Source of the DNA: Eledone cirrhosa
Lineage: Eukaryota
Assembly (NCBI GenBank): GCA_964016885.1
Contig: OZ024742.1
Span: 52,700,001 to 52,764,000 of the forward strand
DNA: 64,000 nt
Reading direction: 5' to 3'
The notes below the pieces were generated by a model. That model did not search any database. It was not told the DNA's origin and worked only from the letters and a program-made list of their open reading frames with translations. Shown one piece after another: positions 1-64,000 of this stretch (position 1 is the stretch's first letter; each line of letters starts with the position of its first letter). The translations under genes and the position numbers were made by a program.

Positions 1-757
1 GTCACTTCTTAATGGGTCCATGGAGTGTTCTCTAGCCTCCTCTGGTGTTTCAAAGAACACGTCCACGGTTCCATACTTTTGCCCACGTCTGATGTGGGTT
101 TTTCTTGCCCACACATGTCCAAAAGCTTTTTGGATTTGGGACTCGAATGCCCGTTCCACTCGGCGCGATTTTACATTTATTGTTCTATACGACACGGTGC
201 ATAGGCGCTGATGCTCTATTTTATTAGGTGGGGGTGAGGCTGACCCTGTACCAGTCTTTCTTTACCATTTGTTTGGCATTTTCTAAATCCTCCTGAGTTA
301 CCGTAAATGCTTCGAACTGTTTTGCTACTCTGGCGAAACTGAGGGGGGTTTTTATAATGTCATTGTTGTTGTTGTTGCTATCGTTAATATTAATTTTAGT
401 TTCAGTTGTGGTGGTGGTGACGTCAGTCGTCTTTGGTGGGGAAGAGTCCATTTTGCTTGATTTCATTTCGACATCACGAGTTAATTTATTTTTTTCTTCT
501 TTTGTTTCTGTTGTCGCGGTGGTGGTGGTGGTGGTGGTTGTCGCGGTGGTGGTGGTGGTGGTGGAGGCTCTAACACCTGCAGTCATTGGTAATGGCGGGA
601 AATGAATGTCTGCCTGAGACCAATTTAAAATATTGCTAGTGCTTATATTTTTTTTGGTGTTGGCAAACGTAGTAACATTTACAATGGTGGTGTCGGTGTG
701 AGGTGTTAATTTGTGAGGAAGGCTTTCAGCTGCTTGGTGCAGAGGTGAATTAGCCAT
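1..757 (-). pseudogene. N-terminal part of a LINE ORF1-like protein (probably L1/Tx1 type), one frameshift near 226-234, runs off the window start
   Basis: ATG at 757 (MANSPL...) then a Thr-rich low-complexity linker. After a shift in the C-run the frame continues PNKIEHQRLCTVSYRTINVK...GQKYGTVDVFFETPEEAREHS, an RRM-like pattern. The upstream flank ends at a (TAA)n tract. Family assignment is inference. Confidence 0.5.
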
Positions 758-964
758 TTTTTTCAAAGAAATTTTTTGATAATAATAAAAGTTTAAATTT
801 TGGGCACAAGGCCCCAATCTTTTTGGGTGTCCTTTTCGGAAAACAATGTATGTGCGCTTATAAACAGTTAACAATAAAATTTTCCATAAATGACAATTTT
901 TAACAAACGGAAATAACAAACCTTTGCGGAGCTCACGATGATACGATTTACTACGTAGGTCGCC

Positions 965-996
<32 letters not shown>

Positions 997-997
<1 letters not shown>

Positions 998-2955
998 CCT
1001 CCACACAAACAACTTGTTGCCGGACGAACAGAAAGGATGCCGAAAGAAGTCACGTGGTACAAAGGACCAGTTGCTTATTGATAAGATGGTAATGGGGAAT
1101 TGCAGGAGGAGACACACTGATCTTGCCATGGGATGGATAGACTACAGAAAGGCATTTGACATGGTGCCTCATTCCTGGATCACCAAAAGCCTGGAGATCT
1201 TCAGGGTGGCAGATAACATCAGACAGTTGCTGGGCAGGAGTATGGGGTCCTGGGAGGCAGAGTTGACATCAACTGGAGTATCCTTGGGAAGCGTGAAGAT
1301 CAAGAGAGGTATCTTCCAGGGAGATAGCCTGTCCCCTCTGTTGTTTGTCCTTGCCCTGATGCCCTTGACCATTATGCTGCGAAAAGTGAGAGCAGGATAC
1401 AAGTTGGGAAGGGGAGAGCTTACCATCAATCACCTCCTCTTCATGGACGATCTTAAGCTCTTCGGGAAAAGTGAGAAGGAGTTGGATGTGCTTGTTGACA
1501 CTGTCCGTATTTTCAGCAGTGATATATGTATGCAGTTTGGTATTGGTAAATGTGGAGTCATTGTGATGAGGAGGGGTAGGTTGAGCAGAAGTAACGGGAT
1601 CCAGATACCAACAGGTGAGATGATAAAGGAAATTGACTCTGATGAAGGATACAAGTATTTGGGCGTTCTGGAGGCTGATGGCATAAAGAACAAAAAAATG
1701 AAGGAATTGTTAAGAACTGAATACATTCGGAGAGTAAGGAGCGTATTGAAGTCACATCTGAACAGCAGAAATGCCATAAGCGCAGTAAATTCCCGAGCTG
1801 TGTCTATTATTAGGTACAGTGCGGGAATTCTGAGATGGAATGTTGCTGAACAAAAAGAAATGGATAGGAAGACTAGGAAGCTATTGACTATCTACAACAT
1901 GTTCCACAAGAGGAGTGATGTCGATAGACTCTACCTAAGGAGATCTGAGGGTGGAAGAGGTCTTATCAGCATAGAGGACTGTGTTCAGATGGAGAAAAAC
2001 AACCTATACAAATACGTGACCTATAGTAAGGAGCCAATGCTCAGAGCTGTACTGAAGGAGGGGACAGTAGGCCAGGGGATATCCAAGGAGGAAATAACAT
2101 CAAGGAGGAAGAGCAGCCTTAAGGGAAAATCCCTTCATAGTACCTTCTTTGAGAAAACTGAATTTAGAGATCCACAGACATGGAACTGGTTGAGAAGAGG
2201 AGACCTCAAAAAGGCTACAGAAGGAATGCTAATGGCTGCGCAGGAGCAGGCCCTCAAAACGAAGTGGTTGAAGCACCATATCTACAAGGAGGAGGCTAGC
2301 CCACTGTGCAGGATCTGTGGAGAGAGAGAGGAGACTGTGGCTCACATTGTGTCCGAGTGTAAACACCTAGCCCAGACCCACTATAAGGGCTGGAGACACG
2401 ATGTGATGGGCAGGGTGATCCACTGGCACCTGTGCAAAGTAAACAATCTACCACATTCTGAGAAATGGTATGAGCATAGGCCAGAGGCGGTGATGGAGAA
2501 CAGTCAGGTGAAGGTGCTGTGGGATTTTAGGATACAGACGGACAAAAAACTGGAACACAATAGACCTGACCTGGTGGTTGTGGACAAAGAAAAAAGATCG
2601 TGCCTGATTGTGGATGTGGCCTGCCCGTTCGACACGAGAGTGCAAGAGAAGGAGAGGGAGAAAATTAACCGATACCAGGACCTAAAGTGGGAGGTGAAAA
2701 GGATTTGGAACTGCCATGAAGTCAAAGTGATCCCGATTGTCATAGGCGCACTGGGGACTATCTCCAAAGGTTTCCAGGGATGGTTAAAGAAAATCGGCCC
2801 CTTCACGCTTTTTGGAACGCTTCAAAAGGCATGCTTGCTTGGAACGGCAAGAACCCTCCGATACGTCCTGAATATCTGAGGCTGCAGGTAGTGGCTTGAT
2901 ATTCAATCCAACGGACTTTCCAGTTAACCAACATCAATGACTGAGATTCAAGGAA
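997..2955 (+). mobile_element. 5'-truncated R4/Dong-type non-LTR retrotransposon inserted in a (TAA)n microsatellite
   Basis: (AAT)n on both sides (965-996 and about 2954-2991). Carries one RT-RLE ORF and a short 3' UTR. Dong-type R4 elements are known to target TAA repeats. Confidence 0.9.
1014..2879 (+). CDS. Reverse transcriptase + CCHC finger + restriction-like endonuclease (R4 clade), N-terminally truncated
   Basis: Motifs [73 protein letters not shown]. Open for 621 codons. Confidence 0.93.
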
Positions 2956-3133
2956 TAACAATAACAATAATAATAATAATAATAATAATAACAGACAGAC
3001 AAATAAAAATTTAAAAAATGGGTGATTTTTTTTTTTCCATTTTTGTAAGATTCTAGTATATGAAATTCAATAATATAGCGGTTATCAAATTAAAAACGAA
3101 TGAAATAGATAAGAGAAAGACTTCCCTACACAT

Positions 3134-3321
3134 AATTGTTTCTACATTAGGCACAAGGCCAGCAATTACCCAGTGCATCACTGGTACTTTATTTTATCGA
3201 CCCCGTAAGGATGAAAGGCAAAGTCAACCTCGGCGGGATTTGAACTCAGATCGTAAAGGGACGTAACTATGCTGGAAAGCATGGCGTCCGACTCTCTACC
3301 GATACTGCCAATCCACCGCCC
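3134..3321 (-). mobile_element. tRNA-derived SINE (dominant family in this window), full length
   Basis: Minus strand has A-box-like TGGCAGTATCGG and B-box GAGTTCAAATCC, body CCTTTCATCCTTACGGGGTCGATAAAATAAAGTACCAG, and TSD CCTACACATAAT on both sides. Confidence 0.88.
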
Positions 3322-3444
3322 TACACATAATGGGTGTATTTCATTTGTTTAAAAATGCATGATTCCCACATAAAATTGAAATGGGATAAACAGAGATATG
3401 CTGATATTACAATATCATATTGATAGCTGAATAGAATCCCCATA

Positions 3445-3489
<45 letters not shown>

Positions 3490-3585
3490 TTTTGAGTATA
3501 TGTTGGTTGTATACCAACACCTCAGTATGCAGGCTGGAGCACTCGACGAAGTGCGCAGGTTGGTTTGGCTACTCCGGAGTAATGT

Positions 3586-4253
3586 AAAATAAAGTTAAAT
3601 AAAAAGTCATATGTTTAAAATTTAGCTTAGTTTATTACTGCTATATATATTTCAGTGACAGCCATCTTTGGCTGTGACCTCTTCAGGCAGTCCGAATTAG
3701 TGTGGTATAGACAAGTACATATGTTGTTGAGGTGTATAATTTTGTCAATACTCTGTAGTGTTTGTGTTTGTATAGCAAACACAAACACTACAGGGAGCCT
3801 CACCCCAGAAAGAATATTATAGACTTCTGACTGAGGAATGCTCTCAAAACTGACCAATGGGAAGGTTGACACATTTTTTGTTATTTTGTTCCTTTACCAC
3901 CTTGTTCCTTCTACCACTTTATCAATTTTTTAAGCTAACTCCAACAATAACAACACTTAGAATGAGAAATCTTCTAACAACTGACCAATGAGAGGGGAAG
4001 AGGCCCTTTGACACTGAAACTCGTTTGTTTGAATTCATATGATTCCAGTTCCTCAGAGAAATAATAACCTAACCAGGAACTGGACATATCAGAGTACTGA
4101 CAAAATTATACACCTCAACAACATATGTACTTGTCTATACCACACTAATTCGGACTGCCTGAAGAGGTCACAGCCAAAGATGGCTGTCACTGAAATATAT
4201 ATAGCAGTAATAAACGAAGTAAAATTTTAAAAATTTGACTTTTTATTTAACTT

Positions 4254-4260
<7 letters not shown>
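3586..4260. mobile_element. Fold-back non-autonomous PLE-type element: about 170-bp inverted repeats (3586-3754 / 4090-4260), each with an HHR
   Basis: Arms are reverse complements and the right arm ends in (TA)n. Confidence 0.75.
4154..4208 (+). ncRNA. Type-I hammerhead ribozyme (mirror copy at 3637-3691, minus strand)
   Basis: ACTGC-CTGAAGA-stem II (ACAGCC/GGCTGT)-GAAA-TATAT-ATA-GCAGT. Minimal stem III with a self-complementary loop. Confidence 0.8.
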
Positions 4261-4286
<26 letters not shown>

Positions 4287-4289
<3 letters not shown>

Positions 4290-4486
4290 AATTAGTATAT
4301 CTACCAACATATATATACAGATGCATACCTATGCTAGCAAATATATAGGTTTTGTCTTAGTAACTTTGTGGTTCAATGCAAGGGGATGCAGAACAATTAT
4401 ATTAAAAACGTAAAATAAGAAAATTATAAAAATTAACTTACTAAAGTTTTAGTAAGTTAATTTTTATAATTTTCTTGTTTTACGTC

Positions 4487-4491
<5 letters not shown>
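4287..4491. mobile_element. Short hairpin-ended stub of the 539-nt retrozyme family at 24776-26200
   Basis: Matches 24776-24940 and folds back around TTACTAAA-GT-TTTAGTAA. Flanked by (TA)n on both sides. Confidence 0.75.
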
Positions 4492-4569
<78 letters not shown>

Positions 4570-4589
4570 GAGATAGAGAGAGATAGAAA

Positions 4590-4643
4590 TGGCTTCTACA
4601 GGACTAGATCTGTTTCGTTCGAAGTAAATCATCAGTAAAGCCA
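4590..4643 (-). ncRNA. Type-I hammerhead ribozyme at the end of a degenerate PLE-like remnant (about 4570-5100)
   Basis: Minus strand reads GGCTTTA-CTGATGA-TTTACTTCGAAC-GAAAC-AGATCTA-GTC-CTGTAGAAGCC. Stem II is eroded. Confidence 0.6.
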
Positions 4644-5130
4644 ACTGTCATTGTAGTATGGTAGTATTTATGTTTCATGGTGGTTGGGGAAGATGGTGAT
4701 TTGGGGGATGGGTGGAAGTCATTGGGCAAGGGATTTTATATTCGTGTGCGTCTGTTTATGTCTGTGTGTATGTGTCTGTGTGTATGTATGTGTGTGCGTG
4801 AGTGGGTATTTTCAAGAGGTTCCATCGAATGATAAACGGATTTTAACTACAGAGCTAAAGTATATTGTTAAAAATAATTTCTCACTGTGGTTGCGTGCTA
4901 CCGAAGGTTTCAAAGAGACGCTATATCTGCTCAACATTTCAATAGTTTTTCATTAGACTTATTTAAGGTTTACATCTAAGTTAGCATTGGTTAGATTAAT
5001 ATCTACGGTTATTTTAAGTCTCAAGTTACTAAACGTATATATTACTTTCTGACAAGCAGATATAGCTTCTTTATGATTTTTGCTAGGGTAGGATTTGAAA
5101 CCTACTGTGTGGAGATATTATCTATGATAA

Positions 5131-5321
5131 TAATTGCTTCTACAATTGGCACAAGACCAGCAATTATCCCAGGGCATTACTGGTACTTTATTTTATCGAC
5201 CCCGTAAGGATAAAAGCCAAAGTTAACCTCGACGGGATTTGAACTCAGACTGTAAAGGGACGAAACTATGCTGGAAAGCATGGCGTCCGACTCTCTACCA
5301 ATACTGCCAATCCGCCGCCCT
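5131..5321 (-). mobile_element. tRNA-derived SINE, same family as 3134-3321
   Basis: Near-identical body and A/B boxes. Confidence 0.88.
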
Positions 5322-5337
5322 TATTATTATTTATGAA

Positions 5338-8300
5338 ATTTGCCAATGTGGACATGGACAAACCGCATCGGATCATCCAGATCGTATCTCAATAGGGTAT
5401 TCTGCAGAGAACTAGATAAGGCTAGTATAGGTTGTCCACAATTTAAAATAGTCGACTACACAGGCCACAAATTTGTGATCTGTGAGATCGACATAGACAG
5501 ACTTCATAGACAAGGACCTGGTTACTGGAAGCTGAACGCGTCTTTCCCGGCGCGCAAAGCCTACAGAGACCGGATTAGTGTATTAGTTAAGCGGGCGTTG
5601 ACGGGAGCGGTCGTCAACAACAGGTGGTGGTTCGCCATGAAAAGGGCAATTAAAATAGAGTCAATTAGGTTTAGCAAAGGACTAGTGATAGAAGAAAATA
5701 GAGTAGAGGGAGAGCTAGTCAGAAAGCTAGAAGAGGCGTTTAGGACAGGCATCGCAACCGACGTTCTTGCGGCGAGATTGGCACTCGACCAATTCTTCAA
5801 CGCAAAACACGAAGGGACAAAAGCCGTGTCAGAGCTAGAGCGCGTGCTCTGAAACACGAGGGGACAAAAGCCGTCCAATGGGCCCGGGTGGCAGGGGCGC
5901 GACGTGGCAACAAAGCCACAATTCGGTCTTTGTCTGACCAAAACGGGTGCGTGTTGCTCGAACCCGAGCAGATGTGTGAGGCTTTTCAGCAGCACTTTGT
6001 TGAACTGTTCGGGAGCAGCGTCGGGCCGGATCGGGGTATGGACTTCAGTGCATACCTCGACGGACTGCCTCTGCTCTCGACGACCGCAGCACCGTGTTGT
6101 GAAAAGCCAATAACAGCCGGTGAAATACGGGAAGCGATGGCTAACTGCACGAGGGGTAAATCGCCAGGTTTGGATGGTCTGCCCTACGAGCTTTATGCAT
6201 TTATTCCAGACTTGTTCGGTGACCTCTTGGCAGACGTCTACTGCAACTGGCAGCAGAACGGGAGCATTCCCAGTTTTGTTGGCCGGGGAGCGGTGGTGCT
6301 TCTGAGAAAAGACCCTAATAAAGGAGGGTCTTATCGATAACTTCAGGCCCATAACCCTGCTAAACGCAGAGTTCAAGATTTTGGCCAAGGTCTTAGCAAC
6401 GAGGTTGGCGCTTGTCGTGGGTCTGGTGGGAGAGGCGCAGATATGCGCCATTCCGGACAGATCCATACACGACAACCTCCACCTCATGCGATACATCATA
6501 GAGAGGGTGGTTAAGGAACCTGGCAAGGGTGGGGCCCTGATCAACTTGGATCAATCCAAAGCATTCGATAGGGTCGACCATCGGTACTTGGCGGCGGTCC
6601 TCGAGGCAGCCGGTTCGGGCCCGTTTTCAGGGGTTGGATCACAGCAATGTACAGCGACATCTGCTCAGTTGTGAGGGTGAACGGTCACCTGTCGCAGCCG
6701 TTCAGCATCGTGTGCTCGGTCCGCCAGAGTTGTCCCTTCTCGTCCCTCTTGTACGTATTGGTTCTCGAGCTGTTACTGCACAAACTGGGGGTGATGAGGG
6801 GGCGTCCCACGCGAACTAGGATGCGAGAAATCCGAGTCGGCTTACGCAGACGACGTCACCGTGGTGGTGTTGAGCACCAGACCCGTCCAGATGCTCGGCA
6901 CCGCTCTCAATGAATTCGAAGCGATGACAGGAGCAAATATAAACTAGGAAAAGTCGGTGGGCTTGCAGCTCGGCATCTGGAGAGGCAAGTCCATGCCGTC
7001 CGACAGCGTCGTGGGGCGTTGGACGGACGGACCGGTTAAATTGCTCGGGATCTGGTTCGGATCGGACCTCCAGATGGATAAAACTGGAGCGAGGTGACGA
7101 GCAGGGTGGCCTCCCTCACCCAGAAATGGGCCGAGAGGAAGCTGTCCCTGAAATGCCGAGCGGAGGTGGCGAATGCGTACATCGCATCCGTCATCTGATA
7201 CCGCCTCACCGTCGTCCCTTGACCCGGCCCAACTCTCACCAAAATGGAGCGCCTCCTCTTCCTCTTCTTTTGGAAGGGACGCGGTCCCATGGTCAGACGA
7301 TCCATCTGCTATCAACACTCGTTGCATGGAGGACTGGGCATGCCATGGCTGATGATGCGCAAACATGCGCTGAGGCTGTGATATCTCTGGTGCTTCCTTG
7401 ACGGTGAACAGGTGTGGTCGCCGTTCGCCAGGCACGTTTTCCCACAGCTCGTCTCCTTGATGGAGCTGCAGTCCTGGGTCAGAAAAAGACCGAGGGATAA
7501 CGCTTGGAAACAGGAATGTCTCCATGCGCACACCGCCCTCTGCCAGCTGGACACCAGTATCGGTGGAAGATCCACCTCGGCGTTCTATAGGGGACTACTG
7601 GAGGGGAAGAGCGACGACGTTCTCGGAGAGATCCTGGGCGTTGAAGAAGATCAGCTGTTTGCTCTCTTCCGGAGAACTTTCAGCCCAGGGCCTATGGATA
7701 ACTTCAACAAATCCCTGGCCTGAGAGTGCTACCGGGGAGCGCTGCCGTTTCGAGATAAGCTCTACAGGCACGGAAGTGCCGTCAGCCGAGCCAGTCCGAG
7801 ATACGCGCAGAGCGACGAAACCGTCGTGCACGCACTCGTTCAGTGCCCGAGCATTGCTGGCTTGGGGAGCTATGTCGAACAGTTGCTGTCGCGTGTGGGA
7901 CTGATCCGGTTGTCGACTGAGTCCATTGTGCAGATGGTCTCGCCGTCTTCCTTCGAGGAGGAAGGGCAGGCGGTTTTCATCTTACTGGTCGCCAAGGCGA
8001 AAGAGATTGTGTGGTGGACAAGGTTAAAAGGATTAAAGACAGACACTTTCCTCTTCGGCGAATCCCTAATTAACTTTTTCAAGTTTCACTTGAAGAGGAA
8101 AATCAGGATGGAGAGGCAAGTGCTGCCTTCTAGCAAGTTTGTTGAAAGGTGGGTGAATGTAGCGAGAATGGTCTGAGTGAACGGGACCGCTATGAATATA
8201 CGCCTGTAGTTTGAGAAATGGAAAAATTGAGAGAGGGCGCTTGCCCCGGTGATTAGGGTGGCCGTGGTCTTTTGTGTGGTTTTCGCCACGCGTAAACCTC

Positions 8301-8510
8301 GGAGGTTTCCCCCCTATTGGGGAATTTTTCATTGTTTCAATTTTCCTTTTTATTGTTTATATATATGTTTCTATGTCTTTTATCTTTTCTTTTCTTATAT
8401 AAATAATAAAAATCTTTACACACACAAAACCCACATCGTACCGTCCTGTACCGTCCTGTGCCGTCTGTAATGTTTTTCTTGGTGTCAGCACTTGTGGCCA
8501 ATAAAGAAAT
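5338..8510 (+). mobile_element. 5'-truncated, frameshifted L1/Tx1-clade LINE (end of APE domain, RT, C-terminal region, 3' UTR)
   Basis: GPGYWKLN, GKSPGLDGLPYELY, FRPITLLNAEFKILAK, LDQSKAFDRVDH, AYADD-like and ETVVHALVQCP motifs across frames. T-rich 3' UTR with AATAAA near 8500. Several stops and frameshifts. Confidence 0.9.
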
Positions 8511-8533
8511 CATTATGTATGATAAAAATAATG

Positions 8534-8568
<35 letters not shown>

Positions 8569-8581
8569 AATGTTTCACTAG

Positions 8582-8678
8582 CTCTGACAGTTGGCAGGTG
8601 AACAGTGGACTGTACTGATGATGGGTAATACCCAGAAACATTAGTGTCTGCAGTTCTGTTTACATGCCAACACAAGAG
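8582..8678 (+). ncRNA. Type-I hammerhead ribozyme with a long bulged stem I
   Basis: GACTGTA-CTGATGA-TGGGT/ACCCA-GAAAC-ATTAGT-GTC-TGCAGTT. Outer pairing TTGGCA..GTGAACAG with CTGTTTAC..TGCCAA. Confidence 0.85.
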
Positions 8679-9290
8679 TAAGAATGAGGGGCTTATTCTA
8701 CTGACATGGCTTTAAAAATAAGGCTTGTTTGCATAATCGCAATATATATATATACATATGGGTATATAAATTAATACATACAAATATACTTATACACGCA
8801 CTTGCGTAGACAATCGCTTAATTTTCTACACCCTAACTCACACTAACAACATTTTCCAAATTTCTTTCTTTCGGGGACATTTTTCATTTACGTTATTTTT
8901 TCTTTTCACTTCAATAAATGTATGTTTTCGTCCTCTGTTCTTTTTTGTTTCTCTATCTTTCCTTATTAATTTACATAGATTTTCTATATAAAATCTGGAA
9001 TATCATATTCAATGTTTTGACGGTCGTCCAAAAACAACCGAGAAAATACAAAGTAAGAAATATTCTCATAAATTATTGATTAATTATGTGTTAAACTAAA
9101 TAAAACGCATTTTCACATATAAATTTGTAGTGTAGCTGGCTAGGGTGGTATTGTGGTCGATGAGGGGTTTTGGTGGCGATGGGTGATGAGAAATAAGATA
9201 TATTTGTCATTGATAACGTGAATGTTATTTATATTGCAATAATTTATCTTCCAATCTTCCATTATCAGCCAAAACTTATTTAATGATATA

Positions 9291-9371
<81 letters not shown>

Positions 9372-9446
9372 ATGTATATATATACACATATATATGTATA
9401 TATATGTATATATATATGTGTGTGTGGATGTGTGCATATATATACT

Positions 9447-9477
<31 letters not shown>

Positions 9478-9544
9478 GTGTATAATGATAATATATTTAT
9501 AGAGAAAGAGATAGATTGATATGTGTATGCATATGAATAAATAA

Positions 9545-9591
<47 letters not shown>

Positions 9592-9664
9592 GTATATATA
9601 TATATGTATGCTTTTAATGTTGAGGGACGTGTTAATGATTACTCAATACCATAGTTGAGACAAA

Positions 9665-9852
9665 TAATTTTCTACTTTAGGCACAAGGCCAGCAATTACC
9701 CAGTGCATTACTGGTACTTTATTTTATCGACCCCGTAAGGATGAAAGGCAAAGTCAACCTCGGCGGGATTTGAACTCAGATCGTAAAGTGACGTAACTAT
9801 GCTGGAAAGCATGGCGTCCGACCCTCTACTGATACTGCCAATCCACCGCCCT
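9665..9852 (-). mobile_element. tRNA-derived SINE, full length, 17-bp TSD
   Basis: Same family. TSD TAGTTGAGACAAATAAT at 9652-9668 and 9852-9868. Confidence 0.9.
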
Positions 9853-11724
9853 AGTTGAGACAAATAATATTCTATATTATGGCAAAGTGATGAGTCTTGT
9901 TATTCTGGAGTTTCACCTTTATACTCCAGGATCAGGAGACAAGCCATATATATAATATATTTACAATTAAAAAAAATAGAAAAAAACAATTAAACAGTTA
10001 AAGTAAGAGGAAAAGTGGAGAGAGGTGCAGAATCTACTCCTATGTCTAGGTAGTATATCTCAGCTACACATCTCGGGTAAAAGGGCAATGGTACTGCCAC
10101 GTAAAACAGCCAAATACACTTAATTTTACAGAGGAAGACAATAGTTCAGTGGCAATCACACTAGAGATCTCACCGGCAATCATAACTAAAACGAAGCGGT
10201 CAGTCACGTATGGTCAGTATGTATATTTAGGCAATAAAATGAAATTTGGAGTGTTTAGCCATATTTTTAGTTGGTTATTGGATGAGCTAAGGACGGGATG
10301 TGCTGAATGCGTATGTGTACATCGGTGTGTGTTCTTATGTATGAATTACTATGCGCACTCCCTTGTGTGCAGGAAATGAAATATATATAGGATTTCAAAA
10401 ACTTAATAAACGGCATCAATAGCCACATCCAATTCACAATGGAATACAGCAAAGATCAACTCCCATTTCTGGACATCTTAATCTTAAAAAAAGACATAAA
10501 TATCGAAACTGACATACACTACAAACCAACAGATTCCAAACAATATCTGCTATTCACCTCCAACCATCCAAAGCACACGAAGACGAACATTCCTTTTAAC
10601 CTAGCAAGAAGAATTTGCACAATTGTCTCCAATTATGAAACGCGAAATAAAAGACTTCAAGAATTAAAGGAAATTCTACTCGAGAGAGAGTACCCACTAT
10701 TACTAATAAATAATGGAATAGAAAGGGCTAAAGCAATAGGCATTGATGAATTACGGAAACAGAAACAAATTCAAGGTACGTCCAATATGCTATCATATAT
10801 CTCAACACACAACCCAAGAAATGCGGAAGCTTACAACACTATTCACAAGAACATCCCACTACTAAAACAAAACCCAAGAATGAAAAAAGCCCTTGAAACA
10901 CACAAAATAATCAAAAGCAAAAGACAACCAAAATCACTGAAAACATTACTCACCAATGCCAAATTACCTACCACAAACCCACAACCAAGCATAAAAAATT
11001 TGGTCGCTCTAATTGTAGAACCTGCACTCACCTCATTGAAGGCAACACGTATACATTTAAATCAGGACAAAATTTTACTGTAAAAAATCACTTCATTTGC
11101 TCATCAAAAAATCTACTTTATGCCATTAAATGTAAAGGATGCAATGAAGATTATATAGGACAAACTAAACTCACACTCAGAAACAGAATGACAGTTCATC
11201 GCCAACAATTACGAGATCCACCCACGAGACAGATACCACTAAATGGTATCTAGACATTTGCGCAAGTAATAAGACACCCAAATTCCAATTCTTCCCATTT
11301 TACCTTTGCGCTAACAATACAACAGAACAAATACGAATAAATAAGGAAAATATGTTTATTCAAAAATATAGACCAGCATTAAATATGGTTTAATATACAT
11401 TATGTCAACACCATAATAGGACATACACACACACACATAACATCTTCTACTTTAGAAAATAAAAACCCGAACTAAATAAACCTTAACATACGTTTGCACT
11501 GACAATACAACAGAACAAATACGAATAAGTAACGAAAATATGTTCATTCAAAAATATTCCTACTAAAGGAATCATTTTCCTACACACACACACAATATAT
11601 ATATATATTCTCTTCCTCTTAACATGCTAACCATACTCCCATACACATAACACCCAAACACACACATAACAACCCCCACACCCACAACTCCCTCCCCCAT
11701 TTCTACTAATAGAATCATCTTCCA

Positions 11725-11788
<64 letters not shown>

Positions 11789-11814
11789 ACGCACACACAT
11801 ACACACACACACAC

Positions 11815-12465
11815 ACACACAAGCACACAAATAAACATACATATCTTTACTTCAATAGAAAATCTGAACTCTGACACCCCAGCGAACTAACCACATTCAC
11901 TGAACCAGAACAATTCTCCCAATCCCATTTCTCTTGACCACTATATTTCCCTTGTCATAACATTCTCTATAAAGGCTACAGAATAGATTTCCAAATAAGG
12001 GCGCGAAAATGTAATGAAAACTTGTTCACGTGACAGCCAAATTTCATTTATAACCAATCAAATCACGTTTATTAAAAAAAAAGCCTTCGTGAGCCACCTT
12101 TTTTTTAAGTAAAGAAATTCAAACACACACAACACACACACACACACACACACGCACACACACACAAGCACACAAATAAACATACATATTTTTACTTTCT
12201 TTATTCAATAGAAAATCTGAATTCTGACACCCCAGCGAACTAACCATATTCACTGAACCAGAACAATTCTCCCATCCCTTTCTCTTGACCATTATCTTTC
12301 ACTTATCATAAAATTCTCTAAAAGGGCTACAGAATGGATTTCCAAATAAGGGCACGAAAATTTAATGAAAACTTGTTCACGTGACGGCCATAATTTCATT
12401 TATAACAAACCAAAAAAAAGTCTTCGTGAGGCCCTTTTTTCAAGTAAAAAGAAATTCAAACACTC
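11815..12465 (+). repeat. Tandem duplication of about 350 bp inside the PLE 3' region
   Basis: Block CACAAGCACACAAATAAACATAC...AAAGAAATTCAAACAC occurs at about 11815-12125 and 12160-12465. Confidence 0.8.
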
Positions 12466-12680
12466 ATATATGAAAAAACAACCTGTGACAACCCCCTCCC
12501 CTCGGATTTGAAGAACTATTGTAACGCGAACTGGCGCGAAATTTATTATAATTATTGACAAACCAATCAAATTACTTCTCGAAAAACCTGGCATTTCGAG
12601 CCACTTTTTCCATATAAAACAAGTAACATTCAGAGACCAACCAGATGTGAGAAAAACCACAGACCCTCCATCTAAACTCA

Positions 12681-12718
12681 CCTTTTGAAAAGCAGAAGAA
12701 CTGCGAAACCGGTAAAGG
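12681..12718 (+). ncRNA. Minimal hammerhead ribozyme with U3-A8 core variant
   Basis: CCTT-TTGAAAA-GCAG/CTGC-GAAAC-CG-GTA-AAGG, with palindromic ACCGGT. Confidence 0.7.
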
Positions 12719-13291
12719 AACCAAATAAATATATATATCTTTTAAAAAAATAAGACTTCAGTTGCATTTTCGATTTCATCTCTTTTTCTTTATACTTTCA
12801 CTCGTGTAGGACACCTCGGTTATTTTTCAATTTGTAAAAAAAAACTCACTTTCTAATATATATATATATATATATATATCATTTCCTTCGCACAAGGGAG
12901 TGTACATAGTAATTCATACAGAAGAACACACACCGATGTACACATACGCATTCAGCACAGACGTTCAAATATCATCAGCAACAGCAATAACAACAGCAAT
13001 AATAACAGCAATATTTTGGTTGGGCTAATAATCACTAAAAAGGACGTGCTGGGCTATATATCTAAAGGTTACATTAAAGGAGGTTTATGAAATTTAAAAA
13101 TCTTTGATTTTCTTAAATATACAAAATGGTATCGCTGTCTCATGCTAGCTAAATCTATCAATTTGTTAGATTAAGTAGCAGTAGAAATAACATAGCGTGG
13201 TTCATAATAGGGGTGTATAAGAAAGAGTGTAGGATATGTTTAAATATAATAAACATACGAGAGTTTCACGATGAATGTTTTATGATGCCAT

Positions 13292-13470
13292 TCAGTATCG
13301 GTAGAGGGTCGGACGCCATGCTTTGAAGCATAGAGTTGCGTCCCTTTATGATCTGAGTTCAAATCTCGCCGAGGTTAACTTTGCCTTTCATCCTTACGGG
13401 GTCGATAAAATAAAGTACCAGTAATACACTGGGTAGTTGCTGGCCTTGTGCCTAAAGTAGAAACAATTAT
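13292..13470 (+). mobile_element. tRNA-derived SINE, same family
   Basis: B box GAGTTCAAATCT, conserved body, and tail GCCTTGTGCCTAAAGTAGAAACAATT. Confidence 0.85.
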
Positions 13471-13754
13471 ATAACAACTATCTCAGTAGCCGTGTGAATA
13501 TGTCAGACAGCTGATTGTGGATTTTTATCCTTCATCGGTGGTATTTACTTACATGGTAATGGAATTGGAATAAGCTAAACCCTATATGGATTTTGTATAT
13601 GGAACATTAGCTTGAGATGTTCATTTGTATATAATGCAAACTTGACTTTCATATGTACCCTTAACGTAAGTCAGATTGTACCTATATGAGGAACGTAATG
13701 AAAGGTGGTTTTCCACATGGATTTGTTTTGTATTGTCGAAAGGAGTAATAAACA

Positions 13755-14430
13755 ACTGGTTCCTTATCAGTGTTTTCTCTAGAGTTTATCTCGAACTGGC
13801 AATGTTCTCCTGTAGCACTACTAGGTCAGCAATTTCTGGAAGTTATCCATGCGCCTCGGGCCGAAAGTTCTCCTGAAAAGAGTGGCTAGTTGATTATCGT
13901 CGACGACCAGAGTTTCCCAAGAACGTCGTCGCTTTTATCTTCTATAGAACGCTGATGTGGAGTTTCCACTGATTGTACTGCCCTATCCACACCACTAAGC
14001 TGATGTTGCCGGTACAGGCTGACACGGATCTCCCCAATCCTAGTTCGATCAGGATGCCCGTCTCCATTTTTTGTAGTAATGGCTCGAGATTCAATACAAG
14101 GGACAAGAGGAGACAACCATTGTTAACAGGTTACATGACATTCAACGCTTCTGAGGGGTAACCATTCAGTCTAACCAGAAAGCATATGCTACTGTGCATT
14201 ACAGCGACCAAGCCCTTGTAAATGGTTCCGACGCCGGCTGCCTTGAGGGCTGCCGCCAGTTAGCGGTGGTCAACCCTATCAAAAGCTTTCGATCAATTTA
14301 CCTTGATCAGGGTCCCAGCTATGCCAGGTTCCTTAACCACTCTCTTTATGATGTATCGCATGAGTTGGAAGTTGTCGTGAATGGATGTGTTCGGGATGGT
14401 GCTTATTTGCGCTATCCCTACCGACGAAAA
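13755..14430 (-). mobile_element. Internally deleted L1/Tx1 LINE fragment homologous to 6400-7780
   Basis: Reverse strand gives IHDNFQLMRYIIKRVVKEPG..LIK...KAFDRVDH and KSDDVLG, matching the 5338-8510 element. Confidence 0.8.
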
Positions 14431-14469
14431 GCGCCAAATTCGAAGCTAATACCATAACTCTGCGGAGTT

Positions 14470-15860
14470 TAAAATGTTAAGGCCATAATTTTAAACTTTG
14501 CATGGTTATGGGCTTAAAATATATACCAAGACTTATAAGTGATAAACCTCGTAAACCATCTCCCCAAACACGTCAACAGAAATATTATTATTGTAACTTT
14601 TGACATAATAAACCTTAACACTAAGATCCACATTAATACGCACTAGATGCAATAGGATTCTAGCTCGAAATTTTGATATCCCAGAAAGAATAGAAAATGG
14701 ATTCATCATCGAGGTACTAAAATTAATTCTACAAAGCAACTTTTTTATTTCAATGTCAATATTTACAAACAATTATCGGGAACTGTAATGAGTACAAATG
14801 TTGCTCCGTCTTACGCTAATTTAATCATGACATAACTGGCAGTCCAAATATATGAAGAATCTAAATGATAGTACCGCTTGAACTTCCACATTTTCTAGAC
14901 AATTTGAAACTCTACTTCGATAATTATCCGATGGATGCACACATTCGAGCAACTCTACGAATTCAAAACTCTAATTAACAGCAGTAATGATAATATCCAT
15001 TTCACAATGGAATATATTTGAGGGCAACTGCCATTCCTGAATATTCTAATCATTGAAACTGACATCCACCACAAACCAACAGATTCTAAACAATACTTAC
15101 TCTTCACCTCAAACCATCCAAAACGCACAAAAGCAGATATTCCATTTAATCTGAGGAAAAGAAGAATTTAAACAATTATCTCAAATTATGAAAGCCGGAA
15201 TAAAAGACACGAAGAATTAAAAGAAATTAATGGAATCGAACATACCAGAGCAAGAGATATTCAAGAATTACAAAAAATAGCTTCAGTTCCGTCCAATACT
15301 CTATCCCATATCTCAACACACAACCCAATAAATACTCAAGAACACCTCATTATCCACAGGAACACCCCGCTATTGTCACAAGACTCAATAATGAGAATGG
15401 TCTCCAAAACAAATAATCAAAAGCAAAAGACAACACAAATCCCTTGAAAACCTACTCCACAACACCAAATTACCCACCACAAACCCGACACCAACAGTCA
15501 AATGTGTGGTCACCTTAATTGCGGAACTTACATTAACCTCATTGTATACTTTTAAATAAGGACACACAATTTTACCTGTTTATCAAAAATTTAATATATG
15601 CTAGTAAATGTAAAGATTACACAGACTAAGCTAAATTCACCCTCAGAAATAACAGAATGTCAATTCATCGGCAACAATTATGTAACCCTACCATAAAACA
15701 ATTACCACTTAGTGGGCATTTAAAGTTATGTTCAACAAAATAAGTCCTCCAAATTTCAAGTCTTTCCACTTTATCTTTGTCCTGAAAATATCGCAGACTA
15801 AACAAAATAAATAAATAAAATATATCTATTCAAAAATTCAAACCATGTCTGAATAAACTC
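14470..15860 (+). mobile_element. Degenerate Penelope-like element (RT core to GIY-YIG), same family as 10390
   Basis: QLSGTVMSTNVAPSYANL (RT motif) and ETDIHHKPTDSKQYLLFTSNHPK. Many stops. Confidence 0.8.
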
Positions 15861-15896
15861 TAATGAGAAACACTTACGATGAACTATCCACACACA

Positions 15897-16007
<111 letters not shown>

Positions 16008-16114
16008 AAAATACTTGTTCATCTAAACTATAATAAAGGAAGGTCTGCGGGACTGCGTACGGTTTATTTCTTTTAATCCAGTTAGTAAAATAAGTTGGAT
16101 TACTTTGAATAAAT

Positions 16115-16230
16115 AATTGTTTCTACTTTAGGCACAAGGCCAGCAATTACCCAGTGCATTACTGGTACTTTATTTTATCGACCCCGTAAGGATGAAAGGC
16201 AAAGTCAACCTCGGCGGGATTCGAACTCAG
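16115..16230 (-). mobile_element. 5'-truncated SINE copy with 20-bp TSD
   Basis: GATTACTTTGAATAAATAAT on both sides. Confidence 0.85.
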
Positions 16231-16904
16231 ATTACTTTGAATAAATAATGAATGAATAATACATAATTTATGTACTAAATTTCGTAAACATAAATAATTT
16301 CGTAAAATTAAATAATTTAAAATTGACTTCTTTTCAAAGCTGCACTTCCGGTATATCGTCGCCACCACCATCACTTCAACTACCATATATATAGAAAGAG
16401 AGAGTGTGTGATGAGAGAGATAGAGAGATTATGATTTTTTACACGCTGACGCGTATGAGTGTGCACATACATACATCTATATGTATGAGTATATAACTAT
16501 AATCGCTCAAACACAAACTTATAAAAATACACGGACATACATTCACACAAATACACATACATTCACACAAATACACATACTTTCACACAAATATACATAC
16601 TTTCACACAAATATACATACATTCACACATACTTTCACACAAACATACATACATTCACACATACATTTATACAAACACACACATAGTCATGATAGCAGCG
16701 TTCGGTGAAATTGGAAATGGGAGGGTAAAACAAGTATAGCGTTTTATTTATTTATTAACTCTATTTATTTAACTCTTTTTTTAAACTCATTTAATATAAT
16801 GGTTACAGAATGAAAACACTAACAAATATAATATATACAAAGGAAAGGGAAAGGAAAAAAAGAAAGAGAAAAAATACACAAACAGGAAATACACGCATCT
16901 TAGG

Positions 16905-17160
16905 CCACAGAACAAAAGGGCAACGATGGTTGCTAAACACTGTACGGCTTAATTCGGGATGTTTGTTTACAAACAAACCGAGCATTATAATAAATGTTCG
17001 GTAAATCCATACGTTCATATATATATGTGTGCATGTATGTATATATATACATACTATTGTACGTCTGTATACATATATGTATGTACGTATACATACTTAT
17101 ATTTAAGTAACAGCCGTACTAAGAGTGAGAAATGAAATTTCGTTTCATTTTTTCCATTTA
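16905..17160 (+). mobile_element. 3' portion of the roughly 430-nt HHR element family at 38225-39105
   Basis: Matches 38860-39105 (GGCAACGATGGTTGC...CAGCCGTACTAAGAGTGAGAAATGAAATTTC) and ends in (TA)n. Confidence 0.8.
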
Positions 17161-17324
17161 TATATATATATACATATACATTTACATATACATACATATA
17201 TATGTGCGTGTGTGTGTACATATATTTATATACGAACATAACCAAGTGAAGTGAAATGCTGTTAGAGAAATGAACATTCCAGTTTGGCTCCAAAACAACA
17301 CATGGCACAGATAGACATATAAAT

Positions 17325-17895
<571 letters not shown>

Positions 17896-18258
17896 GTAAT
17901 TACATAAACGCACAGACGAATATATAAGAAATAGAAAGAAATGCAGAAGTTTATTCCTTGCCAATGTGTTAAGAGAATAAATGAACACTCAGAAAGAAAA
18001 TAGAAATAATCAAACGAAATCCGAAGAAAGTAAATATTCTTTCTTTTATGATCAAAGGAAGCTTTCAAAGTTGTGCCAACCGTTATTCCACCTTACACGA
18101 CAACAGAAAGTTCCAGCCTGCAAAGCACAATTTCTGGCAACCTGAATCAAATTTCTCCTGAATTTCTCCTGAATTTTCCTAAGCAATTGTCTCACTAACA
18201 GTATGTTGGATTTTATCTCATATCATATATTGATATATGTGCCTATACACAATTATAC

Positions 18259-18302
<44 letters not shown>

Positions 18303-18643
18303 GTGTGTGTGTGTGTATTTCTAGATAGATAAATAGATATAGATATATAGATACATATAGATGCATACATATATATATATCAAATGATATATTTATGTAT
18401 ATATATATAGTTAAAGAATGAAGAGTAACATGGCTGGCTGTACAATAAGGGCTTTATTTAAAGTACTGACAATTGTTCCGTTGATCAGGTGAGTCTAGAG
18501 TTCGCTAATCGATCTCAAATACATTATTTACCTCTGGTCAACACATCAGAGTACGTAGATATGAAAGTAATTCACTCGAGGCAAGACTTATATAGAAAAA
18601 TAGTGTATAATCAAAACAATAACATCAATAATAAAACATGTAT

Positions 18644-19008
18644 GACTAGACATGAAAAATGCGCAAGCTCAAAAGAGCCACAGAATGTTATAATAAACCT
18701 TCAAAAGAGTGGGACTAGAGTTGTTACTCAAAAATATTGTAATCATGATCTATCGTACAATCTGCGGCATCCTTTATAAAAATATCACAATAAATACATA
18801 TATGTTTAATAATATTACGTAATTATTTATAGCTGTTATTAAATTAAACATAGATGTATTTATTGTGATATTTTTATAAAGGATGCCACAGTGTGTACGA
18901 TAGATAACGATTACAATATTTTTGAGTAACAACTCTAGTTCCACACTTTTGAAGATTTATTATAACATTCTGTGACTCTTTTGACCTTGCGTATTTTTCA
19001 TGTCTAGT
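18644..19008. repeat. Inverted repeat of about 155 bp with about 55-bp spacer
   Basis: 18644-18798 is the reverse complement of 18854-19008 with scattered mismatches. Confidence 0.8.
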
Positions 19009-19903
19009 TTAATATCTTTTTAAGGCAACGCCTGTAATAACTCTAGTTAAACATGATATATATTAATAATAAATTATCGTTGTAATGTAATTAGATTATA
19101 TAATTGTTATTATAAATGATCTTATAAATATTAGTGTAAGATGTATAAAAATATTTTCAGACTGTTAATATAAATAACAACAAAAAACAATCAATATTAA
19201 ATCAATATATTATACATAATAGAAAACATAAAATAAATAAACAATATAAAAATAAAATATTTACATACAATTGCAATTATCAGTCTATATAAATGTTCTT
19301 TATTCCCTGAACAAATTAATGAGATTTGTTCTTATTGCACATAATTTGATGACTTTTGGGAGTGTATTAAAATATAACAACAATTTGTGATTAAATTGTT
19401 ATCTTAAGCAACTCTCTTTTTAATAGTTGTTGGTGAGCGAAATTGGAAAAGCCTATGAGCAAATATTTTAAAAAATACACAAACTACATTTCCCTGTATT
19501 GTTGCAACATTAGATAAAATAATTGAGCAATGTCGTGAGATTTTGCTCTTATTGCACATTAATAGTGTTTCTATTTTTCGGCACAAAGCCATTACCGCAG
19601 TCCATTACTGGTACTTTATTTTATCGACCCCGTAAGGATGAAAGGCAAAGTTAATACTGACAATAATGCAAATGTGTAATAGTGAAAATTTGCGCCTTTT
19701 CAATAATTTATCGTCTGCTCACGTTGCATTAAAGGGAAATAACTCGTCTCTCAACTGTATTTATACATTTTAACTGAAACATCAATATTACACATTCGAT
19801 TTGAAAATTTTTTGACCGATCTCTCCGCTGGAGCTTAATCTATAAGTTTAGATGTGTGGCGACCGTTTTAATAGAGAGACAGACAGGCAGACAGACAACC
19901 TCA

Positions 19904-19944
<41 letters not shown>

Positions 19945-20849
19945 AAGATTTTTAAACGCGTGTGACACACATTTTTACAATGTTTTTAGAAAAATTATTT
20001 TTACAAATATTTACAAAGTGCAGTTTGTATTACAATCGGAACTCTGCCTATACTCGATTGCAATATATAAAGAGAAACAAGATACAAAGATATATTTCTT
20101 TATTTGGCACAAGGGCGCACAAAAATGGGACATTACAGAACATGAATATACGCTATTTTGAAGTGTTTAAAACATTTTTACAAACAAAAATTTAGAATCG
20201 TTTTGTACAAACGATAAATTAAAAAATATTTGTACAAACTTTTACGATAGACTTTCATCTTATCTATTAACCGCCTAACCCTAACCCTAACGTCAATATA
20301 TTACATTTTTTGAAAAATACTTAATATAAAGTTTTTAAAAATCATATAACGACGAAATAACAAAAATAAATGAACTAGGAAAACAAACAAAAAAAACATG
20401 GCGGATGCTTTTGAGCAACACTTACTCTGATTGATTGAAAATTAGCCAATGGCATGTAATCACCACGGCCACGGACAGACCATGAAAAAAAATTGACGAT
20501 CTACACATATATGTTAGAACACTAAAATGACTAAAACATTCTGTTGTTAGTCACTTCCTGTCTAACCGATAAATAGGTAGAGAAGTTACAGATGTAAAAA
20601 GTAAAAAGTAAAATATAAGATAGGGTACATTAAAAAATAAGAAAATGAGACAAAGGAAAATATAAAGAAAGAAATAAGTGAGAGCGTGTAAGTACATAGT
20701 AGTAGATTTTGAGTAAGTGTTCTTTTAAGGATTCGCTGGTGAGTTAGTGCTAACATGAGAAACCAGATTCGAGATGTACATAGATACGTGTAGAGGGTCC
20801 GATAAAAGAAAAGACAATAAATTAGAGATTAATTGGCGGATACATGTAT

Positions 20850-20960
20850 AATTGTTTCTACTTTAGGCACAAGGCCAGCAATTACTCAGTGCGTTACTGG
20901 TACTTTATTTTATCGACCCCGTAAGGATGAAAGGCAAAGTCAACCTCGGTGGGATTTGAA
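20850..20960 (-). mobile_element. 5'-truncated SINE copy (another partial copy at about 19565-19652)
   Basis: Conserved SINE body and tail. Confidence 0.8.
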
Positions 20961-20964
20961 ATAA

Positions 20965-22345
20965 TATTTATGGGTTAGGGATGACGGGACATTTGATAAA
21001 CGCTTGTTGTAAATGTTTTGCTGATTGTTCTATCTTAATTGAGTTGATGCTGTTTCAGGGAGAGAGGGTGAAAGAAATGTTCAGAGATTTATGATCCAGT
21101 GACCAGTTGGCCGTTTGATAGCTAATAGTAGTGCGATGGTGTGTATTCTATATGTTAAAATCTAGGTGGTTCAGTACTAATTTGGGGATTGCTGGTTCAA
21201 ATCATGGTGGTTTGAAGTTTGTGAATCTAGTAGCTATTTTATGCCTACTGAAAATAGATCTTTTTATTTTGCTGTTAAACAGCATCCAATCGTACCTTAA
21301 GATATGTAGTAGTTCTAGATTACAAAGCCCGCAGTGGGACATACCGTTGCTGTAGGCTTTTGCTACCGATAATTTTGACCAGCTAATCTTATATTCTAGG
21401 TTTTTGTCCTTAAGCTGCCAGATTTTATTGGTGAGCGTCATAGAGTACTCCAGTGCACGGTACTTCATGGAGTGTCTGTGGACGTACCACCTTTTCTTGA
21501 ACTCCCCATCCGTGGAACCTATGTAGTGCCAAGTAGAATTGCCTAAATTCACAGTACACAGGTATACCATACTCGAATCCAGGCATCTATTCCGTAGTGG
21601 GCACTTATCCGGTAGGTGGCCATTACAATTTGAGGTTTTATTTTGTGCAGGTTCATCGTTGCGGTTTGGTAAGTTGTTGTGGGCGGGTTGTGATTTAGAC
21701 CTATTAATGTTTTGTTGTGATGCGTTCTGGTGCGTTTGTGGTTGTGATGTTGTTATGTGTTTGTGTTTTGTATTTGGTACTATGGTGCGTGTTGGAAGGT
21801 TAATTTATTTAGATATATTTTTGTGGATTCTATGTTGGCTGCAGTAGAGTAGGAAAGTTTTATAGTTTTTCTATTGAAGATTTTATGGTATTTGTGTAGT
21901 GTAGGGAAGTGCTTATCTATTAGTTTAAAGAATGTAGAAGGTAGTTTAGTTGTTATAGAGGAGTTGAATATTGGATTGAACCATAGGTACTTTCTATGTC
22001 TGGATCTTCTATAGTTTTGGGGGGCTCCTTGTATTAGTGTTCTGTTCGGTTATTTTTGGTGTTCATTGTCTAATTCTATGCTTAGTCCTATGCTTGTTAT
22101 TTCTATATGAGCGGTTAGTGTTGTTGTCGTTAGATTTGTTGCTGCTGTCTCTATCTAGTATGTATTCCAGCTTCTCCTTATGTCCAGCCTTATGTAAAGC
22201 TATATTATAATAGTTTGCGTGTTCGTTAAACATTTCTAGGTTCGAAGATAGGCGGGATATTCCGAGGGATATACTATGTGCTATGGAGTTAATTATGGAT
22301 CGAGGGTGGTTTTAGTTATAACTAATGTAGGATAGATTTTCGTTA
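20965..22345 (-). mobile_element. Degenerate Penelope-like element (RT thumb + GIY-YIG), related to the 40427-42265 type
   Basis: YLWFNP motif near 21980, then CNGHLPDKCPLRNRC, VYLCTV..WHYIGSTDGEFKKRWYVH and CGLCNLE. Confidence 0.8.
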
Positions 22346-22667
22346 TTCTGATGTGTTGACCAGAGGTAAATAATGTATTGGAGATCGAATGACGCAACTT
22401 CAAGCGATTAGTGAACTCTAGACTCACCTGATCAACGAAACAATTGTCAGTACTTTAAATAAAGCCCTTATTGTACAGCCAACCATGTTACTCTTCATTC
22501 TTTAACTATTATTACTCCAAGTACAACCTGCATAGAAATTACCGCGAACTCGCTGCATAACTATGGAAGCATCTTGTTGAGTCAAACAAAGCCGTACATT
22601 AAAACTATCCACAACGTAGAGTACTCACAACATCTAACTGGATTACCTATTACGATAACTTGTTATC

Positions 22668-22719
<52 letters not shown>

Positions 22720-23140
22720 GGGGGGGGTACCTGAGAAATTAAGGGCTGAAACATTTGCTTGAGTGGTGTTTCTTATCTCTGAGACCTTCTGCTGTCCAAC
22801 TCCCCTGGGAGTTTCTTACCAATTTATTTGCATCGAATGCGTACGTTAGTGCTTGCCTGTGTGTGTGCTTGTGTGTATTTCTTTATTCTACATATTCTAG
22901 AAGTCAATAAATTTATATTGTTAGGGAGACATTTACGGAGGAATAGATGTTTTATCGTCTGTCACATCACACTTACTGGTTTCGTACAACCTAGAGCTTT
23001 ATATACACACACATGCACACATATACACCACATGTACACAGGAAAGAAAACAGTCTCTCATGCATATATATATATATACATACACATATTTATTAGAATA
23101 CTTTTGAAGTGTGTATACAGTTTTTGGGACACCCTGTATA

Positions 23141-23174
<34 letters not shown>

Positions 23175-23175
23175 T

Positions 23176-23399
23176 AATCGATCGACTTTCGTCAAATCGG
23201 ACCGAGGAAACAATGTTCCGTTGGTCTTTGAAACAATGTTCCAGTTGCTAATACTATCTATCGGTCGCAACTCCAGGTAGAAGGAGCAACGTGAAATAAA
23301 GTGCCTTGCTCAAGGACATAACGCATCGCCCGGTCCAGGAATCGAACTCACAACCTCAAGATTGTGAATCCAATTCTCTAACCACTCAGCCACACGCCT

Positions 23400-23403
<4 letters not shown>
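23176..23403 (-). mobile_element. tRNA-derived SINE of a second family with a V-domain-like core (partial second copy at 56630-56822)
   Basis: A box TGGCTGAGTGG, B box GTTCGATTCC, then GTCCTTGAGCAAGGCACTTT. Ends in poly(A). Confidence 0.8.
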
Positions 23404-23452
<49 letters not shown>

Positions 23453-23656
23453 GGGGTGTCCCAAAAACTGTATACACACTTCAAAAGTATTCTAATAAAT
23501 ATGTGTATGTATATATATATATATGCATGAGTGACTGTTTTCTTTCCTGTGTACATGTGGTGTATGTGTGAATGTATGTGTGTCCATGTGTGTGTATATA
23601 AAGTTATATATATATATATATATATGTGTGTGTATATAAAGTTCTATATATATATA

Positions 23657-24153
23657 TAACAAAGGAAATGTGGTAAGGAACCAGATGGACCATAACGCAC
23701 CAGAGTACTCAATGCTTAGAGTAGTAGAGTGGGAAATAGGAAAAACTATGACCCCGACGGCAGAGCTCAAGCCGTTTCGACGGCTATTTCTGGACTAAAT
23801 TAGAATTTTTAGCCTGGTGAATAAATAGCCGAACTTGTCAAGGGGTACTTCCTTATATGGGAAGATAGTAGTTGTCAAGAGGATTGGTTAAAATTTGTTG
23901 TAAACACAAATAATTATTTCTACTTTACAAGGCCAGCAATTACCCAGTGCATTACTACACAAATAATGGCATGATAGACTTATTTGTGTTTACAACAAAT
24001 TTTAACCAATCATCTTGACAACTACAATCTTCCCATATAAGGAAGTTCTCTCTTGACAAGTTCGGCTATTTATTCACCAGGCTAAAAATTCTAATTTAGT
24101 CCAGAAATAGCCGTCGAAACGGCTTGAGCTCTGCCGTCGGGCTCATACTTTTT

Positions 24154-24157
<4 letters not shown>
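23657..24157. mobile_element. Fold-back mini-derivative of the 39153-43280 PLE family with two U3-A8 HHRs (23751-23846 minus, 24048-24142 plus)
   Basis: Same tail and pLTR end as 39153. Inverted arms, (TA)n flanks, and a roughly 45-bp SINE tail with TSD ACACAAATAAT in the loop. Confidence 0.85.
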
Positions 24158-24204
<47 letters not shown>

Positions 24205-24309
24205 CCATTTCCGAGAACAATTTGTTTCACCGTAGACGGATCAGCAAAATGAAACAAATTGTTCTCGGAAATGGTGGATATAACCCACCACCACCAGTGT
24301 TCTACTGTA

Positions 24310-24779
<470 letters not shown>

Positions 24780-25518
24780 AGTATATCTACCAACATATGT
24801 ATACTGATGTATACCCATGCTAGCAAATATATATGTTATGTCCTACTACCTTTGTGGTTCTATGCAGGGGATGCAAAACAATTATATGAAAGACGTAAAA
24901 TAAGAAAATTTTAAAAATTAAAAATTAACTTACTAAAATTTTCACTCCAACTAATTAGTTTCTGTACGGGAATAAATATAGTTACGCAACGTAACTATAG
25001 AGAAGTCCTTACGTCATCAGGGAGTCTATTCTCAGCCAAGTTCCAAGGCAATGCGCGGACACTAGGAACCCATATAAAAATAATAATTCAGTGGATGGTA
25101 TTTTCTTATTTTACGTCTTTCATATAATTGTTCTGCATCCCCCTGCATAGAACCACAAAGTTACTAGGACATAACATATATATTTACTAGTATGTGTATA
25201 CATCAGTATACATATGTTGGTAGATATACTAATTCTCTATATTTATCTCCAAATTATTGTTGAGCAAAACTTGCCAAAATTTACTGCTATGGTTCATAGT
25301 AGTAGTTAGGCTCTTGTCATAATACCACCCCACTCCTCACTGATTAACCTCAATGTCACGTGATTGATTCTTTAGAATTTTCCACTGACCAAGTAGGCAG
25401 TGAATTTTTTCAGTGCCCTGGAATTTAGTCCCCGCTAGCTTTATTCCATCCACTGAATTATTATTTTTATATGGGTTCCTAATGTCCGCGCATTGCCTGG
25501 GAACTTAGCTGAGAATAG

Positions 25519-25600
25519 ACTCCCTGATGACGTAAGGACTTCTCTATAGTTACGTTGCGTAACTATATGTATTCCCTTACAGAAACTAATTAGTTGGAGT
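25519..25600 (+). ncRNA. Type-I hammerhead ribozyme, unit 1 (antisense copy at 24944-25025)
   Basis: ACTCC-CTGATGA-(C)GTAAGG..CCTTAC(A)-GAAAC-TAATTA-GTT-GGAGT, with an inner hairpin TATAGTTACG/CGTAACTATA in stem II. Confidence 0.88.
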
Positions 25601-26057
25601 GAAAATTTTAGTAAGTAAGTTAATTTTTAATTTTTAAAATTTTCTTATTTTACGTCTTTCATATAATTGTTCTGCATCCCCTGCATAGAACCACAAAGGT
25701 ACTAGGACATAACATATATATTTGCTAGCATGGGTATACATCAGTATACATATGCTGGTAGATATACTAATTCTCTATATTTATCTCCAAATTATTTGTT
25801 GAACAAAACTTGCCAAAATTTACTGCTATGGTTCATGGTAGTAGTTATGCTCTTGTCATAATACCACCCCACTCCTCACTGATTAACCTCAGTGTCACTT
25901 GATTGATTCTTTAGAATTTGCCACTGACCAAGTAGGCAGTGAATTTTTTCAGTACCCTGGAATTTAGTCCCCGCTAGCTTTATTCCATCCACTGAATTAT
26001 TATTTTTATATGGGTTCCTAGTGTCCGCGCATTGCCTGGGAACTTAGCTGAGAATAG

Positions 26058-26139
26058 ACTCCCTGATGACGTAAGGACTTCTCTATAGTTACGTTGCGTA
26101 ACTATATTTATTCCCTTACAGAAACTAATTAGTTGGAGT
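26058..26139 (+). ncRNA. Type-I hammerhead ribozyme, unit 2
   Basis: Same motif as 25519-25600. Confidence 0.88.
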
Positions 26140-26195
26140 GAAAATTTTAGTGAGTAAATTAATTTTTAATTTTAAAAATTTTCTTATTTTACGTC

Positions 26196-26264
<69 letters not shown>

Positions 26265-26267
<3 letters not shown>

Positions 26268-26757
26268 TATGAGTTTGATGCAACGTGCAGTGACTCGTTA
26301 TCCGCTCCGAACCTTGTCGCTTTGACCACAACCCCGGCACTCCGCTTACTTTTGCACCAGTCTCTGTTGAGATCTCTAGTAACCTTGACTCCCCGCCACC
26401 ACACTGTTGATATCTTCCACAAAGTCGGAAAGACGGTGGCCCGCTTGAGGAGGGAGCTCCATCGGGTGAGGTGTCTGTGCAGCGGATATCTGGCCTTTCT
26501 CTGAGGTAACGCTTTTATTTGGCCTTTCTCTGCGGTAACGCTTTTGCCGTTTCGTCCGTGAGCACAGCGATGCCCCACTTCGACTGGTGTGAAGGGATTC
26601 TCCCTTCCTTTTTCTCTTTCTTTTGTTAATTGATTGTTCTTTCGTTTTCGTTTTCTCCTTTTCCTTTTCTTTTTTTTTCTTCCTTTTCTGTTATTTTTAA
26701 TAGTGTGTTTTGTTTTCTTAGATACTGTTCAATATGTAATTGACAACCAATAAAATA
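26265..26757 (+). mobile_element. Probable 3' end of an unclassified LINE
   Basis: GC-rich coding-like segment, then T-rich UTR and AATAAA. Starts at (TA)n. No diagnostic motif recognised. Confidence 0.35.
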
Positions 26758-27168
26758 TACATATACAAAAAAGTTTGACAATTGTGGTGGAACGGTTTCA
26801 AATTCCTGCCGGTAATTTTACATTCTTAATTGCAGAGCAGTTTCTCTTTGACTTTTATCTTTCTCAGCTCAATATACTAAGCGCCAGTATAGTACGAAGT
26901 TCGTGTTCTTTGAATAAACCTTATTTGCAAGAAACTGTTTGATGTGCCAAGAACTTTATAACTTATGGCAACTGAGTCGGCGTCCTCGCCAGTACTTTTG
27001 ATATTGTTTCTCTCTTTACTATGCCAATATCATTTCTTGAGAAATGCCCAAATCCCTTCAACAAATATGTTCGATCATCATTTGTAAATGCACCTTATCA
27101 CGAGAGAAATTTGTCCGACCTATATAAATATAGGTATGTGCGTCTGTCTGTCTGTGTCTGTGTGTGCA

Positions 27169-27199
<31 letters not shown>

Positions 27200-28635
27200 A
27201 CATGTGTGTGTGTGTGTGTGTATGTGTGTGTTTGTGTGTGAGCATATATGGGTGGGTGTATATATTTGAGATATTTCGTAGTGAAGTACTGAATACGTGA
27301 AGACATTCAGTCTGAATTGCATTTTGTCTCATAGTCGGAAAAGCAAAACAGCAATCTCATAGTAATTGTTAAAGAAATAGCAAAACGGGGTTCATTTCAA
27401 GGAATCAGAAATTAATTCTATTGTAAATTTAATTTTGCGTCATAGGTTTAAAAATAGGCGGTTGTCGGTAAGGAATATAATAGTTTCAGACATGCTTTAG
27501 TATATTAGATATCATTAGCTAAGAATATGTATATAATAGGCGTTCATCATTAAAAGTAAATATATTTATAACGTATATTTGGTCTGTCTAATTTGCAAAC
27601 TTTCATGAGTTTAGGCAAATAATGTGAGCAAAGACATATCTTAAATGTATAATTTAATTAATTTAGTTACGTGATTTCATCTCCGATGACGCACGTAAAA
27701 TTTTATAAATGAATTGAAAATTAACTTCTATCTGATGAAAGGAGATTAAAAGCTGGAGATAGTTTTCTGTGACTCTCGAAAAAAAGAGAACATTTCAAGA
27801 AATTGATTATTAATTTTCATGCGTGGTGAAAAACTATGTCCTTTGTTAGCACTTAAGCTGACTGTCACAGGCATATTTGAGGGTTGTTAAACCTCATCAG
27901 GTTTTCTACATGTTGCGTTTGCATAAAATGCTTCTTCTTCTTCTTCTTCTTCTTCTTCTTCTTCTTCTTCTTCTTCTTCTTCTTCTTCTTCTTCTTCTTC
28001 TTCTTCTTCTTCTTCTTCGCCCACTTATTCCTGAGAGGTTCGTGGGGGAAGAGTCCTCAAACACTCCCTCCAGCGGGACAAAAGCAAATGTCTCCAACTG
28101 ATCCGGGGTCTATCCTTGGCTCTCTTGCCGGTTGGTTTTGCCCGTAAAATCTCTCCAGGGCAAAACCAACTGCATAAAATTCTGTTTTACTGTATTTTAT
28201 ATTCGTTTGTATTTCTTTTCTTGTTTCTAAGCTTTTATATATTTTATTTACCAGATAATTGAAAACTACTATGAAGAGACAAATGGGAATTTATGTATAA
28301 TATACATTGAAAGAAACATTATATTACACAACACTTTGATGCGTTTGTATAGTATAACAAATGTGTATAACAAAAAAATCAAATTAAGACAATATGTAGA
28401 AGTGAAATGCTGACGTGATTTACACACGTGTCAAAATTAAGCAAAACGTAATGTGGTGTCCTAATAAATTACAATATAATAACATAGATGATTGAAAAAA
28501 TAAAACATAATTAAATTATTGCCTAGAAAGAATTTTTGCGTTCACAAAAGTAGTACGCTTGCTTTCAATTACCATGGTGACAAAATATATTTTATAACAA
28601 GAACGGGAGCGAAGGACAGTTATGTATTTTTTATC

Positions 28636-29554
<919 letters not shown>

Positions 29555-29694
29555 CTGTGTGTGTGTGTTTTATATATATATATATAAGAAAACGAGGTTT
29601 TTTTAAATGAAAAAAACGAGATGTCCTACACGAGTGAAATTATACATGCATACATACATATATGCATACATACATCTATATATACACACACATA

Positions 29695-29725
<31 letters not shown>

Positions 29726-30275
29726 AGGTAAGTTATTCCGGGTTGAATCCGGGTTGAAAGTATATATACGTACATATATATAACAACATATTAATAGTTA
29801 CGCACATTCGTGTACATATGCTGTAACACATTCATTATATATCGTATAAAATATGCATTTGGGACAGAGACGCGCACACAGACACACACTACACAAATAT
29901 TTTCACACCCTCTGGTGTCAATATAACCAACACCATTACTAAGTCCCATATAAAAGATGCATTCAAATGCAAAAATGACAATATACATTCATGCACACAC
30001 ACATATGCACAAATACATACATACATACATGCATACATACATACATACATACATACATACATACATACATACATACATACATACATACATACATACATAC
30101 ATACATACATGCATATGTACATACATACATGTTTACATACATGCATGCATATATATATATACAGACATACCTTCAGTTATTCTCTCATACATACATGCAT
30201 ATATATGTACATATATATATATATATATATGCATATTTACACATACACTCATATATATAATACATACATACATAC

Positions 30276-30924
30276 ATGGTGGCTGCCAACACGTTTTCGA
30301 GTACGGCCACTATTTTATATCCATGTAGGAGAACCCCTACCGATGCGCTGAACGAGTGTGGCTTTTTAGTCCAGCCAGCGACTTGAAAACTCTGGTACAA
30401 ACACTACACTTGTGACAATTATTGACACCTAGTGCTGGGCCCATGGCACCATGTGACCCAAGGTGTCGTGTGAGATCACTACTCGACCTGCATACCCTTC
30501 CACAAACATCACATGTCATCGTCTGATGAACACTTATAGCCCCACAGGTGCCTGCTTCCCTGTTCTTGTGCACTCTCAGGTGACTCTTTAGACCTGCCAT
30601 GCTCAGACAAACCCTATTACAGGTCTCACATGTCAGGTCAGGCCGTCTGTCAGTGCCTTCGGGAAGGCCAACATGGATTCCTTTCCGGACATCTCTTTTT
30701 AGTGTCGCGTGCCTTCTTCTTGTTTCCTCAAATAGACTCTTGCCACCAGCCACTGCTTTCCTCCACTGCGATCGGTCGCTAGCGCATGCTTCCCAGTGCT
30801 CACAAGGGATGTTACTTTTCTTGAGTGCCTCCTTGATGCAGTCCTTAAAACGCATCATGGGTTTGCTCGCGTTCCTTTTTCCCATTTGGAGCTCGCCATA
30901 AAGCAGCTGCTTCGGCATTCGCAT
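30276..30924 (-). mobile_element. 3' end of an RTE-clade LINE encoding three C2H2 zinc fingers, with a (TGTA)n tail
   Basis: [29 protein letters not shown] (RTE C-terminus), then CETC..HLRVH, CDVC..HLGSH, CSVC..HTRSAH. ORF 30337-30924. Confidence 0.88.
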
Positions 30925-30933
30925 ATATATATG

Positions 30934-31020
<87 letters not shown>

Positions 31021-31033
31021 ATATATATATATG

Positions 31034-31128
<95 letters not shown>

Positions 31129-31393
31129 ATATATATAGTATTAAGGATACTATTTATGGTTATGTATATACTAAAACCTTTTATAGTTATATATATTTTA
31201 AACCCTAAATAGTGAAAGACAGTAATTTATTACTACCTTATTACCAGTAAGATAAATAGCTCAATGTAATAACATCATTGCCATGCTAAATATTATAATG
31301 GATGTCAACCCACTATGCATCAATATATACATATGTTTCTGTATGTCTCTTGTGTTGAAAGGGAGGTCATGTATGTAAACAATCATTGAAAAA

Positions 31394-31443
31394 TTTCTCC
31401 GAAGACTCCAAACCTCGGTTTGGAAGAAACAATTGTAAGCGAA
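31394..31443 (+). ncRNA. Degenerate minimal hammerhead in a TA-flanked PLE-type tail (about 31137-31503)
   Basis: CT-CCGAAGA-(C)TCCAAACC/GGTTTGGA(A)-GAAAC-AATT-GTA-AG. U4C change and weak stem I. Confidence 0.55.
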
Positions 31444-31581
31444 TAAATGGTTTAAACAGAACTTTGATTCATGTAATTTCTATGTAATTTCTATATAATT
31501 TCTATATATATATATATATATTTACATACATATATATATATATATATACATACATATATATATATACATACATATATATAC

Positions 31582-31616
<35 letters not shown>

Positions 31617-31628
31617 CATACATATATA

Positions 31629-31669
<41 letters not shown>

Positions 31670-31791
31670 ATACATACATATATATATATATATATACATA
31701 CATATAATATATACATACATATATACATACATACATACATACAAACATACATACATACATACATACATACATACATACATACATACATACA

Positions 31792-31825
<34 letters not shown>

Positions 31826-31830
31826 CATAC

Positions 31831-32437
31831 ATGGTGGCTGCCAACTCGTTTTCGAGTACGGCCACTACTTTATATCCATGTAGGAGAACACCTACCGATG
31901 CGCTGACGAGTGTGACTTTTTAGTCCAGCCAGTGACTTGAAAACTCTGGTACAAACACTAAACTTGTGACAATTATTGACGCAGTGCTGGGCCCATGGTA
32001 CCATGTGACGACAAGCGCAGAGAGATCTCCAGATATAAGGCAATGCCTGTGCCGTGAAGCTTTTATAGTGAGCAAAGGCACTGCACAAAGCCAGTCCCAC
32101 TCTCTTAACCAAGATGATATTTACCAAAAAGAAGAACAAGTCAACATCATTGGATACCATCAGGGTTGCAGGTGTTATATCAGAGTTTTCCTTCTCCTAG
32201 AATTCTGCCCTGACAAAGGCTAAGGGGTCATCTCTCCCGGTGATTTTGGATGGCCATTGACTCTTAAGAGCTCCTTTGCCCTTTGACAGGTTTTGTTTTT
32301 AATCCTGCAGGATGTCCAAAGTCACCCTCCTCACCAAGAAACCTTGGTGGGGTTGCCAGTTTAGTTGCCAACGACTCGACCATGGGACAGGTTGTACTGG
32401 AATACATGTTACCAGTAGCACCAAGTGGTGACCTGAC
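31831..32437 (-). mobile_element. Non-autonomous RTE-derived element of about 600 bp, copy 1
   Basis: The last roughly 180 bp match the RTE end at 30276-30456. The 5' part has the RTE-5'UTR-like motif GGAGAAGGAAAACTCTGA. (TACA)n flanks. Confidence 0.85.
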
Positions 32438-32467
32438 ATATACATACATACATACATACATACATAC

Positions 32468-32498
<31 letters not shown>

Positions 32499-33499
32499 CA
32501 TGCATGCACGCGAGCGCGCACACACTTCAAACGATCTCGAAACTGCCATAGAAGAGTGATGAAAAAGTAAGAACCACCAACATCATCATCATCATCATCA
32601 TCACCATCACCACCACCACCATCTTCACCACCACCATCTTCACCAAGAAGAAAATACATATAAAGAAAAAAGATAATGTATCTAAGAAATACTATATTCT
32701 TAAGGTAAGAGAAAGGCTTCCTTATATTAGATACATGATTGGTATTTTATTTTAGCAATCCCAGAAGAGTGAAAAAACAAAAATGAATTTAGAGGGATTT
32801 GATATCAGAAAATAATGAACTGTAAATAAATACCGTTAGGCATTTTGTTCACATTATAATGATTTTGCCAATATACCGTTTTTGTAAGCAATAATAAAAT
32901 ATATAATGTAAAATAGAATGAAATAAAATGGAATAAAAGAGAAATTCGTTAATGACGAAATCTTTAAAAACAAAACCATAAAAGGAAAAAAAATAACAAA
33001 AGAATAAAGCTAGGAAATACTATATACTTAAGGTAAGTGAAAGGCTTCCGTTTATCAAATAAACTTAGCGTTGGTGAAATACAGGAAAAAATGGCGAAGA
33101 AAATTAAACAATAGATTGTGTAATAGCCTCTTGTAGCAATTAGAATATCTTCAGTATGGAAAAGAATAGCATATATGTAAAGAAAAGAATAGCATATATG
33201 TAGAAGTCGATGTAAAGTAGGGTATATAATACATGCAAGTATAATACATGCATGGTATGTTGATGGAGGAGGATGGAGAAAACATTATATAAATTCATTC
33301 TGTAGTTGTTGTCATTATTATCGCTAAATTATCATCAGCATCAGCAGCATCATCATAATTGTCAAACTAGTAAGAATATAATTGCATCAAATAAAATACC
33401 AGCGTCGTACAACTCCTCCCCAAGCCTCAACCCCACACCAATATCACGAAAATCACCATCACTACCACCAACACCACCATCATCAAAGCTAAAGTCCAT

Positions 33500-33650
33500 T
33501 CGACGTACTTCCAAACAATTTCCGTCTGCCAAATTTTACTGACAAGGTATGGATCGAACCGGGGTTATGATAAATAACACTTGTCCAAGATATCAGGCAG
33601 TGGAACCAAATTCAGGAACCAATTATTGTGAAACGAACTTCCTTACCATT
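33500..33650 (-). mobile_element. Degenerate copy of the third SINE family (see 49645)
   Basis: Similar to the reverse complement of 49645-49765. Confidence 0.45.
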
Positions 33651-34817
33651 CGTCCATTTTCCGTCTGAAAATATTGAGTGGTGAAATAATTAAAGGCAGT
33701 TGAAATAAGGAAATGAAACTAAACATAATCTTGCTAGATAAGAAAATAAAGAACAAATTATATTTCTATGATGATAACTGTATTTCTTGGATGATTCTAG
33801 GGTCTTTGTAAACATGAGAATTTGATTTAACTGAAATGTTTTTGCTTGTAAATGTTTACATTATGGCTATCACTTCACTAAATTAGAAAATAGAAAATAA
33901 AGATTTTATATCGTTTTATCCTAGGGGGATTCCCAAAGATATTTCCTCATAATTTTCTCGTTAAAAAAAAGTAAAACGGCAAATATCCCTAGCTAATATT
34001 ATTTACACCCGACACCCAATCTCTAGTGGAAGGCACGAAGAGTCACTATGATCGAGCCAATTGCAAAGTAACTGAGGGTGACTCTTCTGCCAAAATACGT
34101 GTGTTGGCTTCAAACGACACTATCCTCCGGCCCACAACGCAGGTCCCAGCTGGTCTCCAATACCAGAGAAACCAAAATTTCTGTTGAGTATGTCTGCTTC
34201 GGCCAATTAATTCTCTATCGAATAATCTCATGTAAGCCAACACCATCTACCATGTCCGTGGTCTTTTCTTTTCTCTTTCGGCCATCTGACTGCAATGAAA
34301 AAGAATGACTGAGATATCCAACCAATTGAACTGGTAAACACCATTCTATGAATCGCGGCCGACGTGGCTTGCAAGTCATAGGATCTAAGCAATTAACTCC
34401 GCTCTGTTCAACTCGGAGTAGATGTTAAATGTTGATGTGAGGAAGCATTTGAGTAAATGCGGGTAATCAGTTTTTATCTTTAGCGAAATTGGTTATGAAA
34501 TAAAACGATCTTCCTCGTGAGAAATACACGTCTATAAATCGCAAATTGTATCAACTTTTAATCTATGTGGATTGAAACAAACACACACCTAACGTACACA
34601 ATAGCATTTAATCCTGTAACCTGGAGGTCAAAATTATTGCATCTTGCTCATTCAACTACAAAATGGTGCAGCTTTATTTAGCAGATGTATAGTTTGTGTA
34701 ATTAAAACAAAATACTTCTAATGAATATTCTATTGTTTTTATTTAGATGAAAATTCTTCTTCTTCTTCTTCTTCTTCTTCTTCTTCTTCTTCTTCTTCTT
34801 CTTCTCATGCCACATAA

Positions 34818-35023
34818 TGGTTTCTTACATAGGCATAAGGCCATCAAATTTGGGGGAGGGAAATTTCGACCCCAGTGCGTGACTGGTACTTTTTAATCGA
34901 CCCCGTAAGGATGAAAGATAAAGTTAACCTTGGCGGTATTTGAACTCAGATCATAAAGGGCCATAACTCTATGCTACAAAGCATGAGGTCCGACCCTCTA
35001 CCGATACTGCGAATCCACCGCCC
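34818..35023 (-). mobile_element. tRNA-derived SINE (dominant family variant)
   Basis: Conserved head and body. Confidence 0.85.
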
Positions 35024-35126
35024 TCATTTCATGCCATATAATGCCTGATGGTTGGCAAATATGTAATAAAAAGTCCTGGCGTATGCGTATGTATGAATGT
35101 ATGTATGTATATCATTATCATTCATT

Positions 35127-35370
35127 AGGACGGTGGATTTGCAGTATCAGTAGAGCGTCGGACAACATGCTTTGCGGCATATAGTTACATCATTTTACGT
35201 TCTGGGTTTAAATCCAGCCGAGGTTAGCTTTGCTTTCCATCCCTACAGGATCGATAAAATAAAGCACCAGTGATGCACTGGGTTCGATTTAAGTGACTTT
35301 CTCTTCCACCTCACCCCTACCCCCACCAAAAGAAAATTGTTGGCCTTATACCTAAACCAGAAAACATCGT
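35127..35370 (+). mobile_element. tRNA-derived SINE (dominant family, divergent), head-to-head with the previous copy
   Basis: GGACGGTGGATTTGCAGTATCAGTAGAG head, GATAAAATAAAGCACCAG body, GGCCTTATACCTAAACCAGAAA tail. Confidence 0.8.
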
Positions 35371-35627
35371 TCATCAACATGTTTTTTTTTCATACACAGA
35401 GTTTCATTTGCAAGGCTTTATAACAAATACTTTCCCAGGGACAACCGTATGGAGGGGAAGTTAGTTTAAATAGCTTAGATGTTACGTTTACCTGGAGCAG
35501 TTAACATAGGAGATAAACTAAACTCCATTAAATTCTCTGTGTTGATGTTATAGCATAATATTCTGCAATGTACACGAACGGTTGTACAATACTTTGACAG
35601 GTATCTACGAGATCACGCGAACACATC

Positions 35628-35645
35628 TGTCTTTATCTCATTCTC

Positions 35646-35719
<74 letters not shown>

Positions 35720-35920
35720 CTTCCTCTTTCACTCTCCTCTCTCTCTCTTCCTCTATCTCTCTCTTCCTCTATCTCTCTCTTCCTCTATCTCTCTCTTCCC
35801 GTCTCTCTCTTCTTTTCTCTCTTCTTCTCTCTCTTCCCATCTCTCTCTTCCCATCTCTCTCTTCCGCTCTCTCTCTCCCCTCCTCTCTCTCTCTCTCTCT
35901 TCTCTCCTCTCTCTCACTCT
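35628..35920. repeat. (CT)n polypyrimidine microsatellite
   Basis: Simple repeat read directly. Confidence 0.95.
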
Positions 35921-36394
35921 ATCGTTTTCTCAGAATTTTCTCTGAAGCAGATACAGCAGCAACAGCAACAACAACGACAACAACAACAGCAACACCAGCA
36001 ACAACATGAGTAACCACAACAGCAGCAATAGCCTCGATAAAGCAGGAGTTATAGAAACTTCAAATGGACTCTTATGTTGATACAGTAAAATATTCCATGA
36101 AATATCAATAGCCATGTCAGAGAAAGACTCAGAATGATTGGATCATATACGAACATTTAAAGAAATATATAACAACGATAACAGCGACAACAAACAAACA
36201 AGAAAGTAAACAACAATAAAGTAGACAAAAAAATGATAAATACATTAAATGGATCGGTTTCACTTGGTTAGGTTGTTTGTTTTATATTTTATATGTATCT
36301 TAGATTCTTTTTCTTCATTATCATCATCATCCTCATTATCTTCTTCTTCTTCTTCTATATATATATGCATGTTTGTGAATATATTAGTATGTAC

Positions 36395-36458
<64 letters not shown>

Positions 36459-37944
36459 GTGTATTTATCTTCTTCCCCTTCTTCGTCTTCTTCTTCTTCG
36501 TCTTCTTCTTATCATCATCATCGCCATCATCATCATTATCATTGTTGTCGTTATTTTCGTTGCTATGCTATTTCCAGTATATGTGCTGTGTTTACACAAA
36601 CGATCTATTTGATTTGGCAGATCTCCTCACCGAAATGTCTATAGGTTCAAATCCTAGTTAACAACAAGTGAGCAAAATTAATCTGATTTGCATGATGCCA
36701 GGGAATCGATAGGAAGGCAATAAAGAACTGCCAATCATATCACTGATGATTGCCAGTGACAAAGGATTAGAGCAAATATTTGACAACATAATTGATTTGG
36801 CTCTGTGCCACCGAACTCTTCTCAATAGCAATGAAAATATTATCATTTTGCTCTCAATACTTGCACTTATCTAAGACAGAAACGTGAGCATTCACTGCCA
36901 CGAGATGAGATAGAACGGTGGCTGCCATTGATTAAGCTACAAACATTGTATATATTTATACATTGTGATAGGAGCATTTCAGAGTTCAGGAAAACGCTCA
37001 TATTCATATATCTGTACAGGATAATATCATGTGTAACACATTAGATAGATGCAATGAATTGACAGAGCCGTTACCTACATTAGAAGTTAAGTTTCTTTAG
37101 AGTCTGTGTTCAAATCTTGGCAATGTCTTTCATATTTAAACAATTTATAATATAGAGTACCAGCCAAGTACTAGAGGTCGATTTAATTGACTGTTCCTTC
37201 CCCATAGTTTGTTATTTTACCTATATTAGAAATATTTGTTAATGTTAATGATATACAAAATTAAAAATCCTTATATTGACTTTTCTCTCAGTAATAATTT
37301 GAAGAAAAACATTTTGAGGAGGATTGAATTCTCTCAGGCAGTGAATATTCAGAATATATTTCGTATTTAGCTGTGAAGGAGGCGAACTGGCAGAGTCGTT
37401 AGAACCTCTGATGGAATGCTTTGTGTTATTCGTTCTCTACACTTTGACTTCAAATGTCACCAAGGTTAACGTTGCCTTTCATCCTCTCGAAATCGTTAAA
37501 AAGAAAGTACAAGTAATGAGGTTAGATTCTTCCTCTATATCCTTGTCTACTTTCTCACTTATTCTTACACACACTCGCTCACTCTGGAGATATAGGCTTT
37601 GCCAAGTTTAAAGCAAGTCGTGTTTCACTACGATGCTGCTACAACACCAGTGGGTGTTACGGATTATGGAAGCTGACGGTGTTATATAGATTGAGGAAAA
37701 GGTGGTGGATTGGAAGAACCGTTAGAACAGAGTACATAACACTTTGCTGCGTTTAGTTATGTTCTGATTTAACGGTTCAAATACCGACATGTTTCATCAT
37801 ACGGGAGCTTATCACGGTTTTCTTAGCGTTAGGCGACATACATATATTCATTACTGTTGAATTTTGAAGAAGTGTTGTTTACATTAGCATACATTTTACT
37901 GTAGGTCTCACACCCACACACTTTGTGTGTGTGTGTGTGTGTGA

Positions 37945-37993
<49 letters not shown>

Positions 37994-38224
37994 AATATAT
38001 ATATATATATATATATAAAGTAGGCACGCTCATAAAGTATAATCTCACTTTACTTCACGCTATGCAAACTTAATATATTTTATGAATTTATTAAAATATT
38101 TTAAGCCTTACTGAGCAGGTATTTTGGTTTGAAGCCAAACGAAATGAAGTAAGACGCCAACAGTTTCCATTCCCGTTTCACAGCCAAATCTATATCTACA
38201 CAATAAATATATAAAGAAAATATA

Positions 38225-39105
38225 TATATATACAGACGTACAGTAGTATGTATATAGATACATACATGCACACATATATATATATATATGTACGTATGGG
38301 TTTACCGAACATTTATTATAATGTTCGGTTTGTTTGTAAACAAACAGCCCGAATTAAGCCGTACAGTGTTCGGCAACCATCGTTGCCCTTTTGTTCAACG
38401 CTGACAAAGGGACGATGAACTAGTTTCTAGCTTATTAGCTGTCATCAGCACCGTATACTTTCCTTTCAGTCAATTGAACGTTTGAAAGTATATACTTTCC
38501 TTATGCATATTAACGGCTGAGCAGCCTAATTTGCATATCCAGTGAGTTAGTCGGCCGGGCGTACCGAATACGATAAATGGAAAAAATGAAATTTCATTTC
38601 TCACTCTTAGTACGGCTGATACTTAAATATAAGTATGTATACGTACATACATATATGTATACAAACGTACAGTAGTATGTATATACATACATGCACACAT
38701 ATATATATGTACGTATGGGTTTACCGAACATTTATTCAGCCGTTAATATGCATCAGGAAAGTATATACTTTCAAACGTTCAATTGACTGACAGGAAGGTA
38801 TACGGTGCTGATGACAGCTGATAAGCTAGAAACTAGTTCATCGTTCCTTTGTCAGTGTTGAACAAAAAGGCAACGATGGTTGCCGAACAGTGTACGGCTT
38901 AATTCGGGCTGTTTGTTTACAAACAAACCGAGCATTATAATAAATATTCGGTAAATCCATACGTACATATATATAAGTGTGAATATATGTATCTATATAC
39001 ATACTACTGTACATCTGTATACATATATGTATGTACGTATACATACTTATATTTAAGTATCAGCCGTACTAAGAGTGAGAAATGAAATTTCATTTTTTCC
39101 ATATA
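38225..39105. mobile_element. Retrozyme-like element: about 1.2 tandem units of roughly 430 bp on minus (38225-38735) joined to an inverted unit (38736-39105), two HHRs
   Basis: ACGTACAGTAGTATGTAT...GGGTTTACCGAACATT recurs near 38236 and 38666. The right part is the reverse complement of the left. TA-rich flanks. Confidence 0.82.
38802..38844 (+). ncRNA. Minimal type-I hammerhead ribozyme (mirror copy at 38412-38454, minus strand)
   Basis: ACGGTG-CTGATGA-(C)AGCT-GATA-AGCT(A)-GAAAC-TA-GTT-CATCGT, with palindromic ACTAGT. Confidence 0.85.
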
Positions 39106-39154
<49 letters not shown>

Positions 39155-39245
39155 CGAAGGAAATGTGGTAAGGAACCAGGTGGACCATAACGCACCAAAG
39201 TACTCAATACTTGAGGTAGTAGAGTGGGTAATAGGAACCAGTAAG

Positions 39246-39339
39246 ACCCCGACAGCTGAGCTCAAGCCGTTTCGACGGCTAATTCTGGACTAAATGAAAA
39301 TTTATCCTGGTATTTAAATAGCCGATCTTCTCAAGGGGT
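39246..39339 (-). ncRNA. U3-A8 type-I hammerhead in the 3' pLTR (second copy at 43174-43267, plus strand)
   Basis: ACCCC-TTGAGAA-GATCGGCTA..TAGCCGTC-GAAAC-GGCTTGAGCTCAGCT-GTC-GGGGT. Confidence 0.8.
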
Positions 39340-40426
39340 AATTCCATATATGGTCAAAGTGATTGTCAAAAATCAGTAGTAATTCTGTGGTTGCAAATTA
39401 GTAGGGGAGATGGTGGCTAAACCTGCCAGTAGGAGAAAGAGGGGAGGGGGTGGAGTAGACCCAATCAAGCGTTGGTAGTGCCAGCTACAGCTGGGCATGA
39501 GGTCAAAGAAAATACAGGGGAGGGGGAGGGGGAGGAAGTCGGAACGGTAGGTAGAACAATGGGGGGTAGAAATAGGAAAGAAAAAATACTGAGAGTGAAG
39601 AAAAGCAAATAAGTGTAAAGAAAAAAGTAAAGTAAATTAAATTCTACGACCTAGGTGTCAGGCTATTGTTAGGCGAGAATAAAATAAAGAAAGAAAGAAA
39701 GAAGTAAATAAATAAATAAATAAATAAGGAAATAAGTAAGAGAACTAGGTGGGACGGATAAGGCAAGGACCCTTTTAAGAGGTATAAGTACGTAAATGAT
39801 ACGGTGACGGGTCAACAAAAGGGGCCAAAATACTAAAGAGACTACCACGAAATAAACAATAAAGGTTTCCATCCCGGGCCAGCAACGACCCAGTGCAGCA
39901 AAGTGAACTTGTACGAGATAATAATTCTGAGTCCCGAGAAAAATATATACTAATGCTAACTCTAAAAGATCTAAAACAAGCTACATGAAAGTTCGTACGA
40001 AATAAAGGTAGAATACGGAGAAATAAATTCAGAATCCACCCCGCCCAGAAGAAAAGCGAAGCAAGAAATACTGAAACGAAAAAATAAGGCATGTGCCACT
40101 AAGAAATATAGAGGGCACAGAGAATAGTGGGAGCGGTCGGAAAAAGGGGGAAAATATCCGGGGTCTAAGCCAACTGCTATAAAGGGCGGAGTCCGCCAAA
40201 TCTATCAAAGACTAGGGGAGGGGGGTGGGGGTACTAAGGCTACATGGGGCCAAAGGGCCGCCTCGGGTGGGCGAGAAAAGACGCCGACAAAGGAGAAGAG
40301 CTGGGGTAGAAGGACAAAGGAGAGAGGGGGGAAGGAAATAAAGGAAGCGATAAAAGAATACAAAGAAGATCTTACGTCTTCCTTGGCAAGCAGGGGTTAC
40401 CCATTGCAAAATCGGCAACTGGGGTG

Positions 40427-42265
40427 TTATAGCCCTAGTCTACCCCCCCCCCCCCCCGGGTCATTATGGGGTTTGAGGGCGAGGTAAGTCCTACGCAATC
40501 TATGTTTACATGCAGTAACCAGTTCATCCTTCTTGTTTAGGAGTTGGTCCGTCGAAAACAGCATTTGTAAAGTTTCCTCCGAGCATAAATTGCACGGACG
40601 GCGTCCTCCCGTGTAAGAATTGGCTCTGGACAGTAATCTCCAAGTGAGATCATAGGTGATGTTGTTGTCCTTGAGGTCCCATATGTGGCCCGAAAGTGTA
40701 GTGGCGTGACGCCGGGCCGGGTTTCGGAAGGTATGTCTATGTTGGTATAGCCGGGTCTTGAAGTCACGTGCGGTAAGTCCTATATAGGCTTTGTTGGAGG
40801 TATCCGTCCTCACGTTGCACTGGTAGATCACATTACGGTCTCTGCATCTATTGTCGAGTGGGCAAATAGATCTATCCGGGCAGTTACACCTCCTGGTCGG
40901 TTCTCCACTGCTAATTAGGTTATTTCTGCCATCGGGGTTGAGTTTTTTGTTGTTAGAGGAGACGATGTTTTGTGCGAAGTTTGGTGTAGTGCTGTAAGAG
41001 AGTTTGATGGTATTTTTGTTAATTATGTTGTGGTAGCGGTGTTGTAATGGGAAGTGTTTTTCAATGAGCCTAAAGAATAGTTTCCCGATGGGAGTAGTCA
41101 CCTCTGCGTTGTGGGGAGGATTGAACCATGTTACATTGCGTGAGCGGCGGTGTCTCCTGCTGGTTCCGCTAATGGGAGCTGGACAGTAGGATATTTCCTC
41201 CCGGAAACCACTCCGCTTGAGGGCCTGGTTGTAATAAGGCGCATGTTCATCGAATATCCGCTCATTAGCTGACAAACGGGATATGCGGAGGGAGATGTTT
41301 TTGACCAGGTTGTTTGTGATGTTCCTAGGATGGTTTGATCGGCGGTGGATGTAGTGCAGATTGTCATTAGGTTTCCTGTATGGGTAGTACAGGTCGTTTT
41401 CGAGGTCGAGGGTTACGTCCAGGAAGTTTACTCGGGTCAGGGACGTTTGTAGGGTTATTTTAAATCCCCAGTCGCCGAAGAATCTGATTAATTGTTTCCG
41501 GACCCGATCTGTACTACTGGGGTTGTACCCTTTAAGGGTAAGGAGCCCATCATCACGGTACAATCCACCACCGAATGCAGGAAACATATCAGTGAGTTTG
41601 GCTATTAGGAATAATCCTATAAGATCAGTGACCTCCGCCGAATCCGTGGCGCCCATGCTGACGTCGAAGGGTGAGTCGGGAGCTCTTTTTATCCATTTAG
41701 AGTCGTCAAAGAGTAAGACTGTCTTCCTGGGGTGGAGGATGATTTTTCTTTCCTGGTCGGTGATGGGCACGAGTGTTTCGGCGAAGTCCAAGGCGGCAGT
41801 AAGTAGCGGTAAGGTGATTGAAGCATAGTAGCTCTCTATGTCGAACTGTATGAATTTAGTTTCTCGTTTATCCTCCATATTGCTGAACCAGGAGATTACT
41901 TCCTGGGTGTTGATCCATAGGCTAAGTCGGGTGTGTTGCTTGACTTTTGGTATCACGCGGTCTAGGATTTTTTTGCTGATTCTCCCTATGTCGGACTTCG
42001 TTGGGTTAATAAGCCTGATGGAGGGTTTACGGTCAAAATCGGATTTATGGTCCTTCAGTGTGAAGTATGGTGTCCGTGGGTCTAGAGGTTCCGTGCGGTC
42101 GGCGACCCCGACGCTGGAGGTGATTTGTTGTCCATCTCGATTTATGTCCTCGATACAAGAGTGGTTGGCCTTTTTATAGGTGGAGTTTAGGCTGCTCCTG
42201 ATCAGTGTGTGGTATCTGTCAGGGTTGACAAAGTATAGGTTCCCAGTTTTATCCGAATGCACCAT
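40427..42265 (-). CDS. PLE reverse transcriptase + GIY-YIG endonuclease (frame stays open up to the 5' inversion junction near 42304)
   Basis: DKTGNLY, IRLINP, FDIESYY, VSMG, LYRDDGL, VNFLDVTL, SNHP, WFNPP, CNC..CPL..C, VIYQC..YIGLT..FKTRLYQH, CNLCSEE. Confidence 0.95.
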   Translation of the reverse strand: MVHSDKTGNLYFVNPDRYHTLIRSSLNSTYKKANHSCIEDINRDGQQITSSVGVADRTEPLDPRTPYFTLKDHKSDFDRKPSIRLINPTKSDIGRISKKILDRVIPKVKQHTRLSLWINTQEVISWFSNMEDKRETKFIQFDIESYYASITLPLLTAALDFAETLVPITDQERKIILHPRKTVLLFDDSKWIKRAPDSPFDVSMGATDSAEVTDLIGLFLIAKLTDMFPAFGGGLYRDDGLLTLKGYNPSSTDRVRKQLIRFFGDWGFKITLQTSLTRVNFLDVTLDLENDLYYPYRKPNDNLHYIHRRSNHPRNITNNLVKNISLRISRLSANERIFDEHAPYYNQALKRSGFREEISYCPAPISGTSRRHRRSRNVTWFNPPHNAEVTTPIGKLFFRLIEKHFPLQHRYHNIINKNTIKLSYSTTPNFAQNIVSSNNKKLNPDGRNNLISSGEPTRRCNCPDRSICPLDNRCRDRNVIYQCNVRTDTSNKAYIGLTARDFKTRLYQHRHTFRNPARRHATTLSGHIWDLKDNNITYDLTWRLLSRANSYTGGRRPCNLCSEETLQMLFSTDQLLNKKDELVTACKHRLRRTYLALKPHNDPGGGGGRLGL

Positions 42266-43277
42266 GATGTCATTTGTGTTATCATACTCTGTTAAGTTGC
42301 TACGGAGATTTGGCGGACTCCGCCCTTTATAGCAGTTGGCTTAGACCCCGGATATTTTCCCCCTTTTTCCGACCGCTCCCACTATTCTCTGTGCCCTCTA
42401 TATTTCTTAGTGGCACATGCCTTATTTTTTCGTTTCAGTATTTCTTGCTTCGCTTTTCTTCTGGGCGGGGTGGATTCTGAATTTATTTCTCCGTATTCTA
42501 CCTTTATTTCGTACGAACTTTCATGTAGCTTGTTTTAGATCTTTTAGAGTTAGCATTAGTATATATTTTTCTCGGGACTCAGAATTATTATCTCGTACAA
42601 GTTCACTTTGCTGCACTGGGTCGTTGCTGGCCCGGGATGGAAACCTTTATTGTTTATTTCGTGGTAGTCTCTTTAGTATTTTGGCCCCTTTTGTTGACCC
42701 GTCACCGTATCATTTACGTACTTATACCTCTTAAAAGGGTCCTTGCCTTATCCGTCCCACCTAGTTCTCTTACTTATTTCCTTATTTATTTATTTATTTA
42801 TTTATTTACCTCTTTCTTTCTTTCTTTATTTTATTCTCGCCTAACAATAGCCTGACACCTAGGTCGTAGAATTTAATTTACTTTACTTTTTTCTTTACAC
42901 TTATTTGCTTTTCTTCACTCTCAGTATTTTTTCTTTCCTATTTCTACCCCCCATTGTTCTACCTACCGTTCCGACTTCCTCCCCCTCCCCCTCCCCTGTA
43001 TCTTCTTTGACCTCATGCCCAGCTGTAGCTGGCACTACCAACGCTTGATTGGGTCTACTCCACCCCCTCCCCTCTTTCTCCTACTGGCAGGTTTAGCCAC
43101 CATCTCCCCTACTAATTTGCAACCACAGAATTACTACTGATTTTTGACAATCACTTTGACCATATATGGAATTACCCCTTGAGAAGATCGGCTATTTAAA
43201 TACCAGGATAAATTTTCATTTAGTCCAGAATTAGCCGTCGAAACGGCTTGAGCTCAGCTGTTGGGGTCTTACTGGTT

Positions 43278-43372
<95 letters not shown>

Positions 43373-43579
43373 TTCGTTTCTGAATTTGTTTAGCAAGATT
43401 CTTTATCTGAAATCGTGTGTTGAAACCGATATTGTTATACTTTGGGAGGTGTCTTAACTACGATGTTTATATCATCTACGTAGCGGGAGTACATTATCAG
43501 GGTTAAGCTGTCTTCTAATTGGGACAGTAGACTTAAACTTAAACTTAAAGAACAATTAGAAGACAGCTTAACCCTGATA

Positions 43580-44722
43580 ATGTACTCCCGCTACGTAGAT
43601 GATATAAACATCGTAGTTAAGACACCCCCACTAGAGAACAGTCAGGAACTAGAGAAAAACACAATGGAAAGCATCCAGCAAATAGCAAACTCCATCCACC
43701 AGAGCATTAGAGTTACTATAGACTACCCAAATAGACACCCCAACCATCGATTACCTGTACTAGACACAGAGCTCTGGTTAGATACCATTAACAACCAAAA
43801 ACAAATCCTCCATTCCCATTATGCCAAACCCATGACTTCCAAACATCTGATCCACCGAAACTCGGCCATTTCGGACCATACCAAAATCAACATACTGATT
43901 GCGGATTTGGTACGGGTGATGAGAAATGTGTCCCGCATGTGCAACCCCGAAGAACTAGAGAGACACATACAACACTTCATCCACCGTATGCAGTTCTCTG
44001 GCTACAATCAGAGAGATAGAATCAGAGTGTATAGAGGAGCCAGAACCAAATGGGAAAAAATGGTAAATAATGACATAAATGGGACCTGCCCCTTGTATAG
44101 GAGCAAATTTTGGAATAGAATAGAAAGAACTAGGAACAAGGCTAATAGAATAAACTCATGGTATGATAGCAATAAATACCAGAGTGTAATGTTCATCGAT
44201 ACAACCCCAAGAGGCGAACTAGCCTACAAATTTAGAAGGGCCCTAAATAAACATAAACTCAATATTAAGATAGTAGAAAGACCAGGTACCTCCGTAAAAA
44301 CACTTATTAGCAAGACATACCCTTTTCAAAGACCCTCATGTATAGATAAGAAATGTATAACCTGTAAAATAAGCCCCCATATTAACTGTAAAACTAGAAA
44401 TGTAGTGTATAGCATAAGATGTACTGAAGGACAATGTAGAAACAAAAATATAGTGTACATAGGTGAGACAGCTCGTAGTATAGGGGAACGGATAAATGAA
44501 CACTGGCGAGACCTTCAAGATAATAAAGAATCATCTGTACTCTACCAACATGCTAAGATAGAACACAAGGGTAAATTAGAGAACATAGAAATAAAAATAG
44601 AATCTACACACAGAAAAGATGCAATGTTTAGACAAATTACAGAGGCAATAAACATAAAAGAATTACAACCAAAATTAAATAGAAAATATGAGTGGAACAG
44701 CAACATCACAACTTACAATTAA
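43580..44722 (+). CDS. PLE RT C-terminal half + GIY-YIG endonuclease
   Basis: RYVDD, DYPNRH..RLPVLD, HYAKPM, MQFSGY, C..C..C..NCKTRNVVY.I.C..C..YIGETAR..ER..EH, RQITEA. Confidence 0.9.
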   Translation: MYSRYVDDINIVVKTPPLENSQELEKNTMESIQQIANSIHQSIRVTIDYPNRHPNHRLPVLDTELWLDTINNQKQILHSHYAKPMTSKHLIHRNSAISDHTKINILIADLVRVMRNVSRMCNPEELERHIQHFIHRMQFSGYNQRDRIRVYRGARTKWEKMVNNDINGTCPLYRSKFWNRIERTRNKANRINSWYDSNKYQSVMFIDTTPRGELAYKFRRALNKHKLNIKIVERPGTSVKTLISKTYPFQRPSCIDKKCITCKISPHINCKTRNVVYSIRCTEGQCRNKNIVYIGETARSIGERINEHWRDLQDNKESSVLYQHAKIEHKGKLENIEIKIESTHRKDAMFRQITEAINIKELQPKLNRKYEWNSNITTYN

Positions 44723-44933
44723 GGACAAAATGAAAACACACACACACATAGAACAAACAACCAACCAATAACATGTAAATAAATAAATAAATAAACAAAT
44801 AGATAAATGAACATAAACACACACAGACACCCGGATGTGGCGCATGCGCAAACTGAGCACACAACACACACACAGAAACAAAATGGCGTAGGACAGAGAA
44901 AGGAGAGGCACAGAAACAAAGAAAAGAATCCCC

Positions 44934-44978
44934 AGTCACTGAAGAGGTCACAGAGTGTGTGACGAAAGGACTATGACT
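44934..44978 (+). ncRNA. Minimal type-I hammerhead ribozyme in the pLTR
   Basis: AGTCA-CTGAAGA-(G)GTCACA/TGTGAC-GAAAG-GA-CTA-TGACT. An eroded homologue lies near 52914-52958. Confidence 0.75.
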
Positions 44979-45128
44979 ATATATAAACAACTATCTGGTT
45001 GTGGAACCAACCAACCAACCAGAAATTTATAAATTTATAAAATTGTAAATTTATAAATATATAATAAATTGAAGTGAAAGCATCTGGTGCGTGTGTTTCT
45101 TATTGGCAACATGACCCTCCCAAAGTAT

Positions 45129-45181
<53 letters not shown>

Positions 45182-45916
45182 TATATAAATAACATACATA
45201 TATATATGTTTGTGTGTGTGTAATTGTTAACCATAAGGCAACCAGACAGGAAGACAACAACTGGAAACTACATGGTGGGTGGGTACTGAAAATTTAATAC
45301 TAATATCTATAACATGATAGTATTTATTTGAACATCTTTCTCTCCCTCTTTCTCTCTCTCTCTCTTTCTCTCTTTCTTTCTCTTTGCATCCTTTCGTATT
45401 TTTTACACCCCAACCTCATATGTGTACCTCTATCTCTCTTGCCTAACTTAACCAACCCTAACCTCTTTCATCTTCCGATCTCACTTTTCACCAAATATAT
45501 ATAGTTGGCCGGGCGCATAAACTCACTCGATATACAAATTAGGCTGCTCAGCCGTTAATATATAGTTGGCCAAATTTTAACATGTCCAAGAATATTATTT
45601 CCACAGACATTTGTTCAAAACATTCGGGATTAAATCCAGATTCTGCAAAACTATAAACATTTCGAGGTGTCAAATGTGTATGTTATTGTTTATAGTTAGA
45701 AACATTTCCCATAACAAGTGTACAAGTATACTTCTCTTGCAGCTCTAAAGCCGCATGTTTTTCAACGTAGCCTATAGGCACATACCTTTGCCTTCTAACG
45801 AGGATTTGTTGAAGCTGTTACTTATTACAAAATATCTATCTATTTATCCATCGTTCTCTATACAGTGCTGACTTTAAATACACACACGCGTGCGCATATA
45901 TATATATATATATATA

Positions 45917-46433
45917 TAGAAAGGATGAATATAAAATGAAAGTGCTTTTGTTAAAAAAGGAATTTATTAGGTATTGACATATGTTTCTGTAACAGACCGA
46001 ATACCTATGTATCGCTGCTTGCGTAATCATATAATGTTAGCAAGTATTCGATAGCAAATGTATAATCAGTTGTCACTTCTTCAGAGGTTTTGGATAAACT
46101 GGATAAAATCAGATAAAATCAAATACTTCAATTTTTCTGATTTTATCCAGTTTATCCAAAATCTCTGAAGAAGTGACAACTGATTATACATTTGCTATCG
46201 AATACTTGCTAACATTATATGATTACGCAAGCAGCGATACATAGGTATTCGGTCTGTTACAGAAACATATGTCAATACCTAATAAATTCCTTTTTTAACA
46301 AAAGCACTTTCATTTTATATTCATCCTTTCTACATTTCTCCGGAATATAATTTATACTCGTTGAGCAAACCTGCATGTACGCTGTTCATCTCTAACGTAA
46401 CGATATATTATCACTACATTATTGATAACCTGA

Positions 46434-46440
<7 letters not shown>
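45917..46440. mobile_element. Fold-back element: about 195-bp inverted arms (45917-46112 / 46137-46332) plus a one-sided tail of about 105 bp, with an HHR-like core
   Basis: Near-perfect palindrome and (TA)n flanks. CTGAAGA at 46165 and GAAAC-ATAT-GTC at 46262. Confidence 0.75.
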
Positions 46441-46486
<46 letters not shown>

Positions 46487-46489
<3 letters not shown>

Positions 46490-46655
46490 CAAAGAAAGTG
46501 TGGTAAGAAACCAGATGGACCATAACACGCCAGAGTACTCGATACTTAGAATAGTAGAGTGGGTAATAGGAAAAGAGTGAGGACCCCAACTGCTGAGTTT
46601 CTACAGCTAGCTGTCGAAACGGCCGGAGCTCAGCCGTCGGGGTCCTGACTCTTTT

Positions 46656-46660
<5 letters not shown>
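46487..46660. mobile_element. Tiny fold-back stub of the 39153 PLE family (others at 53350-53463 and 62734-62930)
   Basis: Tail ATAACAAAGAAAGTGTGGTAAG...TAGGAAAA plus short inverted end ...TTTTCCTA. (TA)n on both sides. Confidence 0.85.
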
Positions 46661-46690
<30 letters not shown>

Positions 46691-46695
<5 letters not shown>

Positions 46696-47210
46696 CAGAG
46701 GTTAAGGTGCTTACACATGGTTGTTACTTGTTACGCTGTAACTTCGTGAGGATAAGCCGGTTCGAGCAATTCAAAAGCACGTCACGTCAGTACTTTATCC
46801 CAGCTAAAGTTGGTAATTAGAAGTGACGAAGTATCATTTATCAGATTAAGAGTAGTTAAGACGGGGTAACTTCACTATAATTGCTTTATTGCATGATATA
46901 TATTTCTATTACATAGTTATGCATGTGACTTCATCAGATGCTCATACAATCATAGGTTTAGTTATGCAATCATGTGGATATGTCACTGGTCATGTATTAC
47001 CATCCAGTTGTGATGCCAACAGACATATCATGTCTTCTGGTATCACAACAGGATGGTAATACATGACCAATGACATATCCACATGATTGCATAACTAAAC
47101 CTATGATTGTATGAGCATCTGATGAAGTCACATGCATAACTATGTAATAGAAATATATTTCATGCAATAAAACAATTTTGGTGAAGTAACCCTGTCCAAA
47201 TTATCTTAAC
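46691..47210. mobile_element. Fold-back element with inverted arms (about 46860-47018 / 47038-47195) and two HHRs
   Basis: Palindromic arms, a one-sided extension at 46691-46860, and TA flanks. Confidence 0.8.
47115..47165 (+). ncRNA. Type-I hammerhead ribozyme (mirror copy at 46891-46941, minus strand)
   Basis: GCAT-CTGATGA-AGTCACAT..ATGTAATA-GAAA-TATAT-TTC-ATGC. The mirror copy has ATC at the cleavage triplet. Confidence 0.75.
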
Positions 47211-47225
47211 ATATATATGTGTGTG

Positions 47226-47298
<73 letters not shown>

Positions 47299-47734
47299 AA
47301 GAGTACACATGAATCGGAACTAGAAGCTAGCACCATGAAGAGTATCCAGCAAATAGACCAAAGGTTCTCAGCGGGGAGCATATGCTCCCCAGGGGTGCGT
47401 TTCGAATATTCAGGTGGTGGGGCGTTTTGGAGCAAGGATGCGTTAGGGGGGCACCGGAAGACTATTTACGTAGGCAAGTTTTATAAGCCACGTGTGTAGT
47501 CTCTGAGACAGCCAGTGTGAATGCATTTGAATGAAGAAAATAAATAAAAGCTTTTCAACAAATTCCCTAGGGAGATAAAAGAAAGAAATCAAAGAAAATG
47601 AAGATAAGGACAATGTCAACTTTTACAACAGTCACAAGAACAACAGAAGCAAGAAAAGAAGCAATGGTGATGAAGGGTGTGGGTGTATACATATACATAC
47701 ACACACATGCATACGTACATATATACATACATAC

Positions 47735-48346
47735 ATGGTGGTGACTGCCAACTCGTTTTCGAGTACGGCCACTACTTTATATCCATGTAGGAGAACCCCT
47801 ACCGATGCGCTGAACGAGTGTGATTTTTAGTCCAGTCAACGACTTGAAAACTCTGGTAAAAACACTACACTTGTGACAATTATTGACACATGGTGCTGGG
47901 TCCATGGTACCATGTGACGACAAGTGCAGAGAGATCTCCAGATATAAAGCAATGCCTGTGCCGTGAAGCTTTTATAGTGAGCAAAGGCACTGCACAAAGC
48001 CAGTCCCACTCTCTTAACCAAGATGATATTTACCAAAATGAATAACAAGTCAACATCATTCGATACCATCAGGGTTGCAGGTATTATATCAGAGCTTTCC
48101 TTCTCCTAGAATTCTGCCTTGACAAAGGCTAAGGAGTCATCTCTCCCGGTGATTTTGGATGGCCATTGACTCTTAAGAGCTCCTTTGCCATTTGAAAGGT
48201 TTTGTTTTTAGTCCTGCAGGATGTCCAAAGTCACCCTCCTCACCAAGAAACCTTGGTGGGGTTGCCAGTTTAGTCGCCAACGACCCGACCATGAGACAGG
48301 TTGTACTGGGATACATGTTACCAGTAGCACCAACTGGTGACCTGAC
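47735..48346 (-). mobile_element. Non-autonomous RTE-derived element, copy 2
   Basis: Colinear with 31831-32437. Confidence 0.88.
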
Positions 48347-48393
48347 ATAGTACATACATACATACATACATACATACATACATACATACATAC

Positions 48394-48999
48394 ATGGTGG
48401 CTGCCAACTCGTTTTCGAGTACGGCCACTACTTTATATCCATGTAAGAGAACCCCTACCGATACGCTGAACAAGTGTGACTTTTTAGTCCAGCCAACGAC
48501 TTGAAAACTGGTACAAACACTACACTTGTGACAATTATTGACACAGTGCTGGGCCCATGGTACCATGTGACGACAAGTGCAGAGAGATCTCCAGATATAA
48601 AGCAATGCCTGTGCCGTGAAGCTTTTATAGTGAGCAAAGGCACTGCACAAAGCCAGTCCCACTCTCTTAACCAAGATGATATTTACCAAAAAGAAGAACA
48701 AGTCAACATCATTGGATACCATCAGGGTTGCAGGTGTTATATCAGAGTTTTCCTTCTCCTAGAATTCTGCCTTGACAAAGGCTAAGGGGTCATCTCTCCC
48801 GGTGATTTTGGATGGCCATTGACTCTTAAGAGCTCCTTTTCCCTTTGACAGGTTTTGTTTTTAGTCCTGAAGGATGTCCAAAGTCACCCTCCTCACCAAG
48901 AAACCTTGGTGGGGTTGCCAGTTTAGTCGCCAACGACCCGACCATGAGACAGGTTGTACTGGGATACATGTTACCAGTAGCACCAACTGGTGACCTGAC
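48394..48999 (-). mobile_element. Non-autonomous RTE-derived element, copy 3, tandem with copy 2 across (TACA)n
   Basis: Colinear with 31831-32437. Confidence 0.88.
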
Positions 49000-49284
49000 A
49001 TACATACATACATACATACATACATACATACACATATATACACACACAGGCCGGCGTTGGTATTTGATGAGGTTGAGAACCTGGTCAGCTTCCAGCCAGA
49101 GGTGTGGTATTTAATCTCTTTAGGTAATAAAATCTGGAGTCAAAATTCTCTCCTTACCAAAAAACATCACTCATGTCAACATCCTTACACACTTAAATAT
49201 AAATGGATGTATATATACAAATGTATAAATGCATAGCTATATACGTAGGTAAATGTATATATATGTATATATGTATGTATGTAG

Positions 49285-49368
<84 letters not shown>

Positions 49369-49586
49369 TCACATATATATAGATATAGATATTTTCTTTT
49401 TTCAGTTTGGTCTACCTCTGGTTAGAACTCCATGTAATCTTCCAAAATCCGTAGAGAAGTTCTGTGTTTCGCTGAGTTAATTCTTTAGATACAGAGTCAG
49501 ATATTAAGTATTAAATTAACAATAAAAATAAAAACAAAGTCATAAAGTAACTTATCTTTGCTGTTTTTATTTTCATTGTTAATTTG

Positions 49587-49644
<58 letters not shown>

Positions 49645-49850
49645 CGCTGTGTGGCTAGAAGCTTGCTTCCCAACCACACGTTTCCGGGTTCAGTCCCACT
49701 GCCCGAGCCGACCAAAGCCCTGTGAGTGGATTTGATAGATCGAAACTAAAAGAAGCCCGTCGTATATATGTATATATGTCTGTGTGTGTCTTTGCGTTTG
49801 TCTTTGCCCTCCCACCAATGCTTGTTGGTTTGTTGACGTCCCCATAACTT
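49645..49850 (+). mobile_element. tRNA-derived SINE of a third family, internally deleted
   Basis: GTGTGGCTAGAAGCTTGCTTCCCAACCAC..GGGTTCAGTCCCACTG head, then GAGTGGATTTGATAGATCGAAACTAAAAGAAGCCCGTCG. Confidence 0.65.
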
Positions 49851-49905
49851 ACCAAGGTCATGCTCCAACATGGGCGTAGTCCAGAGACAGAAAAAAAGTA
49901 AACTG

Positions 49906-49938
<33 letters not shown>

Positions 49939-50044
49939 AGTAGAGGCGTCTCAAACTCAAGGACATAAAAGGGCCATTACGTCCTGGAGGAGAGGCACAG
50001 TGGGAAAAACGTGGTGGTGGGTGATGGTTTTCACCAGTTATAAT

Positions 50045-50257
50045 CATTTCCACTATAGGCACATAGCATGAAATTTAGGGTTTAGAGTCCCGTTGATTAC
50101 ATCGATCCCAGTTCACAACTGGTACTTAATTTATCGACCTCAAAAGGATGAAAGGCAAAGTTGAGATCAGCGGAATTTGAACTGGGAACGTAAAAACGGA
50201 AGAAGTACCGCTAAGCATTTCGCCAGATGTGCTAACGATTCCACCAGCTCACCGCCT
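50045..50257 (-). mobile_element. tRNA-derived SINE (older variant of the dominant family), inside a possible hAT MITE (about 49941-50347)
   Basis: CTGGTACTTAATTTATCGAC..AAGGATGAAAGGCAAAG..GGAATTTGAAC body. Outer ends GTCTCAAAC and GTTTGAGCCCCCTG. Confidence 0.7.
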
Positions 50258-50362
50258 CATTTCCACCAGTTATAATGTAATATGAAATATTGGTTCTACC
50301 ACGGGCCATAGAAAAGTAGTTCGCGGGCCGCATGTTTGAGCCCCCTGTTGGAGAGATAGATA

Positions 50363-50965
50363 TCTTTCTTTATTTTCTACAGGGGCGTACAAAAATGGGA
50401 CATTACAAGACGTGATGGCGGGGGTTTTACATAAAATCTTTAACAATGATAAATAACAATAAAGTATATAAAAATAAAACAATTGAAATCCCCCATTGGG
50501 GGGGGGGGGTAACGCTACTGCGGGGTTGTTTTCCACCCCGTGGATAGAACAACCCTCAACTCCAAGAATACGTTTTGTAGGTGTTCCCCTCTTCCCTCTG
50601 TTTATCTTCCTCAACCTACAGGTTTATATACAGAGATAGCCCATTTTCGCCACATTCACCCACCTTTAAGCGAATTTACTGGGGTGTAGCACCTCTCTTT
50701 CCACTCTCACCTTCCTTCTGAAGTGGTACTTAAAGAAGGGGATGAGTTGTAGTCTGGAGAGAAAGGTGCTTGCCCTCAGTCCTTTTAACCTCGTCCACCA
50801 TATTACCTCTTTCGCCATAGCCACCAGACAGAGGAAGACCGCCTCTCCTTCATTCTTAAATGAAGGCGGCGGGGTGATCCTCACGATGGACTCGGCTGAC
50901 AACTGGATGCGTCCTACACGTGACAGTAGCTGTTCGACATAATTCAACAGGTCGGTCACCCCTGG
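50363..50965 (-). mobile_element. 3' end of an L1/Tx1 LINE related to 5338-8510 (a further 3' UTR remnant near 20095-20400)
   Basis: YVEQLLSRVGRIQLSAESIV..AMAKEVIWWTRLKGL..FFKYHFRRKVRVERE matches ORF 7826-8176. Confidence 0.88.
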
Positions 50966-51874
50966 GTACATAGATAGATAGAAAGATGTGTACCAAACAC
51001 ATATTTCTTACTCTCTCTGTCTCTCACTCTTTCTCTCTCTATATATATATATATGGCGTTGTTATTTGACGTTGTTGAAAAGAGCAGTGGCCTTTGACCC
51101 GGCGATAAAGACTGGAGACAAAATTCTTTCTGTACCAAAAACAAGGCACACACACAAGTTTGTGTCTGTGTGTGTGTATTAGTGCGCGCGCGCGTATGTG
51201 TGGGTGTGTTTGTGTGTGGGTGTGTGTGTGTGTGTGGTAGTGTGCGCGCGCGTATATGTGTGTGTGTGTGTATCTATCTATGTATATATATAAGGGATAC
51301 AAATATGTTTTGCTCACTGTCACCAAACATCTCAATTTATTCGTTGCAACTAAGTTTGTGATCGAGGCACTATATTTTGCAATTACTATTTTTCCCTTGA
51401 GTTTATGATTCAAGAGAAAAGTAAGAAATTCTTCATATTTTGCATCTTTTGTATTGTGACTTTACAGTTTGAATTGTAGAATTGTCTATCCACTCAAAAT
51501 ATTACAACAGCTAACAGTGAAATATAGAATTTAAAAAAAAAAGCTTTTTCGACTGAGATCAAATCTTTGAGAACATTCACGTCTATTTTTCAAAAGTATA
51601 TAATTTGAAATAGTTTTGGACTGAAACTTTTTTGTATTTAATTCGTACGAGTATTTTTTAAAGATCTTTTTAAAGATTCCAACATAACTTGATTTGGCCC
51701 AGTAATCTACTGATATTAAAATCAGTAGTACATTGAAAAATGGAAAAATAGGGTTAGGGGGCGTTTTGTGATTTTGAGGGACAAAGGGGGGCGTTTGGCC
51801 GAAATGTGTTGAGAACCTTTGCACTAGAGCATTCAGATAATAGTAGAGCACCCCACTAAGCACCCCAACCATAG

Positions 51875-53052
51875 ATTACTCATGTTAGACACAGAACTCT
51901 GGAATGAAAATAGGAATGATAAAGCCCAAATCCTCCATTCTCATTATACCAAACCCATGACCTCCAAGTACCTGATCCACTGTAACTCAGCTAACTCAAA
52001 TAGTGCTAAGTTCAACATCTTGATAGCGGACCTGGTAAGGGTAATGAGAAATGTATCCCTCATGTGCGATCCAACAGAGTTAAAGAGACACATACAGCAC
52101 TTTATCTACAGCTTGCAGTTCTCTGGTTATAACTAAAGAGACGAGATTAGTGTGTACAAAGGAGCCATAGCTTAATTCTAAACCATTATGGAGAATAATA
52201 TGAATGGTATGGCATAGAAAAGACTAAGAAAAAGATAAGGAAGGCCAACTCATGGTATGACTGCCAAAATTACCCGCATATCATGTCCGCCGATGCTACC
52301 CATAGAAGCGAACTAGCGTTTCGGTTTAGAAAAGCTTTACAAAATCAATTAACCTTAGGATCAAATTAGAAGAAAAACCAGGAACTACCATAAAATCCTG
52401 GATCGGTAGGACATACCACTTTAGGAAAACGCCCTGTACTGATAGAAACTGTGTAGTCTGTAAGATAATCCCGATGACAAACTGTAAAACTAAACTTGTA
52501 GTCTATAGGATTAGATTACTGAGGGACGACAACATACATAGGATAGGAGAAAGATTTAAGGAAACTTGCGAGAGCTTAAGGAGAGAAGCTTATCGGTGCT
52601 ATACAAATATGACAAATTAGAACACGAGGGCTTAATAGATAACATAGAAATAAAGATCCTATCCACACATAGAACTGACACAACACTCAGACCAATTACA
52701 GAGGCCACACACATAACGGAAAACCCGATTGGAATAGCAACAGGTCGCAATTTAATGACTGAAGAGAGAATAAAGACAGAAATAAAAAAGACACAGATAG
52801 CAAAATAGCAAATGATACAAACACATGAAACACAAAACATGCCCTCAAAACAAACAAAGACAAGATGGAGTAGAAGTTTAAGACCAAGAAAGAGAGAAGT
52901 CACAAAACAGATAATCATTTAGGAGATCACAGAATGTGTGACGAAAGATCTTTGTCTTTAAACAAATGAATAATGAACAATACAGAAAATTATATGGTAT
53001 GTGTGTCTCTTTCTATTGGCAATATTGGCAACATGACCACCGAAATATAACA
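51875..53052 (+). mobile_element. Degenerate PLE, same family as 43419-45135
   Basis: LDTELW..QILHSHYTKPMTSK..ILIADLVRVMRNVS..LQFSGY, and a shared tail TATTGGCAACATGACC. Confidence 0.85.
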
Positions 53053-53067
53053 ATGTATATATAAATA

Positions 53068-53351
<284 letters not shown>

Positions 53352-53459
53352 CGAAGGAAGTGTGGTAAGGAACCAGACGGACCATAACACACCAGTGGGT
53401 AATAGGAAAATGTTTAACCACGACGGCAGAGCTCAAGCCGTTTCGGGGTTAAACAGTTT

Positions 53460-53500
<41 letters not shown>

Positions 53501-55495
53501 GACCTATACATCACCATCATCCTGAAGGTAGCACCATATTTAAGTGAACTGGCTTCATGAAAAGCTTGTAGAGACTGTTCTGTAAATCAAAAGACTACTT
53601 AGCTTAGTAGATACAATCACAATGTTTAAATACCCAAAGAAGCTTTGTCAGAATTTCCGAACTCATTACAACAAAATATAATGAAGTAGTCAGATTAAAT
53701 TTTCATCTTCAATTTATTTGTTTTACAGAAACACTCTAATTAATATTTCTTAGAAAACCTTATTAAAACAGGATTCCAGAAGCTGTTCTTAATCCTTAAA
53801 ATGTTTTCTCGGGGAAATAGGTTTCACAAGAATAGAATTGGAAGATTGTTTTCGCATTCATTATCTTGTTTTGTCACGATTTTTTGGTGTGTTTTTTTGT
53901 TTTGTTTTTTTTTGTAATTACCACTTTGACATAATTCTTTTTATTCTGGTTGGTAATTCTTAAGAAATAACTATTTGACAGATGTGTTTGAGAGGATTGC
54001 TTTAAAATTAATGACAACCATTATTTTAAACAGATAACATAAACCTACAGCTTTCTTTCATGAATTAATGAATTACTGATGACATTGTGCACAAATACCC
54101 ATGTATACATAGTCAATCCTTTTTCTTACTAGTATGTCAATTCGTCAATGATTTCTGGATAAGAAGTATCCATCAGTAGGTTAAAAGCCATGTTTATTTT
54201 GTTGGTTCAGTGATTAGGAAGAAAGGAAATAGACATTAATAGAAAAGAGTATCTATTGCAAACTAGGTTTGATCAAGAAAACCACATATACAATTGTATT
54301 GTCGACAAATGCATACATAAAACATACACAAAAGAATGAGATTTAAACTTTCTAAGGAATGGAGAATTTAAATTATTCTGGCTTGATCATGCTCACTTAA
54401 CGTAAATATAAAGAAACGAATTGGAAATGAAAAGATGAATCGTAAGCTTGTTTTGCCTGGAGCATACTTCTTGCACTAAAAATTCAACATCTATATTCTA
54501 ATCTCGAAGGCAATAGAATGAATGATTCAAAAAGCATTGCCAGACAGTGTTCCTGGGTATTTAGAAGTCTTCTTTATATAACATTTCTGTTAGACAATTA
54601 TTTTCATGTATTTATTTGTAAACTTCGGGCATGCTGATAACTATTCAATTAGAAAATATATTCTGAGTATGTTAATACCGATGAGGCCCACAATGTTTGA
54701 AACAAACCCTATTTTGTTTGGCACAAGAGAAACGTTAGTTAACACAGAAATATATTAGATGTGTATATTCATGCAAAAGAGATCGTCGATTGTCCTAACC
54801 CGAAAACAAAACACACAGAAAATACCATTAAATCAATCTTTGACCCACACTCATAATTTCCGTTAAACCAACCACCGACCTGCATACCTATCTATATTCA
54901 GTAAACCGTATCATCCACCGCTATGGGAAGACAGATTTTATCAAGCTAAATCTATCATAATAAGTTGTTTCTCTATAATAAGACTATTATTAACTATTAT
55001 TTTTCACAAAACTATCATAAACTATCGTCAAATAAACACAACTATTACCCCACATATCAGTTTACAACTGTTATTACAGCGGTTCCAGTTCTCGGAGACA
55101 AAGAAACTTCACACTACCTCTATGGAAGCCCATTGGATACACACATCTTATCTCCTCTAGGCATACCTAATCTTTCAATAAACTTATTTTCTACGATTTC
55201 TTTCCAGCTCTCCAAATAGATTTCCTAAGAGAGAACGGTGACGAAGCTGAGAAAGGGAAGAAGCTGAAACTACCCAATATATTGTCGGACCACTTTATAT
55301 TTCATCATACATCGAGTACCACTGTGATTTGTGGTATTTCCGGTCTTCGCATCGCGTATATATGTGTAGCAGAAGAAGAAGAAAAGCCCATATAGAGTGA
55401 AAGCAGAAATTCTTAGCTTAAAATTTGATATATACTAATAATATATATATTATTATTTGTCTTCACGTTTATTATTATTACTATATATATATATA

Positions 55496-55690
55496 ATCAT
55501 CATCATTCGTCGACTACTGTTGAGATGATGGATCTCACTCTCATGCCCCAGAATTCCCTGTCCCCAATCGCCGCCCCCAGGTCCTGTCTACTGATTCCCG
55601 TATCCCTAGAGATAACGTCAGGGAATGACAGCTTCCTACTCCTAGTCAGCCTGGAGTCAGGGTTCCAGAGCAAGAGAGCGGATATTATTA
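55496..55690 (-). mobile_element. Short 3' fragment of an RTE-like LINE with an (ATG)n tail
   Basis: LLLWNP..R.RKLSFPDVISRDTG...DREFW then stop, followed by ATG repeats. Confidence 0.65.
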
Positions 55691-55935
55691 TTAACATATT
55701 ACTATATATATATATATATATATATGTTATAATAGTTAATGTTTGTTGGTTCTAGTTTTACGTAAATCTTTAGACAAATCAAAAATTACTGATGAATACA
55801 CACACACACACACGATGTATATATATATATATATACGTATACATACATGTATATATATACTTATACATACATATATATATATATATATAGTAATAATAAT
55901 AAAATCTGTTATTTTAATAAATATATATATATACA

Positions 55936-55995
<60 letters not shown>

Positions 55996-56018
55996 CTCTG
56001 TGTGTGTGTGTGTGTGTA

Positions 56019-56053
<35 letters not shown>

Positions 56054-56401
56054 TCATCAGTAATTTTTTATTTGTCTAAAGATTTACGTAAAACTAGAGA
56101 CAACAAACATTAACTATTATAACAGAATGTAATGATATTCGTTTGAGCGACGTTCCATTGATTTCACAATGATATGATCAATCATAGAAGAAATGTACTA
56201 TTTACAAATGTATGAAATATGTTTACTAAATAATGAAATTCCTTCTGGAGTAACATAATAGACCTTCTGACCATATTTAATCAATCATAATATTGAAATA
56301 CACACACTCACACATTCACTCACACAATCACACAATCACACACACACACTTGCATGTGTATCATATATATATATACATATAAGTGTGTGAGTGAGTGTGT
56401 C

Positions 56402-56446
<45 letters not shown>

Positions 56447-56595
56447 TGGTGGAATATTAGTGGTTGAGATCGGTAAGACCATCTTGGCATATTACTCAAT
56501 ACTTACGATAAGTAAAGTGTAAATATAAAGGATCCTCATTTGCTATCCAAATTTTAAAACCTTAATCGTAAAACCTTATGGGCAGAAAACCCATA

Positions 56596-56626
<31 letters not shown>

Positions 56627-56909
56627 GACAATCGATCGACAAGATCCTAGACCTCATTCGCTTAACGGGTGGGGTAGAGCACGTCAAATGGGACCGGGGA
56701 AACAATGACTCCATTGGTCTTTCCAATTGCTAATACTATCTAGCGGTCCAAAATCCGGGTAGAAGAAGCAACATGAAATAAAGTGTCTTTCTCTAGGTCG
56801 CCCGGTCCAGGAATCGAACTGCAGACACATACATACGTACGCATTATGTACCACACAAATTTTACAGTTGTAATTCTAAATTCTATCAATGAATCCAGAT
56901 GTGTATTCA

Positions 56910-57888
<979 letters not shown>

Positions 57889-57992
57889 TGTGAGTGTGTG
57901 TGTGTGCGTGTGCGTGTGTGTGTGTGTGTGTACATGCATGATGAAATATTTCATATAGTTATCGTATAGTTATAATTTCAACTACACTATAT

Positions 57993-58072
<80 letters not shown>

Positions 58073-58379
58073 AGTTGTATTTAATTTGTTGGAATTCCGA
58101 CAAACATAAATGTTTATAACTGATTTAGCGCACTCAACAGTTACTGGAGTAAATATTCCATGATATTAAATAAATGGAAACTATATTTATAAAACCATAT
58201 TTATTTTATTATATATATTTCAAGGGCAACCAAGCAAACCTTGGTGCGGTTTCATCAGATAAAATACAAAGTTTGTTTTATAAATAAAGACGTACCCATG
58301 AAAATCATACCTTATCGGTCAAAAATTCACTGGATATAAATATATGAAAACGGAGAAAAAGACGATTATTAGGAAGAAA

Positions 58380-59165
58380 AATATTTTTTTCCCCTTTTTA
58401 TTTCTTTCTCTCTTTTTTTCTGGGTTAGAAAAGGATTAAAACGAAATATTTTACTTTGTGTGAAGTGATAAGGTATTAGTTGATTTATTTATTAATTAAC
58501 AATGGCATTTATTTATTTATATATTTAATAATTGTCTATTACCGATTTCAGCATTTTTATGCATTATCAAATGTATTGGTGTAGAATGGTGGTGTTGGAC
58601 ATGTTAAAGAAATGGTGCAGAAAGAATAATGTTATTTACAAACAAGGTTTATGAAGTGAAAAGAAAAAAGGAGCGTAATGTGGAGCATAATAAGGCAATG
58701 TGAAAGAAAAGTAATGTTATTTACATGCATAGTTCTTGAAGATAAGCAGATCAAAATGTGTTAATATAGCAAGAGTGCTTAGTTGATCCATGATGGAGGT
58801 AAATGGTGGACTGGGGTTTGATATGATTTCCCTTTTTAGAGAGTTAATATGCGGGGGGAGGTAATTCATGCTGGATGATATTTAATTTATTTAAGAAAAA
58901 GGATTAGGTAGAGTGTTAGGGAGGTAACTCTTTAGAGAGACATAGGTATTTGTATATGTTTGATTGTTCGTTCCAGTTTTAGTTTAGTCCGAAGTTTAGT
59001 GCATTAAGTAGAGGTTGGAATTTGTTAATGAAATACGTTTCCTTATTGGTACGATGGATGAAAGTAGCGTTGTCTAGGAATTTGTAAACGGGGAAAATTT
59101 TAAAGTTTGGATGTTGGTTAGGTGCACAATTGGCGATATGTTCACTAAACGCAATCTTTCTGTAT
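58380..59165 (-). mobile_element. PLE 3' remnant (GIY-YIG end + pLTR), related to the 10390 family, with an eroded U3-A8 HHR at 58534-58576
   Basis: EHIANCAPNQHPNFKIFPVYK..NKETYFINKFQPLLN, and TTGATAA-(T)GCAT/ATGC(T)-GAAATCGGTA. Confidence 0.7.
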
Positions 59166-59234
59166 TACTGTATTTTGATTTGTTGTCGGAGGCTGTTTTT
59201 TGTCTGATATATATATATATATATGTATATACAT

Positions 59235-60019
59235 ATTCTTGAATATGAATGCCCACATCACCAACGGCCCTAAGAGCGGCACCCCACCAGGATCCTCTGC
59301 CGAAAGCCTGAAGCTTGTCCCCTTCAACAACAATACAGCACACCCGCTGTGGTTTATGAAGCGGTGATCACTGCCAACCGAGCAAATCAACAAAAGGAGG
59401 TCAAATCCTATGTGGGTATGGCGGAGGGCCTGTTTAAGGAACGCTTCCCGAACCATCAGTCGACCTTTAGGTACCCAGACAAACGATCATCGACGAAGCT
59501 CGCGAGACACGTATGCTCCCTCAAAGACTCAGGTGTAGACTACTCCATTCAATAGAAAGCTATCATTAAGTCCAAGCCATACGCAAGGGATAATCCGTCT
59601 TGTGGACTGTGTATTGAAGAAAGGATCAACATTTTAAGGAGATTACGCAATAGCGATTGCCTAAATTCAAGAAATGAACTCTTCTCACTTTATCCACACG
59701 TCTGGAAAAACCTCTTGCGTAACTACACAGCTCCCGATTGGATAACATCAACATTCTAATATTCTAATCAACTCGGAAAATGTATTCGGACATTCGCAGT
59801 TATCTCCCTTACACCTTTCGACTGTGGATTTTTATCGCTTGGGAGAAGTGACCGTTTCTGCACATGCGCGTTCATACGGTTGTTTCTCCTTTTCCTGTTC
59901 CGTATAACCATTATCAGTCCGAGCTGAAGATCTACACAAACTCTACCAAACTTCTACCAAACTCGTGCCATGGACTGAGTGCTCTACTACTGCGGATATA
60001 ACCTTCCAGTGTTCTACCT

Positions 60020-60022
<3 letters not shown>
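59235..60022 (+). mobile_element. PLE GIY-YIG fragment with 3' region
   Basis: VVYEAVI..KSYVGMAEGLFKERFPNHQSTF..STKLARHV..LKD, CGLCIEE, CLNSRNEL. TA flanks. Confidence 0.8.
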
Positions 60023-60092
<70 letters not shown>

Positions 60093-60094
<2 letters not shown>

Positions 60095-60974
60095 AGGTGT
60101 GTAAGAAAAGTTCCAGGACTGATGTCGCAAAAGATTTATTTCAAACCCAAACTTCACACTAAGAGTTTTCTCCTTCAAAGTAATCCCCCTGGAGTCTAAT
60201 GCATTTTTCAATCCTTTTCTGCCACGCTTGCATGCACTCCTGGAAGGATTCTTCCGGGATCCTCCGCAGTTCCGTCGTCACGGCCTTTTTGATGTCGTCC
60301 ACGTCTTCAAAACGGGTCCCTTCGGGTCGTACTCGAAGATCCATGACTCATCACCGGTGATAACTGTCCCTAGCAAGTCTGGTTCGGTTTCAAGACGCTC
60401 GAGGATGTCCTGGCACAATTGCATGCGTAGACCCTTCTGGTCATCGTTTAGCAGTTTTGGCACCATCTTCACGCAGACTTTCCGCATGTCCAAATCTTTA
60501 GTGAGAATCTTCAAGACGCTGTCCCGATTCATGCCCAGCTCATTTGCCATCAGTCGAACAGTCAGCCGACGATCACTACACACCATCTGCCTGACGCGCT
60601 CAACGTTGACCTCAGTCCTGGTTGTTGAGGGCCTTCCGCTCCTGGGGTCATCTTGCACCACTCAAAAACACGTGAGCGTGACATCGTCTCATCTCCATAC
60701 ACTTCCTGCAGCAATCCCAGTGCTTCTGACGGTGTTTTCTCCAACCGTACCAGAAACTTCAAGTTTGTTCGTTGCTCTGTGCTCATTTCCTGACGACCTG
60801 AAACAGAGGACATGTATATAAAATTATGAAGAAAAAGTTTGATCGCTGCAGAGAGCTAAGATCACAGTTACGTACTCCAGGGGGATTACTTTGAAGGAGA
60901 AAACCCTTAGTGTGAAGTTTGGGTTTGAAATAAATCCAGTGACATCAGTCCTGGAACTTTTCTGACACACCTCG
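60093..60974 (-). mobile_element. Internally deleted mariner transposon with about 100-bp inverted ends and TA target site
   Basis: EQRTNLKFLV..MSRSRVFEW, DDPRSGRPST, ITGDESWIFEYDP fused to KGTRFEDVDDIK..CIRLQGDYFE. Inverted repeats at 60093-60195 and 60874-60974. Confidence 0.92.
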
Positions 60975-60986
60975 TATATATCGGGA

Positions 60987-61961
60987 ATGCTAGCGATCCC
61001 ATACATGGACAGCCTCCAGCGCAAGGCACTCAACACCTGCCACCCCAACGCCGTCGCCTTTTTCTCAAGGTACGTGGACGATATCCTCATCCTCACATCT
61101 TCCCAAGACATGGCAAACAGAATCTATGAGACGTTCAACAACACGGACGAGAACATTGATTTCAGTGTTGAACACCCCAGCGACGATGGGTCACTTGCCC
61201 TCCTCGACTTCCGAATCAACATCACGGAACAGGGAGGGATCCACTACATCTTCTACCTGTTCGTCAACTACATGTCCGCCCTCCCCAACAGTGCTAAAAG
61301 AGGATACATCACGAACGAGATCACGCGAATTAAAAACAGATGCAGCCATCCCGCGAGTGGTGTCACTCATACCAAGCGATTCCTCGAAGTGCTGGAGACG
61401 AACACGTACCCTGCCTCACTTACAAACAGAATAAGAGACACCAGACACAAGAGGCAGAGAAACAGCCAAGGCAAGTGCTTCCTTAAAATACCACACCTGG
61501 GCGAAAATACCACCAACGCTATCCGCAAGGCTATACGGAGTGGGAGCCTCGACATCCACCTGGCCCACTCGGGCCCCTCCCTGCAAAGATGCCTCTCCAG
61601 GAAACCCGGGAAATCAACTGACACGTGCTCTCTCAGAAACTGCCCGATGCGCTATACGAACTGTTGCCTACGCACATACGTCGTGTATAAGATAGAATGT
61701 AACAAGTGCAACCACTACTATATAGGTAGCACAATCCGGCATCTACACATCCGGATCAAGGAGCACATTAACACCAGGGCCTCGTCTTTCCGGAAACACA
61801 TAACCAAATGCGGAAACAAAGACGGAAGGCCCATTGTCACAATTCTAGCGACAGAAAGAAACGTCGGCACATTACAAATCAAGGAAGCACTTTGGATCAA
61901 ACGCCTAGGGCCACAAATAAATAACCGATCCGAGAGAAGCGAAATAAGGTGGTTGGTTTAA
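60987..61961 (+). CDS. 5'-truncated PLE RT C-terminus + GIY-YIG; element extends to about 62680 with an eroded HHR at 62408-62443
   Basis: RYVDDIL, LALLDF, C.LRNC..CLRTYVVYKIECNKCNHYYIGSTIRHLHIRIKEH, IKEALWI..PQIN. Confidence 0.88.
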   Translation: MLAIPYMDSLQRKALNTCHPNAVAFFSRYVDDILILTSSQDMANRIYETFNNTDENIDFSVEHPSDDGSLALLDFRINITEQGGIHYIFYLFVNYMSALPNSAKRGYITNEITRIKNRCSHPASGVTHTKRFLEVLETNTYPASLTNRIRDTRHKRQRNSQGKCFLKIPHLGENTTNAIRKAIRSGSLDIHLAHSGPSLQRCLSRKPGKSTDTCSLRNCPMRYTNCCLRTYVVYKIECNKCNHYYIGSTIRHLHIRIKEHINTRASSFRKHITKCGNKDGRPIVTILATERNVGTLQIKEALWIKRLGPQINNRSERSEIRWLV

Positions 61962-62678
61962 GTAAACAAACGATGCAGCAACACACGCACACACACACAC
62001 ACACACACACAAGCAAGACAGCAACACACGCACGCACACCCACACACAGTAGCATTCCACCATACGAACATACTACACTGCTAATACAGACGAATGAGGC
62101 AACAACACACGAACACACACACTCAAGCGAGACAACAACACACGCACACACACACACACACACACACAGTAACATTCACCAAACAGGCAGAGAATACTAT
62201 CACAACCACACACTATTCAACAGGGCAGATAATACAATGGACTGACAGCTACCTCCACCCACTCCCACAATTGAAAGAACTATTTCGGCCGCCGACCTCT
62301 GCTTGACAGACCCCATTTCACGCGCACGCGCGCTCTGCTGAATACCTCAGCTATTCAAAACAACGAACAGCGGAGGGCGCGTTTCGCACCTTTTCGACAG
62401 ACAACCTTCCCCTTGATGGATGTGAATCCGAAATATATAGGGACAATTAAATCTCTCCCAAGGTAACTCTCTCTCGTGTTATTAATTTTATCCTTTACGC
62501 TCTTACCTACATTCTTCTACACGCTACACATCTCAACCTACATTCACTTACATCTCTCTCCCCACCACCGGATCTTGTTACCCGGAGATTTACCCATCTG
62601 CATTGTTGAGGCTACCAAAACGACCTAAAGAAATATACCTTATTATTCCACAATTCTTCAAGCAAACTTCAATACTCG

Positions 62679-62736
<58 letters not shown>

Positions 62737-63860
62737 AGAAGAGTCAGGATCCCGACGACTGAGCGCCGGCCGTTTCGACAGCTATGATCAAAAATAGCTG
62801 CCGAAACGGCCGGAGCTCAGCCGTCGGGGTCCTAACCTTTTTCCTATTACCCGCTCTACTACCCATAGTATCGAGTACTCTGGTCTGTTATGGTCCACCT
62901 GGTTCCTTACCACACTTCCTTCGTTTTATATATATATATATGTGTGTGTGTGTGTGCGTGTGTTTATGTGTCTATATACATATATATATGTTTGTATACA
63001 TACATATATATGTGTGTGTGTGTGTGTATATTTATGTATGTATGTATATATGTATATATATGTATGTGTGTGTGTTGTAACGCTTAAAGGAGGAACTGGA
63101 TTTACGCTGTAGTAGATAGTAGGGCTTTTGATTCCGTTCATTTAACACAAGTACACATACACACTCATGCGTTCAGATACAAAGCTACATATACATATGC
63201 ATAAACACACCCGCACACACACGCTTTTGTGAATACAGATACACACACAGACAATATCAAGCGCATACAGAGGCATACACACATAATATAAAAATACTTG
63301 TTTCTTTTTCTTTGTTTGCTCAATTCATTTTTCATATAAATTAAACAACAGCACCACCATCAACCCTCCTCCATCATAGCACCACCAACACTCCCTCAGT
63401 AAAAGAAAAACAACAATAGAAGAACAACAAAAACAAGAGTTTACAAAGTGTAATTAAAGTGATATAAAACCTAAAACAAAAGTGAAGGAAAAATAAACAA
63501 TACCTACCCCAACTGTTATATTCCAACAAAATATTTCTTTACAAAGGTGAAACACGAAACAAAACATATTATTACTGAATAACTACAGGGCCAATAATTG
63601 GAAAGAAAATAGTATCTCAAACATTATTGATGATTGTTGATGTCCTCATATCAGCAACCTTCTAAATTGAGAATGAAATCCAATGCCTACAGTAACCATG
63701 TTATCATCTTTCACCAAACATTCCATGATTAATAGGCCTTTCTGCTCCGAATGTCACAGTATTTTAAAATGTTTCTAGTGATCGACAAAAACAACAAACA
63801 AAAAAATAATACCCAATGCTCATTTGAATTATGATGCAAATGTGTCCTATATATATATAA

Positions 63861-63927
<67 letters not shown>

Positions 63928-64000
63928 CACCCACCCACCCATACATATATATACATATATACATATAAACATATATATATATATATATATACATATATAT

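Follow-up and report, generated by a model that had tools for sequence, protein, structure and literature searches.

The locus at 38.2-39.1 kb of the window, as we term the whole 64-kb stretch of DNA analysed, is best read as an insertion of a non-coding element of about 420-430 nt that bears a hammerhead ribozyme (HHR) and was mobilised in trans by the reverse transcriptase (RT) and GIY-YIG endonuclease of a Penelope-like element (PLE). That PLE machinery made the insertion is very probable. To the fuller account, in which a short non-autonomous unit was copied from linear RNA, we assign a probability of about one half. The layout of the insertion, its ends, the ribozyme motif and the lack of coding sequence are directly observed.

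Self-comparison of the window resolved the locus into two arms (Table 1). The minus arm (38736 to 38222, 515 nt) spans 1.2 units and repeats itself between 38222-38317 and 38651-38736. One anchor places the period at 419 nt; at three others, beyond a (TA)n expansion, it is 429 nt. It is joined to an inverted plus arm (38737-39102, 366 nt, 0.86 unit). The first-pass annotation, which had described a unit of roughly 430 nt in tandem and inverted copies, with more than one unit on the minus strand joined to an inverted one, is borne out; both of its palindromes, at 38329 and 38372, are present and recur in the inverted arm. The unit has a GC content of 37%, is non-coding and closes on itself at 419-429 nt. 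The tandem overlap of 82-92 nt comprises 82 aligned bases plus the 10-nt (TA)n expansion and excludes the HHR. The plus arm is 5'-truncated and meets the minus arm 5' to 5' with an overlap of about 1 base. Two types of 3' end are seen. The long type occurs at 39102, 38573 and 17161, and the short type, at 38229, lies 81 nt upstream. No segment of the five in the window reaches 5' of the joint at 38572/38573. Both outer ends of the locus run into (TA)n. The flanks at 38213-38221 and 39101-39109 both read AAAATATAT facing the insertion, as would be seen after a symmetric cut of a palindromic AT-rich site; given the low complexity of the sequence, this agreement is likely due to chance.

Table 1. 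Features of the repeat unit and its relatives in the window
Feature	Position	Strand	Description
Main unit copy	38229..38572 (344 nt)	minus	Runs from head-to-tail joint through HHR to short 3' end in (TA)n
Pseudo-LTR copy	38573..38736 (164 nt)	minus	5'-truncated, ends at long 3' end, head-to-tail to main copy, without HHR
Inverted copy	38737..39102	plus	5'-truncated, runs to long 3' end, then (TA)n
81-nt 'tail'	39022..39102	plus	Interval from short to long 3' end
Type I HHR, 43 nt	38412..38454	minus	Loop AAUA, predicted cut between 38418 and 38417
Type I HHR, 43 nt	38802..38844	plus	Loop GAUA, predicted cut after 38838
Hairpin palindrome	38329..38344		Repeated at 38912 and 16962
Hairpin palindrome	38372..38387		Repeated at 38869
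Perfect 16-nt palindrome	38484..38499		Upstream of HHR, repeated at 38757
Octamer ATTTGCAT	38529..38536	plus	
Truncated relative	16910..17161	plus	5'-truncated, without HHR, long 3' end then (TA)n
Tiny insertion	45497..45571	plus	From 5' part of unit, about 40 nt direct and a few inverted nt

Plus and minus arms are 95% identical, with 14 substitutions in 284 aligned bases and a further 8 in 161. The arms of the adjoining PLE differ at only 3 of 973 positions; the arms at the locus are thus far more divergent, which points to an older insertion or to differing templates. Divergence in the tandem overlap is lower (2/82 versus 22/445), but not significantly so (p=0.56). Across the four segments a single site is informative, and there both minus pieces agree with each other against the plus arm and the 16910-17161 copy, a grouping that may weakly favour the use of two templates.

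The family is dispersed, as had been noted earlier, with relatives at 16910-17161 and 45497-45571 (42-nt match at 45520-45561, 95%). The former starts about 21 nt downstream of the predicted cleavage site, and the latter maps within the first 70 nt past the joint. Direct repeats of 14 nt at 45497 and 45558, found nowhere else in the window, bracket the 45.5-kb piece, whose site is again AT-rich or (TA)n sequence. The left repeat ends in 9 nt able to pair with element RNA adjoining the end of the direct piece. Pairing this good occurred at only 3 of 127,982 positions, which we read as the two repeats and the element itself. The 45.5-kb piece may therefore be a twin-primed insertion with a target-site duplication, the alternative being a local duplication of element sequence. 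At the main locus a target-site duplication is unreadable within (TA)n. Exact 31-nt and 30-nt patterns of the unit gave 0 loci in prokaryotic genome contigs, as expected because the repeat is eukaryotic.

A compact 43-nt HHR in each orientation had been claimed, and one is indeed present per arm, at 38454 to 38412 and at 38802-38844. The motif is made up of a 6-bp helix I (one wobble), CUGAUGA, a C.A followed by a 4-bp helix II with tetraloop, GAAA, helix III and GUU; in the plus arm helix I continues past an internal loop. A stricter HHR scan returned five motifs in the window and none in any of 50 Markov controls. Rfam gave no match at gathering score across the 64 kb, and the 86 sub-threshold matches around the locus were chiefly to AT-rich miRNA models, with hammerhead absent. 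Isolated 43-mers fold no better than shuffles (z -0.8 and -1.4), and the predicted active fold lies 1.5-2.5 kcal/mol above the minimum. Helix III is a perfect 8-nt palindrome, AACUAGUU, and because it has no loop, activity is predicted to require a partner HHR, a dimer mode described for metazoan HHRs (PMC4209133). Helix II is closed by C.A instead of the usual G-C. By our reading by eye of the table in PMC8557442 File S2, from which the likeness of the HHRs was also judged, the helix II base is mismatched (U.U or U.C) in 15 of the 25 listed Hydra-clade families, and C.A closes helix II in PLE-X1_cBra. A U.U at this position is tolerated (PMC7229834, PMC3088659). The predicted read-through transcript of the locus folds back on itself, and all 43 HHR bases are then paired with the opposite arm.

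Coding sequence is lacking. The longest stop-free frame of the unit region is 62 codons, and the locus has no ORF with the RT and GIY-YIG domains of an autonomous EN+ PLE. A tblastn search with 127 PLE proteins gave a single match at E<0.01, a microsatellite artefact. A Hydra C-terminal profile scored -2.2 bits, a value equalled by 111 of 200 shuffles, as against 170 and 103 bits for two control PLEs from the window. We rejected a stretch of 13 residues directly 3' of the HHR that resembles the LNKR motif of the Hydra C terminus (E 0.04-0.1), as it failed this profile test and its order is wrong for a Hydra PLE. Comparison with 14 regions of the window revealed no sharing of sequence or 3' ends above the shuffle maximum (best equalled by 1 of 40 shuffles). 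The helper would most likely be a (TA)n-targeting PLE such as those of the Hydra clade, a link drawn solely from the form of the HHR, the (TA)n target and the length of the tail. The adjoining coding PLE has a 3' UTR of 1.27 kb; 430 nt without an ORF are therefore not proof of non-autonomy.

The locus fits the PLE scheme point by point, with a unit of 0.42 kb versus 2-3 kb. In the published scheme, a PLE copy contains a partial tandem that forms a pseudo-LTR (pLTR); at its 5' end lies an inverted 5'-truncated copy, and one of the ends has a tail (PMC8557442). Here, 38573-38736 lies head-to-tail to 38229-38572, 38737-39102 is the adjoining inverted 5'-truncated copy, and the tail at one end measures 81 nt. 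PLE tails are usually 30-40 nt (PMC8557442); in the Hydra-clade family of the window, a long and a short end lie about 80 nt apart at four of five two-armed loci. AT-rich or (TA)n sequence is found at both ends of the locus, at the 17161 end and at the 45.5-kb site, and (TA)n is the target of Hydra and Naiad PLEs (PMC8557442). The tandem-plus-inverted layout, which the first-pass annotation had treated as special, is thus standard for PLEs and is shared by the adjoining Hydra-clade PLE; opposite-strand HHR pairs 100-700 bp apart are also known, having been ascribed to probable truncated PLEs (PMC4209133). Three opposite-strand pairs of HHR cores occur in the window (3686/4159, 38448/38808 and 46937/47119). 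Local inverted duplications form 16 clusters there, of which two are chains of matches linking dispersed repeats. A PLE protein studied in vitro cleaves AT-rich DNA on both strands and extends them; it initiates at two sites within the RNA, thereby setting the tail, and uses uncleaved RNA, HHR cleavage being dispensable (PMC11167929). This behaviour would therefore explain two outward-facing 3' ends and intact HHRs. Furthermore, non-autonomous PLEs with pLTRs are known (PMC8557442).

The enzyme, the order of events and the RNA template are what we infer. An endonuclease would cut both strands at a (TA)-rich site, and both target 3' ends would prime reverse transcription at internal sites of the element RNA. 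At the left end, synthesis would start at the short site and copy 344 nt through the uncleaved HHR; upon arriving at the template's 5' end, or by a jump, it would resume at the long 3' site and continue for 164 nt, creating the pseudo-LTR. At the right end, synthesis would start at the long site and copy 366 nt, probably from a second RNA, and the two cDNAs would finally be joined 5' to 5'. The copy at the main locus is probably a dead end, because it has one HHR per strand and a fold-back read-through RNA that hides both. Several findings count against this account: the unit boundary is seen at one joint only (38572/38573), no sequence links the unit to an autonomous PLE among the 14 window regions, and at 45.5 kb homology seems to have guided the priming, while PAc initiates without it (PMC11167929). 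The 81-nt tail, the single weak informative site and the lack of a readable target-site duplication are further points on this side.

All pieces might instead be what 5' truncation has left of the 3' UTR/pLTR of an autonomous PLE, its ORF lying outside the window; the 420-nt period would then reflect a single truncation event and a subsequent template jump. We consider this rather unlikely, although most PLE copies are 5'-truncated, opposite-strand HHR pairs have been ascribed to such copies (PMC4209133), the joint was observed once, and the adjoining Hydra PLE, with 1.27 kb of non-coding 3' region, yields ORF-less inverted remnants at 23655-24158, 46485-46660 and 62733-62928. Failure of all five segments to pass 5' of the joint, with the 45.5-kb piece lying within 70 nt after it, argues against remnants, as does the absence of an ORF remnant from the unit, where the longest frame is short and the profile score is at shuffle level. 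Also, the fold of the non-repetitive core is much better than that of shuffles (z -4.5, 0/150), so some real hairpin content remains. A simple insertion rearranged later at the DNA level, through slippage, or through duplication and inversion that hairpins drive among AT-rich palindromes, would draw on a unit rich in (TA)n-like palindromes and on a window with 16 inverted-duplication clusters. This origin is very improbable: the arms stop at the long 3' site as in the independent 16.9-kb copy, at the one informative site the plus arm groups with this remote copy and not with its neighbour, and an unrelated PLE family repeats the two-end layout.

The repeat had been described at first pass as a retrozyme family. 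What stands of this is a dispersed, non-coding unit of about 420-430 nt with a type I HHR and the size and GC content of metazoan retrozymes; the multimer does not, the locus having 1.2 units and one HHR per strand. In metazoans, retrozymes form tandem repeats, and their RNA is cleaved from HHR to HHR and circularised (PMC7229834), and a working definition calls for two consecutive HHR-bearing units (bioRxiv 10.64898/2026.07.22.740005). The HHR here has a full core and three helices (0/50 controls), and the unit, at 419-429 nt and 37% GC, lies within the 150-450-bp, low-GC, non-coding range. Two or more HHR units on the same strand are present neither at the locus nor elsewhere in the window. 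The tandem overlap lacks the HHR; therefore no strand has two ribozymes, and no monomer is excisable at the locus. TRF listed no array of period near 430 among 129 rows, no same-strand HHR pair occurs in the 64 kb, and self-comparison detected no LTR-like pair. Filing the element as a retrozyme is not justified from the window, because the array was looked for and not found. The element acts like a PLE-mobilised HHR element within the retrozyme/pLTR continuum (bioRxiv 10.64898/2026.07.22.740005).

A true non-LTR retrozyme could still operate from remote arrays, with monomers cut by dimeric HHRs and circularised, and a PLE RT making 1.2 turns to give the minus arm. This is improbable in our estimate, despite a family fit by size, GC content, type I HHR and lack of an ORF (PMC7229834), a palindromic helix III that can form a dimer duplex of -6.6 kcal/mol, a weak helix II base as in an axolotl retrozyme (PMC7229834), and the finding that monomeric retrozyme derivatives are common (bioRxiv 10.64898/2026.07.22.740005). 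In addition, the cDNA passes the cleavage site intact in both arms, and the 419-nt circle has a predicted fold of -134 kcal/mol (70% paired, z -7.9), with the HHR fold just 2.5 kcal/mol dearer. Nonetheless, HHR helices have a probability of just 3-8% in the circle ensemble. The antisense circle folds equally well (z -7.9), z values of -6 or below were also obtained for 4 of the 25 background windows, and the z-score of the circle was discounted as proof of structured RNA. No copy begins at the cleavage site, that at 16.9 kb included, and 8 of 9 predicted Xenopus dimers failed to cleave (bioRxiv 10.64898/2026.07.22.740005), which together with the missing same-strand HHR pair weighs against a retrozyme. 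The specific proposal that the minus arm is the fossil of a PLE RT circling a 420-nt retrozyme RNA 1.2 times, while the second strand primed a second cDNA, we judge quite improbable. In that case the 45.5-kb piece would be a record of twin priming guided by RNA-DNA microhomology of 9 nt and 4 nt. If true, the locus would be a genomic footprint of a PLE copying a retrozyme circle, a step so far only proposed; it would suggest that the helper is Hydra-like and targets (TA)n, and would show homology-guided priming, unseen in the one in vitro PLE study (PMC11167929).

The octamer near 38529, suggested as a promoter element to be checked for conservation across copies, is present; a promoter role finds no backing. 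ATTTGCAT occurs five times in the window versus 4.74 expected, a chance level, and reads ATACAAAT in the 45.5-kb copy. It is thus mutated in one of the two copies that cover the position and in the only other one besides the main copy, as the plus arm ends before it. The promoter of newt satellite 2 reportedly includes an octamer. That satellite, for which an snRNA-type internal promoter is cited (PMC2220036), provides a precedent for the idea, which is not supported here.

The window as a whole is microsatellite-rich, AT-rich, animal-type DNA with several retrotransposon ORFs, and a Pfam scan of seven ORFs identified GIY-YIG in two and RT in one. Next to the locus, and sharing its (TA)n tract, lies a young 5'-truncated Hydra-clade PLE at 39152-43282 (minus strand, 637-aa frame) with inverted arms of 977 nt at 99.3% identity; ORF-less remnants of this family are found at 23655-24158, 46485-46660, 53347-53460 and 62733-62928. 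A C3-G8 scan detected no HHR in the 3' region of the family (39235-39335 minus, 43180-43260, 24040-24130), though the motif is reputedly universal in the clade. By eye, the core in this region reads UUGANAA and is accompanied by GAAA and a long helix II, which may make it a U3-A8 variant (PMC4209133); other copies of the family are without the expected U ahead of the cut site. A well-formed type I HHR (z -5.5, 0/200 shuffles) whose helix I is extended stands alone at 8590-8670, directly after an (ATT)n tract, and has no relative in the window. At 43484-44975 is the 3' half of another PLE (412-aa frame), whose 3' region contains a minimal HHR at 44939. It is accompanied by a short inverted piece (43445-43629), and a related fragment lies at 51822-52716. 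Inverted duplications at 3582-4263 and 46846-47209 have opposite-strand HHR-like cores with TATAT at the helix III position, and HHR-like motifs with long helix II regions occur at 57504 (+) and 58258 (-).

Other repeats surround these. A unit of about 700 nt, bounded by (ATAC)n, is in tandem at 47689-49046 and dispersed at 31779-32485 and 30222-30457, with a zinc-finger-like frame in a piece near 30.3-31.1 kb. A SINE-like repeat of 120-200 nt, with copies 85-97% identical, lies at 3128-3323, 5130-5321, 9660-9853, 13293-13470, 16110-16232, 20848-20968, 34871-35024 and 35126-35283; the copy at 9660 presumably resembles an octopus SINE. A non-LTR retrotransposon at 942-2879 has a 645-aa frame (RVT_1, E 4.9e-17; weak zf-RVT). 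Terminal inverted repeats of 110 nt at 60086-60981 flank a transposase-like frame (60278-60661), and the whole is probably a Tc1/mariner element in decay. At 24761-26204, direct and inverted repeats are nested, with a 567-nt tandem within inverted arms, and at 45914-46335 there is a near-perfect 422-nt palindrome; both are fold-back insertions.

We found no description of the unit family in the literature searched, and it may already be catalogued in Repbase or Dfam. The motifs tried did not appear in the supplements of PMC8557442 and PMC13282606, and a comparison of 16-mers of the unit (n=6) with the literature gave one chance match, in a pine Copia integrase (PMC5382025). Class, layout and ribozyme variant each have precedents, making this one more HHR repeat in a PLE-filled genome. 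Its modest value is as a test case for how retrozymes enter genomes and how the tandem and inverted structures of PLEs arise: because the small unit has two 3' ends that are fixed, a single head-to-tail joint and a mini-insertion that was likely twin-primed, a circular template can be distinguished from a template jump.

Among known systems, metazoan non-LTR retrozymes resemble the element in their non-coding 150-450-bp unit, low GC, type I HHR and short palindromic helix III (PMC7229834), in co-occurring with PLEs, by which their mobilisation has been proposed, and in giving rise to monomer derivatives (PMC7229834; bioRxiv 10.64898/2026.07.22.740005). Here, in contrast, the arms are inverted, there is no array of HHR-bearing units, and the element is known from sequence alone. 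The Chlamys PLEs such as MRC1 are likewise ORF-less, PLE-mobilised and arranged in head-to-tail copies with pLTRs; unlike it, they belong to green algae, mostly are without HHR and have 3' ends in common with an autonomous partner (PMC8557442). HHRs of Hydra-clade PLEs also have opposed unpaired bases closing a 4-bp helix II with tetraloop, and several Hydra magnipapillata families have the ACU...AGU helix III (PMC8557442 File S2). Compared with these and with PLE-X1_cBra, helix III is loopless here, and the likeness noted is architectural. The minimal HHR pairs of truncated PLEs are similarly placed on opposite strands 100-700 bp apart (360 bp here), whereas they typically have a longer, G-C-closed helix II and almost no helix III (PMC4209133). 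EN+ PLEs differ in having an RT/GIY-YIG ORF, a unit of at least 2-3 kb versus about 0.42 kb and a tail of 30-40 versus 81 nt, yet they share with the locus the partial tandem, the inverted copy, two 3' ends, (TA)n and an HHR in the terminal region (PMC8557442, PMC11167929).
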